Part shown: positions 1 to 64,000 of the stretch, one piece after another
Numbering within the stretch: position 1 is the first letter of the stretch
Layout of the letters: every line of letters begins with the position of its first letter
Source: Candidatus Nomurabacteria bacterium
Lineage (GTDB): Bacteria; Patescibacteriota; Minisyncoccia; Phycocordibacterales; JAACPR01
Direction of reading: 5' to 3'
DNA length: 64,000 nucleotides
Assembly (NCBI GenBank): GCA_020632215.1
Contig: JACKFZ010000001.1
Coordinates: 17,444 to 81,443 of the forward strand
Program-made: the position numbers and the translations under genes
The notes under the pieces: generated by a model
What the model saw: the letters and a program-made list of their open reading frames with translations, nothing else
Database searches by the model: none
What the model was told of the DNA's origin: nothing

Positions 1-107
1 TGGTATCTATTTTGAAAAAAAGTGATTTGGTGCGAAAATTAGAAGTGTTACTAGGAATAATTTTATATTAGACTACTAACTATTTACTACTAACTACCGA
101 CTAGACT

Positions 108-1076
108 ATGGAAGAAGCAATCTTAAATTTTTCAAAACAGTTTAATTTTCAACCTGAAATTATAAATTCAGATAAGTTGAAGTCATATAAACATTTTGTG
201 GTTGGAGGAATGGGAGGATCTCATTTATCTGCAGGTATTATAAAAATGTATCAGCCGGGTATAGAGCTTTATGTACATAGAGATTATGGTGTGCCACCTT
301 TTGATGTAGATTTTTGTTCAAATAGTTTATTTATTGCTAGTTCATATTCCGGTAATACAGAGGAAACTATAGACTTTATAGAAGAAGCATATTCAAAAGG
401 TTTTGATGTTGCGGCTATCACAACAGGAGGTAAATTGTTGGAATTTGCTAAGAAAAATAATATTCCATATATACAAATGCCCGATGATGGAATTCAACCA
501 CGAATGGCGCTTGGTTATGCTGCTATATCTTTAGCTCATATGATGGATCATAAAGCTTTGATAGATGATTTGAAAAATATTGCTCAGTCAATCAATCCTG
601 AATCTTTCAGGGATGAAGGTCAACGATTGGCCAATGAATTGAAGGGTCAAGTTCCTATAATTTATTCTTCATTACATAATCTTTCTGTGGCATATAATTG
701 GAAAATCAAAATGAATGAGACAGGGAAGATACCTGCTTTCTATAATGTTTTTCCTGAACTCAATCACAATGAGTTTAACGGTTTTGATGTGAGAGATAAC
801 ACTCAAGATTTAAGTAATAATTTTCACTTTATTTTCCTAAGAGATTCTGATGACTACTCTCGGATACAAAAAAGGATGGATGTGACCGAGTCTATTTATC
901 AAGAAAAAGGATTGACAGTTACTAGTATTTTTATGAAGGGGAATAATGTTCTTGAGAAGATTTTTTCTACTCTATTGCTTGCAGATTGGATTGCTTTTCA
1001 TGTTGCTACTAATAATGGTGTTGATCCAGAACAGGTTCCAATGGTGGAAGATTTGAAAAAACAAATCAATCAATAA
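108..1076 (+). CDS. bifunctional phosphoglucose/phosphomannose isomerase-like (SIS domain)
   Basis: 322 aa with a GGMGGS SIS-type motif near the N-terminus. Size and motif fit the archaeal-type PGI/PMI family. Confidence 0.5.
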   Translation: MEEAILNFSKQFNFQPEIINSDKLKSYKHFVVGGMGGSHLSAGIIKMYQPGIELYVHRDYGVPPFDVDFCSNSLFIASSYSGNTEETIDFIEEAYSKGFDVAAITTGGKLLEFAKKNNIPYIQMPDDGIQPRMALGYAAISLAHMMDHKALIDDLKNIAQSINPESFRDEGQRLANELKGQVPIIYSSLHNLSVAYNWKIKMNETGKIPAFYNVFPELNHNEFNGFDVRDNTQDLSNNFHFIFLRDSDDYSRIQKRMDVTESIYQEKGLTVTSIFMKGNNVLEKIFSTLLLADWIAFHVATNNGVDPEQVPMVEDLKKQINQ

Positions 1077-1115
1077 GTGGTTGAGGGCTTTCTAAATGGA
1101 TAGTAGAATGGTGTC

Positions 1116-1793
1116 ATGAATGCTTGGATTAAGAAACAGAATATAATCATTCTAATAATTATCATTGTCTTTGTTGCTCTTTTGAGTCTTGTAATTGTGA
1201 AGAACAGAAGTAAATCTGATACACGAGACAGGGTTATAGGTAAATTCCAAAATGTTGAAGATGTAGAATGGTTAACATATACAGATGAAAAGTTTAACTT
1301 TCAAATAGAATACCCATCGACTTGGGAGCTTTTCAAGCAATACAATGATGCGCCACCAGTAATATCTTTTTATCCTAAACAAAAAGATATAGAGTTACCT
1401 TTTACTTTTTATGATGACACAGTTACTGTTGTTAGTATTTACCCCCAAGGATCTGAAGCTGAGGCATTGTCTGGGAAGAGAAAAAAGGTCAATTTACAAA
1501 TTAAAGAATCTGTAAATATAAGTGAAGATTATCTCTTGAAAGGAGGCGATGTTTGGGCTAATTTTACAAATTTTCAAAATCCACCAGGAACTTGGCAGAG
1601 GTGGGGGTTTTTATGGGCTAGTGCTACTGTTAAAAATGTCTCATATGGCTGTGAAAGAAATGGAAACCCTATTGAAATTGAAGAGTGCAATCCATTTATA
1701 GGCGATGAAATTACTAGACAAGGGAAGGTTGATGTTAATGCAATAGAAATAGAAAAGCATATACTAGAGAGCTTTGAATTTATTGAAAATTAA
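1116..1793 (+). CDS. hypothetical membrane-anchored protein
   Basis: N-terminal hydrophobic helix (IIILIIIIVFVALLSLVIV) followed by a soluble domain. No recognisable motifs. Confidence 0.4.
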   Translation: MNAWIKKQNIIILIIIIVFVALLSLVIVKNRSKSDTRDRVIGKFQNVEDVEWLTYTDEKFNFQIEYPSTWELFKQYNDAPPVISFYPKQKDIELPFTFYDDTVTVVSIYPQGSEAEALSGKRKKVNLQIKESVNISEDYLLKGGDVWANFTNFQNPPGTWQRWGFLWASATVKNVSYGCERNGNPIEIEECNPFIGDEITRQGKVDVNAIEIEKHILESFEFIEN

Positions 1794-4483
1794 TGATTTA
1801 TAAAGAAAATTGGTATTTAGAAAAAGTAAGTGATTTGTATGATAATTTTCATTCAAGCTTGAGAGGGCTAAATGATTATGATGTTCACAAAAATCGAAAA
1901 AATTTTGGAGTTAATGTTTTAAATAAAAAGAAAACTGAAAATTTTCTACATACTTTTATATCTCAGTTCAAAAGTTACTTTATTGTTACATTATTGATAG
2001 CTAGCTTAATTGTAATATCTTTGGGCGAATATTTGGATGGATTAATAATATTTTCTATTATCATCGTAAACTCTATTATCGGCGCTGTTCAAGAAGGGAA
2101 AGCCAAAAAGACATTAATGGCTCTTCAAGATGCTGTAACGAGCTATTCTACTGTTATAAGAGATGAAAAGACTATAGTGATCAAAGACATTGAAGTGGTC
2201 GCTGGGGATATCCTAGTTTTAAAAGATGGAGACCTGGTTCCTGCTGATGCCAGACTGATTGAAACTAATAGTTTTTTAGTTAACCAATCTGTTCTAACAG
2301 GAGAATCAGTTTCAGTTGCTAAAAAGAATGTAGATATTAGTAGTAAAAATCTACCGATTGTTGATCAGGTCAATATGGTTTTTAAGGGAACTTATGTTGT
2401 CTCTGGCTTAGCATATGCCATCGTGGTTTCTGTTGGTCCAGACACTATTATTGGTAATATTGCTGAGAAGTTAGAAACTTTGCATACAGATGTGCCTTTG
2501 CAAAACAATATAAAGAATCTTTCAAAAATTATAATTCTCTCTGTTTTGGCTCTTTCTTTTGTTATATTTTTGGTCGGCATTTTTAATGGACAAGAAGTAG
2601 TAAATATGTTTCTTACTGTAGTAGCTTTGTCTGTGGCTGCCATACCTGAAAGTTTACCTGTTGTTGTTACTTTGGTTCTTGTTGCGGGCGTATTTAGAAT
2701 GAGCAAAAAGAATGTCTTGGTAAAAAGACTTCAGGCGGTTGAAGCTTTAGGACAAGCTAGTATTTTAGCACTTGATAAGACAGGTACTATTACTTCTAAT
2801 GAAATGCAGGTTACTAAAGTTTTTGCCAATGATAAATTATTTGATGTTACAGGGAGTGGGTATGAACCAGTTGGCGAAATTTTTCTCGATAATTCAAAAG
2901 TAATTGTAGAGGAGAAAAAAAGTCTAGATTTGATAGCAAAAATTTCTGCACTAACTTCTATTGCTAGTATTGAGTTTGATGAAGAAAAGAAGGTGTGGAA
3001 ACATATAATGGGCGATCCAACTGAAGCGGCGCTAAAAGTTTTTGCTGAAAAGTTAGGTTTTAATAAAAATGAATTAGAAAGGGAGTATAAGAATATTTTT
3101 GAAATTCCTTTTAATTTCCATAATAAATATCATGCTACTGTCAATCGGCAAGAAGATGAAAAAACGTTCTTTGTTTCAGGTAGTCCAGAAAAAATAATTG
3201 GAGCTTCTAATACGGTATACAAGAATGGGGAAGTGGTAACACTGTCTGTTGCTGAACAAGAGAGAATCAAAAAGTATATGCAAGGAATGGCCGAAAATGG
3301 CCAAAGAGTTATAGCTTGTGCAGTTAATTTTAATGTTGAGAATAATTACAGCGAGATAGAAAAAAATGGTTTGAAGGATCTAACTTTTGTTGGATTATTA
3401 GGTGTTCAAGATGCAATTAGACCTGAAGTTAAAGATGCTGTGAAAAGAGCACAGCAAGCTGGCATTAAGATTGTTATGATTACTGGAGACTATGAAACAA
3501 CTGCTGTTTCTATTGCTACAGAAGTTGGGATATTTTGTGAAGGAGATTCTACCTTGTCTGGTATTGAAATAGATAAAATAAGCGAAGTTGAATTATTGGA
3601 GAAGGTTAAGAACACAGCAGTATTTTTTAGAGTTTCTCCACAACATAAGTTAAAAATTATAGAGGCATATAAAAAGAATGGAGAGATTATTGCTATGACA
3701 GGTGATGGTATTAATGATGCTTTATCTTTAACTGATGCAGATTTGGGAATAGCTATGGGTAAAAAAGGCACTGAAGTAGCTAGAGAAGCGTCAGATATTG
3801 TTTTGGTAGATGATAATTTTGACAATGTTACTTCAGCTGTAGAAGAAGGAAGAAATATGTATTCTACAATTAGAAAATCTATTCTTTATTTATTATCTAC
3901 TAATATGGGAGAGATGATGGTTATTGTTTTTGCTGTGTTTCTAGTATTACCATTGCCACTTTTAGCATCTCAAATTATTTGGCTTAACATGGTTACTGAT
4001 ACTTTTTTAGTTGCGGCATTAGCCCTAGAACCAAAAAATAGAAAGTTAGTTTTCAGAAGACCTGAAAAACCAAGTAAATGGATAGTTGATCGCTTAATGG
4101 TAATTAGAATTTTATCCACTGGTATTTTGATGACCATAGGCACATTGGTTTTATTTATTAATTTTTTACCGGATGGCCTAGAGAAAGCATGGACAATCTC
4201 TCTTACCACCTTGACAGTTTTTCAGTGGTTTAATTTATTTAATATCAGATCAAAATACGAATCAATTTTTTCTAAGAGATCATTTAATAATAAATATTTA
4301 TTATTAGGTTTAATTTTAGCGATAGTCTTGCATTTTCTAGCTATTTACCATCCTTTTATGCAAACAGTTTTGCATACGACAGCTTTGAATATAGTTGAGT
4401 GGAGTTTAATACTGGTAGTTTCAGTCTCTATAGTAGTATTTGAAGAAATAAGAAAATTTTTCTTTAGACCAAAATATATATAA
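1793..4483 (+). CDS. P-type cation-transporting ATPase (Ca2+-type, P2 family)
   Basis: 896 aa. Has the DKTGTIT phosphorylation motif and the MTGDGINDA hinge motif, about 10 TM helices, and the cation-transporter N/C architecture. Confidence 0.9.
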   Translation: MIYKENWYLEKVSDLYDNFHSSLRGLNDYDVHKNRKNFGVNVLNKKKTENFLHTFISQFKSYFIVTLLIASLIVISLGEYLDGLIIFSIIIVNSIIGAVQEGKAKKTLMALQDAVTSYSTVIRDEKTIVIKDIEVVAGDILVLKDGDLVPADARLIETNSFLVNQSVLTGESVSVAKKNVDISSKNLPIVDQVNMVFKGTYVVSGLAYAIVVSVGPDTIIGNIAEKLETLHTDVPLQNNIKNLSKIIILSVLALSFVIFLVGIFNGQEVVNMFLTVVALSVAAIPESLPVVVTLVLVAGVFRMSKKNVLVKRLQAVEALGQASILALDKTGTITSNEMQVTKVFANDKLFDVTGSGYEPVGEIFLDNSKVIVEEKKSLDLIAKISALTSIASIEFDEEKKVWKHIMGDPTEAALKVFAEKLGFNKNELEREYKNIFEIPFNFHNKYHATVNRQEDEKTFFVSGSPEKIIGASNTVYKNGEVVTLSVAEQERIKKYMQGMAENGQRVIACAVNFNVENNYSEIEKNGLKDLTFVGLLGVQDAIRPEVKDAVKRAQQAGIKIVMITGDYETTAVSIATEVGIFCEGDSTLSGIEIDKISEVELLEKVKNTAVFFRVSPQHKLKIIEAYKKNGEIIAMTGDGINDALSLTDADLGIAMGKKGTEVAREASDIVLVDDNFDNVTSAVEEGRNMYSTIRKSILYLLSTNMGEMMVIVFAVFLVLPLPLLASQIIWLNMVTDTFLVAALALEPKNRKLVFRRPEKPSKWIVDRLMVIRILSTGILMTIGTLVLFINFLPDGLEKAWTISLTTLTVFQWFNLFNIRSKYESIFSKRSFNNKYLLLGLILAIVLHFLAIYHPFMQTVLHTTALNIVEWSLILVVSVSIVVFEEIRKFFFRPKYI

Positions 4484-4485
4484 AA

Positions 4486-4516
4486 ATATCCACTGTTTAG
4501 TGGATATTTTTACTAC
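4486..4516. terminator. bidirectional intrinsic terminator between the ATPase gene and mscL
   Basis: Hairpin atatccactg-ttt-agtggatat with T-runs on both sides, lying between convergent genes. Confidence 0.5.
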
Positions 4517-4524
4517 TTTGGTTA

Positions 4525-4929
4525 TTATTTTGTCTTCAGTATATCTCTAATTTCAGAAAGTATCACTTCTTCGTTAGATGGCTTTGGTGGTTCGCTTGGT
4601 GCCGCCTCTTCTTTTTTCTTTAGTTTGTTGAGTTGCTTTATAATTATAAAGATTGCAAAAGCTACTATGATGAAGTTGATTAGGGTAGTAATAAATAACC
4701 CATAATTTATAGTTACAGCTGCTGTTGCCTCTGTTGCTTTTTTCAAAGTTATTACTTTGTCTGAGAAATCTATACCACCTGTTAGTAGACCAATAATTGG
4801 ATTGATTAAATCTTCAACGATTGAAGAAACAATCTTACCAAAAGCGGCTCCTATCACGACTCCGACTGCTAAATCTATAGCATTACCTTTTATGGCAAAT
4901 TGCTTAAATTCGTTTAATAAGTTTTTCAT
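4525..4929 (-). CDS. mscL: large-conductance mechanosensitive channel
   Basis: 134 aa. The N-terminus ([27 protein letters not shown]) matches the MscL signature, with two TM helices. Confidence 0.85.
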
Positions 4930-4999
4930 ATATATAAAACACTAATACTAATAATACAGAGAAATACTAATTTATTTTTTATATGTTTGCAATATTGTC

Positions 5000-5635
5000 T
5001 TATATTGCTTTTGGTTTTTTAATAACCTGAATAACTCTTCCGTTAATCATAAAGCTATCATCTTCATGTATAAAAATAGGAGGTATATCTTTTGTAGATT
5101 GAGAAACAAGAACTACTTGATTGTTGTCCTCGTCCCAGATGTATTTTTTTATATTAGCCATATCATCTATAACAGATAGAACCACGTCTCCATTCCTAGG
5201 GCTTCTATAGTCACTGTCTATAATCAAATAATCTCCGTCTTCTATTGTTTTTCCATTAACATTTGCCTTGTTCATCGAAAGACCTTGGGCTTTGATAGCG
5301 AATATGTTTTTACACTTTTTTAGGATATTCTTAGAGATTTTGATGTAGCCTTCTATGTTCTCGTTGGCAAATATTGTAGCCACACCACAGTTCGCAGAAC
5401 CAACTATCGGAATGGAGATAAGGTCACCATTTTTTATAAGGCCAGCATTATTTCTAGATACGGACTTATCTTTTTTATTTATTTTTATTAAACCCTTGGA
5501 TTCAAGTTGGCTGAGATGATGCTTAACTTTCTGAGGGAATTGTTCTCCAATTTCTTCTCCAATTTTTCTCAAGGTCATGCCTTGAATACTTTTTCGATCA
5601 ATAAGCTTTAGTATTTTTTCTTGAATAATATGCAT
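5000..5635 (-). CDS. lexA: LexA-family repressor (S24 peptidase)
   Basis: N-terminal wHTH, a C-terminal S24 domain with a GLSM serine motif and a downstream lysine, and a length of 211 aa. Confidence 0.7.
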   Translation of the reverse strand: MHIIQEKILKLIDRKSIQGMTLRKIGEEIGEQFPQKVKHHLSQLESKGLIKINKKDKSVSRNNAGLIKNGDLISIPIVGSANCGVATIFANENIEGYIKISKNILKKCKNIFAIKAQGLSMNKANVNGKTIEDGDYLIIDSDYRSPRNGDVVLSVIDDMANIKKYIWDEDNNQVVLVSQSTKDIPPIFIHEDDSFMINGRVIQVIKKPKAI

Positions 5636-5989
5636 GTTCGTAAGGTTTATTTTATAAAAGTGTCTCTACGGGCACCAATAATAGTAGCATTTTTCTAGAA
5701 AAATTAAATAAGTTATCCACAATTATTTAAAACTAGAAAAGTTGACAAAATAGAAACATAAAATAAAATATAGATATGAAATTTTTATCAATCAATTCAA
5801 AAAATAATATGTTCAAAGATCATCTTTCAAAAAAACAAAGACTAAATATTAAGAAAAAATCTATCTTTGGCTCAATAGTTAAATATCTAAAAGCCCCTTC
5901 TTCTTTCAAGATTATCATGTTTTAGATAGTAGTTAATAGAGATTTTAGAAAAAATTTAATTTTTCTTTAGGATGCTTCGGGATGATTGA

Positions 5990-6286
5990 TTGGTGTTTAA
6001 TTATAAAGATTTGATTGTTTGGCAAAAGTCGTTAGATTTAGTTCTAAGAGTGTATAAGCTAACGAGACACTTTTCTTTTTCAGAGAGAAATGGAATTGTT
6101 TCTCAGATGAGACCATCATCCGTATCTATGCCTTCTAATATTGCGGAAGGAAGTAGAAGGAGACTAGGAAAAGAGAGAAGACATTTTTTAATTATAGCAT
6201 TTGGTTCAGCTGCCGAATTGGAGACCCAGATAATTATAAGCAAAAAATTATCATTTATGTTCTTGATGATACATATGTTGATTTAG
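5990..6286 (+). CDS. four-helix-bundle protein (23S rRNA intervening-sequence protein family)
   Basis: DLIVWQKSLDLVLRVYKLTRHF...PSNIAEGSRR...FLIIAFGSAAELETQ matches the family consensus. The C-terminus looks degenerate. Confidence 0.65.
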   Translation: MVFNYKDLIVWQKSLDLVLRVYKLTRHFSFSERNGIVSQMRPSSVSMPSNIAEGSRRRLGKERRHFLIIAFGSAAELETQIIISKKLSFMFLMIHMLI

Positions 6287-6455
6287 AGCATAATTTATTA
6301 GAAGTCTTGAAGATGCTTAATAAAATAAAATGATTCACTACTAACTACTATCTACTAACTAGCTTCAATCTGATATAATTATTTGTGTAAGGTCATTCGA
6401 TCTTTTGTTGGTTTTTTGCTGACAAATTTTAATAATTGTTAACTTAATATAAAAT

Positions 6456-6758
6456 ATGAAGTCTACAAAAGGGAAGGGGTTACATGTTGTAACATTCATT
6501 CTTATCATAGTTGGTGCATTGAATTGGGGGTTGGTAGGATTTTTCGGTTTTGACTTGGTAGCAGCAATCTTTGGTGATATGTCTGCTGTATCAAGAATAG
6601 TTTATGCACTGGTTGGTGTAGCAGCAGTTGTTGAGCTAGTTACACACAGAAAGAGTTGTGTCGCTTGTTGCAAAGGATGTTGTGATGGTAAGTGCGGTGA
6701 TCATGGGTCATCTAATTCAATGCCACAAGGGGGTTCTTCTGATTCAATGCAAATGTAA
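6456..6758 (+). CDS. DUF378-family small membrane protein with Cys-rich tail
   Basis: Carries the VGALNWGLVG hallmark of DUF378 plus a C-terminal CCKGCCDGKCGDH cluster. A strong terminator follows. Confidence 0.7.
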   Translation: MKSTKGKGLHVVTFILIIVGALNWGLVGFFGFDLVAAIFGDMSAVSRIVYALVGVAAVVELVTHRKSCVACCKGCCDGKCGDHGSSNSMPQGGSSDSMQM

Positions 6759-6796
6759 TACAAATGTAATATTAGTTGAATATTGATAAAAACCTA

Positions 6797-6826
6797 ACCC
6801 CGCACCATTTTGGTGCGGGGTTTTGG
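6797..6826 (+). terminator. rho-independent terminator
   Basis: ccccgcacc-attt-tggtgcgggg followed by tttt. Confidence 0.75.
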
Positions 6827-7089
6827 TTGTCTTGTGGCCTCAACATCTGAGGAAATTCCACTGATTTATTTTGTGGGACTTGATTCAAAATCCCTTTTGA
6901 AATTATTTAATTGGATTCCTCAGATAAAGATGAGAAGACTATGATAATTTTCCTACTATGAATCCAAGAAGTCAAACCATCGTATGTTCAAAATATGTGC
7001 ATATATTGTTGAAAACTCGATATTTAATGCGGATATGTTAGAATGGCTCGACTTAAGAAACAATATTATTAAAATGACAAGTATTTTTT

Positions 7090-7863
7090 ATGAATAATTT
7101 AGAAAAGTTAAAAAATAAAAAAGTTTTTGTTTTTGATAAAGATGACACCATTACTTTGAGTAATGAGATCATGGACGAGGAAATGAGAGATCTTTTTTGT
7201 CAGTTGTTGGCACAAAAACAAGTAGCTGTTATTTCTGGTCAGAAACTTGATAATTTACATAGAGATATCACGAATGTTTTGGAGTGCAAAGATTTATTCG
7301 GTAACTTAATGCTTTTACCTACTAACGGTAGTGCTTTTCTAAAATATCAAAATGGGGAATGGAAGGAGATCCTTTCTAGAAAGTTGACTAATGAACAAGT
7401 GAAAAAAATTTTTGATGCTTTTAACAAAGCTTTAGCTGAGTATGGTCACCATGTTGAGAATCCTGTTGGGCCAATTGTCGAGAATAGAATTACAGGTGTT
7501 TCTTTTGCAGCTCTAGGAATTGATGCAGATCCAGTAGAAAAAAGAAAATGGGACCCAGATCATAAAAAAAGAGAAGCTATTGTGAAGATATTGGCACCTA
7601 TGTTGCCTGAATTTAATGTGAAGATTGGTGGCACAACAACTATTGATGTAATGGATAAGAGTGTGAATAAAGCAACTGGTATGAAGGACATTGCAGAACA
7701 TTTAGGATTATCTCTTGATGATTTTGTCTATGTTGGTGATGCTCTATTTCCTGGCGGTAATGATGAGGTTGTTATGAATATAGGAGTCGATACTGTAGAT
7801 GTTTGTGATGAAAATTATCCGACACAAAAGACAAAAGATTTTTTGAAAAATTTTTTGCAATAA
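7090..7863 (+). CDS. HAD-IIB family hydrolase (phosphomannomutase-like)
   Basis: FVFDKDDTIT motif I, plus a C-terminal GDALFPGGNDEVV that resembles eukaryotic-type PMM. Confidence 0.5.
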   Translation: MNNLEKLKNKKVFVFDKDDTITLSNEIMDEEMRDLFCQLLAQKQVAVISGQKLDNLHRDITNVLECKDLFGNLMLLPTNGSAFLKYQNGEWKEILSRKLTNEQVKKIFDAFNKALAEYGHHVENPVGPIVENRITGVSFAALGIDADPVEKRKWDPDHKKREAIVKILAPMLPEFNVKIGGTTTIDVMDKSVNKATGMKDIAEHLGLSLDDFVYVGDALFPGGNDEVVMNIGVDTVDVCDENYPTQKTKDFLKNFLQ

Positions 7864-8062
7864 TTTTTTAAAAATTATCCACAACTGAAAATGAAAGTGG
7901 TCTAAAAAATCTAGACTTTAAAAAAGTTTCTAATAAAATTATAGATACATGATGTTCCTTAGTTAGCGTAAGCCCGAAACTAAAAAAAGTTTTGGCGCGA
8001 GTTAACCATGATAGGCCCAAGCTCTAAGTCAACCTCATTGTTTATTAGTAATCAAGATTACA

Positions 8063-8161
8063 ATGGCAAAGAAAAAGGTTGCAGCAAAAAAGAAAGCTGC
8101 TCCAAAGAAAAAAGCTACAAAAAAAGTAGCAAAGAAGAAGACAACAAAAAAGAAAAAATAG
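8063..8161 (+). CDS. 32-aa lysine/alanine-rich basic peptide (histone H1/Hc1-like composition)
   Basis: ATG at 8063 encodes MAKKKVAAKKKAAPKKKATKKVAKKKTTKKKK. A perfect intrinsic terminator follows immediately. It is missing from the ORF track because it is shorter than 60 aa. Confidence 0.4.
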   Translation: MAKKKVAAKKKAAPKKKATKKVAKKKTTKKKK

Positions 8162-8170
8162 TCTTCCACT

Positions 8171-8200
8171 CGCCTCATTGAAGTGAGGCGTTTTTGTTTT
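8171..8200 (+). terminator. rho-independent terminator
   Basis: cgcctcattgaagtgaggcg followed by tttttgtttttt. Confidence 0.75.
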
Positions 8201-8739
8201 TTAATGTTAAAATTATTTTAGTGAATAGAACTACTGAAAAATACTTACCAGAGTTTGTTTACGGAGCTATCGACGGATTGGTAACAACTTTTGCGATTGT
8301 TTCGGGTGTAATGGGAGCTTCTTTATCTGCTGGAATTATTTTGATCTTAGGTTTTGCAAATGTTTTGGCAGATGGATTTTCTATGGGAGCTTCCAATTAT
8401 TTATCGAAAAGATCAGAGAATGATTTAGAAGAAAAACCTGAAGGTCAAAGAGATGATCCTTTGAAAACTGGTTTAGCTACTTTTATCTCTTTTGTTCTTG
8501 TTGGGCTGATACCTTTGATGCCATTCGTGGCTGGGTATTTTTTAGGTATTGATAATCTGACTTTATTTAAATACTCTATAATTTTCACAGGGTTACTTTT
8601 TATAGTCATCGGATTGTTTCGAGGGATCATTACAAAGAAATCTCCAAGTAAGTCAGCTTTAGAAACTTTAGCTATAGGAACTGTAGCCTCAATCATTTCA
8701 TACATAGTGGGTGTTGTTTTGAAGGGAATAGTGGAATAA
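8194..8739 (+). CDS. VIT1/CCC1-family iron/manganese transporter
   Basis: GAIDGLVTTFAIVSGV matches the VIT/DUF125 signature, with about 5 TM helices. The ATG at 8194 overlaps the upstream terminator T-run, so the true start may be the GTG at 8221. Confidence 0.65.
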   Translation: MFFNVKIILVNRTTEKYLPEFVYGAIDGLVTTFAIVSGVMGASLSAGIILILGFANVLADGFSMGASNYLSKRSENDLEEKPEGQRDDPLKTGLATFISFVLVGLIPLMPFVAGYFLGIDNLTLFKYSIIFTGLLFIVIGLFRGIITKKSPSKSALETLAIGTVASIISYIVGVVLKGIVE

Positions 8740-8811
8740 AAGTTTTGCACAGGCCCATCAGTTTCCTGTTTTTTGGTTGATATAATTTGGATAGAAAGAA
8801 GGATTTGTTCT

Positions 8812-9411
8812 ATGAAAAAGTTCCATATAATTTTTAGGTTTTTTGTTGCGATTGTGTTTGGACAATCACTAACAACTTGTAAGAGTACTAGGCAAGATAT
8901 GAGTTCTTTTCCACGCAATTTTGATCATCGAGTTGTGTTTGTATCTGCTGAGTCAGGTCTTGGAGCTGGATTTATCGTTGAAGAAGGGATCATTACATCT
9001 TGGCACGTGGTCTCTGACTGTCAGAATCCATTAATAATCATGTGGGATGGTTCCCAACTCGAGTCTTCTGTTGTTCGACACGATTTCATTACAGATCTGG
9101 CACTTTTGAAGTTCAAGGCACATCAGGATATCTCTAGATTCAGTATCTCTTCTGGCACTAAGTTTGGAGAAAAAGTTCGTATGATTGGCCATCCATGGGG
9201 CGAGCCTTGGGTGTTGGTGGATGGTAAAGTTCTATTACCAAACACTCTTTTGCCAACTTCCGATTCTTTGATATCTATTTTTCACGCACCAGGATTTTCT
9301 GGATCACCAGTCTTCAATGAAAGTGAAGAAGTTGTTGGAGTTTTGAAAGCCGGATTAGGACCAGCAATTACGACCAATGCAAAAGCAATTCGCGCATTTC
9401 TCGACGAGTGA
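8812..9411 (+). CDS. trypsin-like serine protease (S1 family) with signal or lipoprotein leader
   Basis: Catalytic triad context: TSWHVV (His), DLALLKF (Asp) and GFSGSPVF (Ser). The hydrophobic leader ends in LTTC. Start chosen at the internal ATG at 8812. Confidence 0.7.
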   Translation: MKKFHIIFRFFVAIVFGQSLTTCKSTRQDMSSFPRNFDHRVVFVSAESGLGAGFIVEEGIITSWHVVSDCQNPLIIMWDGSQLESSVVRHDFITDLALLKFKAHQDISRFSISSGTKFGEKVRMIGHPWGEPWVLVDGKVLLPNTLLPTSDSLISIFHAPGFSGSPVFNESEEVVGVLKAGLGPAITTNAKAIRAFLDE

Positions 9412-9452
9412 TGCGCTGCTTTTTTATTCTGCGGAGCCTTGGTGAAGGAGAA

Positions 9453-10712
9453 TTATCCCAAAGTCCCTCTGAGTCTCTCTGCTTCCAGTATTCTGTTTAC
9501 AGCTAATATATATGAAGCATTACGAATATTATTTAAATCTTTTTCTTTTCTTAGATTCATTACTTTATCAAATGCACTTTCAATAATTTCTTTTAATTTT
9601 TCATTTACTTCTTTTTCTTTCCAGTAGTAATTTTCAGAATTTTGAACCCATTCTAGGTAACTAACAATAACACCACCTGCGTTAGCTAGAATGTCTGGTA
9701 TCACTTCAACATTATTTTTTTCTAAAATTTGATCAGCTTCTTTAGTGATAGGAGCATTGGCCATTTCTAGAATGATTTTTGCTTTTATCTCGTCAGCATT
9801 ATCTTTGGTGATTTGATTTGATAGGGCGGCAGGTATTAAGACATCCACATCAAGTAATAGTAAATCATCATTGGAAATTTCTTTTCCAAAACCAGATGGA
9901 AAATCTCTAGTATCTGCCATTTTTTCTATCAAATCTTTTATATTGATTCCATTTTGATCAAAAATTCCTCCGCGAGAATTACTAACGGCTACTACCTTAT
10001 AGCCCCAATCGTCTAATATTTTTGCAATATTCATGCCTACATTTCCGAAACCTTGAATAGCTACTGATAAGTTTTCTTTTTTGTCTCCAAAATTTTCTAC
10101 AAATCTTTTTAAAACAAAAGCACCACCTAAGGATGTTGCAAGTTCACGTCCTTCTGATCCACCGAGAATTAATGGCTTACCAGTGACAACTCCAGGAGTA
10201 AATTCTCCAACAATATCTGAATATTCATCCACAAACCATGCCATGATTTGAGCATTTGTATTTACATCTGGTGCAGGGATATCAAGATGTGGACCAATAA
10301 ATTTGTATATTTCTTTGACGAAACCTCGTGTTAGTCTCTCAAGCTCTCCTTTAGATAGCTCATCAGGATTTACTTCTATGCCACCTTTTGCACCTCCAAA
10401 TGGTATGCCAGCCAGAGCTGTTTTTAAAGACATTAGAAAAGCGAGGACTTTTACCTCTTCTAGATCGACATCTTCATGGTATCTAATACCACCTTTTGTT
10501 GGACCGAGCGCATTGTTGTATTGCACACGATAACCATTAAAGACTTTTACTTCGCCATCATCCATTCGCACAGGAATTGAAACTGTCAAAACTCTTTTTG
10601 GTCTATTTAACAATTCTTGTTCTTCCTTGGTCAGATTATGAAGATTGTGGATATCAGTTAGACGTTCTTCGCAATTAATACATATATTTTTGTCTTCTTT
10701 TTTGTGGTCCAT
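9453..10712 (-). CDS. gdhA: NAD(P)-specific glutamate dehydrogenase
   Basis: KGGIRYH and GGAKGGI motifs of the Glu/Leu/Phe/Val dehydrogenase family, with a C-terminal Rossmann domain. 419 aa. Confidence 0.9.
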   Translation of the reverse strand: MDHKKEDKNICINCEERLTDIHNLHNLTKEEQELLNRPKRVLTVSIPVRMDDGEVKVFNGYRVQYNNALGPTKGGIRYHEDVDLEEVKVLAFLMSLKTALAGIPFGGAKGGIEVNPDELSKGELERLTRGFVKEIYKFIGPHLDIPAPDVNTNAQIMAWFVDEYSDIVGEFTPGVVTGKPLILGGSEGRELATSLGGAFVLKRFVENFGDKKENLSVAIQGFGNVGMNIAKILDDWGYKVVAVSNSRGGIFDQNGINIKDLIEKMADTRDFPSGFGKEISNDDLLLLDVDVLIPAALSNQITKDNADEIKAKIILEMANAPITKEADQILEKNNVEVIPDILANAGGVIVSYLEWVQNSENYYWKEKEVNEKLKEIIESAFDKVMNLRKEKDLNNIRNASYILAVNRILEAERLRGTLG

Positions 10713-10755
10713 TTTTAGTTAGTAGTTAGTAGTAAATAGATAGTAGATTTTAATA

Positions 10756-11172
10756 CTAATCTAGATCTTTGTAAAAAGCAGTGAAATCGTTTCCTTTGGT
10801 AAAACCTAGAGATTCATATCTTTCTACAAAGTCTGAATTGCCAGATGGTGCATATACTAGTACTTGGGTATGTCCAAGAGATTTTATAATATCTTCAGCT
10901 TTTTTATATATTTCGTCAGTAGCTTTTTTATCTACTGATGCAAATCTATATAACCAAACAGTTCGTCCATCTTCAAAAATTGTTAACGTGGCTAATATTT
11001 TATTATCTTTTTCAGCAACTAATATACACTCAGGTTTGTTTTCTGATAATTTCTCGAGACGTTCTTGGGAATCTCTATTGTTATCAAATTGACCTCCAAA
11101 AGTTGAAGAATCTTTATAAAGGCTGCTGACTTCTTCATAATCTGTCTCTGGACTATAATTTCTAATTATCAT
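10756..11172 (-). CDS. GNAT-family N-acetyltransferase (putative)
   Basis: 138 aa with a GNAT-like beta-strand/acetyl-CoA motif region (ATLTIFEDG...). Only weak similarity is discernible. Confidence 0.4.
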   Translation of the reverse strand: MIIRNYSPETDYEEVSSLYKDSSTFGGQFDNNRDSQERLEKLSENKPECILVAEKDNKILATLTIFEDGRTVWLYRFASVDKKATDEIYKKAEDIIKSLGHTQVLVYAPSGNSDFVERYESLGFTKGNDFTAFYKDLD

Positions 11173-11271
11173 GTTCTAATTTTATCAAATAAGAGATTCT
11201 TTTCTACTAACTATTTACTACTAACTACTAACTAACAAAACCCCTTTTCATCCAAAAAAAACCTGCTATAA

Positions 11272-11577
11272 TTGGGCGCAATCGCAGATATGGTTGAGGA
11301 AATTGACAAAAATGCAGAGATCAAAAAGTTAGAGTCTGAGCGAGAAAAACACGTTACTCGCATCTTTTGGATACTAATAGAAATTGCCTTTATTTTTGGA
11401 ATCCCAGCTGCTGTTGCGGTTGTTTTGGTTAAATTTTTGGGAGGCCATACTCTATATATAGCTTTGCCAATCGCTTTCATTCTGTCTTGGGTTATTTTGA
11501 TACTTCATTATAGAAAGATGAGTCAGAGACTAAAGGATTTAGATAGAAAGATAAAAGAACTTAAGATTAGTAAATAG
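11272..11577 (+). CDS. AtpZ/AtpI-like small membrane protein preceding atpB
   Basis: 101 aa with 2 TM helices, located immediately upstream of the F0 a subunit gene. Confidence 0.45.
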   Translation: MGAIADMVEEIDKNAEIKKLESEREKHVTRIFWILIEIAFIFGIPAAVAVVLVKFLGGHTLYIALPIAFILSWVILILHYRKMSQRLKDLDRKIKELKISK

Positions 11578-11640
11578 TAAATACTAAATAGTAAAAGTAG
11601 AAAAGATTATTTAGTATTTACTACTAACTATTTACTAAAA
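11570..11640. repeat. AT-rich heptad (AGTAAAT)n inverted repeat
   Basis: tagtaaatactaaatagtaaaag ... tatttagtatttactactaactatttacta forms a long imperfect palindrome with stop codons in all frames on both strands. Confidence 0.6.
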
Positions 11641-11641
11641 A

Positions 11642-12448
11642 ATGTTAAAAATCATTCGAGAAATTCCAGGTTTGGATCCAAATATTGTATTTCATCTGTT
11701 CGGCTATCCGATTGCTAGTTCTACTTTAATGATTGGAATTATTATCATCCTTTTTGTTTTATTTGCTTTTTATATAAGAAAAAAATTCGATATTAGACCA
11801 AGCTTCATCCAAACAGCTTTTGAAATGGTTTATGAAGGTTTACTTGATTTAGTTTCAAATATTACTCAGGACTCTAGAAGAACAAAGATGGTTTTTCCGG
11901 TCATTGGTTCTATGATGATTTACCTCATTCTGGCTAACTTAATAGATTTAACACCTGGATTACCTGACATTGAATATAATGGAGCAGGTATTTTTTCTTC
12001 TCCAACAGCTGATTTTAATACAACTTTTGGTTTAGCTTTGGCTTCTGTCATAATCATCAATTTTATTAGTATGAGAGAGTGGGGATTTTTCTCATACTTA
12101 GGAAATTTCTTTAAATTCAAAGATGTTTATCTTGGTTTTAGAAAAAGTATTGGCGATGGTTTTATTGCTATTATCGAATTCCTAATTGGTCTACTAGATA
12201 TCGTCGGGGAAGCAACAAAAGTCATTTCACTTTCTTTGCGTCTCTTCGGTAATATGTACGCAGGAAAAGTTTTAACAATCATTTTATTTTCAGGAATAGC
12301 CTTCATTATTCCATCTGTGTGGTTTGCTATGAATCTATTTGTTGGCGTTCTGCAAGGAATTGTCTTTGCTTCTCTCGTAGCCGCGTATTATACTCTGGCG
12401 GTTAAGCCGCCCGAGCCAAGCGGTGAAAGAGAGCAAGTAGAAGCTTAA
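11642..12448 (+). CDS. atpB: F0F1 ATP synthase subunit a
   Basis: LSLRLFGNMYAGKVL carries the conserved Arg. About 5-6 TM helices. Confidence 0.9.
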   Translation: MLKIIREIPGLDPNIVFHLFGYPIASSTLMIGIIIILFVLFAFYIRKKFDIRPSFIQTAFEMVYEGLLDLVSNITQDSRRTKMVFPVIGSMMIYLILANLIDLTPGLPDIEYNGAGIFSSPTADFNTTFGLALASVIIINFISMREWGFFSYLGNFFKFKDVYLGFRKSIGDGFIAIIEFLIGLLDIVGEATKVISLSLRLFGNMYAGKVLTIILFSGIAFIIPSVWFAMNLFVGVLQGIVFASLVAAYYTLAVKPPEPSGEREQVEA

Positions 12449-12478
12449 TCACAGGCGATTATTAATTAATATAAAATT

Positions 12479-12700
12479 ATGGATTTAGATTTAGAATCAG
12501 CACGACTTATAGGAAAGGGACTAGCAACAACATCAATGTTCGGTTCTGCTATAGGTGAAGGTTACCTTATTGGTAAAGCTCTAGAAGCGATGGGAAGAAA
12601 CCCAGATATGGCTGGTACATTGTTTACTAGAATGATTATTGGTGTGGCGTTAGCAGAATCAACAGCGATTTATGCTTTCGTTGCCTTCTTTATTATCTAA
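12479..12700 (+). CDS. atpE: F0F1 ATP synthase subunit c
   Basis: 73-aa hairpin proteolipid. GVALAESTAIYAFVAFFII contains the conserved carboxylate. Confidence 0.9.
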   Translation: MDLDLESARLIGKGLATTSMFGSAIGEGYLIGKALEAMGRNPDMAGTLFTRMIIGVALAESTAIYAFVAFFII

Positions 12701-12710
12701 TTTTTGAAAC

Positions 12711-13223
12711 ATGGATCTCGGCGAAATTTTAGGAAGAGTTGGATTTGATTGGCAGGTTGCTACTGCTAACCTTGTTAACTTTTTGGTGATTTTTATCATC
12801 TTGAAAGTTTTTGTCTGGACTCCAGTTCAAAATATTATTAACAAGAGAAAAGAGATTATAGATCAAGGTCTGAAAGATGCCGAAGAAGCAAAGCAAAAAT
12901 TATCTGCTGCCGAAGAAGAAGCAGGAGATATTACAAAGCAAGCCAAAGAGCACGCGGATCATATTTTACGAGAATCTAGAGATGAAGGTAATGCTATAAA
13001 AACTAGAATAGAAGAAGGTGCTTACAAAAAAGAAGCTGAAATCATTGAGCAAGGTCATCAAGAAGTTAGAGAAGAAAGAAAGAAAATGATGCAAGATGTT
13101 CAAGGAGAAGCGGCAAATCTTGTTGTGGACGCAGTTGCTCAAATTCTAGAAGAAGAAGTTAATCAAAAGAAACACGACGAATATTCTTCAAAGGTAGCAA
13201 GTCTAATAAAAAATAGATCATGA
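12711..13223 (+). CDS. atpF: F0F1 ATP synthase subunit b
   Basis: N-terminal TM helix followed by a long charged coiled coil. Operon position fits. Confidence 0.8.
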   Translation: MDLGEILGRVGFDWQVATANLVNFLVIFIILKVFVWTPVQNIINKRKEIIDQGLKDAEEAKQKLSAAEEEAGDITKQAKEHADHILRESRDEGNAIKTRIEEGAYKKEAEIIEQGHQEVREERKKMMQDVQGEAANLVVDAVAQILEEEVNQKKHDEYSSKVASLIKNRS

Positions 13224-13606
13224 GTTTATCAAGAAGTATAGCCAATTCATACATTACGTTATGTGAAGAAGGTAATGACCCAAAGGTTGTTGCTAATTCC
13301 GTGGCTACATTCTTGAAAGAAAACAATCTGATTTCTCTACAAAAAAATATTTTAGATAATGTGGAGATGATTGAAAAAGAAAAAGAAAATTACAACTCTT
13401 TGAATATCAGATCTGCTTTTCCATTAACTGCACACACTACAAAAGAAATTGCAGAAGGTTTGTGTGGGGAAAATAAAGTTAAACACAGAGTTGAAGAGGA
13501 CAAAAAACTAATTGCTGGATTTGTGGCCCGATATCGAGGAGTTGAGTGGGATGCAAGTATGCAAGGAGTAGTCAGTAGGTTAAGACAATTATTAAAAGAG
13601 CAATAA
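13220..13606 (+). CDS. atpH: F0F1 ATP synthase subunit delta (short form)
   Basis: Sits between atpF and atpA. The C-terminus ([29 protein letters not shown]) is OSCP-like. It is only 128 aa. Confidence 0.6.
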
Positions 13607-13616
13607 CAATATTATT

Positions 13617-15104
13617 ATGAGTGATTCAGTAACAGAAATTTTAAGGCAAAAAATCAAAGCCCTAGGTGGAGAGCCAGTACAAAGCGAAGTCGGATCTGTT
13701 TTGTCAGTAGCGGATGGAATCGCAAGAATCTCTGGATTGGAAGACTGTCAATCTATGGAAATGCTTGATTTTGGCAATGGAGTAGTAGGTTTGGCCTTGA
13801 ACCTAGAAGAAGATGCTGTTGGGGCCGTTATTCTTGGAGATTACAAGAATATTGAAGAAGGACATACGGTAAAAAGAACAAAAAAAGTTCTAGCTGTTAA
13901 TACTTCTGATGATGCCCTGGGGAGAGTTTTAGATCCTTTGATGAATCCAATCGATGGAAAAGGAGATTTGAAAAAAGATGAAGAAAGACTAATAGAAGTT
14001 ATTGCTCCAGGTGTTATTGCTCGACAACCTGTATCACAACCTCTTCATACTGGTATAACCGCTATAGATGCTCTGACTCCTATTGGTCGTGGACAACGAC
14101 AACTCATTATTGGTGACCGACAAACGGGAAAGACTACTGTTTGTTTAGACACTATCATCAATCAAAAAGGTAAGAACGTAAAATGTATTTATGTAGCTAT
14201 CGGTCAAAAATATTCTAAGGTTATGAGAAATGTAAATACTTTGGAAAAAGCTGGAGCTATGGACTATACAACTGTGGTACTTGCTGGTGCTTCTGAAAAC
14301 CCAGCTTTGCTATATCTTGCTCCATATTCTGCGACAGCTTTGGCCGAACATTTTCTATGGAAAGGTGATGATGTTTTGATTATCTATGATGATCTTTCAA
14401 AACATGCTGTAGCGTATCGAGAACTTTCTCTACTTTTGAGAAGACCGCCAGGACGTGAAGCTTACCCTGGAGATGTTTTTTACCTACACTCACGACTCCT
14501 AGAACGAGCTTGTCGATTGAGTGAAGAAAATGGGGGTGGTTCTATCACAGCTCTACCTATTATTGAAACACAAGCTGGTGATGCGGCTGCATATATTCCA
14601 ACAAACGTTATTTCTATTACTGACGGACAAATTTTCTTGGAGTCGAGTCTGTTTAATAAAGGCATTAGACCTGCTATTAACGTTGGACTTTCAGTTTCCC
14701 GTGTTGGAGGTGCAGCACAATTGAAATCTACAAAGAAAAACGCAGGATCTTTAAAGTTGCAGTTAGCTCAATATAGAGAGTTGGAAAGTTTTAGTCAATT
14801 TGGTTCTGATCTAGATCCTACAACAAAGGCTTTGCTTGATAGAGGAGAAAGAGCCGTCTCTTTGTTGAAACAAAAGCAATTTTCTCCGATTCCATCTGCA
14901 AAGCAAGTTGTGATGATTTATGCTTTGAATAACGGATTCTTAGACAACATTTCTAATGATGAAGTGCCAGTATGGCTTAGAGAATTGAACGAACATTTAG
15001 AAGGCAGAGAAGAATTGTTAAGTGCAATTGATAAAGATTGGAATGATGAAGTTGAAAAAACAGTTAAAGAAACAATCGAACACTTTGTAACTATTAGAAA
15101 ATAA
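13617..15104 (+). CDS. atpA: F0F1 ATP synthase subunit alpha
   Basis: GDRQTGKT P-loop, and the length and composition of the alpha subunit. Confidence 0.95.
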
Positions 15105-15105
15105 C

Positions 15106-17382
<2,277 letters not shown>

Positions 17383-17383
<1 letters not shown>

Positions 17384-17661
17384 TGGAAAAAAATCAATTT
17401 CTAAAATTGCATATTGTAAGTGGTGACGGAGAAATCTTCCAAGGAGAGGTAGATTCGCTGAATCTGAATACTTCTTCAGGATATATTACTATTCTTCCAA
17501 ATCACGCACCTCTAATATCTTCTTTAGATAAAGGTGTCATCAGTGTTAGAACTAAAGAAGGAGAAAAACAATTCAAAGCCGAAAGTGGTGTTTTGGACAT
17601 TAGTCACGACAAGACTGTTGTCCTAATTCATAAACAATTTAGTGATGAAGAGCAAGTATAG
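17383..17661 (+). CDS. atpC: F0F1 ATP synthase subunit epsilon (N-terminal beta-sandwich only)
   Basis: 92 aa. The LxIVSxDGxxF start is typical of epsilon. The C-terminal helical hairpin is absent. Confidence 0.8.
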
Positions 17662-18187
17662 GAAAATAACAATAGGAGGTTTGAGTGGTACCGGCAAGGG
17701 TACCATTTCAAAAATGTTGGCTGAGAAAATTGGATTCACTAGAGCTTCAGTTGGAGATTTTGCTAGAGAAATGGCTAAAGAAGAAGGAATGACTATTTTT
17801 CAATTTGATCAGAAACATCAGAATGATGAAGAAGCAGGAAAAAAATTAGATTTAATTCTTGATCAAAGGACAGAAGACTTCGGAAGAGAAAACACCAACT
17901 TTGTTTTTGAAGGAAGATTGCCAGCTCATTTTATCAAAGATGCTTTTAAGATTCTTTTAACTTGTCAGGATGAAGAGAGAGCTAGAAGAATCGGGCAAAG
18001 AGATGAAACTTCAGCAGAAGATTCTTTGAAAGAAGCTTTGGAAAGAGAAGCACTGCTTCGAGACAGATATCAGATTGCCTATAATCTTGCAGACTTTGAT
18101 GATCCAAAGTATTATGACTTCGTTATTGATACGACAAATATCACACCAGATCAGATTGTTGAAAAAATTATTAGTCAAATAACATAA
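17642..18187 (+). CDS. cmk: cytidylate kinase, archaeal-type short form
   Basis: GGLSGTGKGT P-loop, 181 aa, and a C-terminal layout like CmkA. Confidence 0.55.
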   Translation: MMKSKYRKITIGGLSGTGKGTISKMLAEKIGFTRASVGDFAREMAKEEGMTIFQFDQKHQNDEEAGKKLDLILDQRTEDFGRENTNFVFEGRLPAHFIKDAFKILLTCQDEERARRIGQRDETSAEDSLKEALEREALLRDRYQIAYNLADFDDPKYYDFVIDTTNITPDQIVEKIISQIT

Positions 18188-18196
18188 TCAATTTTC

Positions 18197-18793
18197 ATGA
18201 TAGAAAACAAAAAAGCTTTTATTTTCATAGGTCCATCAGGTTCTGGAAAGGGAACACAGTTAGATCTGTTGGAAACTTATCTCAAAGAGAAAGACCATAG
18301 AGAGATATTGAGATATGAAGCAGGAGCTTCACTGAGAGAGTTTGCTAAGGGAGATAGCTTTATGGCCAAGAAGGTTCATCACACTATCAATGTTGAAGGT
18401 GGTTTGTTACCTAGATTTATCATGGTTTGGAACTGGGGGAGAAGATTGGCTCTTGAGCTGAAAGAAGATATGAATCTCATTTTAGAGGGATCTCCTAGAA
18501 AAGTGGAAGAGAAAAAGTTGATTGATGATGCTTTACAATATGCGGACTACAAAGATATTTACGTTATACATTTGAATCTAAGTGATGATGTGGCTGTTGG
18601 GAGATTGATGAGTAGAGGAAGAATTGATGATCAAGAAGAAAAAATTAGAAATCGCCTTAAGTGGTTTAGAGAAGAAGTGGCTCAGACTGTAGAAGAGTTT
18701 AAGAATGATGATAGATATATATATTGTGAAATAGATGGTGATCAGTCTATAGAGAAGGTTCAGGAGGATATTATTAAAGCTTTGGGGGTTTAG
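18197..18793 (+). CDS. adk: adenylate kinase-like P-loop kinase
   Basis: GPSGSGKGTQ P-loop, and an RGRIDDQEEKIRNRL LID/NMP signature like Adk. Confidence 0.6.
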   Translation: MIENKKAFIFIGPSGSGKGTQLDLLETYLKEKDHREILRYEAGASLREFAKGDSFMAKKVHHTINVEGGLLPRFIMVWNWGRRLALELKEDMNLILEGSPRKVEEKKLIDDALQYADYKDIYVIHLNLSDDVAVGRLMSRGRIDDQEEKIRNRLKWFREEVAQTVEEFKNDDRYIYCEIDGDQSIEKVQEDIIKALGV

Positions 18794-18872
18794 ATAAAAA
18801 GAAGAGCCCCGCGCCGTCTTTCCTTTCGGATTGACGAACGCGGGACCTTTGTTTAAATGGGGTGCGAAGGGT

Positions 18873-19346
18873 TCAGTGGGCGTTAGCCACCCTGAGCCAC
18901 TTCTTGAATCTTGAACGAATGGATAAGCAGATCAGGATCCACAGCTCGTGAATCAGCTCGCCGGCGTGTTTGGGGATGCTGGCGATCTGCTCGGCGGCGT
19001 AGTCTTCGTCCGGGGGGATTCTACCGGTCATGATCAGCTCTACCAAGTCGACAGCATCGTCAATGCATGGACCATTGGCTTTGATGTTGAACTGGTACCC
19101 GCTTTTTTTGTCAGAATAACCGGGCGGTGAAACTTCCGCGGTTGCTGTTCCGAAGGAGTATCTTCCTGGTGTCCGCCAATCACTTCTTCTGTTCAGTAAG
19201 CTGGAGTAGACAGTGAAGTAGTCTGGTCTGTATCCGGTAGAAATACACTGCCTCAGGCAGAGTTCTCTGCCTCTTTCCATGTAGGCGATTTGCCCAGCGT
19301 TCGGGTAAACTCCGATAGCCGCTTTTGAGTATGCGCTTATTGTCAT
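18873..19346 (-). CDS. hypothetical protein in GC-rich cassette 1
   Basis: 157-aa ORF in a ~55% GC segment, against ~33% for the host. Codon usage is foreign-looking and there are no recognisable motifs. Confidence 0.35.
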   Translation of the reverse strand: MTISAYSKAAIGVYPNAGQIAYMERGRELCLRQCISTGYRPDYFTVYSSLLNRRSDWRTPGRYSFGTATAEVSPPGYSDKKSGYQFNIKANGPCIDDAVDLVELIMTGRIPPDEDYAAEQIASIPKHAGELIHELWILICLSIRSRFKKWLRVANAH

Positions 19347-19584
19347 TGCCTTTATTCCGCCTGGAGTGGTCCCCAGGTCTGGTTAGGATTTTCAGTGAAG
19401 GTTCATTTGTGGAACACTCGCTCCACGAACTTTCGTCAGGGATAATATAATAAATTTTGTATTATGTCAAATATTCCTAATACACCCTCGTCACCAAACT
19501 TGGTTTAGATTTTAGATAAAAAGAAGAGCCCCGCTGTTCGATTTCTACTAAGCGGGACGGGTGATCGTGGCTGATAATTGAAGT

Positions 19585-19860
19585 TCAGATTTTCATACGC
19601 CAGATGGAAAATCTGATATACATCCAAACAATAAGGATGTACATGGCACAAGGGCCAAAATAGCCCCCAAACCGAATACCTGCGGGGATGATCAAGTATC
19701 TGAGTACCACCTCAGACGCTGTGTCATCTGCATGGCCTTCCAGGCTTAAGAATTCCTGGGATAGAATCTTTTCAGATACCAGAGGATCGACGATGTAGAA
19801 GCCGATCAATAGTGCAATCAGGGCACCAAGCCATATTACTATTACAATTTTATCTTTCAT
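19585..19860 (-). CDS. hypothetical small membrane protein in GC-enriched cassette 2
   Basis: 91 aa with 2-3 hydrophobic helices, in a ~45% GC segment. Confidence 0.35.
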   Translation of the reverse strand: MKDKIVIVIWLGALIALLIGFYIVDPLVSEKILSQEFLSLEGHADDTASEVVLRYLIIPAGIRFGGYFGPCAMYILIVWMYIRFSIWRMKI

Positions 19861-20025
19861 GTTGAAAAGCGCCTCTGCGCGGGTTGTATTTTTGTTTTTC
19901 AGATTTAGCTTTCTATTAGCATAGGCATATCCATGTACCCAAAAAGCTAAATCCGATTAACAAATATCAAAGAGCTATATATTTCTTATATTTAACATAA
20001 AATAGTATTTTGTCAATATTAACGT

Positions 20026-21153
20026 TTAATACACCCTCGCCACCAAACTAGGTTTCTGACTACTCTTCACAATATCAAATCTTAGACGTCCTATGACTTG
20101 TCCTTTTTCATTCTCAATATCAACTCTCCATTTCCCAGTAAAGACAGCAGACTTCTGTGAATAGCCTCTAAAGCCTGAATCTCGCCCACTATAAATAGTT
20201 ATTGGTATTCTATCGGAATCTATCCATCTAAGGGCTTTTTCATCAAAATATGACCATTGATGATAGATTTTCTCTCTGACTTCAATAGGGGTGAAAACAG
20301 CTGAGAAGGCATAGATAGTTTCTCCAGATGTCCAATGGAAAGTATTGTTGTAATCTTTGAACGGTCTATACCACTCATGTTTTTCTCCTTGGACTTGGAA
20401 GTCTCCGTTAGGCAATTTTGTTAGAGAGTGAAAGATTCCTCCATCTTTTAGTGAAAGTGGAATTGGGGGAATGATATTGGTGAAGTAGAGAAAATGAAAA
20501 ACTAAGAAGGTGATGATAATAGAGCCTTTCAGTAAATCTTTTGATCGGGAAAATGTTTTTGGCAAGACTTTTGTTAAAAGCAGTACAAAGAGACTGATGA
20601 TCAGCAAAGCAATCAATGTGCTGAGTATAAAGATAAAAGTTCCTGTCTGATTTAGAATAACTGGAGTAATCATGTTGCTATACGATAGAACAGCTATGAA
20701 AAGTATTGTGGTTTGTAAAGTTAGAAAAGGATATTTCTCATGAATAAACTCATTACTAATTAGCAACACTAGAAGAGTTAAAAGAAAAGGGAAGGAGGTA
20801 ATCAGGGCTCCACTTCTGATGTAGAGAACAAGGAAACCACTAAACAAACCTCCAAAAGCATATTGCATCATATAGGGAAGTAGGGGTTGTATTTTAAGAA
20901 AAATAAAAGATTTGATTTCTTTTTCTTTTTTTAAAAAAGTTAATAGCAAAGTTCCTCCAGCTAGAGACAGTTGGCTAATCAAGATTATGTTATCTAAAAC
21001 TTGGTCCGCTCTATTAAGGGTAAGAGAGTCTACAATGAAACCAAAAATTAAAGATAGGAAAAGTAGAATTCTTTCATGTTGTGTGATTTTTTCTTTTATC
21101 CTTTTAACTTTGTGTTTCAACATTGCTAACTTTATTAAGTCTCCAAACAGCAA
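20026..21153 (-). CDS. hypothetical polytopic membrane protein with C-terminal soluble beta-rich domain
   Basis: About 6 TM helices in the N-terminal 230 aa, then a C-terminal globular region (WYRPFKDYNNTFHWTSGETIYAF...). Confidence 0.5.
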   Translation of the reverse strand: MLFGDLIKLAMLKHKVKRIKEKITQHERILLFLSLIFGFIVDSLTLNRADQVLDNIILISQLSLAGGTLLLTFLKKEKEIKSFIFLKIQPLLPYMMQYAFGGLFSGFLVLYIRSGALITSFPFLLTLLVLLISNEFIHEKYPFLTLQTTILFIAVLSYSNMITPVILNQTGTFIFILSTLIALLIISLFVLLLTKVLPKTFSRSKDLLKGSIIITFLVFHFLYFTNIIPPIPLSLKDGGIFHSLTKLPNGDFQVQGEKHEWYRPFKDYNNTFHWTSGETIYAFSAVFTPIEVREKIYHQWSYFDEKALRWIDSDRIPITIYSGRDSGFRGYSQKSAVFTGKWRVDIENEKGQVIGRLRFDIVKSSQKPSLVARVY

Positions 21154-22033
21154 AAAGGATTACTAGCATACCCAAAACTTGCATTGGCACCAAAGTGGCA
21201 TTCAAGAAGAAGTAATTGATGATGACAGCTCCACCAACAAACCCAAGCTCTGCAATAGTAGCCACTGAGGCTTTGGTATGCGAAAGACCTTTGTAATAAA
21301 TGAATAAGGATACAACACCGGAGACAATTGCGATTATGATCAAGAACAACCAATCAGTAGCAGTTAGATGAGAGATTTGTGTGATAGATGAATTGGCGAC
21401 ATTCCATCCTAAAAGAAACACAAAAGCAGTTAGAAATCTCAATGCTGTTATCGTTTTAAAATCTCTATTTACTAATAAGTATCTACCCAATACTGTAGAT
21501 GAACCCCAAAGTAGAGCTGCTCCTAATGCCAATAAAATTCCAATGATGTTTGGATTAAAAACTTCTCCTTCATAAAGTTGTGGTGCAAAATCTGGAAAAG
21601 AAACTACATAAGCGCCAACTATTGCAACTAAAGCCCAAAACCAAAACTTTTTATTTCTAAATTCATTCAGAATGTATGTGGCCAAAAAAATTGCAATGAA
21701 TGGTTGAACTTTTTGTAAAATAATTACAACTGAAGGGTTCATATATGCGAAAGCTTGAGTGAAAAGAACAAGAGATAAAGCTGATCCACCAAATCCAATT
21801 ATCAAAATTGATACCCATTCTTTTTTATTAAAAGTTTTAAGTTCTCTGACGGCGGGCAAGAGAATAGGAGAGAGAAGTAAAATACTGATAAAATGCTCTA
21901 TTAAAACTATAAATTCACTACTTAGTGTAGAAGTAAGGTGAACTCTAAACGGGGCGTCTGTGGCCCACATTAATGCTGCTAAAAATACTAATAAAGTTCC
22001 ATATTTTTCCGAAAAGGATTTTGTTAAATTCAT
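21104..22033 (-). CDS. EamA/DMT-family transporter
   Basis: 309 aa, 10 TM helices, and a duplicated EamA-like organisation. Confidence 0.7.
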   Translation of the reverse strand: MNLTKSFSEKYGTLLVFLAALMWATDAPFRVHLTSTLSSEFIVLIEHFISILLLSPILLPAVRELKTFNKKEWVSILIIGFGGSALSLVLFTQAFAYMNPSVVIILQKVQPFIAIFLATYILNEFRNKKFWFWALVAIVGAYVVSFPDFAPQLYEGEVFNPNIIGILLALGAALLWGSSTVLGRYLLVNRDFKTITALRFLTAFVFLLGWNVANSSITQISHLTATDWLFLIIIAIVSGVVSLFIYYKGLSHTKASVATIAELGFVGGAVIINYFFLNATLVPMQVLGMLVILFAVWRLNKVSNVETQS

Positions 22034-22845
22034 AGATGTATTTTATCAACTTTAATCTTTTCTCCAAAAAATAATCCCCCCAGTTTTTCAAAAGAGTCTG
22101 TTAAGTCAGTGGTGAAAAAAAGTCTGGAACTATTTTTTGAAAGTTTATTACTAAACTCTGCATGTTTAGATAGGTAGTCTTTGAGTTTTTCTGCTACCAC
22201 AGGACCTTCACTAACAATCATTATTTTTTTGCCAGATTTATCTAAAATATCTTTAATTTCTTTTTCCAATAATCCATAATGAGTACAGCCCAGTATAAGA
22301 GTATCTATGTTTTGGTCTATTAGAGGATTTAAGTAATTTGATAAAACTTTATTGATAATTTCTATGTCATTTTCACCAGCTTCAACTATCGGCACTAGTA
22401 AGGGGCAAGCATTTTGAAAGATATTAGTGTTTGTATCTAATTTTTTTATTTCTCTTGGAAATGTCTCTGATTGTACACTACTCGAAGTGGCAATGATTCC
22501 TATGTTTTTATTCTTACTTATTTCTACTGCTTTTTCACAAGCTGGTATGATGACACCTAAAACGTTTTTATCAGAATAGGTCTGTGGCAAACACTCTTTT
22601 TGTATTTTTGACAAAGCTTCTGCTGAGGCAGTATTACATGCCAGGATAATTAGAGAACAATCTTGCTTAAATAAAAAATCAACAGCTTCTTTGGTGTATT
22701 CTAAAATGGTTTCTTGTGATCTGGTGCCGTAAGGGGTGCGAGCTGTATCTCCTAGATAGACATAATCATACTGTGGCATTGTCTGAACAATGCTTTTCAT
22801 AATATTGAGCCCACCAAAACCAGAGTCGAAAATGCCTATTTTCAT
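22030..22845 (-). CDS. murI: glutamate racemase
   Basis: IGIFDSGFGGL, ILACNTAS and LGCTHYGLL motifs. Confidence 0.9.
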   Translation of the reverse strand: MKIGIFDSGFGGLNIMKSIVQTMPQYDYVYLGDTARTPYGTRSQETILEYTKEAVDFLFKQDCSLIILACNTASAEALSKIQKECLPQTYSDKNVLGVIIPACEKAVEISKNKNIGIIATSSSVQSETFPREIKKLDTNTNIFQNACPLLVPIVEAGENDIEIINKVLSNYLNPLIDQNIDTLILGCTHYGLLEKEIKDILDKSGKKIMIVSEGPVVAEKLKDYLSKHAEFSNKLSKNSSRLFFTTDLTDSFEKLGGLFFGEKIKVDKIHL

Positions 22846-23061
22846 GCGGTAGAGTATAGCAGAATAATGTGAAATATGAATGAAGAAAATCAGGGTTATT
22901 TTAGGAATTATTTAATAATGTTTGAATATTATTTATAAGTTTCTTTAGAAGAGATTTTTTATAATAAAAAGTGTGGTGCCCAGGTAAAACGCGGCGCAGC
23001 CCACCCCGGGCTTGATCCAGGGGCGGGAATTGTTCAATAATATTTTGATAAATTTGTTAAA

Positions 23062-23098
23062 AAATAAAAACCCCGCCGCGTTTGACGCGGCGGGGTTG
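23062..23098 (-). terminator. rho-independent terminator of csp
   Basis: Perfect palindrome ccccgccgcgtttgacgcggcgggg, followed on the minus strand by ttttatttttt. Confidence 0.75.
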
Positions 23099-23103
23099 AA
23101 AGA

Positions 23104-23310
23104 TTAGATCTTGCTGATTTTGACAGCTTGAGGACCTTTTTGTCCATCAGCGATTTCAAAATTTACTTGATCACCTTCTTTTAGGTCATCAAAAGAAACA
23201 TTTTGAAGTTCGTTTGCATGGAAGAAAAGTTCCTTCTCTTGTCCTTCTGCTTTGATGAAGCCATAACCTTTTGGCATCACTTTCGCAATAGTACCTGTTA
23301 CCATTTTCAA
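23104..23310 (-). CDS. csp: cold-shock protein (CspA family)
   Basis: GTIAKVMPKGYGFIKAEGQEKELFFHANEL contains RNP1-like KGYGFI and RNP2-like LFFHA. 68 aa. Confidence 0.9.
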   Translation of the reverse strand: MKMVTGTIAKVMPKGYGFIKAEGQEKELFFHANELQNVSFDDLKEGDQVNFEIADGQKGPQAVKISKI

Positions 23311-23424
23311 AAAACTAAATCTAATAAAACCTCAAACTCTCTACTGCAGAACCTAATCGACTTAGCTTCCTTGACTCAGTACAAGTCTTGATTGTTTGAA
23401 ATTTATCACATCTTATAAAAAAAG

Positions 23425-24300
23425 TCAATCAAAGAAATTTACTAAATATTCATCCAATTCTCTTTGGGTCAGATCGTAGAAATCTTTATCCTTTCTGTGT
23501 AAATCTTTTGCTAAATCTGTGCCAACAAATCTCCAATGCCACGGTTCAAAAACGTAATAGTCATTACCTTTGGGATATGAAAGAATGAATCCATATTTAT
23601 AGGCATTGTCCAATAACCATTGGTAAGCCTCAGTAGATTCTATTTGTGTGTATCCAGAACCCAGTTCTTTTGTTGACAAATCAACTGTTGTTCCAAGTTG
23701 ATGTTCCGAATATCCTTGATCAGCAGAAAAAGTATTAGCTCCAGACCCGTAAGTCACAGTGTAGCTATTTTTAAGAGAAGCCTGTTCAAAGAATGATCTG
23801 TAAGCCGATACTACAAGTAGGTTGATGTTGTCATCTTTCGCATCTTTTAACATATTTTTCAAATGAGACCAAATATCCGCATGTATTTGATAGAGACGAT
23901 TTTGATCATAAACAAAATCTTCATCTATTCTTGTTAATCTGGCAGGAACATAATTTTCATTTAAAAAATAAACTTTTGAATATTTTTGTAAAAGTTCAGG
24001 ATCTGTTTTGCTCAATTTGTCTAGAACACCAACTGTACTTGCGATGTCACTTATTTGATTTTCAAAATCATCGTTTCTTCTTTTCTCAGTATCTAAAGCC
24101 TCAATTAAATTAGTATTGTCATTCTGGACAGAAGCTAGAGATTCTGTTGTGGAAGCTAGATCATTTTTGAGCTGAGTAATCTGATCTGCCTTGTCTTTAT
24201 TTTTGCTACTTAAATCAAAAAATTGCCAGAGACCAAGTAGAGAAATTATTAGTAATACAATAGTTATGATTTGTTGATATTTAATATGAAAATCTCGCAT
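23425..24300 (-). CDS. D-alanyl-D-alanine carboxypeptidase, VanY/M15B family
   Basis: SAYRSFFEQ, SEHQLGTTVDL and EPWHWRFVG zinc-peptidase motifs. N-terminal TM helix plus coiled coil. Confidence 0.8.
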   Translation of the reverse strand: MRDFHIKYQQIITIVLLIISLLGLWQFFDLSSKNKDKADQITQLKNDLASTTESLASVQNDNTNLIEALDTEKRRNDDFENQISDIASTVGVLDKLSKTDPELLQKYSKVYFLNENYVPARLTRIDEDFVYDQNRLYQIHADIWSHLKNMLKDAKDDNINLLVVSAYRSFFEQASLKNSYTVTYGSGANTFSADQGYSEHQLGTTVDLSTKELGSGYTQIESTEAYQWLLDNAYKYGFILSYPKGNDYYVFEPWHWRFVGTDLAKDLHRKDKDFYDLTQRELDEYLVNFFD

Positions 24301-24318
24301 TGAAAGATTTTAACATAA

Positions 24319-24957
24319 CTAATCGACTTGTGGTGGTCTCCAGAATATTCGTTCTGGCAAGGCTTGTTGCTTTTTATTAATTAGATGTTTAGCAAACTTT
24401 TTGCCTCGTTTATGGCATATATTTAAAATTCTCTGATTTTCAAAAGCTCTAACATTTCCAGTGTAAAGAGCTCCCATACAATCTGCACCGTAATATAGGA
24501 AAACACTTCTAAGCCAAAATGGAGGAAAAGCAAAGAATAAAATCTTTTGTGCCCAAGATGGTGTGCCGCCGGAGACTATGTAGTAAGTTTTTAAATAATC
24601 TAACATGCCTTTTGGTTGATTCAGTATTGTTTGATTATCAAAATCTAAAGCAAAAAATCTAATACGGTCTATAAAATTTTTTAGATGAGCAGGGACACCA
24701 AAGTTGTAAGTTGGGGTGGCAATGACTAGTCCATCAGCCCCCATTATTTTGTCAGTTAAATTTCTAAAAGCAGATTCGTTGCTTTCGGGCCCCAATCTAT
24801 TTTCAAATCTATATAATTTTATCGGAACATCTTCTAGATAAATTTTTTCTATTTCCAAATCTTTGCTGTATTCTCGCATCCCAGAAATAAAATTATCCAG
24901 CATGGTATCTGAATTTCTTTTTCTCGATGGAGAACAGGATAGAGTTATAACTTTCAT
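24319..24957 (-). CDS. NAD(P)H-dependent FMN reductase/flavodoxin-like oxidoreductase
   Basis: MKVITLSCSPSRKRNS...GLVIATPTYNFGVPAHLKNFIDR fits the NADPH-dependent FMN reductase fold signature. Confidence 0.6.
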   Translation of the reverse strand: MKVITLSCSPSRKRNSDTMLDNFISGMREYSKDLEIEKIYLEDVPIKLYRFENRLGPESNESAFRNLTDKIMGADGLVIATPTYNFGVPAHLKNFIDRIRFFALDFDNQTILNQPKGMLDYLKTYYIVSGGTPSWAQKILFFAFPPFWLRSVFLYYGADCMGALYTGNVRAFENQRILNICHKRGKKFAKHLINKKQQALPERIFWRPPQVD

Positions 24958-25012
24958 AAGGAGAATTATATCAAAATAAAATTCTTTTTTTATTTTTTAT
25001 TTATTTTTAAAA

Positions 25013-25125
25013 GACTCATTGCTCCCACCCTTGTTTGGGTGGGGGAACCACTTAGCCACTCCCGAACCAGAACTTTGTTCGGTTCGGGACTAATCCAGAA
25101 CTAAGCTTCGCTTTAGTTCTGGGCA
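25013..25125 (+). ncRNA. candidate small structured RNA (three GC-rich stem-loops, the last with a U-tail)
   Basis: Three hairpins: tcccaccc/gggtggga, cccgaacc/ggttcggg and ccagaactaa/ttagttctgg, then gcaattttt. The element lies in a divergent-promoter intergenic region and is GC-rich against an AT-rich background. Confidence 0.25.
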
Positions 25126-25293
25126 ATTTTTATTATAGAAAATATCTTCTAAAGAAACTTATAAAAAATTCTAAAATCAAAATAAAAAAGTCTTAAAATA
25201 TAGACCATTCGATTAATAAAGATTTTAGGGCTATTTTACTAGAAATTTATCAGTTTTATGGTTAGGGCTTAATCATTTTGGTATATTGTTCTC

Positions 25294-25920
25294 ATGAAAA
25301 AGGTAATTTTATTTGATTTTGATGGGGTGATTGCTGACACTTTCAGGATGATACACTCTCTAAATAAGGACTATCATAAATTGAGTGAAGATAAGTATCG
25401 AGAACTTTTTAAGAGCAATATCTTTACAGAAACTAAAAGAATTTTGAATCATCAAACTGAGGAAGATGCTAAAAGACATCATGACGAGTGGTTTGAAAAA
25501 TATACTCCCGCACTCTTGAAGCAAGGTATATTCGTCGGTATGCCAGAAGCTATCGAGGAATTGAGTGAGGATTTCGATATGGTAATCATCTCTTCTTGCG
25601 AATCTTCTGCCATCAGACAATTTTTGGAAAAACATAATTTACTATCTTATTTTTCTGACATTTTGGGTTCTGATGTTCATTTTGATAAATCAGAAAAAAT
25701 ACAAATGGTTTTTGATAAATACGATTACAAGAACACAGATTGTATTTTTGTCACAGATACGGTGGGTGATATTTTAGAGGCAAAAGAAAAAGAAGTGCCT
25801 TCGTTGGTTGTTACGTGGGGTTACCATCGTAAAGAGCACTTCCTTAATTATGATTTTATTTCTTTTGTTGAAAGTCCAGGAGAACTTCCAAAATTAGTAC
25901 GAGATTATTTTAAAGACTAG
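25294..25920 (+). CDS. HAD-IA family hydrolase (phosphatase)
   Basis: ILFDFDGVIADT motif I, a downstream motif II Ser/Thr, and a GD-containing motif IV region. Confidence 0.7.
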   Translation: MKKVILFDFDGVIADTFRMIHSLNKDYHKLSEDKYRELFKSNIFTETKRILNHQTEEDAKRHHDEWFEKYTPALLKQGIFVGMPEAIEELSEDFDMVIISSCESSAIRQFLEKHNLLSYFSDILGSDVHFDKSEKIQMVFDKYDYKNTDCIFVTDTVGDILEAKEKEVPSLVVTWGYHRKEHFLNYDFISFVESPGELPKLVRDYFKD

Positions 25921-26738
25921 AATTCATCTTCCAAATCATCGTATGCATCCTCGGCAGTTTCTCTGGCTTCTTTGGCAAGGTCATAAGCTTCATCATAATC
26001 ACTGTCATCATATGCATCATATGCATCATCTAGGAGATCTTCTGCATCGTCTAATTCGTCTTCTGCATCATTGATTGCGCTGTTCCTAACACCATCGTCA
26101 TCAGCATCGTCAATGAGATCTTCCAAATCATTAATAGCATCTTCCGCATCATTTAATTCATCTCTAGCATCTTCCTTATCATTGTTTCTGTTACCCATAG
26201 CATCGTCTAAATCATCGTATGCATCTTCCGCTATGTCTTTTGCTTCTTGAGCTAAGTCAGAAGCTTCAAAATAGTCTCCATCATCATATGCATCTTCTGC
26301 ATCATCGAGAAGATCCTCCACATCATCTCTGTCATTTTTTGCCCTTTTTAATTCACTACTACTGACATCACTGTCATCTTTAGCATCATCTATGAGTTCT
26401 TCCAATTCGTCCAAAGCATCATAAGCATCATCCAGATCATCTTCGGCGTCTGAACGATTTCCATAGCCATAGTTATAGTAAGTGTTTCCAGAAGAATAAT
26501 ATCCGTATGATCCAGAAAGAGCAGAGATCTGATTTCTAAGATTTTGAATTAGGTTTAATATGTCTCCAATAGACATCTGAACATATGATCCGTTGCTTAG
26601 CTGAATAGCAAACGTGCTATTTGTATTGTATGGGTTGTAAGCAGGGATATAGCTTTGGGCTTCTGCTTGTGATGGGGCAGAAACAGTCAAAACTATTGCC
26701 AAAACAAACATTATTGGAAGTATTTTGATGTATTTCAT
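25917..26738 (-). CDS. secreted poly-acidic (Asp/Glu-rich) tandem-repeat protein
   Basis: Signal peptide MKYIKILPIMFVLAIVLTVSAPSQA, then two ~40-aa internal repeats (EDLLDDAEDAYDD.DY.EA.DLA.EA...AEDAYDDL.D) and further D/E repeats. Start taken at the internal ATG at 26738. Confidence 0.6.
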   Translation of the reverse strand: MKYIKILPIMFVLAIVLTVSAPSQAEAQSYIPAYNPYNTNSTFAIQLSNGSYVQMSIGDILNLIQNLRNQISALSGSYGYYSSGNTYYNYGYGNRSDAEDDLDDAYDALDELEELIDDAKDDSDVSSSELKRAKNDRDDVEDLLDDAEDAYDDGDYFEASDLAQEAKDIAEDAYDDLDDAMGNRNNDKEDARDELNDAEDAINDLEDLIDDADDDGVRNSAINDAEDELDDAEDLLDDAYDAYDDSDYDEAYDLAKEARETAEDAYDDLEDEF

Positions 26739-26881
26739 GTTTTTATAAATTAATAATAATACCTCTTTATGTGGCCACATTACAATATTTTTCCTTGTAT
26801 TTCAAGGGTTATTTGACCTAGCTTTTACAAGCAAAAATAGTATGGTAGTTTTATCTATATTATTATTTAATAAAAATTACT

Positions 26882-27631
26882 ATGCCGACTACTTTAAGTA
26901 TTATCATCATAGTTGTAATTCTGATTAGTATTAAACAGATTAATCAATATCAGAGAGGGGTAAAACTTACTTTTGGAAAATTTACATCTGTGATGGAGCC
27001 AGGTTGGAGAATCGTTTGGCCAATTGTCCAAAGCTATCAAAAAGTTGATGTTAGAGTAAAAGCTGTAGATGTGCCAGATCAAAATGCTATTACCAAAGAC
27101 AATGTTTCAGTCAGAGTAAATGCAGTTATCTACTATAAAGTCAGTGACGCAAGCAAAGCTATTTTAGAAGTTGAAGATTTTAGATATGCTATTTCTCAAT
27201 ACGCTCAAACAACAATGAGAAATATTGTTGGTGAAGTTACGCTCGATGAGCTTCTTTCAAGTCGAGATAAAATTGCAGACAGAATTAGAGAAATTGTTGA
27301 TAGGGAGACCGACGAATGGGGACTAAAAGTGCAAAATGTTGAATTGAAAGATGTTAGTTTGCCAGCCGACCTAGAACGAACTATCGGAAAACAAGCTGAA
27401 GCAGAAAGAGAAAAAAGAGCAGTTATTATAAACTCCGAAGGAGAACTTGCGGCATCAGAAAATATTGCAAAAGCAGCAAAAATGCTTGCTGAAACTCCCG
27501 GCGCTCTACACCTTAGAACTTTGCAATCAGTCAATGATATGTCTTCAGATCAAAGTAATACTGTTGTTTATATGCTCCCAGTAGAAGCTCTAAGAGCATT
27601 AGAAGGATTTTCAAAATCAAAAGGTGAATGA
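26882..27631 (+). CDS. SPFH/band-7 (stomatin/prohibitin-like) membrane protein
   Basis: N-terminal TM helix, the NVSVRVNAVIYYKV SPFH core, and a C-terminal coiled coil. Confidence 0.85.
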   Translation: MPTTLSIIIIVVILISIKQINQYQRGVKLTFGKFTSVMEPGWRIVWPIVQSYQKVDVRVKAVDVPDQNAITKDNVSVRVNAVIYYKVSDASKAILEVEDFRYAISQYAQTTMRNIVGEVTLDELLSSRDKIADRIREIVDRETDEWGLKVQNVELKDVSLPADLERTIGKQAEAEREKRAVIINSEGELAASENIAKAAKMLAETPGALHLRTLQSVNDMSSDQSNTVVYMLPVEALRALEGFSKSKGE

Positions 27632-27829
27632 TTTTTTAAAATTAATCTCAAAATCCTTTAATGATCCAGTTCAAAGATGCTACTGGTATAAAAGCTAGTA
27701 TTATTGCGTAAGGCATAAATCTTGAGTCTGGGTCAGCTTGGGATATCAGATATATCCAAAAAGCAATCCAGCATATCGATACAACCCAAAATGTTCTTTT
27801 TGAACCTCTTTTGAAATTAAGCATATTCT

Positions 27830-28129
27830 TTAGAAGCGCATTGGCACAGTAGGTAGGTTTACTGATGCAGGTATGAATTGTCCCTCTCCGTAGCTAGAAG
27901 CACTTTGTACAAATACTGTGTCTAGTAATCCGAAGAAGTGAAGTAGGGTTTTTTCGAATGCTTCGAAAACATCTGGCATCAAGAGACCTAATATAATAAT
28001 CATCATTCCCAATGCTATCGCTCTTAAAATACTCATAAGATTTGTATTAAGAGGGAAGTATTGAGATTCTTTCGACTTAGAATTCTTGACTTGTAATGTG
28101 TCAGAACACCTCCCTCCTGCTAAATCCAA
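27830..28129 (-). CDS. hypothetical protein
   Basis: 99-aa ORF with one hydrophobic helix. No motifs. Confidence 0.25.
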   Translation of the reverse strand: MDLAGGRCSDTLQVKNSKSKESQYFPLNTNLMSILRAIALGMMIIILGLLMPDVFEAFEKTLLHFFGLLDTVFVQSASSYGEGQFIPASVNLPTVPMRF

Positions 28130-28271
28130 TGAGAGTTATATTGAAGTTAGATACAGCAGAAGAGAGATCTGACAAAGATGTTTTATCAAAGATCTATCCT
28201 ATACTGATATTGCAATACAATATATCATATATGATATATATTTGTCAATAGGTATTATTTATATTTAAAAT

Positions 28272-28493
28272 TTATTTTTTCAAATATCTACCAGCAATAC
28301 TGAGCGCAAATGACGGCAATATAATGAACACCGTTGTGAACAGAAGTTTTATTAATGTTTCATCTAGTCTTGTGTCTGGAGTATCAGGTCCAGATGCTGT
28401 TAGAACAATACATATACCAATAATTCCAAAAGCAATTGATGAATAAACGAAAATGTTTGTGGCTATTTTTTGCATATGTATATAATTTATCAT
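28272..28493 (-). CDS. hypothetical small membrane protein
   Basis: 73 aa with two TM helices. Confidence 0.3.
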   Translation of the reverse strand: MINYIHMQKIATNIFVYSSIAFGIIGICIVLTASGPDTPDTRLDETLIKLLFTTVFIILPSFALSIAGRYLKK

Positions 28494-28581
28494 ATAAGTT
28501 ATCAGTTTGCTTTCTCTGACAGATTTAACAATTAATTAGGCTATGTTATAATTTTGACCTGTTTAATTAACTTTCTGATAC

Positions 28582-29238
28582 ATGACACATTTGATAGTAG
28601 GAATGGGAGAAATAGGGCAAAGTTTGATGCCTTTTTTTAATTGCTCTGGTATTGATAAGGGTGAAGTGGTACCTAAAGCCGATATAATGCATGTCTGCTT
28701 TCCTTATTCAGATAAATTTGTAGATTATGTCAAAGAGTATCAGGAAAAGTCTGGTGCTAATCTGATAATTATTCATTCAACTTTGCCGGTTGGTACAACT
28801 AGTAAGCTAGGACCTAGCGCCGTTCATAGTCCGGTGCGAGGGAAACATCCTAATCTGACAGAGAGTATAAGGACTTTTAAGAAATTTTTTGGTGGACCAA
28901 GAGCAAAAGAAGCTGCCAAAATTTTTAGTGATTTAGGTGTTTCTGTTGTCATAAGTGATAAAGCAGAAAATGTTGAAGCGATGAAACTGTGGGATACTGA
29001 GGTTTATAGGGAAGCGGTTTTGTTAAACAAAAAAATATATAAGTATTGCCAAGACAACAATTTGGATTTCGACATTGTCTATACTCAATCTAATGAAAGT
29101 TATAACGAGGGTTATGAAAAAATGGGCAATCCAGAGTATAAAAAATATATTTTAAAATACATAGAAGGTCCTATTGGTGGTCATTGTTTAGAACCAAATC
29201 ATATCCTACTTACAAAGGAGGAAGAATCACAACCCTAG
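28582..29238 (+). CDS. nucleotide-sugar dehydrogenase-like protein (UDP-glucose/GDP-mannose dehydrogenase family, C-terminally truncated)
   Basis: IVGMGEIGQSL Rossmann GxGxxG, a central helical region, and a GGHCLEP motif resembling the catalytic GGSCFPKD. It is only 218 aa and lacks the C-terminal UDP-binding domain. Confidence 0.4.
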   Translation: MTHLIVGMGEIGQSLMPFFNCSGIDKGEVVPKADIMHVCFPYSDKFVDYVKEYQEKSGANLIIIHSTLPVGTTSKLGPSAVHSPVRGKHPNLTESIRTFKKFFGGPRAKEAAKIFSDLGVSVVISDKAENVEAMKLWDTEVYREAVLLNKKIYKYCQDNNLDFDIVYTQSNESYNEGYEKMGNPEYKKYILKYIEGPIGGHCLEPNHILLTKEEESQP

Positions 29239-30081
29239 ATTTTTTTCTATAGATTGAAATTCAAAATCATCAAATAGTCTTTCAAATTTTCTGAAGCTTT
29301 TCTTGGTTCCCCAGTATTTTACTATTCTCTTTAGGATTGGTCCTCTATTGATTTTTGGTGTAGAACTTTCTAGTTCGTGAGGGTGAAAGTATATAATAGG
29401 TGCTGTTGTTTTTCTAGATTCTTTTTTCAAGAAATACTTGAAAATGAATAAAGGTAATATTCTGAAATAGATTCCGCCTGCATAAGGAATTCTTATACTA
29501 AAGAGGGATGATGTCGAGATGGGAATCTCCAGTAAACCATCACTACTCTTTTCTATTATATTTTCATTTACATAATAATTTTCTCGTGGCGCTTTGGAGT
29601 GTCCATATTGGTTAGTAATAGAAATTGGGAAAATGCTAGAGTCGTACTTATAATCTAATTCTTTCAAGACTTGTATAATCCAGCTACTTTTTTTGTTGAG
29701 AGAAAAATGAGGAGCCCTGAAACCCTGAGGAAGGCTTCCGGTAATTTCTTTTATTCTCTTGGTATGTTCAATAAGTTTTTCTCTGTATTGTATTGGATTA
29801 GCCTGGTGGAGTTTTTGATGATCTATGCCGTGTGATGATACTTCATGTCCAGCATCTTTAATTTTTTTTATATAATTTGGATAGCTATCGACGACTAGAC
29901 TGGTCACAAAAAAGGTAGCAGAAGCCTTTCTTTGTTGGAGTAGGTTTAATATTTTATCCATAGATTTTTCAAATGAAATGTCATTTTTAGATATATAATC
30001 TATAAAAGGTTGTTGCCACTTACCTTCGTGCCAAAGCTCAACATCAAAAGTTAATATAACCTTACTCTTTTTCGAATACAT
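29227..30081 (-). CDS. polysaccharide deacetylase (NodB/CE4) family protein
   Basis: LTFDVELW, ATFFVT and VSSHGIDH NodB-homology motifs. Confidence 0.7.
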   Translation of the reverse strand: MYSKKSKVILTFDVELWHEGKWQQPFIDYISKNDISFEKSMDKILNLLQQRKASATFFVTSLVVDSYPNYIKKIKDAGHEVSSHGIDHQKLHQANPIQYREKLIEHTKRIKEITGSLPQGFRAPHFSLNKKSSWIIQVLKELDYKYDSSIFPISITNQYGHSKAPRENYYVNENIIEKSSDGLLEIPISTSSLFSIRIPYAGGIYFRILPLFIFKYFLKKESRKTTAPIIYFHPHELESSTPKINRGPILKRIVKYWGTKKSFRKFERLFDDFEFQSIEKNLGL

Positions 30082-30469
30082 AATATTTGTTTAATAAAAA
30101 TCTAACACTTCCTAATACCAGGGTGTTTCCAATAGTAGCTAAAATGTAGTGTAGATGAGCGATTTCTGTGAATACAAAAAACATTCCATTGTTACTAAAC
30201 CATGAGAATATAAGGATTTGTATGAATCTAAACAATCTTTTTTTCGAGTGGTCTGTTTTAAATACATATTTCGTATAACTTAAATAGGCTCCCGCGTATA
30301 TTAAAGTCAGAATTGTGGCGTAGGATATTTTTTCATTCAAACCTAACAGATTTACTGTGAGGAACATAAATACAATGATAATAACTTGGCTGAGAATCAT
30401 CGTTACGCCATATTTCCATAGTTGATGTACCAACTCTATTATTTTTTCTTTGCTAATATAATGATCCAC
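30062..30469 (-). CDS. GtrA-family membrane protein
   Basis: 135 aa, 4 TM helices, and a C-terminal KYYVFE typical of GtrA-like proteins. Confidence 0.55.
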   Translation of the reverse strand: MDHYISKEKIIELVHQLWKYGVTMILSQVIIIVFMFLTVNLLGLNEKISYATILTLIYAGAYLSYTKYVFKTDHSKKRLFRFIQILIFSWFSNNGMFFVFTEIAHLHYILATIGNTLVLGSVRFLLNKYYVFEKE

Positions 30470-31035
30470 GGTAATGAAGAAGTAGCTTTTATAACATCAA
30501 ATTTCCTAGATACAAAGTCTACCATTTTTTTCTTTGACCAATGATTGAGGTGACCTGGGGTATTGCCAAAATCTTTTAGATAAGTAAATCGAGCCATGTT
30601 TAGCATTCTCCAAAGAGGTTCATTTGGGACTGAAACGACTACATACTTTTTGGTTATGCGTTCTAGTTCTGCTAAAGCTTCGTCTGGGCTTTCGAGGTGT
30701 TCTAGAACTTCTAGGCAAAATACTAAATCAAAAGAACTATTGTCATGTTCTAATTGATATATTGATTCTGTACCAAACTCAACATTGCTAGTTTTTTCTC
30801 TAGCTAACTTTACTAATTCCGGATCAACATCAGAGGCAAAAAAACTAACACCTGAATCAAAGAAATTTACCAGCTCTTTGGTTGAATATCCAGCTCCACA
30901 ACCTATCTCTGCTACTGAGGAAATCTCATTTGGCAAAATACTCTGTATTTTGGCAAAGAATTTTTTTAAAAGTATTTGCCCCATGAAACCAGACTTTTTA
31001 TACTTATCCGTAAATTGAGTAATCCTATTGTTCAT
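30439..31035 (-). CDS. class I SAM-dependent methyltransferase
   Basis: VAEIGCGAGYST motif I, with DV and LEVLEHL post-I/II motifs. Confidence 0.7.
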   Translation of the reverse strand: MNNRITQFTDKYKKSGFMGQILLKKFFAKIQSILPNEISSVAEIGCGAGYSTKELVNFFDSGVSFFASDVDPELVKLAREKTSNVEFGTESIYQLEHDNSSFDLVFCLEVLEHLESPDEALAELERITKKYVVVSVPNEPLWRMLNMARFTYLKDFGNTPGHLNHWSKKKMVDFVSRKFDVIKATSSLPWIIILAKKK

Positions 31036-31988
31036 GATCTATTTCTTCTTAGATAATAAATTGCTTTTTCTATACTGAGCTGAATTCTACTAATGATTTC
31101 TAAAATTATTCCACTTACCAATGAAGCCATGCTGACTACTAATACCACTATAGCCGAAATAGCTATTCCTTTATATGGAGTAATTAAATCTGTTCTAATA
31201 TATCTAATTCCCAAAGTGACAACTATGGGAAACGAAATCAAAAAAGTAATTAGTGAAAAAGTACCGAAGAGCCTCATCGGTTTGTAGTGGACAACAGAAC
31301 GAGTAATGATTTTCAAAGTTTGCCAGCCATATCTAAATAGGTTTGAAGCGATTCTAGACTTCCTTTCTTTAAAGTATTGGACTGAAATAGGAATTTCTTT
31401 AATCCTAATCTTCTTAACACCTAGGTTGAGAAAAACTTCTTGAGTATATGTGAAATTATGAAATACATTTAGATTCAGAATAGCTTCCTTGTTATATACT
31501 CTAAATCCGCAAGAAACATCGTAGAATTTTTCTTTTAAAATCGAACTAATCAATTTTGACATCATTCTGTTTCCAATTTTCTTCACCTCTGGGATACCTA
31601 CTAGTTTTGAATTACTTAAAAATCTAGAACCTGTGACGAAATCTGCTTCATTTTCTAAAATAGGATTGAGCATTGCTGGTATATCCTCTGTATCAAATTG
31701 ATTATCACCATCAATGGTAATCATGATGTCATGATCATGTCGAACCGCATATTCTATAGCTTCACTAAAAACATAACCAAGTCCCTGACTTCTATGATGG
31801 ACAATGACATCAGCTCTTGCACTTTTTGCTAGTTCAACAGTATCATCAGTTGAGCCATCACTGACGACTAGAACATCAGCAGTAATGCCAGTATGATTTA
31901 AAACTTGCTGACGACAAGAATTAATTACTTCAGTAATAGTTTGAGCTTCATTTTTAGCTGGTATGGATATTAGTATTTTTTGAGACAT
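31032..31988 (-). CDS. family-2 glycosyltransferase (GtrB/DPM1-like) with C-terminal TM helices
   Basis: ISIPAKNEAQTI and VVSDGSTDDT (DxD region), plus a C-terminal membrane anchor. Confidence 0.85.
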   Translation of the reverse strand: MSQKILISIPAKNEAQTITEVINSCRQQVLNHTGITADVLVVSDGSTDDTVELAKSARADVIVHHRSQGLGYVFSEAIEYAVRHDHDIMITIDGDNQFDTEDIPAMLNPILENEADFVTGSRFLSNSKLVGIPEVKKIGNRMMSKLISSILKEKFYDVSCGFRVYNKEAILNLNVFHNFTYTQEVFLNLGVKKIRIKEIPISVQYFKERKSRIASNLFRYGWQTLKIITRSVVHYKPMRLFGTFSLITFLISFPIVVTLGIRYIRTDLITPYKGIAISAIVVLVVSMASLVSGIILEIISRIQLSIEKAIYYLRRNRS

Positions 31989-33150
31989 AGATACTGATTA
32001 TTTTTTCTATAGAAAAAGTAGAAAGAATTAAAACTAAAGGTATTATTGGGAGAGTATATCTTGGAAAAGGGAAAAGGACAATGTGCAGACACCAAAAGTA
32101 GAGAATGATAGATAGTGAAGAAAGAATAAAGATATTTTTTCTAAACCAATAAATTGAAGATAACATCAGAATGACCATTATGATGAAGAATATTTTATAA
32201 GCCCATATTAGTAAGTTAATCCAACTATGTGAGTTGGTTACTTCATTAGCTTGATAGCCACCGGCACCAGGATTCCAAAATAAATAAACATTTTTCAATT
32301 TAGCTTTTGCTAGGTCACCCAATCTCTGTTCCCCAACTGAAGATTTATCAAGATACTCAATAGTATTATTTGCTTTATTAAAAACGTGTGAAAGATTAGA
32401 AGCTATGGGAACAATTCGATCGAATTTTTGTTGTACATAAAAAGTCCAAGGTAATAGGACTACTATGGCCACTACTATTGATAGGATACCATTTTGAAAA
32501 TGTTTTTTGGTCCAAACAAAATTTTGAAATCTTTTCAGAATAAATAAACCGATTAGCATCCAAAGTGGTAGTAGTAATGCCACTGGCCTAGCTAGAATAG
32601 CCAATCCGATTGTTGCACCCGTAATAATTGCATTTATGAGAGATGGATCTTCTATAAATTTAAAGAAGAAAAAGACACTAGTGATTAAAAAGAATATAAA
32701 AACCATTTCCGAACTGATTAATAGGGAGTATAAGATCATGTATGGCCAAAACAAAACTATTATCCCGATTAATAAGCTTGTAACTTTTTTTAACTTGAAA
32801 AAATCGTAAGCAATGAAACTGCAGATAGATGCTATTGTTCCAGACAGTATAAATTGAAATAGAAAAACCATGGAGTAAACATGACCAAAGATGTAATAGA
32901 TAACTGATAGGAAGATGGGGTAAAGGGGAGGATAAATGATCTGTTGTTCTGAAATTGTGATGTATCCCTGTCCGTTGCTTAAAGCCACAGCAATATTGTC
33001 ATAGTCTAGAAAATCTGAAATGACAGGGAATTGAGGTAATATTTCTGTTAGTAAGAAACTGATCAGTATGGATAAGATAACAAATCCAATTGCAATTTTG
33101 ATTTTGGGCATATGAATTTTTAGTCTACATTTACGATAGAGGTAAAGCAA
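31954..33150 (-). CDS. polytopic membrane glycosyltransferase (GT39/GT83 ArnT/PMT-like)
   Basis: 398 aa and about 11 TM helices. N-terminal loop and topology resemble dolichyl/undecaprenyl-phosphate sugar transferases. Adjacent to GT2 and GtrA genes. Confidence 0.5.
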   Translation of the reverse strand: MLYLYRKCRLKIHMPKIKIAIGFVILSILISFLLTEILPQFPVISDFLDYDNIAVALSNGQGYITISEQQIIYPPLYPIFLSVIYYIFGHVYSMVFLFQFILSGTIASICSFIAYDFFKLKKVTSLLIGIIVLFWPYMILYSLLISSEMVFIFFLITSVFFFFKFIEDPSLINAIITGATIGLAILARPVALLLPLWMLIGLFILKRFQNFVWTKKHFQNGILSIVVAIVVLLPWTFYVQQKFDRIVPIASNLSHVFNKANNTIEYLDKSSVGEQRLGDLAKAKLKNVYLFWNPGAGGYQANEVTNSHSWINLLIWAYKIFFIIMVILMLSSIYWFRKNIFILSSLSIILYFWCLHIVLFPFPRYTLPIIPLVLILSTFSIEKIISIYVSKNTNIHTS

Positions 33151-33212
33151 GCAGTTCGATGTCGTAAAATAAAGAATTATTGTAAAGATTCGATATTAAA
33201 AAAAGTTTTTTA

Positions 33213-33229
33213 TGCTCCACGGGCAGGAT
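33213..33229. repeat. 17-bp direct repeat (attL-like) identical to the tRNA-Asn 3' end at 45049-45065
   Basis: tgctccacgggcaggat occurs at 33213-33229 and again at 45049-45065, where it forms the 3' end of the minus-strand tRNA-Asn. Confidence 0.65.
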
Positions 33230-33390
33230 GCCCTGAATCAAGTTCAGGGCAGGATTCTCATCCTGTCTCATAAAGTAAAAAAGCAAAACCCCAATGCTTG
33301 CGCATTAGGGCTTTACTTTTTTATGCTCCGCGAACTGAGACTAGTTCGAACCTTGATTTTATACTCAGAATCAGTAAAATTAGTCACACT

Positions 33391-33612
33391 ATGAAAACAA
33401 TCGCTCAATTTAAAGTTTTTAAAGATGGGGACTCCTATGTAGCAGAGGGTGTTGATTTAGCTGTGGTTACTCAAGCTGATGACTTAGATGAGCTTGTTAA
33501 AAACATCGAAGAGGCAGTATCTCTGCACTTAGAAGGTGAAAATTTCGCTGATTTTGATTACTCTCAAAAACCTTCTATTTTGGTAAATTACGAATTACCG
33601 CAGTATGCCTAA
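33391..33612 (+). CDS. hicB: HicB-family antitoxin (N-terminal domain only)
   Basis: IAQFKVFKDGDSYVAEGVDLAVVTQADDLDEL fits the UPF0150/HicB fold. It overlaps hicA by 8 nt. Start set at the internal ATG at 33391. Confidence 0.7.
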   Translation: MKTIAQFKVFKDGDSYVAEGVDLAVVTQADDLDELVKNIEEAVSLHLEGENFADFDYSQKPSILVNYELPQYA

Positions 33613-33847
33613 ATTAAAATCACTAGACTCCAAAGACATTATAAAAATCTTGGAGTCTTTTAGTTTTGAGGTAATTTCTCAAAAAGGAAGTCATATAAAA
33701 TTATCTCGCCAGACAAGTCTGCAAAAACAAGTCTTAACTATTCCAAATCATAAAAATTTGAAGAAGGGGACAGTGAAAGCTATTTTTAATCAAGCTAGTA
33801 AATTTGTGTCTAGTGAAGAATTGCAGAAATATTTTTACACAGAATAG
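33605..33847 (+). CDS. hicA: HicA-family mRNA interferase toxin
   Basis: 80 aa with the KGSHIKL (GSHxxL) YcfA/HicA motif. Confidence 0.7.
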   Translation: MPKLKSLDSKDIIKILESFSFEVISQKGSHIKLSRQTSLQKQVLTIPNHKNLKKGTVKAIFNQASKFVSSEELQKYFYTE

Positions 33848-34094
33848 TTCTTAACATGTTCTAGCTTGCTCGCTCTACAGGATGATTTTCTAACCATAGA
33901 TTGGTCCGAAGAATTTAAGTTTCCTAACTTGTCATTAGAAGAAATAAAAAGATTAATTGTTTTAATATAATATTAGTATCTTAACTATATGGTGTTTCCT
34001 GTTGATTACTCTCTATTCATTTTAATCAAACATGAGAAAATTAAACTGTAAAAAGAGAAAGAGCCCAAAATGGGCTCAATCTCTCGGTTAATAC

Positions 34095-34307
34095 TTACTG
34101 GTTATTTATCAGGTCATTTAGTGATTTGATATTGTTTTGTTTGAGATAAGTCCCAAGTTCCATATCAGATCTGACGCCTAAATTTATGCCATATTGTTTT
34201 TCTATAGTACCAATGTGAGTATCATTGCGTTTATCACGTAATAAACCGTTTTGGTTTCTAGATCGGCACCCTTTCATTCCAGCAGCATCATTTTTGCAAC
34301 GCTTCAT
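34095..34307 (-). CDS. hypothetical small basic protein
   Basis: 70-aa ORF inside the island. No motifs. Confidence 0.25.
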   Translation of the reverse strand: MKRCKNDAAGMKGCRSRNQNGLLRDKRNDTHIGTIEKQYGINLGVRSDMELGTYLKQNNIKSLNDLINNQ

Positions 34308-34531
34308 AGCGAATATCTTAAGTTACTTTAAGAAGGTTCGACTAATTCCTTCTGACTGCTAAATGCAGTCAGTTGTCAGCCGCATTTTGGTTGTCAAAAG
34401 GTGAATGTTGCAGTCTAATTATATCAAATTTTATTCCAGGGTACTTTTTGATGAGAAAGTAATAAATTTACTCTAAAATCGGTATAAATATTTTGTTATC
34501 TTAAAATGTAACCCTGTGCTATACTCTTTTA

Positions 34532-34738
34532 GTGACTAAAGAGTCAAAAAAGTTAGGGGAGAACTTCAAGAAATTCCGCATCGAGAAGGGATTATCTCAA
34601 AGTGATGTGGCTGATTCTTTGGGTATTAGTAGGGGATTTATAAGTAATATAGAGAGTGGTAAGAAAAATCCGACTCTGATTACTTTAACTAAACTTGCTA
34701 ACTCAGTCGGTATCTCCATAGATAAGCTTTTAAAATAA
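34532..34738 (+). CDS. XRE-family helix-turn-helix transcriptional regulator
   Basis: LSQSDVADSLGISRGFISNIESGKKNPTLITLTKLA is a canonical HTH_XRE. GTG start lies directly after a tatact -10 box, so the transcript is probably leaderless. Confidence 0.8.
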   Translation: MTKESKKLGENFKKFRIEKGLSQSDVADSLGISRGFISNIESGKKNPTLITLTKLANSVGISIDKLLK

Positions 34739-34743
34739 TCTAT

Positions 34744-37700
34744 ATGACAGTAATCACTAATTCACCAGGGAATACTCTTTCAGATAGTCTTAAATCTATA
34801 TTACCTCAATGTGATCGTGTTGATGCATTGGTCGGATATTTTTATTTTTCAGGATTTAAGGACTTATATAAAGATTTAGAGGATAAATCTATAAGAATTT
34901 TAGTCGGAATGGATATTGATAAGGAAATTATCAATAAGGTATCTCTGTTAGATGATTTAAATCTAGATAGTCATCTTGTTGATACAAAGATAAGTTCCAG
35001 ATCTGGTGCAAAGATAGATTATATAGATTCTTTTTCTAGAATCTTTAATGATACTGATCTGTTTGATAACAAAGAGTCCCAGGAAGCTTTTGAAGTGTTT
35101 TTGTCTAAAATAAAGGATGGGAGTCTTGAGATAAAAAAGACTGCAAGACCTGATCACTCAAAAAACTATATCCTTCATAAAAAAGCAGAACATACAGATG
35201 GTGGAAATGATCCTGGAGTTGTGATTGTCGGTTCAAGCAACCTATCTTTTTCTGGTCTTAAGGGACAAGGAGAATCAAATAGAATGTTAAAAGAAAAACA
35301 CTATTACGAAGAAGATGTCAAAAGATTTGAAGACGCATGGGATAATCCGGACAACATAACGATAACTGATATTGATAGTTCAGATGAATTTATTGCTGAA
35401 GTAAAAAAACGTATTTGGCTCTATCAATTACCCGATCCAAAGTTAATGTATTACCGGGTTCTTGATGAATATTTTTCGGTTGAAGAGACCGAGGACATGA
35501 AGACACCTAGACAGATTACAAACGGTAAGTTCTCTGATCTAAAATATCAAAAGGATGCTGTTAATTTAGGATTAGATCGTATCAAAAGATTCGGCGGGGT
35601 AATTATTGCTGATGTTGTGGGTCTTGGTAAGAGTATTATTGCATCTACTATTGCCCATAACTTAAACTTACAGACTGTAATTATTGCTCCACCTCACCTT
35701 GAGACACAATGGAAGGACTATCTTGCAGAGTTTGATTTTAAGGGTTCTGTTTACACAACAGGTAAGGTAGAAGAGGCCTTGCAACGACATGGCGATAAAG
35801 ATAATCTCCTAATTATTTTAGATGAAGCTCACAAACATAGAAATGAAGACACAGATAACTACAAAAATCTTCACAAGCTTTGTGCAGGTAATAGAGTTAT
35901 GGCTCTTTCGGCGACACCTTTCAATAATGATCCAAAAGATATTTATGCATTAATAAAGTTATTTAGCACTCCAGGACAATCAACTATTAAAACTGTAGAA
36001 AACTTAAGTATTTCTTTCCATGAATTATTTAAGAGATATCGAGATATCAGAAGAGAACTTAGAAAGTCAGCTGATAAGGATGCTTCCGAAGACTCACTAG
36101 AGATTAAGAAGGAGCTCAATTCTATAGCATCAGAATTAAGAAAAATGATAGAACCCTTAGTCATTAGGAGGTCCAGGTTAGATCTTGATGAGATTGAAGA
36201 TTACAAAAGGGATCTGGAAGAGCAGGGGGTAGCTTTTGCTAAAGTTAATGACCCAATTTTGCTTGAGTATGATTTAGGCGACATCACTTCTCTTTATGTG
36301 GAAACTTTGAATAAGATATCGTCCCCAGATGATAGTGATAGTTTTGAAGGTGTGCGTTACAAACCAGCTAGTTATATAAAAGCAGGCTCAAAGTTTATAA
36401 AAGAATTATTAGAGACCGAAGAAGATGATGATTCTGGTATGTCTGCGGAAGAAAAGTTACAGCGTATTATGCAAGGACAGTCTAACGTGGCTAAGTTTAT
36501 GAGGCGTTTATTGGTCCGAAGATTTGAGAGTTCAATGGGATCTTTTAGGGTGTCACTAAAGAATATGATAGCTTCTTCAGAAGCAATGCTTGACTGGTAT
36601 GATAACAGAGGTGTTGTACCTATTTATAAAAAGGGATCTCTGCCAACTACTAGTGATCTCGAAGATAAAACCCCAGAAGAATTAGATGATTTGTTCAACA
36701 AACTAAAAGGTAAAGGGTTAATTGAAATTCCAGTATCTGAAATACAGGATCATTTCAAAGGTGCACTTGAAAAAGACATATCAATACTTAAAGCAATCCA
36801 ATCTGATTGGGTCTCTGTTGAAGATGATCCTAAATATAAATTTTTTGAACAAAAAATTTCCGAGTCTTTGGCCAAAGAATCCAAGAGAAAAATTATTGTA
36901 TTTACAGAATTTTCAGATACAGCAGAGTATGTTTATGACAAATTAAAAGAAGATGGATTTACTAGAGTTTATAAATATAGTTCCGGAGATGCTTCTAAAG
37001 AAAACAAAGAGATTATTCAAAAGAACTTTGATGCAGGATTAGATCTTTCTAAACAAGACGATGATTACGACATAATCGTTGCAACAGATGCTATTTCAGA
37101 AGGTTTTAATCTTCATAGGGCTGGTACTGTGGTTAACTATGATATTCCTTATAATCCCACTAGAGTTATACAACGTGTAGGAAGAATCAATAGAATAAAT
37201 AAAAAAGTTTTTGAAGAACTTTTTATATTCAACTTTTTCCCAACGATGACAGGAGAAGTGGAGACTAGAACAAAAGCTATATCTACTCTGAAAATGGATT
37301 TGATACACTCTTTGCTTGGAGAAGATACTAAAATATTTACTAAGAATGAAGATCTACAGAATTACTTTGCTAAACAATATAGAGAAGAGCAAGATAAAAA
37401 TGAAAGCCTATCCTGGGATGCGAAATATCGAGATGAATGGAATAGGTTTAAAGATGATGAAAATATTCTTAGACAGATAGGATCTATACCGCATCGGGCT
37501 CGTATTGCTCGCAAATTTAAAGTATCTGGGGTGGTTGCCTTCGCAAAGAGAAATGGCAACTTCGTTTTTGCATTTGGAAAGACTCCAGAAGATGTAGCTA
37601 TAGTCTCTCCAGAAGTAGCATTACCGTTGTTCAATGACATTATAGATGATGAAGAGGCAATAGAAACAACGGTGGATTTTGATCCAATATACCAAATTGT

Positions 37701-38037
37701 TAAAGAGCATATATTTAAAGATAATACAAAAGCTCCGGTAAGTGGTAAAAGAAAACAAGATGCAATTGCTAAGTTAAAAATTCTCTCTGAAACTTATCCA
37801 AGTTCAAAAGATTTATGTATGGATGTTATTAAAATTATTAAAGACCTGGATGCTCTACCTAATGGTGTTTTGAAAGAGATTGCAGATTTGAAAATTGATA
37901 AAGATAAACCAGAAAAGGCATACAAGAGTCTAAAAGAATATGTACCAAGTAATTATCTTGAAGATATATTTGAAACTGCTGATAGAGCTAAAGATTCTGG
38001 TAAGTTAGTTGTTCTTTCGGAAGAATTGATATCATGA
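34744..38037 (+). CDS. PLD-family nuclease / SNF2-family helicase fusion protein
   Basis: N-terminal PLD-like HKD-type motif (HSKNYIL...VVIVGSSNLS, i.e. HxK...GSxN). SNF2 motifs I ADVVGLGKSIIA, II IILDEAHKHRN (DEAH), III ALSATPFNN, and helicase-C motifs V/VI (IIVATDAISEGFNLH, QRVGRINRINK). 1097 aa. Confidence 0.85.
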   Translation: MTVITNSPGNTLSDSLKSILPQCDRVDALVGYFYFSGFKDLYKDLEDKSIRILVGMDIDKEIINKVSLLDDLNLDSHLVDTKISSRSGAKIDYIDSFSRIFNDTDLFDNKESQEAFEVFLSKIKDGSLEIKKTARPDHSKNYILHKKAEHTDGGNDPGVVIVGSSNLSFSGLKGQGESNRMLKEKHYYEEDVKRFEDAWDNPDNITITDIDSSDEFIAEVKKRIWLYQLPDPKLMYYRVLDEYFSVEETEDMKTPRQITNGKFSDLKYQKDAVNLGLDRIKRFGGVIIADVVGLGKSIIASTIAHNLNLQTVIIAPPHLETQWKDYLAEFDFKGSVYTTGKVEEALQRHGDKDNLLIILDEAHKHRNEDTDNYKNLHKLCAGNRVMALSATPFNNDPKDIYALIKLFSTPGQSTIKTVENLSISFHELFKRYRDIRRELRKSADKDASEDSLEIKKELNSIASELRKMIEPLVIRRSRLDLDEIEDYKRDLEEQGVAFAKVNDPILLEYDLGDITSLYVETLNKISSPDDSDSFEGVRYKPASYIKAGSKFIKELLETEEDDDSGMSAEEKLQRIMQGQSNVAKFMRRLLVRRFESSMGSFRVSLKNMIASSEAMLDWYDNRGVVPIYKKGSLPTTSDLEDKTPEELDDLFNKLKGKGLIEIPVSEIQDHFKGALEKDISILKAIQSDWVSVEDDPKYKFFEQKISESLAKESKRKIIVFTEFSDTAEYVYDKLKEDGFTRVYKYSSGDASKENKEIIQKNFDAGLDLSKQDDDYDIIVATDAISEGFNLHRAGTVVNYDIPYNPTRVIQRVGRINRINKKVFEELFIFNFFPTMTGEVETRTKAISTLKMDLIHSLLGEDTKIFTKNEDLQNYFAKQYREEQDKNESLSWDAKYRDEWNRFKDDENILRQIGSIPHRARIARKFKVSGVVAFAKRNGNFVFAFGKTPEDVAIVSPEVALPLFNDIIDDEEAIETTVDFDPIYQIVKEHIFKDNTKAPVSGKRKQDAIAKLKILSETYPSSKDLCMDVIKIIKDLDALPNGVLKEIADLKIDKDKPEKAYKSLKEYVPSNYLEDIFETADRAKDSGKLVVLSEELIS

Positions 38038-41000
38038 TTGATTTTAGTAAACCTTACAAAAAAGAAATATTTTCTAATTTCCTTGAGGATTTTCTCCCGG
38101 AAGATTATTCAGAAAAAGAAAAAGAGTTATCCGAGATTTCTGGATGCCAAATAATAAAAGATGTAAAAGAAGTAGGGTATTGTGAATCGCTAGATCTTAC
38201 TGTTTTTGAGATGAGCCATGACAAAGAGACCGATCCCAGAGTTACTATTGCTACAGATGCTTTCAAAATAATGAAGAATTACGATGTTCAAAGAGCTTTG
38301 GTTGTATTCAAGAATGATGATACTGAGAACTATAGGTTTTCATATTTAACTATTGCTTTAGAATTGAGTAAGGGAAGTAAGGTGAAAAAAACGTATTCAA
38401 ATGCACGTAGGTATTCTTTTATACTTGGTCCTGGTGCAAAGATTAAAACACCAGATCAACAATTGGTAGGGAAAGGTAGAGTCAAAGACCCTGATGATTT
38501 ACTAGATAGATTCTCACTAGAAGTAGTCAATAAGCAATTCTATCTAGACATAGCTGATTTTTTTGATGAACTTGTAGATGATAATGAAGTATTGGTACTG
38601 CCAGGCAATGATCACAATTTAAAAAAGAATTTTTCTGTGAGACTTATAGGTCGTATTATGTTTTGTTGGTTTTTAAAACAGAAGTTGTCGAGTGCAGGAC
38701 AACTTGTTCCAGATGAAATATTGTCGTCCCAATCTGTAAAAAAAGATTATTATCATAATGTTCTTGAGCGTCTCTTTTTTGAAGTCTTGAACACAAATAT
38801 TGAGGATAGGGATATAAGAGATAGCTATTTTGACAAGGTCCCTTATTTGAATGGTGGTTTATTTAACCCCGGACCTGATGATTTTTATGATTTGGATAGA
38901 TCCACTTTCAATTCTAAATTTTTCGATAGTTTAAAAATTAATGATGAGTGGTTCAAAGATTTTTTTACACTTCTTGAGACTTATAATTTCACAATTGATG
39001 AGAATACTATTTTCGATCAAGAACTTTCAGTCGATCCTGAAATGCTTGGTCGGATATTCGAGAATCTTCTAGCTGAAATAAATCCAGAAACTGGTACTAG
39101 TGAGAGAAAGAGGACTGGGAGCTATTATACTCCACGCCATATTGTTGAATATATGGTTGATCAATCGTTGTTAGAGTATTTCAAAAAGAAGACAGTTTTA
39201 TCAGAAAATAAAATATCTGCATTGATAAGTTACGATCAATTAGATGATCCCGAATACTTACTCAGTGATTCTGAAAAGGAACAAGTCGTGCAAGCGGCTA
39301 ATCTTTTAAGAATTTTAGACCCCGCTTGTGGTTCCGGTGCTTTTCCTATAGGTATACTTCAAAAAATTGTCTACATTTTACAAGTAGTGGATTCAACAGG
39401 AGAGTTGTGGAGGAATAAAAAATTAGAAAAGATTCCAGAATTATATAGACAAAAGATTGAACAAGAGTTTGGATTCAGAACGCTAGATTATATTCGAAAA
39501 TTAGAAGTCATAAAAAATTCAATATTCGGTGTAGATAATCAATCTATTGCTGTTGAAGTGTCTCGCTTACGTTGTTTTTTAACTCTAGTTGTGGAATCTG
39601 AAATTGATGACTCAAAAAAAAATAGAGGTATAGAATCTCTCCCGAATCTAGATTTTAAGTTTGTGTGTGCAAATACTCTTATTCCTGCTCCTGAAGAAAG
39701 TGATACTGAGACGAATAAACTTTTTAGTGACGAATTCCAAGAGAGGTTGGCAAGTTCAATTGATAGGTACTTTAGTTCTACTGGTGAAAATAAAAGATCT
39801 GCAAACAATGAGATCCATAAACTTATTGATGGAAAAGTAGAAGAAAAAATGCGTCACCTTAATCAACTCGTTTCTTACAATGGAGATCAAAAAGTAGAAA
39901 TAGCAATGGCAAGAAATAATAAAAATCAAATCGATGAACACTCCCGGATACTAAATTTATGGGATAGCTACAAAAATATTTTTGAAAATAAACCAGTTGA
40001 TTTTTTTGATGTGAGATACTTTTTCCCTGACGTAAAAGATGGATTTGATATTGTGATAGGGAATCCTCCGTACGGCATACTTAATAAAAAACAAAACAAA
40101 AGTAAGAGTATCGTTGTTACTAGTTCCGAATTAGATTATTTTAAACATTCTAAAAAGTACAAAGCTGCTAAGGGAGGAATGCTTAACATTTTCAGACTAT
40201 TTATTGTTAGAAGTCTGGATCTTCTTAAGAACGATGGTATTTTTGTTGAAATATTTCCACTTGCTTTTGTCTGTGATTTGACCGCAGTTAATCTTAGGAA
40301 ATTTATTCTCGAAGATACGCAACCTATATCAATTGACGCTTTTCCAGAAAGAGATAATCATAAAAAACGCGTTTTTGAGGCTGTGAAGATGTCAGTTTGT
40401 ATACTGATCACCAGAAAAAGCGCTCCCAAAGAACCATTTTCTCTAAGAATAAATAAGGATAAATTTATTGATTATAGTACACAAAAAACATATCTGGATT
40501 TGAATAAGATTAAAGTTCTGGATGATAAAAATTACAGTATACCTTTAGCATCATCAATTGAGACGGAGCTTCTTACAAAAATTTATCTGAACAGTTACAA
40601 ATTTTCAAAAATTGGAACATGTAATACTGGTGAGATTGATATGACTTTCTGTAAAGAGGCATTTACAGCAGATTCTAAAAATACTCCATTACTTAAAGGT
40701 GCAATAATTGATAGGTATGTCTTAAGAAAAAAAATGAGTCAAGGAGAAATTGTCTATATTGATGAAGAAAAGCTTTCAAAAATAAGAACTATTGATACTG
40801 ATTTAAAAATAAAACCGAGGATTGTGCTACAAGGAATTACTGGTGTAAATGAAAAGTTACGTTTAAAGATGATGATTATAAGTGAGGCTTATTGTGCTAA
40901 TTCACTAAATTATTTAAATTTTAAATCAGAGAGCGAGAATTTGAGATTTATGTTAGGGCTCTTTAATAGCAAAGTCATGAACTTTGTCTTTTCTAGGTTT

Positions 41001-41228
41001 AGTACAAACAGTAATGTTAATGGTTATGAGATTAATAATTTACCAATACCAAAGAAAACTAATCCAGAAATTATTAATAAAATCTCAGATTATGTAGCCC
41101 AGATTATTAGTGATAAAGCTGGAGATGATGTTAAGGATACTTCCGAGTTAGAATGTGAGGTAAACGATCTAGTGATGGATTTATATGATTTAAACGATGA
41201 AGAAAAGGATGTTATAAGAAAAAGTTAG
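38034..41228 (+). CDS. Eco57I/PglX-like gamma-class N6-adenine DNA methyltransferase with its own TRD
   Basis: GSYYTPRHIV, LDPACGSGAFP (motif I), IGNPPYG (motif IV NPPY) and the C-terminal LYDLNDEEKDVI motif typical of Type IIG/PglX/DrmMI-class enzymes. Start overlaps the upstream stop (ATGA). 1064 aa. Confidence 0.85.
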   Translation: MIDFSKPYKKEIFSNFLEDFLPEDYSEKEKELSEISGCQIIKDVKEVGYCESLDLTVFEMSHDKETDPRVTIATDAFKIMKNYDVQRALVVFKNDDTENYRFSYLTIALELSKGSKVKKTYSNARRYSFILGPGAKIKTPDQQLVGKGRVKDPDDLLDRFSLEVVNKQFYLDIADFFDELVDDNEVLVLPGNDHNLKKNFSVRLIGRIMFCWFLKQKLSSAGQLVPDEILSSQSVKKDYYHNVLERLFFEVLNTNIEDRDIRDSYFDKVPYLNGGLFNPGPDDFYDLDRSTFNSKFFDSLKINDEWFKDFFTLLETYNFTIDENTIFDQELSVDPEMLGRIFENLLAEINPETGTSERKRTGSYYTPRHIVEYMVDQSLLEYFKKKTVLSENKISALISYDQLDDPEYLLSDSEKEQVVQAANLLRILDPACGSGAFPIGILQKIVYILQVVDSTGELWRNKKLEKIPELYRQKIEQEFGFRTLDYIRKLEVIKNSIFGVDNQSIAVEVSRLRCFLTLVVESEIDDSKKNRGIESLPNLDFKFVCANTLIPAPEESDTETNKLFSDEFQERLASSIDRYFSSTGENKRSANNEIHKLIDGKVEEKMRHLNQLVSYNGDQKVEIAMARNNKNQIDEHSRILNLWDSYKNIFENKPVDFFDVRYFFPDVKDGFDIVIGNPPYGILNKKQNKSKSIVVTSSELDYFKHSKKYKAAKGGMLNIFRLFIVRSLDLLKNDGIFVEIFPLAFVCDLTAVNLRKFILEDTQPISIDAFPERDNHKKRVFEAVKMSVCILITRKSAPKEPFSLRINKDKFIDYSTQKTYLDLNKIKVLDDKNYSIPLASSIETELLTKIYLNSYKFSKIGTCNTGEIDMTFCKEAFTADSKNTPLLKGAIIDRYVLRKKMSQGEIVYIDEEKLSKIRTIDTDLKIKPRIVLQGITGVNEKLRLKMMIISEAYCANSLNYLNFKSESENLRFMLGLFNSKVMNFVFSRFSTNSNVNGYEINNLPIPKKTNPEIINKISDYVAQIISDKAGDDVKDTSELECEVNDLVMDLYDLNDEEKDVIRKS

Positions 41229-41232
41229 AGTT

Positions 41233-41814
41233 TTATTCTGAAACATTGTATTTTTTTGAAGTAGCTGGAAATTCATAGGTTAGTTTAAGAAGCATTTCTG
41301 AAAAAGATATTAAGTCCTTGGCCTCCTCCTCAGACATTATTAAGATCTCGTGGTTTGCTTCATTGCCTTTTTTTCTAATATGATCAACCCATCCTCTTGC
41401 ATCAGGTGGGACGTAATTATTGCTAGATAAAAATTCAACGTATTCCACAAAACTTTTTCCTTCTTCGGCACCTTTCGATACTGAGATATGCATCAAGAGC
41501 TTTCTGCAACATAAGACTGTCGCTGTAAAAGCATTATTGGAAAAACTGCCCCTGGCTTCTTGGTATAGATGCTTAACTTTTTCATCGTCAATACCCAACA
41601 CATCATCCCCAAACTTACTTCCTGGAGTTTGTTTATCGTTAACATCAAAAAAAGTCGGTTTCTGACAATGATGACAGATATATATAAAAGCTGATTGTCC
41701 AGTATGACTATTTTTTGCTGAATATGCCTTTTCAGACGCCAAAGGTCGGCTACAAAATCCACATGTGTAACTTTTAGAAGATACTGTTTGTATATGAGCC
41801 CATTCCAGTTTCAT
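41233..41814 (-). CDS. DUF4145-domain protein with N-terminal CxxC...CxxC zinc ribbon
   Basis: CGFCSRP...CHHCQKP zinc ribbon, then ATVLCCRKLLMHIS...GWVDHIRKKGNEANHE, which matches the DUF4145 pattern often found with restriction and abortive-infection systems. Confidence 0.55.
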   Translation of the reverse strand: MKLEWAHIQTVSSKSYTCGFCSRPLASEKAYSAKNSHTGQSAFIYICHHCQKPTFFDVNDKQTPGSKFGDDVLGIDDEKVKHLYQEARGSFSNNAFTATVLCCRKLLMHISVSKGAEEGKSFVEYVEFLSSNNYVPPDARGWVDHIRKKGNEANHEILIMSEEEAKDLISFSEMLLKLTYEFPATSKKYNVSE

Positions 41815-41857
41815 ATCTTAATTTTATCATAAAATAAAAAGAATTTAATTCTCTGTT

Positions 41858-41995
41858 TTTCTCGGTCACAACTTCTAGGAAAATATCGGAATTTAAGGGT
41901 TAGTAATGGTCGGGTTTTGTCGGGTAATATTATACGGTTTTATACGGTAAATTCTCGGATTTTCTCGGACAACAATTATCGGAAATTGTCGGAAA
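41858..41995. repeat. iteron-like array of ~10 short direct repeats (consensus t-tcgg-a/g/t, ~10-13 bp spacing)
   Basis: ttctcggtcaca, atatcggaat, tggtcgggtt, ttgtcgggta, tatacggttt, tatacggtaa, ttctcggatt, ttctcggaca, ttatcggaaa, ttgtcggaaa. Confidence 0.45.
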
Positions 41996-42715
41996 AATAT
42001 TAATTTGCAAAAGCTGCTAATATGGCAGAGGCTACAAACAATAGAAGTAGTATTTTAGAGTAATCTTTCTTTATTTGGTACTTTTCGGGGACATGTAAGC
42101 CAAATATGAAGCCTGAAAATAAGATTCCTACTATTGCTCCCATACATACTCCTGCTAAATACATTAATGTCATATGCCTAGTATTTTTATTTTTTAAATA
42201 ATTAGGCTTTCACACAAAAAGCCCGCCACGGATAGAGGCCGAACCTCTCGTACCAGTTTCCTGATACGGCCTATCAAGCAAACCCCATGACGGGTTCTTT
42301 ATGCTTGATAGGACTTTCTTACCGTGCCAAATAAAATTTGGGTTAGGCAATATTATTATTCAGTTGTCCATTCATTCTAACATGTATATCAGAAACACCC
42401 TATGGTCCTTATTTTAAGCCTTTTAATAAAACGATATCGTTTATGTGTCAATGATTATTTACGATATCGTGGATAAAGTCTTAGACCAAAAAACTGTTTT
42501 CTAATACGTTCTAGATACTGAGGGTAATATGTTTGCATTTCCTTTAAAAGAAGAAGATTTCATTACAGATGGCATAGTTAAGTTTTTTGACTTGCTATCT
42601 AGTTTTGACTACGAAGATAAATTAAAAGAAAGATCAGGGTATGATTCCGTTTCCTTAGATCCATCCCCTAGGGACTCGGAATTAGATTCTGATCCTGGGT
42701 GCTAATTATATAAAA

Positions 42716-43510
42716 ATGGGAAAAGGGATGGAAAAAGTAAAATATACAAAAGAATTTAAGAACTGGGTTCCTTTGCAAAGAGACCTTGCTGCTGATAAAA
42801 GAAATGGCAAGATTAGCAAGGGAGAATACGACCTGTATGTTTGGATGAAAACGATCACAAATCTTGAAGGGATAGCCATTGTGAGTTTGGACTCACTTTG
42901 TGAGGATGTTTTTTCAAATCGTGTTAAGAGGAATTATGTGAATCAACTACTTTTGTCACTCAAAGCTAAGAGGTACATATACTATTATCCTAGATCCGGC
43001 AAGAAAGGTTCTTTTGATGTCCATTTTGATAAAATCTTTATATCTGGCGGTATTCTAAAGAATATTGATAGTTTTTTTGACACAGAAAATAATGGCTTTT
43101 CTAATGTTAGACCTCATCAAGAAACAGAGGTTAGTAAGAGCCCTGGTAATGTTTGTAAGAGGTTGTTCGATGAAGAAACTATAAATAAACGTGATATTTT
43201 AGAGAAATTTACAGAAGGAGTAAGAGGTTACGGAAGATATAACGATAACGATACTGATAATAAAGATCGATTATATAAAAATAAAATTACTGTGAGTAAC
43301 TATGATCCACAGATTCCAGAGGAAAAGCTGTGCTTGGTAATTGCAAAAAGGATTGGAGAAAAAAATATGGACTTTATCTTATCAATACTCAAGAAACATG
43401 GAATTGATGTAATTAATCAGGCTTATGAAATTTTTGAGAGAAAAATTAGTGAAGATATAAAAAATCCACCCGCGTATTTCAATGCAATTATTAAAGATTT
43501 GGTAAAATAA
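42716..43510 (+). CDS. hypothetical island protein (possible Rep/DNA-binding protein adjacent to iterons)
   Basis: 264 aa with no clear motifs. Function is inferred only from its position between the iteron-like array and the recombinase. Confidence 0.35.
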   Translation: MGKGMEKVKYTKEFKNWVPLQRDLAADKRNGKISKGEYDLYVWMKTITNLEGIAIVSLDSLCEDVFSNRVKRNYVNQLLLSLKAKRYIYYYPRSGKKGSFDVHFDKIFISGGILKNIDSFFDTENNGFSNVRPHQETEVSKSPGNVCKRLFDEETINKRDILEKFTEGVRGYGRYNDNDTDNKDRLYKNKITVSNYDPQIPEEKLCLVIAKRIGEKNMDFILSILKKHGIDVINQAYEIFERKISEDIKNPPAYFNAIIKDLVK

Positions 43511-43515
43511 AAAAT

Positions 43516-45090
43516 ATGAAAACTATAATCTATGCAAGAGTCTCGTCTAGAGAACAGGAGGATACCGGATATTCTTTAGATGCTCAAGAAAAACTATTGA
43601 AAGAATATTCAAAGAAGAAGGGTTTAAATGAAATTAAAACTTTCAAGATTACCGAATCTGCTAGTGGTAGACAGATACGAAAAACTTTTAATGAAATGCT
43701 TCAGTATGCTGATAAGAATAAGGTAGATATCATTCTCTGTGAAAAAATAGATAGATTGACTAGAAATCTAAAGGATGCGGCTGTAATAAGCGATTGGATA
43801 CAAGAAGATGAAAAACATGAAGTTCATTTTGTAAAAGAGAATTTTATTGTAAATAAAAATACTAGAGCCCATGAAAACTTGGTTTGGGATATGAAGGTGG
43901 CTATTGCCAGGTTTTATACAAACAATCTCTCTGAAGAAGTAAGAAAAGGCCAAAAAGAAAAGATTGCACAGGGTTGGCTACCGACTAAACCACCACTTGG
44001 GTATAAAACTGTGGGAGAAAAAGGTCATAAGATCCATGTGATCGAACAACCAACTGCTTCTTACGTCCAGAAAGCTTTTGAATACTATGGGTCCAGTAAT
44101 AATTCTATTACTGCTGTAACAGAAAAATTATACGAAGATGGTTTGAGGACCAGGGCTGGCGGCAAGGTGGCTAGAAGTAGGATTGAGGTTATGCTAAAAG
44201 AACCTTTCTATTACGGTGCTATGAGATGGAATGATCAAGTGTATTCTGGCAGGCATGAACCTTTAATAACCAAAGAGCTGTTTGATAAGGTCCAGAATTT
44301 ACTGACTAGGAAAAAAGTTCCTCACTACAAGAGTCACAGCTTTATGTTTAGGAAGCTACTTACTTGCGGAGAGTGCGAAGGAACTATTACAGGAGAAATT
44401 CAAAAGGGAATTATTTATTACCACTGCAATCATTATAGAAAGTGTAGTCAAAAAGCTTATGCTCCAGAAAAAGTCGTGGAAGAACAAATTATGGGAGTAT
44501 TTAAGTTCTTTGAGTCGATAACCGAAAAAGAAGCAGAGCAGATTAAGTCTAAAATTCGCCAAAATCACGCTCAAGAAATCGAATATAAAGAGAAGGCATT
44601 AGATGGTCTTAATAATCGCTACAAGGCATTACAGAAGCGTCTGGATGTACTCTACAACGATAGGCTGGATGAACGAATATCTCTAAATATGTGGGAGATA
44701 AAAAATAAAGAGATTGTTGGAGAACAAGAGGAGATCCAAAATCAAATTAAGAAAATGAAAACAGAAGAAGCTAAATACTTTGAAATTTGGCTAAATATTT
44801 TAGATCTTGCACGGAGAGCAAGAGAAATTTATGAAAAAAGATCTCCAGAAGAGAAGAGATTGCTACTAAATTATATTTTTTCGAACCTAACTTTAAAAGA
44901 CAAAAAAGTTATATATTCTTTGACAAAACCAGTAGAGGTATTGGCTAAAAGGGTCCAGGAGAAGTTGGATGCTGAAAAGAGTTTCGAACTAAAAAAAACC
45001 TTTGTAAAACAAAGACGAAATAAGGATTTAGTAGGGGTTTCTACTGCTCTGCTCCACGGGCAGGATTCGAACCTGCAACCAATCGATTAA
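43516..45090 (+). CDS. large serine recombinase (resolvase/invertase N-domain, recombinase domain, zinc ribbon, coiled coil)
   Basis: IIYARVSSREQ catalytic Ser region. Recombinase domain with a CGECEGT...YYHCNHYRKC zinc ribbon, then a long coiled coil. 524 aa. The 3' end overlaps the tRNA-Asn. Confidence 0.85.
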   Translation: MKTIIYARVSSREQEDTGYSLDAQEKLLKEYSKKKGLNEIKTFKITESASGRQIRKTFNEMLQYADKNKVDIILCEKIDRLTRNLKDAAVISDWIQEDEKHEVHFVKENFIVNKNTRAHENLVWDMKVAIARFYTNNLSEEVRKGQKEKIAQGWLPTKPPLGYKTVGEKGHKIHVIEQPTASYVQKAFEYYGSSNNSITAVTEKLYEDGLRTRAGGKVARSRIEVMLKEPFYYGAMRWNDQVYSGRHEPLITKELFDKVQNLLTRKKVPHYKSHSFMFRKLLTCGECEGTITGEIQKGIIYYHCNHYRKCSQKAYAPEKVVEEQIMGVFKFFESITEKEAEQIKSKIRQNHAQEIEYKEKALDGLNNRYKALQKRLDVLYNDRLDERISLNMWEIKNKEIVGEQEEIQNQIKKMKTEEAKYFEIWLNILDLARRAREIYEKRSPEEKRLLLNYIFSNLTLKDKKVIYSLTKPVEVLAKRVQEKLDAEKSFELKKTFVKQRRNKDLVGVSTALLHGQDSNLQPID

Positions 45091-45122
45091 CAGTCGACTG
45101 CTCTACCATTGAGCTACCGTGG
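45051..45122 (-). tRNA. tRNA-Asn (anticodon GTT)
   Basis: The reverse complement folds as a cloverleaf. Acceptor tccacgg/ccgtgga, D-arm gctc-aatggta-gagc, anticodon stem gtcga/tcgat with loop ctGTTaa, T-arm tgcagg-ttcgaat-cctgc. Discriminator g; CCA is not encoded. Confidence 0.8.
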
Positions 45123-45206
45123 AATATAGTTCTCTATAAGTGAACTAGTCAGAAATATTAACAACATTATGGCTTGATGTCTAGTTTTTTGGATTACACA
45201 TAAAGG

Positions 45207-45806
45207 TTGTATAATGAGTATATGATGAATAAAAGAAGTTGGATTTGGGCCATTGTAATAGTTTTGATTGTAATTTTGTCTTTTGTAAAAATTGCACATA
45301 GCCCCAAGACTGATGATGAAGATTTTAAAAATAATTTAGAAAAAAATATGGCGTTACAAATATCTAGTCCTCAATTTGAAGATGGCGGGAACATTCCATC
45401 CAAATATACATGTGATGGAGATAATACTAATCCAGAATTTAATATGAATGGGGTACCAGAAGGAGCTATCTCTCTAGCTTTAATCATGGATGATCCAGAT
45501 GTACCAACAAATTTGAGAGAAGACGGTATGTGGGATCATTGGATTGTTTTTAATATTCCTCCGCAGACGACCAAGGTTGATGAAAATAGTGAACCTGAAG
45601 GTGTTCATGGTAGTGGAACTGCAGGTAATGCAAACTATCGTGGCCCATGTCCTCCAGACAGAGAGCATCGATATTTCTTCAAACTGTATGCTCTAGATAC
45701 AATGCTCGATCTTCCAGAAGGTGTTTCTAAAAAAGAAGTGGAAGATGCAATGAAAGGACACATCATTGAACAGGCAGAGTTGGTGGGTAAGTATAACAAG
45801 AAATAA
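45207..45806 (+). CDS. YbhB/YbcL-family PEBP (Raf kinase inhibitor-like) protein with N-terminal membrane anchor
   Basis: GPCPPDREHRYFFKLYALD is the bacterial PEBP signature. Confidence 0.7.
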   Translation: MYNEYMMNKRSWIWAIVIVLIVILSFVKIAHSPKTDDEDFKNNLEKNMALQISSPQFEDGGNIPSKYTCDGDNTNPEFNMNGVPEGAISLALIMDDPDVPTNLREDGMWDHWIVFNIPPQTTKVDENSEPEGVHGSGTAGNANYRGPCPPDREHRYFFKLYALDTMLDLPEGVSKKEVEDAMKGHIIEQAELVGKYNKK

Positions 45807-45945
45807 ATTCGAAATACGAAGCACGAAATACGAAACAAATAATAAATTGTAAATATTAAACGTGGAGAGTGGTTTATAATTTTGGGTTTAGTGCTTAGAA
45901 TTTGTTTCGAATTTCGATACTCGGATTTTTCTACTGATTAAAATT

Positions 45946-46173
45946 ATGTATATTCACATTAAAGTCACAACTAATAGTAAAAAAGAATCTGTTATTGAAA
46001 TTGATAAAGATCATTTTGATATATCGGTTAAAGAACCTGCTGAGAGAAATAGAGCAAATGATAGAGTGATTGAAATAATCAGAGAAAAATTTCCAGATGC
46101 AAAACAAATAAAAATTGTCAGTGGTCATCATTCGCCATCAAAACTTTTGTCAGTCAATTTAGATGATCAGTAA
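45946..46173 (+). CDS. DUF167 (YggU/UPF0235) family protein
   Basis: 75 aa. VKEPAERNRANDRVIEIIREKF..IKIVSGHHSPSK matches the DUF167 pattern. Confidence 0.55.
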   Translation: MYIHIKVTTNSKKESVIEIDKDHFDISVKEPAERNRANDRVIEIIREKFPDAKQIKIVSGHHSPSKLLSVNLDDQ

Positions 46174-46241
46174 GTTTTGATATAATATTTTTGTAATTAG
46201 GTATTCCTATTTACTATTTACTACTAACTATAAACTAATTC

Positions 46242-46607
46242 ATGTCAATAAATTTTCAAATCAGAACAAAGGATTTAGATTTAACACCAGAGATTACCAA
46301 CTATATACACGAGAAACTCGGTGTCATTGAAAAGTTTGTAAGTCCAGATGTTGATACAGAGATATTGGCACAAGTGGAAGTTGCCCTGAGGTCTAAACAC
46401 CATCAAAAAGGAGATATATATAAAGCGGAAATAGTTTTTACTCATGATGGGCAAAAATATACAGCATCAACAAAAGCTGGAGATGTATTTTCTGCTATAG
46501 ATGAATTGAAAGATGAAATCTCAAAGAGAGTTAGGAGATCAAAGAACAAAGGGGAGAGTCTTTTTAGAAAAGGAGCCAGAGCTATTAAAGGTTTTTTAAA
46601 AAAATAA
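46242..46607 (+). CDS. hpf: ribosome hibernation-promoting factor (RaiA/HPF family)
   Basis: INFQIRTKDLDLTPEITNYIHEKL with the beta-alpha-beta-beta-beta-alpha signature. 121 aa. Confidence 0.8.
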   Translation: MSINFQIRTKDLDLTPEITNYIHEKLGVIEKFVSPDVDTEILAQVEVALRSKHHQKGDIYKAEIVFTHDGQKYTASTKAGDVFSAIDELKDEISKRVRRSKNKGESLFRKGARAIKGFLKK

Positions 46608-46608
46608 T

Positions 46609-47232
46609 ATGAAAAGCAGTTCAGCCACATTTTTAATTTTTGTCATTATCATTGCTGGAGCTTATTTTTTTGTGAAGCAAAATGATTTGGATAAAACATC
46701 AGGAGAATCAAAAGAATTAGGAGAAATTAATCAAGAAAAAAATATGAGTAATCAAATCGCAACATTTAAAACAAACAAAGGAGAATTTAAAATAGAACTA
46801 TTTGGGGATAAAGCTCCAAAGACAGTAGAGAACTTTGTCACTTTGGCCAATCAAGGATTTTATAACAATACAAAGTTCCATAGAATTATTGCTGATTTTA
46901 TGATTCAAGGTGGTGACCCTTTGACAAAAGATGATTCTCAAATGACAAGATGGGGAACAGGTGGTCCAGATTATAGGTTTGCTGATGAATTTGGCGAAGG
47001 ACTTTCAAATGTAACTGGAACAATATCGATGGCCAATGCCGGTCCAAATACAAACGGAAGCCAATTTTTCATTAATGTGGCTGATAATACTTTTCTAGAT
47101 GGTAAACATGCGGTCTTTGGAAAAGTGATTGAAGGGATGGATCTGGTGATGCAGTTGAGCAAAGTAGAGACAGGGGAGAGAGATGTGCCTGTAAGTCCTG
47201 TGGTTGTTGAGAGTGTTTCTATTAGTCAGTAG
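46609..47232 (+). CDS. ppiB: peptidyl-prolyl cis-trans isomerase, cyclophilin type
   Basis: FHRIIADFMIQGGDP and the SMANAGPNTNGSQFFIN cyclophilin motifs. N-terminal TM or signal sequence. Confidence 0.9.
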   Translation: MKSSSATFLIFVIIIAGAYFFVKQNDLDKTSGESKELGEINQEKNMSNQIATFKTNKGEFKIELFGDKAPKTVENFVTLANQGFYNNTKFHRIIADFMIQGGDPLTKDDSQMTRWGTGGPDYRFADEFGEGLSNVTGTISMANAGPNTNGSQFFINVADNTFLDGKHAVFGKVIEGMDLVMQLSKVETGERDVPVSPVVVESVSISQ

Positions 47233-47377
47233 TAAATAGGTAGTAGTTAATAGTAATTGTCGTTCTGAAACTCCGAAAAGCAGGTCTTTCAGAATGTTTT
47301 TATTTATAAAAAAATCCTGCCTAGCTGGCGGTCCTGTCGGACGGCTTAGGGTAAAGCCCCTCGATTTCGCTCGGAGT

Positions 47378-48268
47378 TCAAGATGACGGATAGAGAATTT
47401 CCTTCTTACCTTCAGGAATCACTTTTTTGATGATGAATTTACCACGAGATCCTGAATCTCTCGCCTCATTCTTCGGCTCGGGTTCAGGATGACGGGAAGG
47501 AATAAACTCTGCTTCTGTGATTTTCATTCTCTTACCATCTTTAAAGAAAAAAGTACCAGGCCAAGGTTTATAGGCTTTGTATTTTAAGAAGTTAAGATAT
47601 GGATCATCTTCTAAATTGAGTTCTCCATCTGATTTTTCTATTTTTTCTGTGAAAGTAGCAAGATTATGTTCTTGTTCTTGTTCATCTATATTACCTAGAA
47701 TCCACTCTGGGATAATTTGTGCCAAAATACGTCCTCCATCTCTCGCCAATTTTTCCAAGACTTCCATTTTGTCAGGCCAATTTTCAAAATAAAGAACTTC
47801 CTGATCAAGTATTGGTCCATGATCCATTTTTTCATCCATTCTCATGACAGTGACACCTGTTTCTTTATCGTTATTTAAAATAGCAGTCTCTATTGGAGTG
47901 GCACCTCTGTATTTTGGCAGTAGAGAAGGGTGAACATTTAGTGCCTTATACTTTGGTAATTTTAAAACAGAGTTTGGAATAATGAGTCCATATGATGCTA
48001 CTAAGAATAGTTCACACTCATATTTTTTTATTTTTGAAATAAAATTGTCATCTAGTTTTTCTGGCTGCAATGTTTCAATTTTATTCTCATCTGCCCAAAC
48101 CTTTACTTCACAAGGAGTTAATACTAACTTTCTTCCCTTTGGTCTATCTGGAGTAGTTACTATCAGATCTGGGATGATGCCAGCATTTTTTAATTCTTCC
48201 AAAACAAAAACACTGAATTCATCAGTCCCGAAAAATGCTATTTTTGTTTCTAATTTTTGATTGACCAT
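47378..48268 (-). CDS. fmt: methionyl-tRNA formyltransferase
   Basis: IAFFGTDEFSV at the N-terminus and the HPSLLPKYRGATPIETAI formyltransferase motif. C-terminal extension present. Confidence 0.85.
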   Translation of the reverse strand: MVNQKLETKIAFFGTDEFSVFVLEELKNAGIIPDLIVTTPDRPKGRKLVLTPCEVKVWADENKIETLQPEKLDDNFISKIKKYECELFLVASYGLIIPNSVLKLPKYKALNVHPSLLPKYRGATPIETAILNNDKETGVTVMRMDEKMDHGPILDQEVLYFENWPDKMEVLEKLARDGGRILAQIIPEWILGNIDEQEQEHNLATFTEKIEKSDGELNLEDDPYLNFLKYKAYKPWPGTFFFKDGKRMKITEAEFIPSRHPEPEPKNEARDSGSRGKFIIKKVIPEGKKEILYPSS

Positions 48269-48270
48269 AT

Positions 48271-48345
48271 TCTACATTCTACATTCTACATTCTACATTC
48301 TAAATACTACATTCTACATTCTACATTCTAAATTCTACATTCTAA
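48271..48345. repeat. (TTCTACA)n heptamer tandem array filling the def-fmt intergenic space
   Basis: About 10 tandem heptamers with occasional taaata/taaatt variants. The array abuts the def stop codon. On the minus strand it reads TGTAGAA, giving TAG in all three frames. Confidence 0.8.
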
Positions 48346-48848
48346 CTTTCCTTTGATTCCATTTCTTCTAACTCTACAGCATGATCGACAAATAGAATAC
48401 CATTCAAATGATCTATCTCATGTTGAAATATTTGTGCCAAGAGGCCACTGGCTGACATTTGGAATTCTTCAGCATTTTCACCATAAGCTTTGACTGTTGC
48501 TCTAGAATGTCTTCTGGTTTTGCCATACCACCATCTAACAGAGAGACATCCTTCATCGAGCAACTTCTCATCTTTTGAATGTTTGATAATTTCTGGATTT
48601 ATAAATACCAATCTCATGTTATCAGGGTCCTTGGCAAAAACTTTTGGAGCAACGACAAAGATGCGCAGGTTTACACCTATTTGTGGAGCTGCTAGAGCTA
48701 CACCGTCATTTTGAGAAGCTAAAGATTGATGCATCTCTTTCAAAATATTCTGGATTTTATCTGTTTCAATCTCTGAAAGTTCAACAGCATTACTGATCTT
48801 TCTCAAGGCTTCCCCTTCTACTGTATCTTTTTGAACGATACTTTTCAT
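48342..48848 (-). CDS. def: peptide deformylase
   Basis: GVALAAPQIG, EGCLS and HEIDHLNG, the three PDF motifs. Confidence 0.9.
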   Translation of the reverse strand: MKSIVQKDTVEGEALRKISNAVELSEIETDKIQNILKEMHQSLASQNDGVALAAPQIGVNLRIFVVAPKVFAKDPDNMRLVFINPEIIKHSKDEKLLDEGCLSVRWWYGKTRRHSRATVKAYGENAEEFQMSASGLLAQIFQHEIDHLNGILFVDHAVELEEMESKES

Positions 48849-48985
48849 ATATTGCTAAGTATAAGGAATTATGTTGTTTTGACAATATATGAAAATTTGG
48901 TAGTTTATGTCAAAAGTTCACGTTTCTCTTTTAGTTTAGGAGAACATTTACAAAATCAAAATCAAACCGAGGAAGGAAAAAAATT

Positions 48986-49336
48986 ATGAAAAGGATTGCA
49001 TTTCACAAACTTCAAATTGGTCCGCCGAGACATGGTGTTATCTTGTGCAGCCATGAAGGAGAGGGGATGGTCGATTACTGTGCTGGTGATCAGAGGACAC
49101 TACTTCTTCAAAATTCTGCCGACACAACGTTCACGATGGTCTGTCAGGGCAGACATCGTCGAAGTGACCTCGAAAAAGGCAATGAGGTATGGGTAATCTA
49201 TTGGAAAATCACGAAAAACTGTTCTTTGCCAAATGATGCCAAACAATTGTCTTCAGCAATTGAGTTGGGATCCCGGGCATCGTCACTGGAATGGTTAACT
49301 CAACCTGATTTTCTCAGGAAATACCCTGAAATTTGA
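48986..49336 (+). CDS. hypothetical ORF in a locally GC-enriched (~45%) segment
   Basis: 116-aa ORF with no motifs. The segment is bracketed by the two heptamer arrays. Coding status is uncertain. Confidence 0.2.
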   Translation: MKRIAFHKLQIGPPRHGVILCSHEGEGMVDYCAGDQRTLLLQNSADTTFTMVCQGRHRRSDLEKGNEVWVIYWKITKNCSLPNDAKQLSSAIELGSRASSLEWLTQPDFLRKYPEI

Positions 49337-49450
49337 TCGACACCTTTCTCTTTATCCCGCGGTCACAGGATTCACTCCTCGTGGCCGCTTCGTTTTTATC
49401 TATTACCTATTAACTACTCCGCATAAACTTCGCTATACAGGGCAAGTATT

Positions 49451-49538
49451 CTAAATACCACATTCTACATACTACATACTACATTCTACATTCTACATTC
49501 TACATTCTACATTCTACATTCTAAATTCTACATTCTAT
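49451..49538. repeat. (TTCTACA)n heptamer tandem array abutting the priA-like stop codon
   Basis: A second copy of the same heptamer array (ctacatactacatactacattctacattctacattctac...). Confidence 0.8.
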
Positions 49539-51436
49539 AAAAGACTTTGTGCTCCCACCACTACCTTATATTGTGGTGGCAATGACATTAACTTTTGATG
49601 TAATTCTTGATCAATCCATTTTTCAGGATTTATTTTTATCAATCCATTGAGGATATACTTTCCTTTTTGTTCTTGTGTAAAAGCAGGGTAAATTATTAGC
49701 TCTGTTGGCTCTAAATATTCTTTTAGTTTCTCAAACTCTTTTTCAACCGAATATTTTTTGCCAGCTAAACTTATTTTTATCAAAAGTGAGAAAGGTGGAT
49801 AGTTGAATTGTTTTCTCTTTATAAATTCATCTCTATAAAAGTCTGATAAGTTGCCACGAATAGCTAATTCAAAAATAGGGTCGTCTATCCTTCTGGTTTG
49901 GACAAAAAAGTTTTGGGTGGCCCTATTTCTAATTTTAAGTAAAATTCTCATCACTCGTTCTCTGATCGCAAAATCTGGTAAAGAGAGGAGGGAATCAATG
50001 CTGACGATAGCAGTATTTTCAACTGGATTTTTCAAATACAGAAGTGCCATTTCTGTGCCAACAAGAACACTTCCAGGAGTATCATAAAAATCTTCTGCTA
50101 CTTGGCGAGCTTGTCTAGCAGTCTTAGTATTATCGCTATCTATAACAAAAACTTTTTGATCAGGAAATTTTTCTTTGATCGCTTCTACTGTTGTGCCAAC
50201 GCCTATGCCAAGAGGTCGTAATTTCCAGCTATTACAATGACGACAAAGTTCACCAGCACTCCTCTCATCACCACAAACGTGGCATTTGAAAAAATTTTCT
50301 TTCTTGGTGGCATCTTTGCCATGCAGAACCACGGGAGCAGTACATTGATTACATTGCACCACAGTTCCACAATCACCACATATAATAGTTGGCGCTAGTC
50401 CACGACGACCAGCAAAGAGAAAAGTTTGCTCATTTTTTTCTTTTGTCGCTTTGATTAGTGAGATAACATCGTTAGATAATACTGCAAACATTTCACCACC
50501 ATTTTGTCTGTCTTTTGTCATATCTATGAACTTCTGCGTGGCAGAAGAAAGTGAACGGAATTTCATTGGTGCAAATTCTTCAAATTGATGATTGTCAAAA
50601 CGCCAAAGAGTTTCTGTTCTCATCATGATGTCACCCAAGACAAATTTAGCTCCAAGTTTCTTGGCATAATCTTCAGCCAGCATTCTAATATCCAGGTAAG
50701 GATTTTTTTGTATTTTATAAATAGATGAACTTTCTTTATCTAAAATTATGCAACCGATATCATGTCTAGGTACCCCAAGAAATATTGGCGTAGTGATAAG
50801 CACAATTGGTTTTTCTGATTCTATAATTTTATTCCACTGGTCAACTACTTGTTTTTTGGTCATACCACTATGCAAAATGAAAGCATAGTTTTCTATACCT
50901 TTTGATAAGTTTTCTTCTGCCCATAATACATCCTCGGTCGTTGGGAAGATGGCAATGACTGACTTGTTTTTGACAAATTGGCCACGAATTAAATTTTTAT
51001 AATGAGAAAAACGATCTGTAATATTCGATTGTAAAATAAATCGCTCGGGCTCTTTTTCAGCGGCTTTATTCCTCGATTCTTTTGGGTTCTGTAATTTATT
51101 AATACCATCCAATATTATTGCTGAAGTTAAATTTTGCAGAACATTACCAGGTGTAGAGGCAAAATAATCAGCTATTCCAAATGCGACATTAACAAATTCT
51201 TTTTGATAGAGAGTGTTTTTTGTAACACCTTTTATTTTTTTTAGTTTAAACTTGGAAGATTTAAGATTCTCTTTTTCTTTACTTAGGTCTTCTGTTTTGA
51301 TAACCAAACCCAAGGCATTTTTATTTCTAAGTTCTATAGTTACGATAGAGCCAATATTTATTTTTTTAGATGAAAAATATGAAAGAGAGTCTTTTCTAAA
51401 ATTTTTAGCAAATGGTACAACTTGGATTAAATACAT
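49535..51436 (-). CDS. priA: primosomal protein N' (PriA)-like, with degenerate Walker A/B motifs
   Basis: N-terminal 3'-DNA-binding domain, a helicase core with LHSGMTKKQ, and a Cys-rich CGDCG..CNQC...CHVCGDE...CRHC zinc region. The Walker A position reads QFVKNKSV instead of GxxGSGKT, and the DEEH box reads LDKES. Confidence 0.65.
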   Translation of the reverse strand: MYLIQVVPFAKNFRKDSLSYFSSKKINIGSIVTIELRNKNALGLVIKTEDLSKEKENLKSSKFKLKKIKGVTKNTLYQKEFVNVAFGIADYFASTPGNVLQNLTSAIILDGINKLQNPKESRNKAAEKEPERFILQSNITDRFSHYKNLIRGQFVKNKSVIAIFPTTEDVLWAEENLSKGIENYAFILHSGMTKKQVVDQWNKIIESEKPIVLITTPIFLGVPRHDIGCIILDKESSSIYKIQKNPYLDIRMLAEDYAKKLGAKFVLGDIMMRTETLWRFDNHQFEEFAPMKFRSLSSATQKFIDMTKDRQNGGEMFAVLSNDVISLIKATKEKNEQTFLFAGRRGLAPTIICGDCGTVVQCNQCTAPVVLHGKDATKKENFFKCHVCGDERSAGELCRHCNSWKLRPLGIGVGTTVEAIKEKFPDQKVFVIDSDNTKTARQARQVAEDFYDTPGSVLVGTEMALLYLKNPVENTAIVSIDSLLSLPDFAIRERVMRILLKIRNRATQNFFVQTRRIDDPIFELAIRGNLSDFYRDEFIKRKQFNYPPFSLLIKISLAGKKYSVEKEFEKLKEYLEPTELIIYPAFTQEQKGKYILNGLIKINPEKWIDQELHQKLMSLPPQYKVVVGAQSLL

Positions 51437-51534
51437 AGTATGACTATAGCGATAAGTGAGTTTTTTTCAAGAAGAACACTATTCTTTCAAAAAAGATGAA
51501 AATAAGCTAGTATAGGCCTACTCAAATACAAATC

Positions 51535-52548
51535 ATGTCATTTTTTACTCCAAAATTAGGAATAGATCTTGGAACGGCAAATACTCTTGTTTTTATGCCT
51601 AAAAAGGGAATAGTGCTTAACGAACCTTCTGTTGTGGCTGTCTCCGAACAAGATAACAAAGTACTAGCTGTAGGGAATGAGGCTAAGCATATGATTGGTA
51701 GAACTCCAGAAAGTATCATTGCTTATCGTCCAATGCGAGATGGTGTTATTGCTGACTATAGAGTCACAGAAGCAATGCTTCGATATTATTTCAACAAAGC
51801 TCTCGGTAAATGGAATTTTTTCAAACCAGAAGTGATGGTTAGTGTGCCAGCTGGTGTTACTTCTACAGAGAGAAGAGCTGTCATTGAAGCATCTATCAAG
51901 GCTGGTGCTAAAAATGCATATATTGTTAAAGAACCAATTCTCGCTGCGATTGGTGCTGGTATTCCGATTCAAGAAGCTCAAGGTCATATGATTGTTGATA
52001 TTGGAGGAGGAACAACAGATGTTGCCGTAATATCGCTTGGAGGAATTGTTTCTTCTACTTCTGTGAAATGTGCAGGAAATAGAATAGATCAAGCCATTAT
52101 TGATTATGTAAAAAAGACTTTTAATCTTGCTATTGGAGATAAAACAGCTGAGCAGATAAAGATAAAAATTGGATCTGCTGTTTTTATGGATGATGAGCTG
52201 GAGATGACTATTAAAGGTCGTGACTATTTGACAGGTTTACCACGATCAACAACTATTAAGACAAATGAAATTGTTAAAGCCATTAGCAAAGAGCTTAATG
52301 AGATGATTAGAGCTATCAAAGATGTCTTGCAAGAAACTCCGCCAGAACTAGCTTCAGACATTATTGATCATGGAATTACTATGACCGGAGGTTCATCTCA
52401 ACTTCGAAATCTAACAGAACTTGTTTACAGAAGAACTGGTGTCAAAGCCGTTTTAGCAAAAGATGCCCTCTATTGTGTAGTCAAGGGAACTGGTATTGCT
52501 CTTAATCATCTCGATACTTACAAGAGAAGTATTATTTCTAAACGTTAA
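51535..52548 (+). CDS. mreB: rod shape-determining actin homolog MreB
   Basis: LGIDLGTANTLVF, EPSVVAV and DIGGGTTDVAVIS actin-fold motifs. Confidence 0.9.
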   Translation: MSFFTPKLGIDLGTANTLVFMPKKGIVLNEPSVVAVSEQDNKVLAVGNEAKHMIGRTPESIIAYRPMRDGVIADYRVTEAMLRYYFNKALGKWNFFKPEVMVSVPAGVTSTERRAVIEASIKAGAKNAYIVKEPILAAIGAGIPIQEAQGHMIVDIGGGTTDVAVISLGGIVSSTSVKCAGNRIDQAIIDYVKKTFNLAIGDKTAEQIKIKIGSAVFMDDELEMTIKGRDYLTGLPRSTTIKTNEIVKAISKELNEMIRAIKDVLQETPPELASDIIDHGITMTGGSSQLRNLTELVYRRTGVKAVLAKDALYCVVKGTGIALNHLDTYKRSIISKR

Positions 52549-52584
52549 AAATGACCGAAATTGCATCGGTCATAGGTATTCTTT

Positions 52585-52791
52585 TCAAGTAGATTTTTCT
52601 CGGTCTCTGACAAGAATACCTGAAGTGCTTCTCCAAAAAGGTGGCTTGGGTTTGTCTGGATGATTGTCTATTAGTTTTCTGGCTTCTTCTTCTAGTTGGG
52701 GAATATTGTCTCGGATTTTTATTAAGGTTTCATAACCAAGGTCTTTTTCGACCAGGCTCCAGAGGAGTCTGTAGATAATAGAGGTGCTCAT
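52585..52791 (-). CDS. hypothetical protein
   Basis: 68-aa ORF. No motifs. Confidence 0.2.
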   Translation of the reverse strand: MSTSIIYRLLWSLVEKDLGYETLIKIRDNIPQLEEEARKLIDNHPDKPKPPFWRSTSGILVRDREKST

Positions 52792-52852
52792 TTGCTATAT
52801 GATTATATCATAAATTCTTGGAATTTATCTATAAAACAAAAAGGAAGAGGAC

Positions 52853-53344
52853 TCATCCGGAGTCCTCGAGATCTTCGAAAAGTCTGACTTGATCAAAGCG
52901 AACAAGATTGGTATCTCTTGGGGAGCTAGTATTGATTTTTTTTACGATGGCTGCTAGGTGTATTTCAGAATCTCTCCTTTTCCCTCGGCTTGGAAAAAAA
53001 GAAGCAAATCCGACATATAAGCAGATTCCGTCTGGTGCGAATACTGGCATAGAAGAATTCCTTCTTGGATTCTCTACGACAATTTGTTGATTATGGAACT
53101 TGTTCTGTAGTTTTATGAGATTTTCCAAGGTTATTGTAGGTGGGACCTTCTTTGAGTGTTCACCCAACATAACCGAGTAAGTCAACTCTGTGAATCTTTT
53201 CCGGACCGGGTTTGGTAAATCATCTTCAACCCCGGGCATTTTGAGACCAGCCTCAATGAGACGTTCATACATGCCTTCGATACTTATTTTTGGTTGAGGT
53301 TTTCTTCTTCTGGGTGGGACGGATAATACTGGTGTTCTTTTCAT
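52853..53344 (-). CDS. hypothetical protein
   Basis: 163-aa ORF with a basic N-terminus. No motifs. Confidence 0.3.
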   Translation of the reverse strand: MKRTPVLSVPPRRRKPQPKISIEGMYERLIEAGLKMPGVEDDLPNPVRKRFTELTYSVMLGEHSKKVPPTITLENLIKLQNKFHNQQIVVENPRRNSSMPVFAPDGICLYVGFASFFPSRGKRRDSEIHLAAIVKKINTSSPRDTNLVRFDQVRLFEDLEDSG

Positions 53345-53508
53345 GATATTTTCAATTTGAATTTTTCTGAGCCTATATAACCAAAAAGATGTTTTGATGT
53401 CAAAGTGATGACTTACTAAATATAGACAAAGTAGCTATATTATTACTTCTTACATTTTTAATAAAAATTTATTGTAATTTTATCTATTAATGATATAAAT
53501 TAAATAGT

Positions 53509-54087
53509 ATGGAAAATAGCAATATTATTTTTAATGTTAATGCTCTCACACTCCTTGTTGCAATAGTGCTTTTCTTCATTTCGTTGCTAGCTATTATTTG
53601 GAAGGGTAAAAAGGAAATAGCTAACACCATAAAAGAATCTATAGGAGATTTTAAAGATAGATTTATTTCTTTAGAAAATAAGATGGAAATTCTATGGAAA
53701 GATGAAATTGCTCCTGCGAGATCTCCTAGTCAGCTGAATGATAGAGGCAAGGTTCTTCTTAATGAAAGTGGTATAAAAGATATTGTGGACGATAAGAAGG
53801 ATGAGCTAGTCCAACTAGTAAAAGAAAAGAATACCAATAGCCCCTACGATGCTAAGGTTGCCATAGAATATGTAATGTCTCAATTACCTAAACATTTCCC
53901 CGATGTTATCGATAAACTAAAAAATGGTGCTTTTGAAACTGGTTCTGATATAGAAAGTATTTTGTTTGCTAGTAGCATTTATTTGAGAAACCAAATCTTT
54001 AAAAAATTGAGATTTTCTGTAACAGATCTAGATGATGATAAAAGTCAACCTAATTGTGACTTGCTAAGTTATGGGATATTTATCTAA
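53509..54087 (+). CDS. hypothetical membrane-anchored protein
   Basis: N-terminal TM helix, then a soluble domain. Confidence 0.35.
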   Translation: MENSNIIFNVNALTLLVAIVLFFISLLAIIWKGKKEIANTIKESIGDFKDRFISLENKMEILWKDEIAPARSPSQLNDRGKVLLNESGIKDIVDDKKDELVQLVKEKNTNSPYDAKVAIEYVMSQLPKHFPDVIDKLKNGAFETGSDIESILFASSIYLRNQIFKKLRFSVTDLDDDKSQPNCDLLSYGIFI

Positions 54088-54739
54088 AACCAATCTCCAC
54101 CATGCCTATATTTGCGAAGGTGATAAAAAGGAAATCTATAATAATCTCTGTACTTTCTGTCAGAATGATTTGAATTTTAAAATCAAGGCTAACCCAGACT
54201 TTGTTTATGAGGAATATGACAAACTTTTGATTTCTCATGCTAGAAGATTGAGAGATATACAGATGAACAAAACTACTGACAGAGGTAGAAAAATTTATAT
54301 AATCTCTTTCAACTTTATTACAATAGAAGCTCAGAATGCTTTGCTAAAAGTTCTTGAAGAACCAACAGAAGGAACACATTTCTTTTTCATCACTCCATCA
54401 GCACATATTTTTTTGCCAACAGTTCTCTCTAGAGTAAATGTCATTAGTTATAAGAAGAGTCTCGATAGAGTCAGTTCTAATTTTTTGAAAAAGAGTTTGA
54501 AAGAGAAAATGAATCTAGTGACAAAGATGGTTAATGATATTAAAGATGAAAAAGTCAGCAAATTTGAAGCAATAGTTTTTGCTAGAGAAGTGGCACTAGA
54601 TATATATAATGATGCAAAAAAGAAAAACGATTATCAAAAACTGAAAAAACTTTCTGAAATAGAGAAGATCATTGATTATTTACATAGTACAGGATCTTCC
54701 GTTAAACAGCTTTTGGAATACTTGGTTTTGCTAACCTAG
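54071..54739 (+). CDS. holB: DNA polymerase III delta-prime subunit-like
   Basis: HAYICEG in place of the P-loop, plus NALLKVLEEP and the TVLSRV sensor motif. Confidence 0.6.
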   Translation: MGYLSKTNLHHAYICEGDKKEIYNNLCTFCQNDLNFKIKANPDFVYEEYDKLLISHARRLRDIQMNKTTDRGRKIYIISFNFITIEAQNALLKVLEEPTEGTHFFFITPSAHIFLPTVLSRVNVISYKKSLDRVSSNFLKKSLKEKMNLVTKMVNDIKDEKVSKFEAIVFAREVALDIYNDAKKKNDYQKLKKLSEIEKIIDYLHSTGSSVKQLLEYLVLLT

Positions 54740-54776
54740 TTTGCCGAAAGGGCATTTTTTTTGATAACATAGCGCT

Positions 54777-55328
54777 ATGAAACACAACATTAATGATTTT
54801 AAAAGAGGATTATCAGACATTGAGGAGTGGTTGAAAAAAGAGATGTCTGGTATTAGAACAGGACGAGCAACCATCAATTTGCTAGATTCTGTCATGGTTG
54901 AATCTTATGGTACCAAAAGTCCTATCAATCAGAATGCTACTATAAATATAGAAGATCCAAAGACAATTCGTATTGTTCCGTGGGATAAGAGTCTGATACA
55001 AGCCATAGAGAAGTCTATTACGGTTGCTGATCTAGGAATTTCTACTTCTGTTGATGGAGAAGGCTTAAGAGTTATTTTTCCAAATCTGACAACTGAAACT
55101 AGAGAAAAATTGGTAAAGCAAGCAAAAGGAAAAATGGAAGAAGCAAAGATTTCGACTAGAAATGAGAGGAACAAAATAATGAAAGAAATCGACGAAGATA
55201 AAAAAGATGGTGGTTTACCAGAAGATGATATGAAAAGAGCCAAAGATGAGGTCGAGTCTTTGATTAAAAAAAGCCACGATGCGTTTGAAGATTTATTAAA
55301 AAAGAAAGAGCAGGAAATTTTAATCTAG
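54777..55328 (+). CDS. frr: ribosome recycling factor
   Basis: Strong match to RRF across the whole length (MSGIRTGRATINLLDSVMVESYG...). 183 aa. Confidence 0.9.
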   Translation: MKHNINDFKRGLSDIEEWLKKEMSGIRTGRATINLLDSVMVESYGTKSPINQNATINIEDPKTIRIVPWDKSLIQAIEKSITVADLGISTSVDGEGLRVIFPNLTTETREKLVKQAKGKMEEAKISTRNERNKIMKEIDEDKKDGGLPEDDMKRAKDEVESLIKKSHDAFEDLLKKKEQEILI

Positions 55329-55410
55329 TAAATAGTAAATACTAAATAGTAAGCAGATCTTTTATATACTTTACTATTTACTATTTACTATTTACTATTT
55401 ACTAACATGT
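55326..55410. repeat. (AGTAAAT)n / (ATTTACT)n inverted heptad repeat forming a ~26-bp AT-rich hairpin
   Basis: agtaaatagtaaatactaaatagtaa ...loop... ttactatttactatttactatttactatttact. Confidence 0.7.
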
Positions 55411-56495
55411 CGATAATCATATTCATAATCATACTAGGAGCACTAATTTTTGTTCATGAACTCGGACATTTTATTGTTGCCAAAAAGAGTGGCATCAGAG
55501 TTGATGAGTTTGCTATCGGATTTCCGCCAAAGATTTTTGGTTTTAGAAAAGGAGAAACGGATTATGCTTTGAATCTGATTCCTTTCGGAGGCTATGTCAA
55601 AATTTTTGGAGAAAATCCAGATGATGAATCACTGGATCCAAACGCTAAAGATAGTTTTGTTAATAAATCAAAACTGATACAAGCAGCTGTCTTGGTAGCA
55701 GGTGTTGCTTTTAATATTATTTTTGCATGGTTACTTTTTTCAATTAGTTTTATGACAGGTTTTCCATCTGTAGTTACTGATGAAACTAGAGACCGTATTT
55801 CTGATGTGAATGTAGTTGTCACGGATGTTTTAGAAAATTCACCAGCTGCTTCTATTGGTCTGCAAGTTGGAGATCAAATTGTTGCTATAAAAAGTGAAGA
55901 TAATGTTTTGGATGAAAATTTAAAAATTCCTGATGTTCAGAATTTTATTGCTAATAATCAAAATGGATTTACTCTTGAATATTTTAGAGGAGAAAATATT
56001 CAGACAAGTTATATTGTTCCGGCAGACGGAATTGTAGAAGGAAAACCTGCTATCGGAATTTCTATGGACATGATTGGCTCTCTGAAACTTCCTATACACA
56101 AGGCATTTGCTGAAGGTCTGAAAATGACAGGGCAAGTGACAAGAGATATTGCTATCGGTTTATATACATTTATTGGTCATATATTTGTTGGTAAGGCAAA
56201 TCTTGAGCAAGTGGCTGGTCCTGTAGGCATTGTCTCTCTGGTCGGCAATGCTGCACAGTTTGGATTCATCTATCTTCTAGGATTCACAGCTTTTATATCT
56301 TTAAACTTAGCAGTATTAAACTTAATACCATTTCCTGCATTAGATGGAGGAAGATTACTTTTCATTTTGATAGAGGCTATTACTAGGAAATCTATTCCAA
56401 CAAAAGTTGCTAATGTTACTAATGCTATAGGATTTGCGATACTAATTTTATTGATGGTTGTTATTACTATTAGTGATGTAGTTAAATTGTTTTAG
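55407..56495 (+). CDS. rseP: RIP metalloprotease RseP (site-2 protease, M50)
   Basis: HELGHF (HExxH), a PDZ domain, and C-terminal LDGG plus TM helices. Confidence 0.85.
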   Translation: MSIIIFIIILGALIFVHELGHFIVAKKSGIRVDEFAIGFPPKIFGFRKGETDYALNLIPFGGYVKIFGENPDDESLDPNAKDSFVNKSKLIQAAVLVAGVAFNIIFAWLLFSISFMTGFPSVVTDETRDRISDVNVVVTDVLENSPAASIGLQVGDQIVAIKSEDNVLDENLKIPDVQNFIANNQNGFTLEYFRGENIQTSYIVPADGIVEGKPAIGISMDMIGSLKLPIHKAFAEGLKMTGQVTRDIAIGLYTFIGHIFVGKANLEQVAGPVGIVSLVGNAAQFGFIYLLGFTAFISLNLAVLNLIPFPALDGGRLLFILIEAITRKSIPTKVANVTNAIGFAILILLMVVITISDVVKLF

Positions 56496-56511
56496 AAAAA
56501 AGGAAGCGCTC

Positions 56512-56901
56512 TCAACCATTCAAAAAAACAATCGAGAGCCGATAAGAGATAATGGAAAACCACAAAAGAATAAGTAATCCCAGAAGAGACAATGGGATCA
56601 GAGAAAGTGCTATCCAAGCATTTATACTTCTTTTTGCTAGGTATAACGCTCTTCTCTCGACTTCAAGCATAGTTATGTCTGGGTCTTTCGTCCTGATACT
56701 TATCTTATGGTTGCGAAAAGAAATGGAAGATCGAACATCGTATTTCATTCTCACAAAACGAATAAACGTGAGTAGTTGCATCATATAAATAGCGACATAC
56801 ATAGCAAGGTCATCTATTGGGGGAACTATATTATTCATGGTATCTATGGGGTTTTGGGTGTGTGACTTACGGTTCCGAACCATTTCTATCATACAAAGCA
56901 A
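56512..56901 (-). CDS. hypothetical membrane protein
   Basis: 129 aa with one or two TM helices near the C-terminus. Confidence 0.3.
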   Translation of the reverse strand: MLCMIEMVRNRKSHTQNPIDTMNNIVPPIDDLAMYVAIYMMQLLTFIRFVRMKYDVRSSISFRNHKISIRTKDPDITMLEVERRALYLAKRSINAWIALSLIPLSLLGLLILLWFSIISYRLSIVFLNG

Positions 56902-56936
56902 GACACTTCAATAAAGCTATTTTTTCCTGTAAACTA

Positions 56937-58196
56937 ATGCCTATGAGACAATCACAACTTTTTACTAAGACTCGAAAAGAGGCTCCTAAAGACGAGGAGG
57001 CAAAAAATGCAAAGTTATTAATTCAAGCAGGGTATATTCATAAAGAAATGGCGGGCGTTTATGACATGCTACCTTTAGGTCTGAGAGTTTTAAAAAAGAT
57101 TGAAAATATTATTAGAGAAGAGATGGACAATATTGGCGGACAAGAGATTGAACTCTCTTCTTTACAAGACAAAAACCTCTGGGAGAAAACAGACAGGTGG
57201 AATGATCAAAACGTAGATATTTGGTTTAAAACTAAATTGAAAAATGACACTGAGCTTGGGTTAGGATTTACTCACGAAGAACCACTAACTCATTTGTTGA
57301 AAGATCATATAAATTCATATAAAGATTTACCAAAATATATTTATCAATTTCAAACAAAGTTTAGAAATGAAACAAGAGCAAAGTCTGGAATTATGAGAGG
57401 CCGTGAATTTTTAATGAAAGATTTATATTCTTTTTCAAAAACAGATGAGGAGCATAGTGATTTCTATAAAAAAGCTAGAGATGCCTATTTGAAAATCTTT
57501 CAAAGAGTTGGACTAGGAGATGTTACTTTTATGACTTTTGCTAGTGGCGGAAGCTTTAGCCAATTCTCACATGAGTTTCAAACTATTACTGATGCAGGTG
57601 AGGATACCATATATCTATCAAGAGAAAAAAAGATTGCAGTTAACAAGGAAGTATATAACGATGATGTTTTGAATCAATTAGGTTTAGACAAGAGTTCTTT
57701 AGAAGAAGTAACAGCAGTGGAGGTTGGTAATATATTTAATTTAGGAACAAAATTTTCAGATGCACTTGAGTTGAAATTTAAAAATGAGAGTGGAGATTTA
57801 CAATCAGTTATTATGGGAAGTTACGGAATTGGACTCGGTAGACTAATGGGAACAGTTGTGGAAGTTATGTCAGATGAAAAAGGAATTGTGTGGCCAAAAA
57901 ATATTGCTCCTTTTGATATTCATATTTTAGTTTTAAATCAAGATGATGAAGATGTTTCAAAATATGCTTTTGATTTGTATGAGAAACTACAAAAAGAGGG
58001 GAAAGAAGTGTTAATCGATGATAGAGACAAAGGAGCTGGAGAAAAGTTTGCAGACAGTGATCTAATAGGTATTCCAACTCGAATTGTTATTAGTCGCAAA
58101 GCTGTCGATAGTAGTCTGTTTGAGATAGTAGATAGACAAAGCCAAAAAGTGACACAAGTCAACGAATCTGATATCCTAGCAGAACTAATGAGGTAA
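56937..58196 (+). CDS. proS: prolyl-tRNA synthetase, bacterial-type lacking the INS editing domain
   Basis: MPMRQSQLFTKTRKEAP...AGYIHK matches the bacterial ProRS N-terminus, with class II motifs and a C-terminal anticodon-binding domain. Start set at the internal ATG, resolving the overlap with the upstream minus-strand ORF. Confidence 0.85.
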   Translation: MPMRQSQLFTKTRKEAPKDEEAKNAKLLIQAGYIHKEMAGVYDMLPLGLRVLKKIENIIREEMDNIGGQEIELSSLQDKNLWEKTDRWNDQNVDIWFKTKLKNDTELGLGFTHEEPLTHLLKDHINSYKDLPKYIYQFQTKFRNETRAKSGIMRGREFLMKDLYSFSKTDEEHSDFYKKARDAYLKIFQRVGLGDVTFMTFASGGSFSQFSHEFQTITDAGEDTIYLSREKKIAVNKEVYNDDVLNQLGLDKSSLEEVTAVEVGNIFNLGTKFSDALELKFKNESGDLQSVIMGSYGIGLGRLMGTVVEVMSDEKGIVWPKNIAPFDIHILVLNQDDEDVSKYAFDLYEKLQKEGKEVLIDDRDKGAGEKFADSDLIGIPTRIVISRKAVDSSLFEIVDRQSQKVTQVNESDILAELMR

Positions 58197-58233
58197 TCGC
58201 TGATAGATAATATTGGCTAATATTAAGTAATAT

Positions 58234-59340
58234 ATGGACTTTAAGGGGTATATTTTGAAATATTTCGATATTGTAAAGAGGAACTTTTTTAAGCTTTTTT
58301 CTCGTGATATTGGTATAGATCTGGGAACTGCAAATACGCTAGTTTATGTTCCTGGTAAGGGGGTGGTTTTGAATGAACCTTCTGTGGTTGCCTTGAATCA
58401 AAAGACTGGTCAGGTTGTGGCTGTGGGAAAAGAGGCCAAGCAAATGCTTGGGAGAACTCCTGGACACGTTGAAGCTATTAGACCACTTGTCGATGGAGTC
58501 ATTTCTGATTTTGAGGTAACAGAAGAAATGATTAGCTATTTGGTCAAAAAGACGTTAGCAGATGAGAAAAAACTTTTTGGGCCACGAATTGTTGTCGGCG
58601 TTCCTTCGGGAGTTACAAATGTGGAATCAAGAGCAGTTCGTGATGCCACAATCAATGCAGGAGCCCGAGCAGTTTATATTGTTGAAGAACCAATGTCTGC
58701 TGCTATCGGTATTAGATTACCAGTCCATGACCCTGTTGGTAATATGATCATTGATATTGGAGGTGGCACAACAGATATTGCTGTTATCTCTCTTGGTGGG
58801 ATTGTTCGTTCTAAAAATTTAAAAATTGCAGGTGATAAATTAAACAACGACATTATTACTTATGTTAGAAATGAATTTAAAATTTTAATAGGAGAAAAAA
58901 CAGCAGAAGAAGTAAAGATAGAAGTTGGTAGTGTCGACCCTGATATGGGAAATTTTGAAGCTTCTGTCAGAGGGAGAGATTTGATTACTGGTTTACCAAG
59001 AGAAGTGATTCTAACGGATTCAGATTTGAGAGAGGCTATTGCACAGTCTGTTGCAACATTGGTTGAATCAACAAAAGAAGTTTTGGAGTCTACGCCACCA
59101 GAGCTAGTTTCTGATATTATGAGGAGAGGAATTTTTCTTGTCGGGGGCGGGGCATTGATCAAAGGTCTAGATAGGCTTTTGCAAGAAGAATTACAAATTC
59201 CAGTATCTGTAGCTAACGAGCCATTAACAGCGGTTGCTAGAGGGACTGGGGTTATATTAGAAAATCTAGAATTATATCGAGATGTTTTGATCGAAGGGGA
59301 AGATGAATTACCAAAAGAAAAGATTACAAAATCGAAATAA
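58234..59340 (+). CDS. mreB: MreB paralog (second copy) heading the mreBCD-mrdA cluster
   Basis: IGIDLGTANTLVY, EPSVVAL and DIGGGTTDIAVIS motifs. Confidence 0.85.
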   Translation: MDFKGYILKYFDIVKRNFFKLFSRDIGIDLGTANTLVYVPGKGVVLNEPSVVALNQKTGQVVAVGKEAKQMLGRTPGHVEAIRPLVDGVISDFEVTEEMISYLVKKTLADEKKLFGPRIVVGVPSGVTNVESRAVRDATINAGARAVYIVEEPMSAAIGIRLPVHDPVGNMIIDIGGGTTDIAVISLGGIVRSKNLKIAGDKLNNDIITYVRNEFKILIGEKTAEEVKIEVGSVDPDMGNFEASVRGRDLITGLPREVILTDSDLREAIAQSVATLVESTKEVLESTPPELVSDIMRRGIFLVGGGALIKGLDRLLQEELQIPVSVANEPLTAVARGTGVILENLELYRDVLIEGEDELPKEKITKSK

Positions 59341-60079
59341 AAAAATAGCCACTTTTATTTTTCTTATTGCCATTATATTTTTTGGAATATACAAGATTAA
59401 TTTTATAAATGACGTTACAAGAGAAACTTCTTGTTCCATTTGCAAATTACAATCTTGGGTGGCAAGACCTTTTATTTCTATTAAAAATCATTTTGTGTTC
59501 AAACAGTCTTTAATAGATCAAATTTCTAAACAACAAGAGACAATAGAAAATCTACAACTAGATTTGTTGCAGCAAAAGATTTCTTCTATTGAAAATAAAG
59601 AGCTTAAAGATTCTGAGAAGTCGATAGGTGACGAGGAAGGTTTTAAAATTGTAAAAGTTATATCTAGACCACCGTATTCTCCTTATGATACATTGACTCT
59701 TTCGTCTGGAAGTAAAGATGGATTAAATGTTGGACAAAAAGTTTTTACCAAGGGAGTTTTTATAGGTTTTGTGCAAGAAGTCTCTGAAGATTTTTCTATA
59801 GTACAAATGATCTCATCTTCAAATGTTGAAAGTGTTGTTCGTATCAAAAATGAAATTGATGCTACCGCCACAGGTATTGGAGGTGGTCGTTTGATCATTT
59901 CTTTGCCAAAGGATATAGACGTAGAGAATGGTGATGTGGTTTATTTACCAAATATAACATCCTCTTTGGTCGGTGTGGTATCTACTATCGAAGTTGCTGA
60001 TGAATCCTTCCAGATTGTTTACTTCAATCTGCCAGTCTCTATCTCCAAGATACTCTTTGTCGAAGTTATGGTAAAGTAG
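59303..60079 (+). CDS. mreC: rod shape-determining protein MreC (putative)
   Basis: N-terminal TM helix, a coiled coil, and a C-terminal beta-domain. Placed immediately after mreB. Confidence 0.55.
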   Translation: MNYQKKRLQNRNKKIATFIFLIAIIFFGIYKINFINDVTRETSCSICKLQSWVARPFISIKNHFVFKQSLIDQISKQQETIENLQLDLLQQKISSIENKELKDSEKSIGDEEGFKIVKVISRPPYSPYDTLTLSSGSKDGLNVGQKVFTKGVFIGFVQEVSEDFSIVQMISSSNVESVVRIKNEIDATATGIGGGRLIISLPKDIDVENGDVVYLPNITSSLVGVVSTIEVADESFQIVYFNLPVSISKILFVEVMVK

Positions 60080-60088
60080 TAGTCATCT

Positions 60089-60346
60089 ATGTTGTGGCGA
60101 GTTGTCTTTGGTGTTTTAACTATATTAGCAAGCATTTTGTTGCCTTGGTGGCTTTCTATTGTATTGGCACTGGCTTGTGCGTTTTATTTCAAATTATTTT
60201 TCGAAATTGTCATCGTTGGTTTAATTATAGATTCTATATATGGTAGTGGGGTGATTGGTTATCATTTCTCTTATTTATTTACCTTAGTTATGACAATAAT
60301 TTTTATTATGATACTGAAATTAAAAGATAGCCTATCTATGTATTGA
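60089..60346 (+). CDS. MreD-like small membrane protein (putative)
   Basis: 85 aa with 2-3 TM helices, between mreC and mrdA. Confidence 0.35.
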   Translation: MLWRVVFGVLTILASILLPWWLSIVLALACAFYFKLFFEIVIVGLIIDSIYGSGVIGYHFSYLFTLVMTIIFIMILKLKDSLSMY

Positions 60347-62043
60347 TGTTTAAGAAATTTTTTAAAAAGAAAAAAGGTAGATCTTATCATTATGACATCA
60401 GTCCAGATGATATTTTTTTGGATTCACAAAATCTCCCAGATTTTAATGTCCATCAATTCGAAGGTAGAATTGAAAAACCAATAGGAAAGAAAACATTAAT
60501 TTTTTTAGGGTCAATCTTTTTGTTGATTGGTATTTTTTTCTCTTTCAGAGTCTGGGGACTACAAGTCAAGCAGGGTGAGGAATATTTGAATTTAAGTGAA
60601 CAAAACAGACTTAGACACACTTTGGTTTTTGCTAATAGAGGTAACATATATGACAAAAATGATACTCCTTTGGTTTGGAACTTACCTTCTGAGAGTAAGT
60701 ATGAGTTCAGCCAGCGAAAATATATAGAAGATGGTGGTTTTGCCAATTTGCTTGGTTATGTCAAATATCCACAAAAAGATAAGTATGGGTTTTATTACGA
60801 AGAGAGTTTTCAGCCATTTAATGGGTTGGAAGCAATTTATAATGACATACTTAGTGGTCAAAATGGCCTAAGAATTATTGAAACAGATGCTTTGCAAGAC
60901 ATAGTATCTGAAAATACAGTTAGACATCCAGAGAACGGAGAAAATATAAAATTAACTATTGATGCTGATGTGCAAAATGCATTATTCACATCTATAAAAG
61001 AAATTGCAGACCAAGTAGGTTTCAAGGGAGGAGGTGGGGTCATTATGAATATTCACAATGGAGATATTTTAGCTCTTACTAGTTATCCAGAATTTGATCC
61101 AAATGTTATGACTGATGGTTCTAATAAAGAACAAATTAGTAATTATCTCAACGATCCTTCCAACCCATTTCTTAACAGGGTTATTTCTGGTTTATACACT
61201 CCTGGTTCTATTATGAAGCCATATGTGGCTATAGGGGCTCTAAATGAGGGTGTAATCGATCAATATACCAATATAGTCAGTCGTGGTACTTTGGAAGTTC
61301 CTAATCCTTATAATCCATCGCAACCATCTGTTTTTTCTGATTGGAAAGCTCATGGTCCAGTTGATGTGAGAAAGGCCATAGCGGTCTCTTCAAATATTTA
61401 TTTTTATGTTGTTGGTGGAGGTTTTCAAGATCAAGAAGGGTTGGGGATTTCAAGACTCGAAGAGTACTATAGAAAATTTGGTTTTGGAGAAACAGTTGAT
61501 GGAGATTTTTTTGATGAACAAAAGGGAACCATTCCCAATCCAGAATGGAAAGAAAAAATATTTGACGGTGATCCGTGGCGACTTGGGGACACTTATTTTA
61601 CTGCAATTGGTCAATATGGTGTGCAGGTGACACCTATACAAGTTGTCCGAGCTGTAAGTGCGATTGCTAATGATGGAACTTTAATAAATCCAAAATTGGT
61701 TGAATCTGAAGAAACAGAAGTTGTCAGTCAGTTAGACGAAATCAGTCTGAAAAATTTTAAAATTGTTCAAGAGGGAATGAGACAATCTGTTTTGGATGGG
61801 ATCGCACGCGGTCTCAATGCTAGCTATGTTGAAATTGCTGGAAAAACTGGAACTGCGGAACTGGGTGTGACAAAAGAAAGAGTAAATTCTTGGGTTGTTG
61901 GTTTTTGGCCATATCAGAATCCAAAGTATGCTTTTGCTATTGTTATGGAGCAAGGTTTGAGAACAAACTTGATCGGAGGAGTGGCTGTTGGAAGAAGAGT
62001 TTTTGATTGGTTGCATGTATATAAGCCAGAATATTTGGAATAA
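60343..62043 (+). CDS. mrdA: penicillin-binding protein 2 (peptidoglycan D,D-transpeptidase)
   Basis: SIMKP (SxxK), AVSSNIYF (SxN) and AGKTGTAE (KTG) motifs. N-terminal TM helix. Confidence 0.85.
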   Translation: MMFKKFFKKKKGRSYHYDISPDDIFLDSQNLPDFNVHQFEGRIEKPIGKKTLIFLGSIFLLIGIFFSFRVWGLQVKQGEEYLNLSEQNRLRHTLVFANRGNIYDKNDTPLVWNLPSESKYEFSQRKYIEDGGFANLLGYVKYPQKDKYGFYYEESFQPFNGLEAIYNDILSGQNGLRIIETDALQDIVSENTVRHPENGENIKLTIDADVQNALFTSIKEIADQVGFKGGGGVIMNIHNGDILALTSYPEFDPNVMTDGSNKEQISNYLNDPSNPFLNRVISGLYTPGSIMKPYVAIGALNEGVIDQYTNIVSRGTLEVPNPYNPSQPSVFSDWKAHGPVDVRKAIAVSSNIYFYVVGGGFQDQEGLGISRLEEYYRKFGFGETVDGDFFDEQKGTIPNPEWKEKIFDGDPWRLGDTYFTAIGQYGVQVTPIQVVRAVSAIANDGTLINPKLVESEETEVVSQLDEISLKNFKIVQEGMRQSVLDGIARGLNASYVEIAGKTGTAELGVTKERVNSWVVGFWPYQNPKYAFAIVMEQGLRTNLIGGVAVGRRVFDWLHVYKPEYLE

Positions 62044-62293
62044 AGGCGCAAGACACAAAATACAAATACCAAGCAAATTATTGATAATCACGTTGTCCTG
62101 AGGGAAGACGGTCGGTTTTTATTTCTTGTAATTTGCTTGTTTTTGCTTGACTTTTGTTTCTTGTGATTTGTGCTTTTTGTTTACAGGTTGACTATATATT
62201 TCAAATAAGTATAATCAATGTCCTTATATATTTTAGTATAAGCTTCTAACTTCATTTTGGGGTTAGGGTTTTATTATTTAACTTTTCGATATT

Positions 62294-62761
62294 ATGGAAG
62301 AAGGAAAGGCATACTTATCAAAAGAGAAAATAGCTGAGCTTAATGAAGAATTGAAGAGACTTCAAACAGTCAGAAGAAAGGAAATTGCAGATCAATTGGA
62401 ATATTCAAAATCCATGGGTGATTTATCTGAAAATGCGGAATATCACGAGGCTAGAGAAGATCAGGCAAAAAATGAGTCTAGAATTCTTCAGATTGAAGAG
62501 ATCCTAAAAAATGCAGTTGTCTTGAAACATCACAGTGGAGAAAATGTTGACGTTGGTTCTACTGTTACTATTTTGAAAAAAGGAGAAGAGACAAAACATA
62601 CTTATGACATTGTTGGGCCAGAAGAAGCTGATATGGGATCTGGCAAGCTTTCCTATGAATCTCCATTAGGAGCTGCTTTGATAAATAAAAATAAAGGTGA
62701 TGAGTTTACTTTTGACTCACCAAAAGGAAAGGTTCAATACAAGATTGTTGATGTAAAGTAG
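62294..62761 (+). CDS. greA: transcription elongation factor GreA
   Basis: LSKEKIAELNEELKRL, then a coiled coil and an FKBP-like C-terminal domain. Confidence 0.9.
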   Translation: MEEGKAYLSKEKIAELNEELKRLQTVRRKEIADQLEYSKSMGDLSENAEYHEAREDQAKNESRILQIEEILKNAVVLKHHSGENVDVGSTVTILKKGEETKHTYDIVGPEEADMGSGKLSYESPLGAALINKNKGDEFTFDSPKGKVQYKIVDVK

Positions 62762-62776
62762 TGTATAATCTTTGCT

Positions 62777-64000
62777 ATGGCATCTCCAGAAGAACTACGA
62801 GAAGTACGATTACAAAAAGTCGATCTCTTGAGACAAAATAATATAGATCCCTATCCGGCTGATACAAACAAGACTCACAGTATCAGTCAAATTGTCACCG
62901 AATTTGAAAGTATTTCAAATCAAAATCAGAATGTAACAATCGTCGGGAGGATTATGTCTATGCGTGGACAAGGCGCAATCCTTTTTGCTGATTTGTACGA
63001 TGGAACAGGTAGATTCCAAATTGTTTTGAAAAAAGATGATGCTATCTCATACACAGGACATGATGTAGATGGTTTTGAAATTTTTACAGAAACAGCCGAT
63101 ACTGGAGATTTTATAGAAGTGACAGGTAATCTTTTTGTAACAAAGAGTGGTCAAAATAGTTTAGAAGTAAAGGGTTGGAGAATGTTAACAAAATCTCTCT
63201 TACCAATCCCGGATGAATTTTATGGATTGAAAGATCAAGATGAAAGATACCGGAAGCGATATTTGGATATTTTGTTAGATGAAGAAGTTAAGGATTTGTT
63301 TGTAAAAAAATCAAAATTTTGGGATGTAACCAGAAGCTTTTTTAAAGAAAGAGAATTTTTAGAAGTTGAAACTCCAACATTGGAAGTGACAACTGGTGGA
63401 GCCGAAGCTAATCCATTTAAAACTTATCATAATGATTTCGATTTGAATGTATACCTGCGAATTTCTGTTGGTGAATTGTGGCAAAAGAGATTGATGGCTG
63501 CTGGCTTAGAAAAAGTATTTGAGATAGGACGAATATATAGAAATGAAGGATCAAGTCCAGAGCATGTACAAGAATTTACTAACTTAGAATTCTATTGGGC
63601 ATATGCTGACTATCGTGATTGTATGCAGTTAACTCAGGAATTGTATAGAAAGATTGCCACTGAAGTTTTTGGTAAAACAGAATTTACAACTAGAGGACAT
63701 ACTTTTGATCTTGCTGTTGAATGGCCAGAAATTGACTATGTTTCTGAAGTAAAAAATCAAACAGGTATTGATCCTCTTCTTGACTCAGAAGAATCAATGA
63801 AAGCAAAACTAGATGAGTTGGGAGTTAAATATGAAGGAGAAAATAGAGAGAGACTAGTAGATTCCCTTTGGAAATATTGTCGAAAAAACATTTCAGGCCC
63901 AGCTTTTTTGGTTAATCATCCTGAATTAGTTTCACCACTTTCAAAACAATTACCAGATCGACCACATCAAACACAAAGGTTTCAAATTATTTTAGCTGGT
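62777..64000 (+). CDS. lysS: lysyl-tRNA synthetase, class II (3' partial, runs off the window)
   Basis: The ATG at 62777 opens a frame running to the window end. N-terminal OB anticodon-binding domain, then the IYRNEGSSPEHVQEFTNLEFYWAYADY class II motif region. Confidence 0.85.
   Translation, partial: MASPEELREVRLQKVDLLRQNNIDPYPADTNKTHSISQIVTEFESISNQNQNVTIVGRIMSMRGQGAILFADLYDGTGRFQIVLKKDDAISYTGHDVDGFEIFTETADTGDFIEVTGNLFVTKSGQNSLEVKGWRMLTKSLLPIPDEFYGLKDQDERYRKRYLDILLDEEVKDLFVKKSKFWDVTRSFFKEREFLEVETPTLEVTTGGAEANPFKTYHNDFDLNVYLRISVGELWQKRLMAAGLEKVFEIGRIYRNEGSSPEHVQEFTNLEFYWAYADYRDCMQLTQELYRKIATEVFGKTEFTTRGHTFDLAVEWPEIDYVSEVKNQTGIDPLLDSEESMKAKLDELGVKYEGENRERLVDSLWKYCRKNISGPAFLVNHPELVSPLSKQLPDRPHQTQRFQIILAG

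Follow-up and report, generated by a model that had tools for sequence, protein, structure and literature searches.

Two predicted single-gene transcription units stacked between adk and a convergent DUF2914 gene in a Candidatus Nomurabacteria chromosome

Genes and layout of the locus

An adk-like nucleoside monophosphate kinase gene (18197..18793, plus strand; Pfam ADK, E = 1e-16) converges with ORF375 (20026..21153, minus strand; Pfam DUF2914, E = 1.5e-15), which encodes a DUF2914 membrane protein, on the chromosome of a Candidatus Nomurabacteria (CPR/Patescibacteria) host. All coordinates are positions in the window, i.e., the whole 64-kb stretch of DNA that was analysed. The neighbourhood comprises atpD, atpC, cmk, adk, the DUF2914 gene, EamA, and murI (Pfam). 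The native C-terminus of the adk product is ...ALGV, followed by a TAG stop codon at 18791-18793.

The spacer between the convergent genes holds two tandem units in the order [A X B][A Y B], where A and B are boundary repeats. This layout had been proposed in an earlier note on this DNA, and we confirmed it together with its two minus-strand ORFs of 157 and 91 aa. On the minus strand, each unit consists of a sigma-70-like promoter, a single ORF, and a hairpin with a U-tail. Zero similarity was detected between the interiors of X and Y. The GC content is 50.1% for 18813-19471, with peaks of 57-59% in segments of 150-200 nt, and 39.5% for 19531-20026, at a mean of 34.3% for the window; the earlier estimates of about 55% and 45% were too high.

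The same two-unit arrangement was assembled from four independent sequencing runs and agrees with the NCBI MAG at 99.8-100% identity. Hence, it is not an assembly artefact. All four sampled populations hold the identical pair of units X and Y. As the data all come from metagenome assemblies, a chimera of two strain alleles has to be considered, but the sequence at the joint of the units (B1-A2, described below) is novel and goes beyond what a mixing of alleles creates. Given also the agreement of the four runs and the MAG, we find a chimera scarcely credible.

Boundary repeats

Repeat A: A (TTTAGATAAAAAGAAGAGCCCCGC) is present at 18789-18812 (A1) and 19511-19534 (A2), both on the plus strand, and the copies are identical at 24 of 24 positions. 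A1, the native copy, includes the last two nucleotides of the Val codon of adk, its stop codon, an A-rich tract, and the 5' hairpin arm. In A2, the stop codon of adk and the terminator tail are present a second time, as an additional copy.

Repeat B: B (TAATACACCCTCG[T/C]CACCAAACT[T/A]GGTTT) is present on the minus strand at 19478-19506 (B1) and 20027-20055 (B2), with 27 of 29 positions identical; when the stop codon is counted, 3 of 30 positions differ. B2 is the native 3' end of ORF375, and DUF2914 homologs in many genomes end in KPxLVxRxY*. B1 is an orphan stub that copies the last nine codons of ORF375 (KPSLVTRVY), with a TAG stop codon at 19477-19479. The earlier note had correctly recognized that the left ends copy the stop codon and terminator of adk and that the right ends copy the 3' end of ORF375.

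No further copies of A or B were found in the 64-kb window at up to 3 mismatches, and 100 shuffles gave zero matches. The conserved ends had been described as about 60 bp long. The repeats are real, but the identity is not continuous over about 60 nt, as the exact repeats measure 24 and 29 nt. Outside the A and B cores, units X and Y have in common only the hairpin 3' arm GCGGGAC and the -35 region TTGACAWAATAC, a 12-mer that adjoins B and has exact matches only at these two sites in the window. Hence, each conserved end spans about 50-58 nt and is variable in its middle.

We also considered whether the heptamer arrays around ORF116 are similar flank duplications and rejected this, because variants of the repeat unit account for what looks like a copy of the fmt start codon.

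Terminators and promoters

Hairpin X (18808..18844, -29.1 kcal/mol) is predicted to act as an intrinsic terminator in both directions, serving adk (plus strand) as well as ORF157 (minus strand). Its z value is -4.0 for the minus strand, where the tail reads UCUUCUUUUUAUCU, and -2.8 for the plus strand. Hairpin Y (19528..19558, -13.1 kcal/mol) is the predicted terminator of ORF91 on the minus strand and has a U-rich tail as in hairpin X. Both hairpins have equal arms (CCCCGC / GCGGG), and hairpin Y has a different loop of 15-17 nt. Stems of the form CCCCGC...GCGGGG are the usual terminator type in this genome, with further ones at 6798 and 23071.

The promoter of unit X (19442..19470, minus strand) consists of TTGACA, a 17-nt spacer, and TATTAT, matching 11 of 12 consensus positions. 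The putative promoter of unit Y (19989..20016, minus strand), with TTGACA, a 16-nt spacer ending in TGT, and TAAATA (extended -10 type), was read from the sequence and scores under the threshold of a simple promoter scan. The 5' leader of ORF91 contains a long hairpin (19888..19967, minus strand; -36.9 kcal/mol, z = -4.7) formed by the inverted repeat I1 with 17 contiguous bp.

Cargo genes

ORF157: ORF157 (18873..19346, minus strand) is the cargo of X. A full HMMER search gave seven distant homologs with conserved motifs and 14 invariant columns, and the protein belongs to a rare, uncharacterised family of about 132-150 aa. Five long multi-repeat HMMER matches (P0123, P0126, P0127, P0129, P0133) were judged spurious and repeat-driven. 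The AF2 model has a mean pLDDT of 76, which we regard as a confident fold, and no fold match was found in PDB or BFVD. One homolog (L012) likewise stands alone, has a promoter and a terminator of its own, and is flanked by rnhB and a small ORF that we read as rpmF. No relatives of ORF157 were found in viral contigs and GTDB genomes, and blastn of unit X against phages and plasmids gave no match.

ORF91: ORF91 (19585..19860, minus strand), the cargo of Y, encodes a small orphan protein with a predicted N-terminal hydrophobic or transmembrane helix (hydropathy 2.4 over residues 4-25). No homologs were found among 5.8 billion proteins. For both ORFs, comparison with Pfam, PADLOC, and PHROGs gave zero matches, and a word-index homolog search returned self matches only.

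Codon usage bears out the earlier claim that the cargo is foreign. With GC3 values of 0.61 (ORF157, z = 5.3) and 0.49 (ORF91, z = 3.4) against a host median of 0.26, the two are the strongest GC3 outliers among 64 ORFs. GC2 is lower than GC3 in both, as would fit coding sequence that originated at higher GC, and each ORF has a Shine-Dalgarno-like sequence. A third GC3-outlier mini-gene lies at 48986-49336 and has its own putative promoter and terminator.

The GC-rich segments could instead be structured non-coding RNAs or non-functional captured DNA, the ORFs being spurious. ORF91 invites this view, as it has no homologs, a very stable hairpin in its leader, and modest coding support (P = 0.033, i.e., an ORF as long occurs in 3.3% of shuffles; for the length of ORF157 the value is 0.65%). 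However, an Rfam scan of the region gave no family with E < 0.2, and all scores were far under the gathering score. The homologs, invariant columns, and predicted fold of ORF157 also speak against it, as do the GC2/GC3 pattern, Shine-Dalgarno-like sequences, promoters, and terminators of both ORFs. We consider spurious ORFs quite unlikely.

Relatives and the empty site

In the closest syntenic relative found (L007; identities of 83% for DUF2914, 70% for murI, and 52% for adk), adk and the DUF2914 gene are convergent, and the spacer of 48 bp is a single hairpin, a terminator for both directions. Hence, the 1.2 kb between adk and ORF375 is an insertion. Comparison of this spacer with relatives had been suggested in the earlier note, and the site in this relative is indeed empty, without X and Y. 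Its adk ortholog ends in ...ALGI*. Together, the homologs and this empty site establish that A1 and B2, on the outside, are the native ends of the two genes, and that B1 and A2 are additional copies. At both differing core sites (CCA, ACG), B1 has the state of the L007 ortholog, which is expected if B1 derives from another allele or is an old copy. This would agree with uptake of donor DNA bearing a different allele, without deciding the matter.

Our survey of DUF2914 covered 67 JGI loci and further Logan contigs, and synteny with adk was kept in only one. No duplicated 3' stub was present in about 50 other distinct DUF2914 loci. A single-unit allele ([A X B] or [A Y B]) was not found in searches that recovered one syntenic relative, and the databases searched gave neither a donor of X or Y nor an alternative occupant of the site. 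ORF375 has no relatives in GTDB representative genomes, and JGI metagenomes contain no exact match to A. The 90%-identity clusters of adk, ORF375, and EamA have one member each, and thus there are no strain variants to compare.

The joint between the units

Because the joint survives in the scar, it gives a direct reading of the recombination route. The joint (19502..19517) comprises GGTTT, AGAT, and then the second unit of the tandem TTTAGAT TTTAGAT. GGTTT is found at all three boundaries (18787-18791, 19502-19506, and 20051-20055), and only these 5 nt are common to the three; GGTTTAGAT is common to the left boundary and the joint. The inner pair B1-A2 is a duplication joint at the GGTTT common to both outer boundaries. 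The extra 7-nt TTTAGAT probably arose later by slippage; period-7 tandem repeats are frequent in this genome. A microhomology of 5 nt alone is weak evidence. The sole palindrome at the joint is ACCAA-AC-TTGGT, which is imperfect in the second copy, and folding of the B1-A2-hairpin region does not surpass that of shuffled sequences (z = -1.0 and -1.25).

Tandem co-oriented units, each with an ORF followed by a hairpin with conserved arms and a variable loop, would fit a site-specific cassette system, whether integron-like, grown by tandem gain of elements that lack an integrase and are served by a tyrosine recombinase in trans, or made of Xer/dif modules, in which circles were inserted around GGTTT. 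The presence of GGTTT at three boundaries also fits, and GGTTTAGAT is one base off the integron core GTTRRRY. However, a crossover at GGTTT needs an ancestral adk/ORF375 fusion site, and both B2 and the adk stop codon are native; for this reason, we rejected a crossover at GGTTT between a fused ancestor and circular elements. Moreover, GGTTTAG has one T more than GTTRRRY, an inverse core is lacking, B1-A2 shows no folding advantage over shuffles (z about -1), and each unit has its own promoter. No recombinase was found with Pfam among the immediate neighbours and 20 further ORFs of the window, the other DUF2914 loci (about 50) hold no comparable stub, and JGI metagenomes lack the A sequence. 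A cassette system is thus unlikely. The likeness to an integron or site-specific tandem island drawn in the earlier note fails on the native state of A1 and B2, the overlap limited to GGTTT, the absence of an attC fold, the promoters within the units, and the lack of a recombinase among the ORFs scanned and of stubs in about 50 other DUF2914 loci. Its repeatedly targeted hotspot would apply only in a loose sense, in that two different cargos came to share a locus.

The boundaries are also as they would be after microhomology-mediated tandem duplication, and X and Y might be diverged paralogs from a plain tandem duplication of one ancestral unit. This is highly improbable: the DNA of X and Y has no detectable similarity outside the ends, and the ORFs differ in length and composition (GC3 0.61 vs 0.49). 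Since the non-functional B1 is still 90-93% identical to B2, the interiors cannot have drifted to no similarity.

Proposed origin

We favour, with moderate confidence, that two horizontally acquired, moron-like single-gene transcription units were stacked in the adk/ORF375 spacer by recombination with a microhomology joint. The seam looks like an ordinary recombination scar without a dedicated cassette system, and we infer that general recombination made the joint without a dedicated recombinase. By one route, homology-facilitated illegitimate recombination or unequal exchange would have joined an X-bearing and a Y-bearing allele, with a long homologous anchor in adk or ORF375 holding one end and the other end being closed at GGTTT. 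By a second route, the occupied spacer would have undergone microhomology-mediated tandem duplication, and one cargo would then have been replaced. As unrelated middles lie between the common -35 region and hairpin arms, a simple two-allele model is insufficient by itself; to account for the mosaic, an ancestor that was older, common to both units, and already occupied is needed, or else replacement that recurred at identical points. In the present arrangement, ORF157 and ORF91 would be expressed from their own predicted promoters, and hairpin X would terminate both adk and the minus-strand array.

To our knowledge, natural competence has not been demonstrated for Nomurabacteria, and we count this against the favoured explanation, as we do the mosaic and the failure of the searches, which recovered one syntenic relative, to yield a single-unit allele or a donor. 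In cultivated Patescibacteria, natural competence with homologous recombination has been shown (PMC10633639).

It is a distinctly doubtful generalization that ultrasmall CPR bacteria, being dependent on DNA uptake, may routinely build small integrase-free cassette stacks at convergent-gene terminators, the incoming single-gene units carrying copies of the local promoter, terminator, and gene ends as portable homology. If true, such stacks would be a recombination-only analogue of the integron, in which the end copies of each unit serve the next exchange. The common -35 box and hairpin arms around unrelated cargos, together with the mini-gene at 48986-49336, are compatible with this idea and do not show it. 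A single locus is a curiosity, not a new system. On a small scale, it shows cleanly how an uncultivated CPR bacterium with a streamlined genome acquired genes without mobile-element machinery, and further stacks, if found, would bear on the diversification of Patescibacteria despite few classical mobile elements. The locus also draws attention to the rare, uncharacterised ORF157 family of about 140 aa, whose members are stand-alone units in the few contexts examined.

Comparison with known systems

Integrons and CALINs: Every cassette boundary in these arrays has an attC site, an imperfect hairpin of about 60-140 nt that contains R''/L''-L'/R' boxes and the core GTTRRRY. In integrons, the tyrosine recombinase IntI and attI adjoin the array; a CALIN does not require them. 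Units X and Y resemble these arrays as co-oriented tandem single-ORF units with a hairpin after each. They differ in that IntI (neighbours and 20 ORFs), attC architecture, and core sites are absent, the units carry promoters, and recombination did not take place at a conserved core.

Other site-specific arrays: Tandem site-specific elements (ICE/CIME, tycheposon-type) have one att segment at the left end, joint, and right end, and the element supplies the 3' end of the target. Here, only GGTTT is common to the boundaries, and both B2 and the stop codon of adk are native rather than supplied by an element. Xer/dif modules (IMEX, pdif) are bounded by 28-bp dif-like sites of 11-6-11 structure with partly palindromic arms, whereas no dif-like repeat bounds X or Y.

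Minimal mobile elements: Saunders and Snyder reportedly described small whole-gene cassettes in Neisseria that lie between conserved flanking genes and lack mobility genes. Their exchange is presumed to proceed via transformation and homologous recombination in the flanks, and the occupants differ among strains. X and Y are likewise small whole-gene units between conserved flanks without mobility genes. The difference is that one genome has two units and one relative has none, with no alternative occupancy observed; tandem stacking and the flank-copy joint are outside that concept. PMC1538595 cites these elements (Saunders & Snyder 2002, pmid 12480877).

Phage morons: Morons are independent transcription units added between two genes (PMC3594210). 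Units X and Y are similar in that each has one gene of deviant GC (a GC3 outlier) with its own promoter and factor-independent terminator, and in that they sit between genes adjacent in the relative L007, compared with which they are an addition. In contrast to morons, they are surrounded by housekeeping genes of a cellular chromosome (atp operon, cmk, adk, murI), with no phage genes nearby and no PHROG, phage, or viral-contig matches, and they form a stacked pair that is separated by duplicated flank ends.

Displacement arrays: For T6SS effector-immunity, Rhs, and CDI loci, stub-retaining arrays have been proposed to arise via homology-facilitated illegitimate recombination (PMC5361080). In contrast, DUF2914 is no polymorphic toxin, the stub measures only 29 nt, each of the convergent neighbours has had its end copied, and the cargo has no recognisable toxin or immunity features. 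The likeness lies in heterogeneous cargos beside a conserved gene with a gene-end stub between the modules, and in a proposed mechanism of one homologous anchor plus one illegitimate joint; at our locus, the B1 stub is retained (27/29) and GGTTT microhomology is found at the joint and the outer boundaries.

Composition and repeats of the two units

The spacer between the convergent genes adk (+) and ORF375 (−) holds two tandem units in the order A-X-B-A-Y-B, where A is the adk stop codon with its terminator tail and B is the 3′ end of ORF375. Both repeats are present as the earlier note had described them: A, TTTAGATAAAAAGAAGAGCCCCGC, at 18789-18812 (A1) and 19511-19534 (A2) with zero mismatches, and B, TAATACACCCTCGYCACCAAACTWGGTTT, at 19478-19506 (B1) and 20027-20055 (B2) with an identity of 27/29. 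Within three mismatches, no further copy of A or B is found in the window, and 100 shuffles gave no match to either. Beyond these cores, what the units have in common is limited to GCGGGAC, the 3′ arm of the hairpin, and the −35 region TTGACAWAATAC, which is 7-10 nt away from B; this 12-mer has no other exact match in the 64 kb. The X and Y interiors are unrelated. Since X and Y have this −35 box and the hairpin arms in common, we infer that they go back to a single earlier state in which the spacer was already occupied.

Both units had also been described as GC-rich. Unit X does form the highest GC peak in the window, but the proposed values were too high: GC is 50.1% for 18813-19471 and 39.5% for 19531-20026, with 34.3% for the window. 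GC3 is 0.61 for ORF157, the cargo of X, and 0.49 for ORF91, the cargo of Y (median 0.26); with z-scores of 5.3 and 3.4, they are the two most extreme outliers among 64 window ORFs.

Both units are read on the minus strand. Unit Y has a putative promoter after B2 (TTGACA, 16 nt ending in TGT, TAAATA) and a leader of ~125 nt before ORF91, with a hairpin at 19888-19967 (−36.9 kcal/mol, z = −4.7). This long hairpin, which includes a perfect 17-bp stem, may have a regulatory role or may be what is left of an inverted-repeat element. At the 3′ end of unit Y, fold computation gives an 8-bp GC hairpin followed by a UCUUCUUUUUAUCU tail. Unit X has a promoter after B1 (TTGACA, 17 nt, TATTAT; consensus match 11/12). 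ORF157 is followed by a highly stable hairpin (−29 kcal/mol, z = −4.0), which has the tail seen in unit Y and likely doubles as the adk terminator on the opposite strand. Stems of the CCCCGC...GCGGGG type are ordinary terminators in this genome, with others at 6798 and 23071.

Native gene ends and surplus copies

ORF375 encodes a DUF2914 membrane protein. Homologs of this protein from many genomes have the C-terminus ...KPxLVxRxY*, so B2 is the gene's own native 3′ end. In the closest syntenic relative found (L007; GC 34%), identity to the window is 83% for DUF2914, 70% for murI, 52% for adk and 55% for cmk. Here, adk and DUF2914 are convergent with stop codons 48 bp apart, and the spacer is a single strong hairpin. 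The L007 adk ends in ...ALGI*, hence the adk stop codon and A1 are native too. Given the native ends and a relative with only 48 bp, the ~1.2 kb spacer represents an insertion relative to the L007-type state, and B1 and A2 are surplus copies of the two gene ends, joined head-to-tail.

B1 is an orphan stub of 29 nt encoding KPSLVTRVY*. Including the stop codon, it differs from B2 at 3/30 positions and has the L007 state at two of these (CCA, ACG). Thus, B1 is no fresh copy of present-day B2. That X and Y are diverged paralogs is excluded, because this dead stub is 90-93% identical, yet the interiors are without any similarity.

The window proteins match a Candidatus Nomurabacteria MAG (CPR/Patescibacteria). 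The order adk-X-Y-ORF375 was assembled from four independent sequencing runs with 99.8-100% identity. Hence, the B1-A2 joint is real; agreement among independent assemblies excludes an assembly artefact. Compared with the window, the strain variants assembled from other samples have 8-15 SNPs, every one outside 17663-21441. This SNP-free block of 3.8 kb holds cmk, adk, both units and most of ORF375, which weakly suggests recent sharing or a sweep.

The internal joint

Three sites carry GGTTT: the left boundary, where it lies within the adk Val-stop (18787-18791); the internal joint (19502-19506); and the right boundary, where it falls in the K-P codons of ORF375 (20051-20055). GGTTTAGAT is common to the left boundary and the joint, and at the joint one additional TTTAGAT repeat follows it. 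Without these 7 nt, the joint is exactly B fused via GGTTT to the adk end. Spacers of this genome very often hold tandem repeats of period 7, so secondary slippage is a plausible origin of the extra TTTAGAT. In its sequence, the joint bears the signature of a duplication made at a microhomology.

As the two interiors are unrelated, two routes were considered. In the first, two alleles with different cargos would exchange: adk or ORF375 would supply the homologous anchor, and the illegitimate joint would form at GGTTT. [quoted passage not shown] In the second, the occupied spacer would be tandemly duplicated and one cargo then replaced. Natural competence with homologous recombination is documented for cultivated Patescibacteria (PMC10633639); Nomurabacteria are not known to share it.

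Construction of the array by a site-specific recombination system is disfavoured. A crossover at GGTTT would presuppose an ancestral site at which adk and ORF375 were fused; the native ends contradict this. The joint region has no attC-like fold, the cassettes have their own promoters, and a recombinase is absent among the neighbours and 20 other ORFs scanned. The duplicated stub occurs in none of ~50 other distinct DUF2914 loci, and the A sequence was not found in JGI metagenomes.

Cargo proteins

Scans of ORF157 against Pfam, PADLOC and PHROG gave no match, and no close homolog was found. A full HMMER scan retrieved seven proteins of 132-150 aa (E 2e-8 to 9e-4), and the alignment of all eight sequences has 14 invariant columns. 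The AlphaFold model (pLDDT 76) combines a six-stranded sheet with helices and has no significant match in PDB or BFVD. One homolog likewise stands alone, with a promoter and a terminator of its own, in a genome of ~48% GC; it is located between rnhB and a small ORF read as rpmF, and flank repeats are absent there. Other homologs lie in unrelated genomic contexts.

ORF91 is an orphan, its homolog search being empty. Support for it as a coding sequence is moderate (P = 0.033), and hydropathy indicates a hydrophobic helix at the N-terminus. Rfam gave no family match in the X/Y region.

Other features of the window

Two long ATTCTAC heptamer arrays (minus strand TAGAATG), of 10.9 copies at 48264-48344 and 12.9 copies at 49448-49537, share 94% identity across 81 nt, down to their variant units. 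The spacer between def and fmt is filled by one array, while the other adjoins the priA stop codon; each heptamer includes TAG and ATG. Between def and priA, on the strand opposite to them, lies a 116-aa ORF (48986-49336, +) without Pfam match. Its GC3 of 0.41 is the third-highest outlier. By eye, it has a putative TTGACA −35 box and a putative hairpin with a T-tail, ...TTTTTATCTA, resembling the A tail; it may be another acquired mini-gene.

Short tandem period-7 repeats with TAG-containing units (TAGTAAA, TAGTTAG, ACTACTA) are a genome-wide habit and are found in many spacers, at 72-97, 6337-6361, 10716-10746, 11204-11234, 11568-11637, 45805-45835, 46207-46231 and 55326-55404. A LOOT RNA (RF03000) at 42234-42349 (−) scores 80 bits, well over the family gathering score. 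At 22961-23040, a short non-coding stretch of ~45-49% GC separates murI from a small ORF, probably a cold-shock gene by L007 synteny; this stretch lacks a convincing Rfam match and does not fold significantly (z = −0.1, −0.9). The gene at 25917-26780 (−) contains two families of internal repeats (31-nt and 178-nt) with many acidic codons, and its Pfam matches, to DUF1771 and DUF4398, are weak and below threshold. Two MreB paralogs (51535-52548 and 58234-59340, +) lie 6 kb apart; the host's group is usually regarded as ultrasmall cocci or rods.

Comparison with known systems

X and Y are best read as acquired single-gene islets, a new case of known kinds, probably joined by illegitimate or homology-facilitated recombination. 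The locus is notable mainly because it lies in a CPR genome and its joint is preserved. That CPR bacteria more broadly stack genes by a mechanism without integrase, a reading drawn from one locus, is improbable. In their architecture, X and Y work as phage morons do (PMC3594210), but they do not lie in a phage. Their genomic logic resembles that of the Neisseria minimal mobile elements, although the alternative occupancy among strains known for these is not seen for X/Y. The X/Y scar is like that of displacement arrays.

Follow-up and report, generated by a model that had tools for sequence, protein, structure and literature searches.

Accretion arrays of integrated DNA are known from the CIMEs and ICEs of Streptococcus thermophilus. 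In the mycobacteriophages BPs and Brujita (cluster G/P), Broussard et al. are said to have described in 2013 an attP located in the 3' end of a gene, the prophage form of the protein being C-terminally shortened and altered in its properties. The term integration-dependent immunity is in use for this (PMC9635641, PMC9262239). The SSV-type integrases retain the detached part of their gene at the other end of the element, and according to a review, self-disrupting recombinases are exclusive to archaea (PMC8371274, PMC7253208). According to Mageeney et al. 2020, the use of tRNA genes by S-Int had been unreported; they found it for 14 of the 297 in their own set (PMC7192596). Self-splitting recombinase genes have so far been described only for archaeal tyrosine integrases; the candidate described here is a bacterial serine recombinase.

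We analysed a 64-kb stretch of DNA (the window) from a CPR (Parcubacteria-type) bacterium. The original prediction had seen in it a single mobile element of about 11.9 kb, bounded by a 17-bp repeat and integrated at tRNA-Asn. We consider it likely that 33213-45054 was built up as a tandem array, by DNA modules entering successively at the tRNA-Asn 3' end, and that the module adjoining the tRNA, an element of 11.2 kb (33872-45054), has its attP inside the gene for its large serine recombinase (LSR). The features of the region are as follows.

33213-33229, no strand: outermost junction J1, core TGCTCC (33213-33218) and 11 further nt that match the tRNA-Asn acceptor/T-stem exactly; only two copies, none expected
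33219-33323, no strand: module X, no gene, 111 nt from core to core; contigs L002 and L014 begin within it
33324-33329, no strand: junction J2, core TGCTCC; the arm after it is of the P type, its T-loop mimic TTCGAACC lying at a distance of 20 nt (L002 divergence; arm geometry)
33330-33865, plus: HicBA module without recombinase; same module with the same ends in L014, L015 and L016
ending at 33394, plus: degenerate tail-like exon in the HicBA module, ending in RELRLVRTLILYSESVKLVTL and a stop
33391-33612, plus: hicB
33605-33847, plus: hicA (HicA Pfam match, 2e-15)
33866-33871, no strand: junction J3, attL core of the LSR element, TTGCTC (Leu-Leu), from the window versus L014-L016
33872-33970, plus: detached "tail exon", the predicted P arm of attP, encoding ALQDDFLTIDWSEEFKFPNLSLEEIKRLIVLI and a stop (in-frame join; profile match)
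34095-34307, minus: 70-aa ORF, no family match in Pfam, PADLOC or PHROG
34532-34738, plus: XRE/HTH_3 regulator like a restriction-modification control (C) protein (Pfam HTH_3 8e-17; PADLOC Control_protein 4e-12)
34744-38037, plus: PLD (HKD) + SNF2 helicase, defence-type cargo (Pfam PLDc_2, SNF2-rel_dom, Helicase_C)
38034-41228, plus: Eco57I / type IIG-like N6-adenine methyltransferase with TaqI_C specificity domain (Pfam Eco57I 1e-24; PADLOC REase_MTase_IIG 1e-68)
41233-41814, minus: DUF4145 protein (Pfam 3.6e-9; PADLOC PD-T7-4 5e-7; phrog_1305 1e-20)
41847-41994, no strand: short CGG-containing direct repeats (TTCTCGG, ATCGGAA, GTCGGG, TATACGG)
42234-42349, minus: LOOT RNA (Rfam RF03000), conserved non-coding, 80.1 bits versus a gathering score of 46.4
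42716-43510, plus: 264-aa ORF directly upstream of the LSR gene
43516-45090, plus: LSR, integrated form, 524 aa (Pfam Resolvase, Recombinase, Zn_ribbon_recom)
45050-45054, no strand: attR core TGCTC, from comparison of 33860-33880 with 45040-45060
45051/2-45123, minus: tRNA-Asn(GTT), intact, B arm of attB (ARAGORN; Rfam 75.4 bits)

As predicted, the 524-aa recombinase ORF overlaps the tRNA gene, by 40 nt. R8 and S10 are invariant in the alignment of the LSR family. A search for homologues gave 1758, and the organisms named for the matches listed belong to Parcubacteria-group lineages. The element encodes residues 1-513, and tRNA sequence read in antisense supplies the remaining 11; the final 13 codons (LLHGQDSNLQPID) correspond to the acceptor and T arm of the tRNA in reverse complement. 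TGCTC is the only sequence common to attL (J3) and attR, and the crossover must fall inside it. Joining 43516-45054 in frame to the sequence from 33872 onward gives a 545-aa protein with a conserved 32-aa tail. A profile of the tail exon has a single match in the window, at 33872 (E 3e-20), and 30 of its first 33 nt are identical to the left end of L001, a 78%-identical element. Joined likewise, L001 yields 544 aa with the tail ALQDDFLTIDWASEYQYPNLVLQEIRQIL.

The attP core TGCTC is predicted to sit within the LSR ORF, and the ORF would read into the tRNA for this reason rather than by chance; the overlap had been explained as an element-encoded replacement of the tRNA end. In the proposed mechanism, the 5-bp core encodes the conserved Leu-Leu (residues 512-513), the LSR codons before it would form the P' arm, and the first ~10 codons of the 32-codon tail the P arm. 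The LSR would recombine this attP with an attB whose core, GAGCA, spans the tRNA's acceptor end, discriminator and trailer and whose B arm is formed by the acceptor and T arm of tRNA-Asn. Integration would leave the tRNA intact but separate the last 32 LSR codons, now at attL, by 11.2 kb from the rest of the gene, which would end in 11 tRNA-antisense codons instead. An attP inside the ORF would therefore mean that integration removes and replaces the last 32 amino acids of the enzyme. Support is at the sequence level and comes from the junctions, the in-frame reconstruction, a free circular relative, the conservation of the detached tail across the family, and an attP that equals attB plus 5 bp.

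This last point follows from the spacing of the half-sites. The core is separated from AAC(C/T) by 20 nt in 17/17 aligned tail exons, and also in the P arms of element B (contig L002), of J2 and of a module with a histidine-phosphatase gene (His_Phos_1). In the tRNA (attB) the T-loop is 15 nt from the core, and the element-side arm copies it 5 bp further out. LSRs reportedly show a 5-bp offset between attP and attB half-sites (Rutherford and Van Duyne), which the difference seen in these alignments matches.

Nearly all of the best 120 LSR homologues have LL near the C-terminus, followed by a stop within a few codons, by T-arm codons (QDSNLRPIA-like) or by a tail of the type LLAL.DDFRTIDW..EYP.P.I.L.EI..L. 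Only one related contig is demonstrably circular: L018, a Logan contig of 6979 nt (6.9 kb), is so because of its 30-nt (k-1) terminal overlap. It has no tRNA; its LSR comprises 548 aa with the tail in frame, and a LOOT RNA is present. The tail profile also detects, in at least 15 further integrated loci, a tail exon that lies 4.8-11.6 kb upstream of the LSR stop and on the same strand as the LSR. Of 73 LSR genes whose 3' ends are complete, 39 directly adjoin a tRNA called on the opposite strand (Asn 23, Gln 8, Ser 3, and one each of five others). Separately, we observed further LSR-adjacent cases in which the tRNAs contain group I introns.

These data also bear on the view that there is no mobile element at all and that the recombinase gene is fixed in the host beside a tRNA, for instance as a domesticated invertase or resolvase. 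An excised form of the 33872-45054 element was not seen, and the region has the same G+C content as the flanks; both would suit a host-fixed gene. We nevertheless regard this explanation as extremely improbable, since one species has different elements with different LSRs at the same tRNA, cargo and flanks vary at every locus, at least nine tRNA types are targeted, a circular relative is known (L018), and intact tail exons are kept at the far end of the elements. In L002/L003, which belong to the same species (right flank 99.8% identical), another element, whose LSR shares only 30% identity, sits at the same tRNA. The earlier view of foreign DNA that was site-specifically integrated at the tRNA-Asn 3' end, with the LSR as integrase, is borne out. 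No empty attB was found for the same species, and the exact tRNA sequence had no match in GTDB representatives and IMG/VR.

The 17-bp repeat at the tRNA-Asn end and the distal site is real. With up to two mismatches allowed, TGCTCCACGGGCAGGAT has exactly two copies in the 64-kb window (33213-33229 and 45050-45066) and an expectation of 0 in 100 shuffles. The first copy had been placed correctly and the second one base off, at 45049-45065. Because the tRNA call spans 45051/2-45123, the repeat covers the terminal 15-16 nt of the tRNA and 1-2 bases of the trailer. The 11.9 kb between the copies consists of module X, the HicBA module (33330-33865) and the LSR element, and the internal junctions have the form of a core, TGCTC(C), directly followed by an arm. 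There, contigs of the same species from other metagenomes, in which module order is inferred from short de Bruijn contigs, diverge from the window: L002 after 33329 and L014-L016 after 33871. L002 is identical to the window over 33281-33330 and differs beyond; L014-L016 match it from 33281/33538 to about 33871-33877, diverge at 33872 and continue into a His_Phos_1 gene, and L014 and L016 terminate in window sequence 33214-33243. J1 has two left contexts, the host PMT flank (window, L005/L006) and the histidine-phosphatase module (L014/L016).

A single 11.9-kb element between 17-bp direct repeats, which carries HicBA and the other genes as cargo and supplies a 17-bp tRNA end, would account for the uniqueness of the 17-mer to its two places, and islands are classically recognised by an integrase beside a tRNA whose end is repeated at a distance. 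The entire array could still move together if the outer sites were used. As an account of the locus, however, this is very improbable: the same-species contigs part from the window at 33330 and 33872 and not at 33213, the P arm and tail exon of the LSR stand at 33872, and the arm at 33219 is not P-type, lacking the T-loop mimic at +20. HicBA has other neighbours in three other metagenomes, where its module adjoins the His_Phos_1 module (L014, L015, L016). Because the left end of the LSR element is 33872, HicBA, contrary to the earlier view, is not cargo of that element. For the LSR element, replacement of the tRNA 3' end comes down to the 5-nt core; the 17 bp of identity belong to the outermost junction, that of module X.

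Within the tandem array, modules X and HicBA would have arrived earlier; they may be remnants, or satellites that are mobilised in trans. Module X contains two small hairpins and a strong terminator hairpin (33321-33278) in tRNA direction. The X copy of L002 differs at 33311 from those of the window and L014, which suggests that sample SRR26387399 holds two X copies. Tandem arrays also occur elsewhere: L057 and L077 have the order LSR1, LSR2, tRNA, and L012 and L032 each contain two LSRs, the second about 8-10 kb downstream of the first.

The genes named by the original prediction (HicA, XRE, PLD-SNF2, Eco57I-type methyltransferase, DUF4145) were each found. Besides the LSR and the LOOT RNA, the element carries a defence-type cassette of C-protein, PLD-SNF2, type IIG-like methylase and DUF4145, and it may have a replication region. 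The PLD-SNF2 ORF also matches PADLOC 'HKD+Snf2' C3a139 (9e-33, DrmD-like), and the LOOT RNA was also found in 10 other related elements, the circular L018 among them. The reported iterons exist as short repeats and look like putative iterons or other protein-binding sites. The ORF called Rep-like is present as well; it had no family match in Pfam, PHROG or PADLOC. A replication or DNA-binding role is possible, and HTH_36-type ORFs occupy the matching position upstream of the LSR in related elements. No RDF candidate was identified.

Finally, we examined the detached tail. Part of its conservation is no evidence for a peptide function, because the first third (DDF[R/L]T) is the DNA-constrained T-loop mimic. 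One explanation is that the tail is no functional peptide at all: the ORF would cross attP through tight packing, and conservation would reflect a DNA-level constraint on the recombinase binding site. The F-R-T codons indeed coincide with the mimic TTCGAAC, AlphaFold2 did not place the tail confidently (pLDDT 42-67, no docking on any domain), and integrated tail-less copies keep intact 500-aa ORFs. We think this rather unlikely, since conservation reaches ~60 nt past a normal 25-bp half-site. Beyond the half-site (codons 12-31) synonymous sites are saturated (pS 0.8-1.0) at a pN of 0.1-0.4, and W..[FY]P.P..[SA]L.[EQ][IV]..LL is kept between LSRs only 40-60% identical. Moreover, the tail frame is open in 17/17 sequences, whereas the other two frames contain 30 and 36 stops. 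We infer that translation of the tail is confined to the free form and that the tail is important for the enzyme. Our preferred, still tentative guess gives it a role in biasing or gating either the direction of recombination or the stability of the enzyme. If so, the integration state would be written into the recombinase itself.

Compared with the large serine integrases of phages and ICEs (phiC31, Bxb1, A118/LI, TP901-1, TnpX/TndX), the LSR has the same architecture of resolvase catalytic domain, recombinase domain and zinc ribbon with long coiled coil. It also shares with them the very short common core, an attP half-site motif 5 bp further out than in attB, and the location of its gene at one end of the element. 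It is less than 30% identical to any LSR in GenBank phage records, and its only PDB sequence match is the TP901-1 catalytic domain (9e-7). Unlike these integrases, it targets the 3' end of a tRNA gene, and its attP appears to lie inside its own ORF, so that the C-terminus would be swapped on integration. An attP in the integrase ORF, a tRNA target and a partitioned gene are features of the "suicidal" SSV-type tyrosine integrases (SSV1, pTN3, pT26-2). Here, however, the enzyme is a serine recombinase, the host is a bacterium, and the loss would be limited to the final 32 of 545 residues, with all catalytic and DNA-binding domains remaining in one ORF. Integration-dependent immunity likewise involves an attP in the 3' end of a coding gene and a product shortened when integrated, but in the mycobacteriophages a repressor is split by a tyrosine integrase and a degradation tag is removed, whereas here the recombinase itself would be split. 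As in tRNA islands of tyrosine integrases, the integrase gene adjoins an intact tRNA and tRNA-end fragments mark the junctions. Tandem stacking, recombinase-less modules between att-like sites and a hot spot with strain-variable occupants are shared with islands and accretion arrays. What distinguishes this locus from the tyrosine-integrase islands is the recombinase class, a common core of 5-6 bp instead of tens of bp, and a recombinase tail exon at the left end of each module.

Two copies of the 17-mer TGCTCCACGGGCAGGAT, and no more, are present in the window (33213-33229 and 45050-45066), with a chance expectation of none. Both copies and their match to the end of a tRNA-Asn had been recognized in the original prediction, although the second copy had been placed one base off. 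Since tRNA-Asn(GTT) was called by ARAGORN and Rfam on the minus strand at 45051/2-45123, the 17-mer corresponds, in reverse complement, to the final 15-16 nt of the tRNA and one or two trailer bases. An integrase gene adjoins an intact tRNA, and the tRNA-end sequence recurs at the distal boundary of the array. The recombinase ORF (43516-45090, plus strand, 524 aa) indeed overlaps tRNA-Asn, and its final codons, LLHGQDSNLQPID, are the tRNA acceptor and T arm read antisense. Pfam assigns it Resolvase (1.3e-26, residues 4-153), Recombinase (1.5e-16), and Zn_ribbon_recom (7e-8) domains. R8, S10, and the adjoining VSS.EQ motif are invariant across 35 homologues, and the AlphaFold2 model of the homologous protein P0024 contains paired long helices (340-436) downstream of the zinc ribbon. 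Judged by its domains and site geometry, this large serine recombinase (LSR) belongs to the large serine integrases, and it is predicted to catalyze attP x attB recombination. No candidate for a recombination directionality factor (RDF) was identified for the element. The public NCBI annotation (P0111, 299 aa) calls the same recombinase from an internal Met, so that the catalytic domain is missing. Exact-protein look-ups of the LSR, of P0111, and of a 264-aa ORF of the element matched no record. The other genes listed in the original prediction are all present according to ORF calls, Pfam, and PADLOC.

An exact-protein look-up of the ribosome hibernation factor encoded in the right flank led to contigs of other metagenomes, which are 99.8-100% identical to window 45044-48302. 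In L002/L003, whose right flank shares 99.8% identity with that of the window, a different recombinase precedes the same tRNA-Asn. This protein (550 aa, 30% identity to the window LSR) likewise ends in LLHGQDSNLQPID, and the cargo of this second element, element B, differs from that of the window (N6_N4_Mtase, ResIII, SDH_protease). Relatives do not keep the same gene order at tRNA-Asn, in line with the mobility proposed for the island, and the occurrence of another LSR with other cargo at the same tRNA identifies this site as a variably occupied hot spot. The comparison with an empty site (attB) suggested earlier gave a different outcome: the exact 61-nt tRNA-Asn sequence had no match among the GTDB species representatives, nor did a 35-nt version in IMG/VR, so neither an empty attB nor a close reference genome was obtained, and variable occupancy was seen instead. 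A compositional difference between island and flanks was likewise not found, since the profiles of G+C content and skew do not set the island apart, which leaves composition uninformative here. In the right flank, the def gene and a 116-aa ORF lie between two tandem arrays of the heptamer ATTCTAC (48269-48344, 10.9 copies; 49448-49537, 12.9 copies), and the Logan contigs L002-L004 break there.

Short contigs were searched by BLAST against the window, and the sequences were then compared directly. Nucleotides 1-50 of L002 equal window 33281-33330, with divergence directly past ttttttaTGCTCC. Three contigs from three samples (L014, L015, L016) match from window 33281 (or 33538) to 33877, spanning hicB and hicA, and depart from it at 33872, continuing into a His_Phos_1 gene; the ends of L014 and L016 correspond to window 33214-33243. 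Position 33243 is also the end point of the left-flank contigs L005 and L006, and left-flank look-ups returned solely contigs stopping 30 nt into the leftmost module, module X. These breakpoints define three modules and four junctions, all built as (T)TGCTC(C)/arm.

Junctions and modules of the array left of tRNA-Asn (window coordinates)
33213-33218: J1, junction (T)TGCTC(C)/arm
33219-33323: module X, gene-less, 111 nt core to core
33324-33329: J2, junction (T)TGCTC(C)/arm
33330-33865: HicBA module, delimited by J2 and J3
33866-33871: J3, junction (T)TGCTC(C)/arm
33872-45054: LSR element, delimited by J3 and attR
45050-45055: attR, junction (T)TGCTC(C)/arm

The features described in the original prediction thus hold, and its interpretation does so in part. 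Its reading as one 11.9-kb element bounded by the 17-bp repeat has to be revised: what the repeat marks is no more than the array's outer edge, and other contigs break at 33330 and 33872. HicBA is not cargo of the LSR element, because hicB and hicA lie in a separate module. Nor did the LSR element replace 17 bp of the tRNA end, since its own boundary shares only a 5-nt core.

The sequence to the right of J3, GCTCTACAGGATGATTTTCTAACCATAGATTGG, is matched at 30 of 33 positions in the related element L001, 7.0 kb upstream of the stop of an LSR gene that adjoins a tRNA-Asn as well and whose product is 78% identical to the window LSR. A long direct repeat, which we also looked for in L001, was not found; this negative result proved informative, as the 5-nt core is all that is shared. 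When window 43516-45054 is joined to the sequence from 33872 on, an uninterrupted ORF of 545 aa results that ends in ...LLALQDDFLTIDWSEEFKFPNLSLEEIKRLIVLI, and the same joining in L001 yields 544 aa ending in ...LLALQDDFLTIDWASEYQYPNLVLQEIRQIL. Nearly all of the best 120 of 1758 homologues carry Leu-Leu, encoded by (C/T)TGCTC, near the C-terminus. Past these residues the proteins follow one of three courses: termination almost at once (LLRG*, LLRR*), read-through into T-arm codons (QDSNLRPIA, QGSNLGHPP), or continuation as LLAL.DDFRTIDW..EYP.P.I.L.EI..L (P0024, P0098, P0105). P0024 is encoded by L018, a contig of 6979 nt in which a tRNA is absent; its LSR is 62% identical to that of the window. 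L018 is a circular, free form, since its exact 30-nt terminal overlap equals k-1 for the assembler. For the window's own element, exact-protein look-ups found no excised circular form.

Taken together, the window, L018, and the tail exons of the family place attP inside the recombinase ORF, and the gene is partitioned by integration into a tRNA gene. The attB site is the tRNA 3' end, where the core GAGCA covers the last acceptor bases, the discriminator, and two trailer bases; the common core of attP and attB is TGCTC, and the tRNA remains intact. Upon integration, the last 32 codons of the LSR gene (the tail) are detached and left at attL as a tail exon, and 11 tRNA-antisense codons are gained instead, while 513 of 545 residues stay in one ORF. 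The crossover dinucleotide would lie somewhere in TGCTC, and the convergent, overlapping tRNA could exert antisense control on the integrated LSR gene. We consider this anatomy of the array and of the split LSR gene highly probable.

The HicBA module and the one-gene His_Phos_1 module of L014-L016 (HisPhos module) each carry at the left end a tail-like exon in frame with the core, from which we infer that these LSR-less modules are remnants or satellites. The HisPhos module (L014 598-1326; also in L015 and L016) is bounded by the same core type and starts with the tail exon LLPLVDEFRTLDWKGIKREVEE, a second tail subtype common to P0100, L032, and L080. The LSR/tail frame runs open through module X, whose left 11 nt are a copy of the tRNA arm and whose right end has a strong terminator hairpin directly after GGAGCA, in tRNA direction. 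One reading that we considered is that module X could form the left-hand portion of either the HicBA module or element B. Since module X is seemingly present twice in one metagenome, in copies that differ by one SNP (33311), recombinase-less modules may be candidates for trans-mobilization.

Our survey covered 80 metagenome loci, 6 GTDB loci, and the Logan contigs, and LSR genes complete at the 3' end were counted without redundancy. Of these 73 genes, 39 share sequence with the 3' end of a tRNA called on the opposite strand (Asn 23, Gln 8, Ser 3, and one each of Arg, Asp, Val, Glu, and His), and at least eight more run into T-arm codons with no tRNA called by ARAGORN. Group I introns (Rfam RF00028, 76-87 bits) are located exactly at the T-arm read-through in L008 (11700-11933) and L021 (11687-11927), so the targeted tRNA genes seem to be intron-containing there. 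With a profile of eight tails, at least 15 other integrated loci were found to hold a tail exon that shares the strand of the LSR gene and precedes the LSR stop by 4.8-11.6 kb; across the entire window the profile has one match (33848-33967, E 3e-20). Some LSRs in long chromosomal contigs keep an in-frame tail, which is explained in L057 and L077 by a second element with its own LSR between LSR and tRNA. A second downstream LSR is also found in L032 and L012, and these two-LSR arrays indicate that stacking is common, as in the window.

The tail could act as a peptide, as a binding site, or as both. The distance from the core to AAC(C/T), within a TTxGAAC motif, is exactly 20 nt in 17/17 aligned tail exons and also in the left arms of element B, J2, and the HisPhos module, and the core lies 15 nt from the T-loop TTCGAAC in the tRNA. 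In the known architecture of serine-integrase sites, as reported from work on LI integrase and DNA, the distal motif of attP lies 5 bp further out than that of attB. The spacings of 20 and 15 nt fit this offset and thus support our att assignments. Because they overlap the distal half-site motif, the F-R-T codons of the tail are constrained as DNA. Beyond this stretch, in codons 12-31, synonymous sites are saturated (pS 0.8-1.0; pN 0.1-0.4), and the tail frame is open in 17/17 sequences, with 30 and 36 stops in the other two frames. Our conclusion from these substitution and frame patterns is that purifying selection maintains a translated tail. This selection can act only in the free form, since the tail exon at attL has no start codon of its own. 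AlphaFold2 modeled the body of the free-form homologue P0024 with a mean pLDDT of 84, and its linker and tail with 42-67; there is one short terminal helix, and the tail is not docked. We tentatively suggest that the tail might modulate the enzyme, our guess being an effect on direction or stability. An equally speculative proposal is that the 32-aa tail could serve the recombinase as an inbuilt switch for the integration state. In that case, the free element would produce a full-length enzyme tuned for attP x attB, and the integrated element a tail-less enzyme with tRNA-derived end codons and another activity, directionality, or stability. If true, a clade of serine integrases would steer direction without, or on top of, a separate RDF, and stacked elements would exchange tails, giving rise to novel enzyme/tail combinations.

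The cargo of the LSR element comprises an HKD+SNF2 protein (PADLOC C3a139/DrmD-like), a type IIG-like methylase, a DUF4145/PD-T7-4-like protein, and an XRE regulator; it also holds short CGG repeats, and the 264-aa ORF matches no family. A LOOT RNA (Rfam RF03000, 70-87 bits) was found in 11 of 19 LSR elements scanned, including the window element and the circular L018, usually on the opposite strand just upstream of the rep-like ORF/LSR pair. This orphan motif, for which a genetic context is thereby gained, seems to be a regular constituent of such elements.

XRE regulator gene of the window and LOOT RNAs (Rfam RF03000) of the LSR elements
Window 34532-34738: XRE regulator, C-protein-like, intact, distant from the att sites (Pfam, PADLOC)
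Window 42234-42349, minus strand: LOOT RNA
L001 9121-9240: LOOT RNA
L008 4738-4851: LOOT RNA
L012 8942-9060: LOOT RNA
L018 2907-3025: LOOT RNA
L021 4300-4419: LOOT RNA
L027 8330-8447: LOOT RNA
L032 8382-8506: LOOT RNA
L046 5570-5687: LOOT RNA
L060 9459-9579: LOOT RNA
L074 1598-1727: LOOT RNA

Among the matches listed for the 1758 LSR homologues, the organism names are those of the Parcubacteria group of the CPR (Paceibacterota, Nomurabacteria, Parcubacteria), and related loci add Taylorbacteria as a host lineage. Identity to every LSR in GenBank phage records is below 30%, and the IMG/VR relatives, mostly cut at the recombinase end, yielded only further cases of tRNA read-through. Relatives 50-52% identical, one with an in-frame tail, occur in MAGs labeled Bdellovibrionales (L009, L010); either the family reaches beyond the CPR or these bins are contaminated. 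The 7-kb NCBI metagenome contig L017 carries two different LSR genes (97-1785 and 5277-6908), one with a free-form tail. It also encodes a DUF87/TrwB-like ATPase and DUF3768, a possible sign that some relatives have a transfer function.

To our knowledge, very little is known about mobile elements of CPR bacteria. Here, small elements arrive with defense systems at a hot spot, tRNA-Asn, where the elements become stacked. Serine integrases are major tools of genome engineering, and their directionality is thought to depend on the coiled coil and a separate RDF. A large natural clade with a C-terminus rewritten by recombination itself would offer a directly testable new control principle.

With its tandem modules between att-type junctions (J1, J2, J3, attR), some of them recombinase-less, the array is of the accretion type and resembles CIME-like arrays. 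The split gene is also reminiscent of mycobacteriophage integration-dependent immunity, in which the gene that is split encodes the repressor, not the integrase, and the C-terminus removed is a degradation tag. The window element differs in that the recombinase is split and the XRE gene is intact, which sets it apart from this class. Serine integrases had not been known to use tRNA genes, and such use was regarded as unreported or rare (Mageeney et al. 2020, PMC7192596), whereas 39 of the 73 related LSR genes in our survey sit on a tRNA. The T-loop serving as distal half-site motif explains this use. We found no paper on partition of a serine-recombinase gene or on such elements in CPR/Patescibacteria; our coverage of the literature was incomplete, so novelty is unproven. 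There is a partial likeness to the SSV-type suicidal integrases, which share attP within the ORF, the tRNA target, and partition on integration. However, these are archaeal tyrosine recombinases (SSV family PF16795) split into inactive N and C fragments. The window LSR is a serine recombinase of a bacterial CPR host with a near-complete ORF and therefore no member of that family. A 2021 review restricts recombinases that disrupt the gene encoding them to archaea and to tyrosine integrases (PMC8371274); the window LSR family would be their bacterial, serine-family counterpart.

Follow-up and report, generated by a model that had tools for sequence, protein, structure and literature searches.

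A translationally coupled PLD-SNF2 ATPase and N6-adenine methyltransferase pair on a serine-recombinase island of Candidatus Nomurabacteria is a probable two-subunit restriction-modification system

The window analyzed here, a 64,000-nucleotide stretch of a Candidatus Nomurabacteria genome, contains a small mobile island on which two overlapping genes probably encode a two-subunit ATP-dependent restriction-modification (R-M) system, carried as cargo of a serine-recombinase element. The upstream gene (34744-38037, 1097 aa) specifies a nuclease and a motor, and the downstream gene (38034-41228, 1064 aa) a methyltransferase with a recognition domain. The TGA stop of the first overlaps the ATG of the second in an ATGA at the junction ...TCATGATT..., so that both the open reading frames and the overlap of the sequence-only reading were reproduced. 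Two open reading frames of more than 1,000 codons with these domain matches are not expected by chance in a genome with a GC content of 33%. The pair is best read as resembling a split Type ISP enzyme in which the nuclease and the motor have been swapped. We regard it as a single R-M unit because the genes are coupled, the motifs are intact, the synteny is conserved, the recognition domain is variable and no other conserved partner was seen.

The product of the first gene (R subunit, 34744..38037, + strand) consists of a PLD nuclease domain, a SNF2 ATPase and a C-terminal domain; judged from its motifs, it carries one half of a PLD active site joined to an intact SNF2 motor. The N-terminal domain (34744..35433, +) contains one HKD motif (H138-x-K140, GSSN163-166). 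Its match to PLDc_2 (1e-5, 25.8 bits) is slightly below the Pfam gathering score of 27 bits. H138, K140, S164, N166, and E177 are invariant in 54 relatives with identities down to 29%, as is the whole of GSSN163-166, and this invariance argues for a working nuclease. An AlphaFold model of 270 aa (pLDDT 73.7) gave SauUSI (7clg, E 6.5e-6) as the top PDB match, followed among the best by BfiI and NgoAVII-R, with Zucchini and NucT also matched. The invariant residues and the modelled fold thus back the assignment as a PLD nuclease domain despite the sub-threshold profile score, and bear out the HKD-like N terminus proposed earlier.

The ATPase core (35536..37338, +) is of the SNF2 type within SF2 and comprises an N-lobe, an insert of ~ 210 aa and a C-lobe, as supported by Helicase_C (5e-19), SNF2-rel_dom (1e-11), and ResIII (1e-7). 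GLGKS293, DEAH360, and SATP389 in the N-lobe and QRVGR810 in the C-lobe are intact, with the Walker A, Walker B and motif VI sequences invariant, and the core is therefore complete, as had been claimed. Its sequence matches in the PDB are Chd1, ISWI, and RapA. The best helicase models in PADLOC and NCBIfam are DrmD-type and score far below cut-off, and the PADLOC PLD_Helicase model aligns with the C-lobe only. The remaining ~ 230 aa (37339..38034, +) form a conserved domain with a window-averaged identity of 0.60-0.75 to close relatives and no Pfam match even at E up to 10; it may serve as a docking or coupling domain. No modified-base reader domain was recognizable in this protein with Pfam, also when relaxed to E up to 10. 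Conservation along the entire motor protein is 0.5-0.9 in the relatives compared.

The second protein (M/S subunit, 38034..41228, +) contains an N-terminal domain, a helical spacer, a gamma-class N6A methyltransferase and a target-recognition domain (TRD), and matches Eco57I (1e-24), N6_Mtase, TaqI_C (4e-5), and MmeI_hel (2e-4) in Pfam. The methyltransferase core (38991..40433, +) includes an insert of ~ 180 aa, and its motif order, YYTP364, DPACGSG429, NPPY677, identifies a gamma-class enzyme. DPACGSG and NPPY are intact and invariant, and the sole PDB sequence match of the core is the TaqI methylase. The spacer (38445..38981, +) is like that of MmeI and the N-terminal domain of HsdM. The C-terminal, TaqI_C-like TRD (40434..41225, +) is hypervariable: across 117 relatives, identity is 0.18-0.39 here vs. 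0.5-0.9 over residues 41-560. TIGR02987 covers residues 619-1062 with 164 bits. Sequence comparison thus shows that this N6-adenine methyltransferase is of the gamma class and has a recognition domain of its own, as the earlier reading had it, and that this domain evolves fast. That reading had also placed the enzyme in an Eco57I/PglX/DrmMI family, of which the Eco57I-type gamma class stands; the PADLOC scores, however, place it far nearer to Type IIG, MmeI-like enzymes (REase_MTase_IIG, 230 bits) than to DrmMI (49 bits) or PglX (44 bits).

Only from residue 156 onward is the methylase covered by the Type IIG profile, and residues 1-155 had no nuclease family match even at E up to 10. The N-terminal alpha/beta domain (residues 1-135; 38034..38438, +) has weak similarity to the restriction-endonuclease-like fold. 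The conserved catalytic triad is absent, and across 54 diverse members only G48, R101, S103, and R126 are kept, none of which is an acidic or lysine residue of a catalytic site. This agrees with the proposal that the methyltransferase lacks a recognizable nuclease domain, although the topology may hide an unorthodox active site.

The family is large and extends over many bacterial phyla and one archaeon. Of 80 genome loci, 66 have a methylase gene on the same strand as the PLD-SNF2 gene. All 25 loci flanked by 5 kb or more on each side are among these, so the search for syntenic occurrences called for in the sequence-only reading returned the two genes together wherever both flanks reached that length. 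Each of the 14 genome loci without a methylase has a flank of < 2 kb on one or both sides. Pairing was also seen in viral and proviral loci with a full-length relative, except in a few that are truncated by the end of the contig. Helicase and methylase similarities co-vary across loci (Spearman rho 0.60, p 1e-7), and in pairs on shared contigs the helicases are 66-79% identical and the methylases 44-63%. Gene layout and synteny thus show the two genes to be translationally coupled and co-inherited across many phyla. No conserved third gene was found in the related loci compared; in some of them, genes common in Type I R-M operons are inserted (Schlafen/AlbA_2-HATPase_c_4, DUF1016/YhcG, DUF4268). 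The pair displays the classical R-M trait of a methyltransferase co-inherited with a nuclease, with a variable specificity element beside a conserved motor.

Type ISP enzymes have the same parts in the same order: nuclease, SF2 ATPase, gamma-class N6A methyltransferase and C-terminal recognition domain. They are, however, one polypeptide rather than two coupled genes, their N-terminal nuclease is Mrr-type PD-(D/E)xK rather than a single-HKD PLD domain, and the SNF2-type motor of the pair is another difference. The N-terminal alpha/beta domain and MmeI-like spacer are further additions in the methylase of the pair. By analogy, the pair would also be expected to behave alike, with an asymmetric site left hemimethylated, translocation driven by ATP, and cutting that requires two enzymes. 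In the mechanism that we propose, the methylase would bind a short, probably asymmetric site and methylate one adenine with AdoMet. Because there is a single methyltransferase domain, sites would be left hemimethylated, by analogy with MmeI, Type ISP enzymes, BREX, and MANTIS. At an unmethylated site, the methylase would instead recruit or activate the PLD-SNF2 subunit, likely through its N-terminal and helical domains and the C-terminal domain of the motor; we infer such contact solely from the coupling of the genes. The motor would then hydrolyze ATP and translocate on double-stranded DNA. With one HKD motif per polypeptide, cutting should need two paired nuclease domains. The two could belong to a permanent dimer of the kind formed by SauUSI and MtsD, or they could meet when two complexes that approach each other collide; Type ISP enzymes, which cleave after translocation and collision, follow the second course. 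Restriction would favor unmodified sites in inverted orientation, so that hemimethylated host DNA would be spared after replication. Both hemimethylation and site-orientation dependence are proposed here from analogies; MtsD is a dimer forming one PLD active site, and MANTIS restriction is stimulated by inverted sites. The division of labor suggested earlier, in which the methylase marks self DNA and the PLD-bearing SNF2 translocase restricts, is supported by the synteny, the lack of a conserved third gene and the hypervariable TRD beside a conserved motor.

Single modules or pairs of modules recur in other systems. SauUSI (Type IV) resembles the first protein in having an N-terminal PLD nuclease followed by a SF2 helicase-like ATPase, but it is autonomous and attacks modified DNA through its own C-terminal modified-cytosine reader, whereas in the pair the methylase takes over recognition and unmodified DNA is the predicted target. 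Type IIG/IIL enzymes of the MmeI family share the helical spacer, gamma-class methyltransferase and recognition domain of the second protein. MmeI cuts without ATP via its own N-terminal PD-ExK domain, at a position where the methylase of the pair has no conserved catalytic residues; in the pair, a separate, ATP-dependent PLD-SNF2 partner always lies next to the methylase. With no active N-terminal PD-(D/E)xK nuclease in evidence, we rejected assignment of the methylase as a canonical Type IIG/IIL enzyme. One could still suppose that two independent systems lie side by side, namely an autonomous Type IIG (MmeI/Cj0031-like) enzyme and a SauUSI-like Type IV enzyme directed against modified DNA. 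The Type IIG REase-MTase fusions as best PADLOC models of the methylase, the weak restriction-endonuclease-like fold at its N terminus and SauUSI as the top structural match of the PLD model all lean that way, but the missing catalytic residues, the start of the Type IIG profile after a stretch devoid of nuclease matches and the lack of a recognizable modified-base reader in the first protein speak against it, and the ATGA coupling and synteny in 25/25 loci argue for a single unit. We consider two separate systems quite improbable. Type III systems (Mod and Res) also combine a sequence-reading methylase and a helicase-nuclease subunit in one operon. The modules of the pair all belong to other families than these, Mod being a methylase of the beta class whose recognition domain is internal and Res a helicase of the Rad25 type that carries a PD-(D/E)xK nuclease.

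DISARM class 1 likewise combines DrmD, a SNF2 helicase, with the PLD nuclease DrmC and the Eco57I-type N6A methylase DrmMI, and further comprises DrmA and DrmB (DUF1998). Neither DrmA nor DrmB lies near the pair in the window, its PLD and SNF2 modules are fused, its methylase is nearer to Type IIG enzymes than to DrmMI, and the DrmD equivalog NF038317 scores 140.7 bits on the first protein vs. a cut-off of 610 bits; we therefore rejected DISARM class 1. BREX was rejected as well, since PglZ and BrxC were not found near the pair in the window or among the families listed for neighbors in related loci and the PglX equivalog NF033452 gives the methylase 51.7 bits vs. a 500-bit cut-off. MANTIS (Gao_RL, BR type-2) is similar in that an N6A methylase marks self and the effector joins an N-terminal PLD domain to an SF2/SNF2 helicase; its MtsD, which is like SauUSI, dimerizes to form a single PLD site. 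MANTIS has four genes, however, and requires the DUF499 AAA+ ATPase MtsA and the small MtsB, which are absent from the island in the window and have no equivalent in a conserved partner cluster in related loci. On the NCBIfam PLD anti-phage model NF042964, which we take to be linked to MtsD, the first protein scores 116 bits vs. a cut-off of 1100 bits, consistent with a like architecture but not with orthology. We find it unlikely that a BREX-, DISARM- or MANTIS-like system is present here in incomplete or helper-dependent form, with an AAA+ loader or DrmA/B-like factors encoded elsewhere, or that the pair blocks phage replication without cutting. DrmD does provide the best named helicase models (NCBIfam, 141 bits; PADLOC, 1.7e-32), purified MtsD has not yet been seen to cut DNA in vitro, and a helper encoded elsewhere is conceivable because the MANTIS methylase is inactive without an AAA+ loader and needs both MtsA and MtsB. 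Yet the scores are far under the curated cut-offs (DrmD, 141 vs. 610; PglX, 52 vs. 500), and the invariant HKD residues favor a working nuclease. DUF499, PglZ, BrxC, and DrmA/B (DUF1998) were not seen near the pair in the window, and the listing of families for 56 large neighboring proteins in related loci, which gives the 25 most common ones, contained none of them, in line with the previously reported absence of DrmA, DrmB, PglZ, and BrxC. The methylase is moreover MmeI-like with its own recognition domain, and such methylases are known to bind and methylate DNA unaided. Its Pfam matches are of the Eco57I, N6_Mtase and MmeI types only, without the DUF1156 domain by which BR methylases are described (NAR 2026).

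That the main role is not host defense but that of an addiction or competition module of a mobile element, or of an epigenetic regulator, appears very unlikely. The pair does lie on an island with a serine recombinase and a neighboring tRNA gene, close relatives adjoin serine recombinases, terminase-like or ParB-methylase genes, and full-length relatives are present on ~ 45 IMG/VR contigs. Many members, however, are in chromosomal settings resembling defense islands, near OLD-like/AAA_15, GmrSD, TIR, and type III CRISPR genes, and the question bears on selective benefit rather than mechanism, as R-M systems of mobile elements commonly do both.

In the libraries and literature searched, the family goes under generic names only, and no experimental account of any member was found in that literature. 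To this extent the description of the pair as an undescribed system stands, but the family is very widespread, PADLOC includes an 'HKD+Snf2' model, and MANTIS/BR type-2 has a comparable PLD-helicase effector. The pairing of PLD-SNF and Type II RM genes was noted in passing in 2023 (PMC9881135, Table 3).

The neighbors of the pair on the island were located as described earlier. A 68-aa XRE/HTH_3 regulator gene (34532..34738, +; HTH_3 8e-17; PADLOC Control_protein 4e-12, HTH_VI 1e-15) stops 5 nt short of the start codon of the PLD-SNF2 gene. It is not conserved in the wider family but recurs upstream of the pair in two loci, with 54% identity and directly upstream in L088 and with 40% identity in L056. 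The protein is a probable R-M controller (C) protein by sequence, and would delay nuclease expression in a new host. We treat three further genes as neighbors outside the module: HicA (33605-33847, Pfam), ORF264, for which neither the genome nor the viral loci compared yielded a relative, and a DUF4145 gene. The last (41233..41814, -; 193 aa; DUF4145 3.6e-9; PADLOC PD-T7-4 5e-7) is convergent with the methylase gene, had no relative in 80 genome loci or 53 viral loci, and is a candidate separate defense gene. In addition to these, a large serine recombinase (43516..45090, +; Resolvase, Recombinase, Zn_ribbon_recom) marks the right end of the island, where the 3′ end of its gene overlaps a tRNA-Asn (45051-45123, -). 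Housekeeping genes follow past both ends.

The two genes, both on the plus strand, encode a PLD-SNF2 protein of 1097 aa (34744-38037) and a methylase of 1064 aa (38034-41228). At their junction, TCATGATT, the stop codon of the PLD-SNF2 gene and the start codon of the methylase gene overlap, as a sequence-only reading had it; the two genes are translationally coupled. We consider it probable that the pair is a two-subunit ATP-dependent R-M system, a reading based on intact catalytic motifs in both proteins, the coupling, the co-inheritance of the two genes and the variable recognition domain of the methylase.

In Pfam, the PLD-SNF2 protein matched Helicase_C (5e-19) and SNF2-rel_dom (1e-11) as well as ResIII and PLDc_2, the last at 1e-5 with 25.8 bits, where the gathering score is 27. 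The PLD assignment is secure despite this sub-threshold score because residues of the HKD region are invariant and a model of the domain has structural matches. Among 54 aligned full-length relatives (at least 29% identity), H138, K140, S164, N166 and E177 were invariant and G163 and S165 nearly so, and the best PDB matches of an AlphaFold model of residues 1-270 (pLDDT 73.7) were SauUSI, an ATP-dependent restriction enzyme, followed by BfiI, NgoAVII-R, Zucchini and NucT. An N-terminal PLD domain fused to an SNF2 ATPase, as first read from the sequence, thus holds. The SNF2 motifs GLGKS293, DEAH360, SATP389 and QRVGR810 are intact and conserved in the protein and its relatives, and its sequence neighbours in PDB were Chd1, ISWI and RapA. 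A PLD active site is made of two HKD halves, as described for BfiI and for MtsD, the PLD-helicase effector of the MANTIS system; our protein has only one HKD motif. Residues ~866-1097 are conserved among relatives, and the C-terminal domain and the helicase insert gave nothing credible in Pfam at E up to 10. In PADLOC the top match was the model 'HKD+Snf2' (8.9e-33, residues 10-838).

The methylase matched Eco57I (1e-24), N6_Mtase, TaqI_C and MmeI_hel in Pfam, and its motifs follow the gamma-class order (YYTP364, DPACGSG429, NPPY677). Its top PADLOC models were Type IIG REase-MTase fusions, which scored 230 bits and aligned only from residue 156. DrmMI (49 bits) and PglX (44 bits) were far below this, and the PglX/DrmMI-like assignment given earlier is corrected accordingly. 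The protein could easily be annotated, in error, as a complete Type IIG enzyme. In a model of residues 1-340 (pLDDT 85), residues 1-135 form an alpha/beta domain, after which comes a helical domain; the N-terminal domain had no credible match in Pfam at E up to 10. In the alpha/beta domain, G48, R101, S103 and R126 were the only positions conserved among 54 diverse members of the family, and no D...(D/E)xK was conserved. From these alignments we conclude that the methylase probably lacks a conserved active nuclease, in line with the initial failure to recognise a nuclease domain in it.

At least 592 stretches were confirmed as relatives of the PLD-SNF2 protein in a pattern scan that took one genome from each species. 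An exhaustive HMMER search at E up to 1e-30 yielded 908 clusters (50% identity), and the full-length matches listed aligned nearly end to end down to ~32% identity. Synteny and taxonomy were surveyed in the best 80 of the at least 592 genome loci. These came from Bacteroidota, Ignavibacteriota, many Patescibacteria, Clostridia, Spirochaetota, Proteobacteria, Thermus, Chloroflexota, Planctomycetota, Nitrospirota, Aquificota and one Methanosarcinaceae archaeon. Of the 80, 66 had a methylase homologue on the same strand, which lay downstream in 57 of them, upstream in eight and ambiguously in one; in each of the other 14, the sequence extended for less than 2 kb to one side or to both. Where at least 5 kb was available on both sides, the methylase was present in 25 of 25 loci. 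The similarities of helicase and methylase co-varied across loci (rho 0.60, p 1e-7). The syntenic occurrences that the sequence-only reading had proposed to look for therefore exist, and the pair is one co-inherited unit. Clustering of all neighbouring ORFs revealed no third conserved gene: the next clusters, in at most seven loci, were serine recombinases, Schlafen/AlbA_2-HATPase_c_4 proteins and DUF1016/YhcG, the latter two being gene kinds often found inside Type I R-M operons. The most frequent Pfam families of 56 large neighbours did not include DUF499, PglZ or DUF1998, which agrees with the claim that DrmB (DUF1998) and PglZ are absent; scattered among these neighbours were AAA_15/OLD-like, GmrSD and UvrD-type helicase defence genes. 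About 45 IMG/VR contigs carried a full-length relative, nearly all together with a methylase. Helicase matches in the phage collection were partial only, and six near-full-length relatives came from the plasmid collection, of which the two whose records were inspected carried generic annotation.

The cultured gut bacterium Parabacteroides distasonis has a pair with 43% identity (WP_009274870.1 and WP_009274871.1) in a plasmid record (NZ_OY725763.1; L085, 7177-20998), with an HTH regulator and a gene annotated 'RNA-binding domain-containing protein' upstream and a TIR-domain protein and an AAA protein downstream, a defence-island-like setting. In a Thermales variant, seen in Thermus thalpophilus (L025, 5781-13405) and on an Allomeiothermus silvanus plasmid (L086), the methylase lies upstream and is only ~790 aa long, and one or two extra ORFs of 290-340 aa, which may be a split-off recognition domain, precede the PLD-SNF2 gene. 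In Anaerolinea thermolimosa (L028, 5388-18361) the order is methylase, DUF4268 gene and PLD-SNF2, followed directly by two RAMP-family genes and a 993-aa protein without Pfam match; this looks like a type III CRISPR-Cas neighbourhood. Neighbourhoods of this kind may be why the PADLOC 'HKD+Snf2' model stands among identifiers that include Cas models.

Close relatives differed along the two proteins. In 40-residue windows, identity was even across the motor (0.5-0.9) and was 0.47-0.90 over methylase residues 41-560; over most of residues 680-1064, including the recognition region, it was as low as 0.18-0.39. On shared contigs, helicases were 66-79% identical whereas methylases were 44-63% identical, and methylase relatives often had ~60% identity confined to the first 70-75% of the protein. 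Judged from these alignments, a conserved motor with a variable recognition region is the pattern that would be expected from diversifying specificity with constant restriction machinery. Methylases of this kind are enriched for programmed inversions (PMC9881135), and we therefore searched for spare recognition-domain cassettes. There was no second recognition-domain copy in the 64-kb window by tblastn and no long inverted repeat in 32800-45600, and on both counts we rejected recognition-domain shuffling at this locus.

Three multi-gene systems share parts with the pair. MANTIS (Gao_RL, BR type-2), a four-gene system, has the same effector architecture, but the pair is without its DUF499 ATPase and small partner and its methylase belongs to a different family. 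DISARM class 1 has three domain types in common with the pair, which however lacks DrmA and DrmB and reached only 141 bits with the DrmD model against a cut-off of 610. For BREX, the PglX model gave 52 bits against a cut-off of 500. A PLD anti-phage protein model gave 116 bits against 1100 with the PLD-SNF2 protein. Because of the missing components and scores far below the cut-offs, the pair is, on the defining features tested, not a member of MANTIS, DISARM class 1 or BREX. Its closest functional counterpart would be a Type ISP enzyme divided between two genes, in which PLD takes the place of the Mrr nuclease and SNF2 that of the motor.

By analogy with Type ISP enzymes, SauUSI and MtsD, we infer that the methylase would read a short asymmetric site and methylate one strand. 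At an unmodified site it would engage the PLD-SNF2 subunit, which would then translocate on ATP. Cutting would require the pairing of two HKD domains, so that inverted unmodified sites would be favoured; MtsD is a dimer forming one PLD site, and restriction by MANTIS is stimulated by inverted sites. We consider it about as likely as not that the pair stands for a widespread but so far nameless class of ATP-dependent R-M system in which an MmeI-like methylase without an AAA+ loader directly guides a single-HKD PLD-SNF2 translocase, a minimal form of the methylation-guided PLD-helicase restriction of MANTIS and DISARM carried in CPR lineages as cargo of serine-recombinase elements.

BREX, DISARM and MANTIS all join a methylase to helicase or nuclease effectors but depend on additional ATPases, the functions of which are still under study. 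With only two genes, a natural version would offer the simplest setting in which to learn how site recognition by a methylase reaches a PLD-helicase effector, and it could be used to ask directly whether a two-site rule is enforced by single-HKD dimerisation. Candidatus Nomurabacteria and related CPR lineages have small genomes, for which 6.5 kb of mobile cargo is a sizeable defence investment. The pair is unsurprising in principle, since R-M modules are known to shuffle. The earlier description of it as undescribed holds in part: in open-access text we came across neither a name nor a defining description nor an experiment for the two-gene system, but the PLD-SNF2/methylase pairing has been seen before in print (PMC9881135, Table 3) and PADLOC carries its 'HKD+Snf2' model. 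The open-access literature on COG1002 with COG0553, cd09178 and HKD/Snf2/Eco57I likewise yielded no named system, and labels in the scanned libraries and the source names seen were generic only ('helicase-related protein', 'Eco57I methylase domain-containing protein'). The pair is common and under-annotated and is a useful minimal model for methylase-guided PLD-helicase restriction; the annotation of defence systems and of methylomes would gain from its recognition.

An island of ~12 kb (roughly 33.2-45.1 kb) carries the pair. Glycosyltransferase and polysaccharide genes lie to the left of the island and, to its right, tRNA-Asn and genes for a PEBP-family protein, a ribosome-associated S30AE-family protein, cyclophilin, formyltransferase, peptide deformylase, a PriA-like protein and MreB. 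A search of 32800-45600 for att-type direct repeats gave only short, low-identity matches, and the island limits therefore rest on gene content and the tRNA. The 3' end of a large serine recombinase gene (43516-45090, plus strand) overlaps by ~40 nt the tRNA-Asn gene located by tRNA search (45051-45123, minus strand), which fits an element that integrated at or into this gene. Gene content, recombinase and tRNA-Asn bear out the mobile-island setting described previously, with its DUF4145 protein, TA pair and XRE regulator. Relatives at 69-74% identity are also near serine recombinases, with ParB-methylase and terminase-like genes.

The XRE gene (34532-34738, plus strand) ends 5 nt before the PLD-SNF2 start and matches R-M control proteins in PADLOC; homologues lie directly upstream of the pair in two other loci (L088, 54% identity; L056, 40%). 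The palindrome TGACTaaagAGTCA (34533-34546) overlaps its predicted GTG start, just 3' of a TATACT -10-like hexamer. It may be a binding site of the XRE protein, and we take it to resemble the GACT...AGTC operator boxes of R-M controller proteins. In the region 33298-33847, a HicA toxin gene (33605-33847, 2e-15) is overlapped and preceded by a 104-aa ORF with a faint HicB-like antitoxin match (E 0.015), an antitoxin-first order that is the reverse of the usual hicAB order; we treated both as neighbours only. The DUF4145 gene (41233-41814, minus strand) and the methylase gene converge, their stop codons being 4 nt apart, and the DUF4145 protein weakly matched the PADLOC single-gene PD-T7-4 defence model (5e-7). 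Neither it nor ORF264, a 264-aa ORF with nothing credible in Pfam at E up to 10, had a relative in the 80 genome loci or in 53 viral loci, and both were rejected as module parts. The DUF4145 gene does not accompany the pair elsewhere and so probably represents an independent defence gene that shares the island.

A LOOT RNA (Rfam RF03000; 42234-42349, minus strand) lies in the ORF-free stretch that separates the DUF4145 gene from the ORF264 and serine recombinase genes. It scored 80 bits, the gathering score being 46, and a terminator-like hairpin (42224-42204) comes immediately after its 3' end. The same RNA family adjoins large serine recombinase genes in two related elements that also carry the PLD-SNF2/methylase pair (L003, 3508-3638; L087, 983-1119), which suggests that LOOT RNA belongs to mobile elements of this kind.

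Follow-up and report, generated by a model that had tools for sequence, protein, structure and literature searches.

What are the two tandem heptamer arrays that stand on either side of the peptide deformylase gene in this Candidatus Nomurabacteria genome, and why do they occur as a pair? A sequence-only reading of the locus had offered three answers, namely the remnants of an insertion or excision event, a translational stop-insulator, and a hypermutable microsatellite. The window analyzed here is the whole stretch of 64,000 nucleotides, and all positions refer to it.

Arrays in the priA-def-fmt spacers

The features of the locus are as follows.
47378 to 48268, minus strand: fmt, methionyl-tRNA formyltransferase (Pfam PF00551, 5e-34).
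48269 to 48344, minus strand: array 1, (TAGAATG)n with 11 in-phase TAGs, running from the def stop codon to 3 nt short of the fmt ATG.
48342 to 48848, minus strand: def, peptide deformylase (Pfam PF01327, 2e-42).
48884 to 48913, minus strand: predicted sigma-70-like def promoter, TTGACA-18-TATATT, with 11 of 12 matches.
48986 to 49336, plus strand: ORF116, a fast-evolving small gene of atypical GC content with a homolog in the sister species.
49359 to 49399, plus strand: predicted intrinsic terminator for ORF116, with a T-run after a GC-rich hairpin (-19.5 kcal/mol, z -5.4).
49400 to 49416, minus strand: a short run of TAG-N4 units, TAGTTAATAGGTAATAG, which follows array 2 in the downstream direction of this strand.
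49448 to 49537, minus strand: array 2, (TAGAATG)n with 11 in-phase TAGs, opening with the priA stop codon.
49535 to 51436, minus strand: priA, primosomal protein N' (Pfam, PriA 3' DNA-binding domain).

Both arrays were retrieved by Tandem Repeats Finder with a period of 7. Array 1 contained 10.9 copies with 91% matches and a score of 131. Array 2 contained 12.9 copies with 89% matches and a score of 138. These were the top scores in the window by a wide margin. The 14-mer TTCTACATTCTACA, allowed up to 2 mismatches, matched 22 times across the window, and 21 of the 22 matches fell within the two arrays; shuffles gave an expectation of 1.34. The two arrays about 1.1 kb apart that had been read from the letters are present, far above chance, with a gap of 1103 bp between them.

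The unit is TGTAGAA/TTCTACA, which reads (TAGAATG)n on the minus (coding) strand in both arrays. Each array contains exactly 11 in-phase minus-strand TAGs. Unit 1 of array 1 is the def stop codon (TAG at 48344-48342), and the fmt ATG (48268) lies 3 nt past the last TAG. The whole def-fmt spacer is array 1, as had been claimed. Unit 1 of array 2 is the priA stop codon (TAG at 49537-49535), which bears out the reported contact with priA. The distal end of array 2 is degraded to TAGTATG and TGGTATT units. Both arrays have the ends TAGAATGTAGAATTTAG(AATGTAG)n and GTATTTAGAAT in common; aligned in register, they are 94% identical. They are direct repeats of each other. No inverted partner was found, and a plus-strand TGTAGAA array is absent throughout the window.

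Both arrays are intergenic, lying outside ORFs between a native stop codon and the next feature. The protein termini are the same as in relatives, and the arrays thus span just the stretch between the native stop and the native start. Folding predicts unstructured RNA for both arrays (z +1.95 for array 1 and +2.16 for array 2), with less structure than in 198 to 199 of 200 shuffles. No terminator overlaps either array. The minus strand does encode TAG in all three frames, as noted before, and this is trivial because any TAG-containing unit of period 7 does so. The name stop-insulator is accurate as a description only, since it follows automatically from the period.

The locus in relatives and strains

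The segment from 48900 to 49440 had been singled out for its higher GC content, and this holds. Its GC content was 0.42, compared to 0.343 for the window, which ranks it among the top 2% of windows of 541 bp. The GC3 of ORF116 was 0.41, compared to 0.25 to 0.29 in priA, def, and fmt. ORF116 had been called dubious. It is a real, fast-evolving, lineage-restricted gene, because the sister species contains a homolog, ORF112, at the same position (31% identity). ORF116 is thus neither of the two things earlier considered for the segment, a noncoding transcript or a conserved core gene. The sister species also keeps the terminator hairpin of ORF116, despite base changes, and the -35 region of the def promoter. 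ORF116 had no match in Pfam (including PF05635), PHROG, or PADLOC, and NCBIfam gave a sub-threshold match only. The sole match in a database protein search was ORF116 itself. Its single-sequence AlphaFold model had a pLDDT of 42, too poor to use for fold comparison.

The sister species encodes PriA and Def proteins that are 80% and 71% identical to those of the window. Its locus contains an array after priA, the divergent small ORF, and an array between def and fmt. Both arrays are built of other heptad units than in the window, with TAGTCAG-TAGTCGG-TAGGTAG... after priA and TAGTTAG-TAGTTAA-TAGTTAG-TAG in the def-fmt spacer. The comparison of relatives that had been proposed therefore shows arrays kept at both positions while their units turn over. 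In more distant relatives, priA and def are 12 to 27 nt apart, def and fmt overlap, and the arrays are absent. The priA-def spacer is variable among relatives, and one of them (L005) carries two different orphan ORFs there.

The arrays are hypervariable. Two independent assemblies were 99.4 to 99.5% identical to the window, and 3 of 15 substitutions fell within 57 bp of array 1. In one of the two (L001), array 2 has lost 28 bp (4 units), a length difference that depends on short-read de Bruijn assemblies, in which repeats can be collapsed. Variation in repeat number between strains had been suggested as the check on a hypermutable microsatellite, and the deletion and the clustered substitutions support that description.

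TAG-phased heptads and PF05635 genes

The window contains about ten further TAG-phased heptad elements in intergenic spacers. Runs of TAG (>=3 in a row) occurred 13 times at period 7 and 0 to 1 times at the other periods within 4 to 12. There were 10 period-7 arrays, compared to 1, 6, 0, and 2 for periods 5, 6, 8, and 9. Every period-7 array in the window contains TAG/CTA. The core CTATTTACTACTAACTA is common to five loci. The placed elements are as follows.
73 to 103, plus strand: CTA-sense heptad arm, 4 nt ahead of the start codon of a pgi-like gene.
5923 to 6361, plus strand: heptad-armed cassette with a TAG arm (5923-5939), a PF05635 gene (5990-6286), and a CTA arm (6338-6361).
10716 to 11234, no strand assigned: inverted heptad arms (10716-10746 and 11204-11234, 94% complementary) around a GNAT-like ORF (10756-11172).
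11568 to 11637, plus strand: heptad hairpin without an ORF (TAG arm, 14-nt loop, CTA arm; -20.9 kcal/mol, z -3.9).
46207 to 46237, plus strand: CTA-sense heptad arm, 4 nt ahead of the start codon of hpf.
47223 to 47253, plus strand: TAG-sense heptad arm that overlaps a cyclophilin gene at its stop codon.
55326 to 55404, plus strand: heptad hairpin without an ORF (-26.3 kcal/mol, z -6.75).

The family takes four forms in this genome: solo arrays, intercistronic hairpins, arms at the GNAT-like gene, and arms at the PF05635 gene. PF05635 is the family of the 23S rRNA intervening sequence (IVS) protein, a four-helix bundle. The hairpin at 11568-11637 occupies all of the spacer that precedes the ATP synthase A gene. 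The hairpin at 55326-55404 takes up the entire frr-rseP spacer, beginning at the frr stop codon and ending 2 nt short of the ATG. One inverted heptad-arm element in another organism lies inside a 16S rRNA loop (L230).

The number of TAGs in canonical arms peaks sharply at 5 (58 arrays) and 4 (47 arrays). CTA-sense arms lay within 20 nt upstream of a start codon in 38 of 46 cases, compared to 10 of 43 for TAG-sense arms, and also precede highly expressed genes, including those for GroEL-like, L20, and L21 proteins. TAG arrays were found in both orientations relative to transcription. For TGTAGAA arrays in other genomes, 21 of 69 adjoin the stop codon of a gene on the same strand, compared to 3 of 59 in the opposite orientation. 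Canonical TAGTWAR elements from metagenomes do not include the TAGAATG unit. Positional replacement within this one lineage is therefore the basis for linking the two families.

We also considered TTCTACA as a special conserved motif and rejected it. Permuted heptamers formed x3 arrays in viral contigs as often as it did or more often: (TTCTACA)x3 gave 10 matches and composition-matched permutations gave 50, 16, and 4. Rfam at gathering thresholds gave LOOT RNA and tRNA-Asn only for the window. Permissive Rfam scans of 48200-49650 and 55280-55440 gave only chance-level snoRNA/miRNA matches, and neither arrays nor hairpins have a curated RNA family there. In the literature searched, the exact motifs (TTCTACA, TGTAGAA, CTAACTA, etc.) appeared only in primers and unrelated uses.

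Heptamer repeats are tightly linked to PF05635 genes. Inverted heptamer arrays bracketed 11 of 14 PF05635 genes, compared to 62 of 2058 other genes (p 1.6e-14). The association is strong and was reproduced in independently chosen cyanobacterial plasmids. In 49-kb stretches of two such plasmids, a strict detector found 2 of 3 PF05635 genes bracketed and 0 of 70 other CDS; the second arm of the third gene appears under a looser detector only. PF05635 genes also lie beside TGTAGAA/TTCTACA arrays in L120 and L058, and the arbitrary control unit TTACTCA flanks them in L199 and L200. A cyanobacterial PF05635 gene in L280 has direct heptamer arrays on its flanks. Arms around PF05635 genes in other taxa contain about 3 to 15 units. 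The link is not part of the published description of cyanobacterial STRRs or heptanucleotide SSRs in the literature searched.

Known relatives and competing explanations

The arrays belong to a known kind of repeat that includes heptanucleotide SSRs, cyanobacterial STRRs, and TAACTGA repeats. Heptanucleotide SSRs (Mrazek et al. 2007) and STRRs (Mazel 1990) are likewise tandem 7-nt units that are nearly always intergenic. They too are numerous per genome, with period 7 far above neighboring periods, and differ in unit number between strains. The arrays are head-to-tail 7-nt copies above chance and intergenic, with a period-7 excess and a strain polymorphism seen in short-read assemblies. They differ in that the units are AT-rich and TAG-phased, the first unit is the upstream stop codon, and the host is a CPR bacterium. 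TAACTGA direct repeats occur in marine Beggiatoaceae, Cyanobacteria, and Bacteroidetes (MacGregor 2015, PMC4679880). Like elements of the window, they are stop-codon-rich heptamers a few nucleotides upstream of starts in Shine-Dalgarno (SD)-poor genomes, and the canonical window unit TAACTAC/TAACTAT is 2 positions away from TAACTGA. In contrast, the unit of the two arrays is TGTAGAA/TTCTACA and not TAACTGA, array 2 is upstream of no start codon, and array 1 is TAG-sense, opposite to the start-proximal arms of the window. Hairpin pairing and cargo genes are not reported in that paper (PMC4679880).

The IVS in Coxiella burnetii rRNA has terminal inverted repeats (28-bp stem) and 2 to 3 tandem GACAGAT heptamers, variable in number between strains, upstream of the S23p ORF (PMC4990558). 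Its design is matched by the cassette at 5923-6361 and the 16S insertion of L230. Arrays 1 and 2 differ from it. They are direct, surround def and ORF116, and lie outside rRNA, without inverted repeats and without a PF05635 gene between them; such a gene is present at 5923-6361. HutP recognizes UAG-N4-UAG-N4-UAG, which has a period of 7, and the HutP and TRAP readers are ring-shaped oligomers. Like their sites, each array has UAG triplets at a fixed short spacing, 11 in phase with 4-nt spacers. Unlike them, the arrays are not in a hut or trp setting, members of the family face both ways, and there are 11 repeats instead of 3+3 or of 11 with 2- to 3-nt spacers. No HutP was found among the approximately 48 window proteins scanned with Pfam, nor a terminator over the arrays.

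REPIN/REP, Correia elements, and MITEs resemble the canonical heptad hairpins, being short dispersed inverted repeats between co-transcribed genes with sequence common across loci. The heptad arms differ from these in being built of phased 7-nt repeats, and arrays 1 and 2 form no hairpin. We identified neither a target-site duplication nor a transposase, and no IS200/RAYT-type gene was found among the scanned window proteins.

On balance, we favor the reading that the arrays are probably solo, slippage-expanded TAG-phased heptad repeats in consecutive operon spacers. They would be tolerated selfish or near-neutral derivatives of heptad-armed elements and no dedicated regulatory device. The family, TAG plus 4 variable bases, occupies intergenic spacers in this Nomurabacteria lineage, and the two arrays would derive from the armed elements elsewhere in the genome (hairpins and PF05635 cassettes). 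The arrays are paired only because two consecutive spacers of the old priA-def-fmt operon each hold one, both in the gene-3'-end orientation with TAG on the coding strand. Turnover is fast, and replication slippage may be what changes the number of units. Gene conversion between arrays 1 and 2 may explain why they resemble each other more than their sister-species counterparts. Effects on expression would be by-products of the sequence, which supplies the upstream stop codon and UAG in three frames. Each array yields an RNA spacer free of C and of predicted structure, which can reach the fmt start codon in a host that rarely uses SD sites (an SD-like motif was found in only 6 of 69 genes). Array 1 ends 3 nt from the ATG of fmt, which has no SD; no start codon follows array 2. 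In phase-variation contingency SSRs, the tract lies in an ORF or a promoter spacer and switches expression through its unit number. The two arrays are outside ORFs, and changes in the size of array 1, which separates def from the fmt ATG, could affect fmt expression. Several points weigh against near-neutrality. The arrays persist in both spacers across species about 20 to 30% apart in protein, and the TAG phase is held while the 4-nt spacer changes, both of which hint at selection. The orientation rules of canonical arms are strong, and a coding filter alone is insufficient to explain them. The absence of TAGAATG from canonical metagenomic elements and the dependence of the 4-unit difference on collapse-prone short-read assemblies also count against the reading.

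In a rival reading, the arrays may be functional cis-elements in mRNA or DNA, in which a UAG every 7 nt is the platform for a ring-shaped nucleic-acid-binding protein that controls fmt translation, mRNA processing, or stability. By analogy with HutP (UAG-N4) or TRAP, the best candidate reader would be the genome's own PF05635 protein, a putative S23p/Avd-like homopentamer. S23p is a toroidal homopentamer (PMC4990558), and Avd is a pentamer in which all five protomers contact RNA (bioRxiv 10.1101/2023.10.23.563531). The spacers vary under a constant TAG phase both within and between species, canonical arms peak at 5 and 4 TAGs, and PF05635 genes are bracketed here and on the cyanobacterial plasmids and lie beside this very unit in L120 and L058. 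We nevertheless consider this role unlikely. The window proteins scanned include no HutP or TRAP family, TAG arrays face both ways relative to transcription, and co-location of arrays and genes could reflect a shared mobile history instead of binding. The match of five TAGs to five subunits was set aside as speculation only, given the range of arm lengths elsewhere. Another reading makes array 1 a set of tandem -10-like boxes (TAGAAT, 5 of 6 to TATAAT) driving a leaderless fmt transcript and has array 2 produce RNA antisense to ORF116, with a variant unit supplying the -35-like TTTAGA. A promoter scan found TTTAGA-17-TAGAAT in both arrays, and a TAGAAT precedes the fmt ATG by 7 nt, where the -10-like hexamers of this genome peak (12 of 69 genes at gaps of 6 to 7 nt). 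However, the region contained 13 promoter-like matches compared to 14.5 expected from shuffles, and a gap of 7 is automatic for any period-7 array ending at an ATG. Canonical heptad units have no TANNNT hexamer at a usable distance, def has a strong predicted promoter, and the ancestral layout is a def-fmt operon. With consensus matches not above shuffle level, we rejected this reading as very improbable. Leaderless -10 boxes within canonical CTA arms were also rejected, their hexamers having no conserved final T or lying too near the ATG.

The other readings concern origin. The arrays could be independent de novo microsatellites, made by polymerase slippage and a general bacterial bias for 7 nt, with no link to the hairpins or PF05635 cassettes. 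Heptanucleotide SSRs are the most over-represented class of long SSRs in many bacteria, with slippage proposed, according to accounts of Mrazek 2007 in PMC4679880 and PMC4692102. This origin would suit the arbitrary control heptamers that also form arrays in viral contigs and the exclusion of TAGAATG from the canonical metagenomic units. It is improbable given that the sister species has canonical TAGTYRG arrays in exactly both spacers, that TAG/CTA is in all period-7 arrays of the window, and that the control unit TTACTCA itself flanks PF05635 genes. Least credible of all is the insertion or excision idea first raised for this locus. In this form, the ORF116 segment would have arrived by recombination, insertion, or excision and left the arrays behind as direct-repeat scars. 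Near-identical direct repeats around 1.1 kb, the atypical GC content of ORF116, the variable priA-def spacer with its other orphan ORFs in L005, and the direct arrays around the L280 gene would fit such an event. The sister-species locus largely refutes it, as both arrays and the ORF116 homolog are already in the same layout there with different units. The flanked segment also includes the core gene def, and array 1 sits between def and fmt, not beside ORF116. We found neither an inverted partner nor a target-site duplication. Direct pairs of one unit 0.4 to 2.5 kb apart are common elsewhere (11 cases around ordinary genes in other genomes), because consecutive operon spacers each carry one array.

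Alone, the arrays add one more case to a poorly understood class of repeats that has been known since 1990. They are of more use as a starting point, and the association singles out PF05635 as a concrete candidate partner of bacterial heptamer repeats. We tentatively propose, as a conjecture more doubtful than the favored reading, that these arrays, the TAG-heptad hairpins of CPR bacteria, and cyanobacterial STRRs are arms or ORF-less remnants of one widespread element. Its full form would be a PF05635 gene between inverted heptamer arrays. It may settle in operon spacers and rRNA loops as paired arms allow bypass or excision at the RNA level, with the pentamer reading the register of 7 nt. 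In that case, the solo arrays behind priA and def would be orphaned arms with a remaining role in binding or processing. If a pentamer does read 7-nt-phased repeats and RNase III cuts the paired arms, this would explain the period-7 excess among bacterial SSRs and say what cyanobacterial STRRs are. It would also explain the "S23 ribosomal protein" genes in rRNA IVSs, CRISPR-Cas operons, and diversity-generating retroelements.

Two heptamer arrays in the priA-def-fmt operon

The window, from a Candidatus Nomurabacteria (CPR/Patescibacteria) MAG, has a hypervariable heptad array phased on TAG in each of two consecutive operon spacers. Array 1 lies between def and fmt, and array 2 lies directly after priA. 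The locus contains the following features (array statistics from Tandem Repeats Finder).

47378-48268, minus strand: fmt, adjoining array 1
48269-48344: array 1, 10.9 copies, period 7, 91% matches
48342-48848, minus strand: def, between arrays 1 and 2
48986-49336, plus strand: ORF116, a small 116-aa gene with a homologous ORF in the sister species
49448-49537: array 2, 12.9 copies, period 7, 89% matches
49535-51436, minus strand: priA, flanking array 2

The sequence-only reading had described two paired heptamer arrays, the first filling the def-fmt space and the second abutting the priA stop codon, and all of this holds. The arrays have the top two Tandem Repeats Finder scores in the window. 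The 14-mer TTCTACATTCTACA, with up to 2 mismatches, gave 22 matches, 21 of them within arrays 1 and 2 versus 1.34 expected. On the minus strand both read (TAGAATG)n, with exactly 11 in-phase TAGs each. The def stop codon is the opening TAG of array 1 and the priA stop codon that of array 2, and the fmt ATG stands 3 nt beyond the end of array 1. The presence of TAG in all three frames after each gene end, also pointed out by that reading, is true but automatic, because a period of 7 is not a multiple of three. As RNA, the arrays are free of C, and their predicted structure falls below that of 198 to 199 of 200 shuffles.

We compared the locus with that of relatives. The sister species, from sample SRR32414324, has a PriA 80% and a Def 71% identical to those of the window. 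Its post-priA array (TAGTCAG TAGTCGG TAGGTAG TAGTTAG...) begins directly after the stop codon, and the contig ends there. Its def-fmt spacer is filled by TAG TTAG TAG TTAA TAG TTAG TAG GATT ATG. Distant relatives (PriA 54 to 58% identical) have a priA-def gap of 12 to 27 nt and overlapping def and fmt, without arrays. The C termini of PriA, Def, and RRF and the N termini of Fmt and RseP are of equal length in all relatives, so the arrays exactly span the distance from native stop to native start. The array positions predate the species split. The remnant of an insertion or excision proposed earlier is the wrong explanation, as the sister species has arrays of other units at both sites.

The two arrays of a genome agree in their units, but the two species do not, and the simplest reading is conversion between arrays 1 and 2 (concerted evolution). 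Arrays 1 and 2 also have the same end structure and are 94% identical in register, which fits this reading. Two independent Logan assemblies were 99.4 to 99.5% identical to the window, with 3 of 15 substitutions in 57 bp of array 1. One of them has a 28-bp deletion in array 2, which could in principle be an assembly collapse. These differences bear out the suggestion of a hypermutable microsatellite. Contigs from both assemblies break within heptad arrays.

ORF116 had been called dubious. It is a real gene, since the sister species encodes a 112-aa ORF in the same position and orientation (31% identity over the full length, E 2e-7). No family match was found for it, and in a 5.8-billion-protein collection the only protein found was ORF116 itself. 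A hairpin is predicted after ORF116 (-19.5 kcal/mol, z -5.4). The TTGACA -35 box of the def promoter is conserved in the sister species; the terminator hairpin 3' of the small ORF is kept there too, with changed bases. The reported GC enrichment was confirmed. The segment at 48900-49440 has a GC content of 0.42, in the top 2% of equal-sized windows, and ORF116 has a GC3 of 0.41 versus 0.25 to 0.29 in neighbor genes. Small lineage-specific genes appear to have landed in the priA-def spacer repeatedly. In one relative (PriA 57% identical; locus L005, 11912-12967), the priA-def gap contains two orphan ORFs distinct from ORF116 (80 and 126 aa).

Heptad elements in the window and in other genomes

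The window contains 10 period-7 arrays versus 1, 6, 0, and 2 at periods 5, 6, 8, and 9. It contains 13 TAG runs at period 7 versus 0 to 1 at each other period from 4 to 12. The heptad elements other than arrays 1 and 2 are not simple microsatellites. The 17-mer CTATTTACTACTAACTA is common to five loci, within an element of about 31 nt that has five TAG or CTA triplets, and the elements bearing it are 90 to 94% alike pairwise. Inverted arms occur at the following places, among others.

10716-11234: pair of inverted heptad arms (94% complementary, separated by 455 nt) bracketing a weakly GNAT-like 138-aa ORF
11568-11637: heptad hairpin (inverted pair), -20.9 kcal/mol predicted
55326-55404: heptad hairpin (inverted pair), -26.3 kcal/mol predicted

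Six arrays end 2 to 4 nt 5' of a start codon (pgi-like, gdh, atpB, hpf, fmt, and rseP). An SD-like motif precedes only 6 of 69 window genes. Near-consensus -10 hexamers peak 6 to 7 nt 5' of ATGs and stand at this distance in 12 of 69 genes, priA and def among them. Initiation thus appears to be largely SD independent, with widespread leaderless or near-leaderless mRNAs, and this explains how a repeat can directly adjoin a start codon.

A scan of GTDB species genomes for (TTCTACA)x3 retrieved at least 120 stretches (847 kb). Hosts among the matches listed were Bacteroidota, Cyanobacteria, several CPR lineages, a Pacearchaeota archaeon, and others. The listed stretches contained 449 period-7 arrays versus 8 to 60 at other periods. 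In them, 21 of 69 TGTAGAA-sense arrays abutted the stop codon of a gene on the same strand versus 3 of 59 arrays in the reverse orientation. Eleven direct TGTAGAA array pairs, 0.4 to 2.5 kb apart, surround ordinary genes (MoaC, Cas1, and a response regulator), so paired arrays around a gene are consecutive spacers. TTCTACA was rejected as a special unit; it had 10 viral-contig matches versus 50, 16, and 4 for composition-matched permutations.

The canonical element, queried as CTANNNNCTATTTACTACTAACTA, retrieved 69 metagenome contigs with GC contents of 0.28 to 0.64. They contained 120 TAG-period-7 runs versus 0 to 7 at other periods, with run length peaking at 5 TAGs (58 runs) and 4 TAGs (47 runs). 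Arm orientation was strongly biased. CTA-sense arms were within 20 nt upstream of a start codon in 38 of 46 cases and within 6 nt of a stop codon in 10 of 61; for TAG-sense arms the counts were 10 of 43 and 24 of 53. The downstream genes include those for GroEL-like, L20, and L21 proteins. Among neighboring arms, the order TAG-arm, loop, CTA-arm was found 20 times and the opposite order 2 times, so the element usually takes the form of a hairpin lying between one stop codon and the start codon that follows. In one 16S rRNA (metagenome contig Ga0209002_10090386), the terminal loop of a helix has a 126-nt insertion, at about Rfam model position 1157, that consists mostly of such a hairpin (1038-1118 of the fetched locus). 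The insertion therefore resembles an intervening sequence (IVS) in small-subunit rRNA.

Cassettes of PF05635 genes

Heptamer arrays form the arms of cassettes of PF05635 genes (S23p/Avd-like four-helix-bundle family) across CPR, Bacteroidota, and Cyanobacteria. The association was first noticed at a cassette in the window.

5923-6361: arm-bracketed cassette, with 16 of 17 nt pairing between its TAG and CTA arms
5990-6286: PF05635 gene in this cassette, outside any rRNA gene

The product matches PF05635 (1e-28), TIGR02436 "four helix bundle protein", and PDB 2gsc (5e-17). An iterative search of all fetched loci found 15 PF05635-like ORFs, 14 with both flanks present. Inverted period-7 arrays were within 120 nt on both sides of 11 of the 14 versus 62 of the 2,058 remaining genes of these loci (odds ratio, 118; p, 1.6e-14). 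The units vary by organism (TAGTTAG, TAGTACG, TAATGAG, and GGCAGGA). TGTAGAA/TTCTACA arrays were on both sides of the gene in one fetched locus (L120) and on one side within 200 nt in another (L058), each with Pfam support of about 1e-30. Arms can enclose cargo besides PF05635, as the GNAT-like ORF indicates.

An independent sample was chosen from PLSDB by protein similarity only. It contained 23 records, nearly all cyanobacterial, and 10 loci were fetched. In about 8 of these, clear tandem heptamer arrays stand on each side of the gene; most of the pairs are inverted, and one is direct. The units are unlike on the two sides in L282, and the repeats of L286 and L287 appear nearer to period 8. 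In 49-kb stretches of two of the plasmids, 0 of 70 other CDS were bracketed, and a strict detector found arrays on both sides of 2 of 3 four-helix-bundle genes. The third has one strict arm and a second arm under a looser detector only. In L291, a heptamer array adjoins a bona fide DGR avd gene. The PF05635 genes of L280, L285, L286, and L058 are inside CRISPR-Cas operons, in the cas6-cas4 gap, in the cas10-cmr3 gap, or directly after cas1, most with heptamer arrays on both sides. The cassette link is a by-product worth following up.

Origin and possible role of the arrays

Arrays 1 and 2 stand where the sister species has canonical heptad arrays. They are real and belong to a known but unexplained kind of repeat. 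They show every defining feature of bacterial heptanucleotide long SSRs and STRR-like repeats (Mrazek 2007; PMC4679880; PMC4692102). MacGregor's TAACTGA repeats have a different unit but a similar position and a similarly SD-poor context. Being direct repeats with no PF05635 gene between them, arrays 1 and 2 do not qualify as an IVS-type cassette. Nor do they qualify as a HutP site, a MITE, or a promoter.

The arrays probably descend from heptad-armed elements. Slippage would expand and contract them, and conversion would homogenize them. They would be tolerated because their orientation can neither extend nor create ORFs and because the host needs no SD site in the spacer. A dedicated regulatory role of any kind is a good deal less likely, although the conserved position, the conserved TAG phase, and the PF05635 association speak for one. 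The leading candidate among such roles is a binding platform for a PF05635 pentamer. S23p is a toroidal homopentamer, and the Coxiella IVS has 2 to 3 strain-variable heptamers upstream of the S23p ORF, with an RNase III cut at the first repeat (PMC4990558). Avd is a pentamer in which all five protomers contact RNA (bioRxiv 10.1101/2023.10.23.563531).

Other features of the window were observed.

18500-19400: most pronounced GC island in the window, reaching 0.53 versus 0.34
18873-19346, minus strand: orphan 157-aa ORF in this island, directly after the ATP synthase operon
22897-22973 and 25124-25200: 77-nt inverted repeat, 81% complementary, with VanY-like and FMN-reductase genes in the roughly 2.1 kb between
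25917-26780, minus strand: gene for an acidic repeat protein (weak DUF1771 match) with extensive internal direct repeats, a 31-nt family in 11 copies and a 178-nt duplication
42234-42349, minus strand: LOOT RNA (Rfam RF03000; 80 bits, gathering score 46), a short distance upstream of the recombinase region
43516-45090: large serine recombinase (Resolvase, Recombinase, and Zn-ribbon domains), preceded by an orphan 264-aa ORF
45051-45123, minus strand: tRNA-Asn, overlapped by the 3' end of the recombinase gene

The region at 42716-45123 probably marks the edge of an element that integrated at tRNA-Asn.
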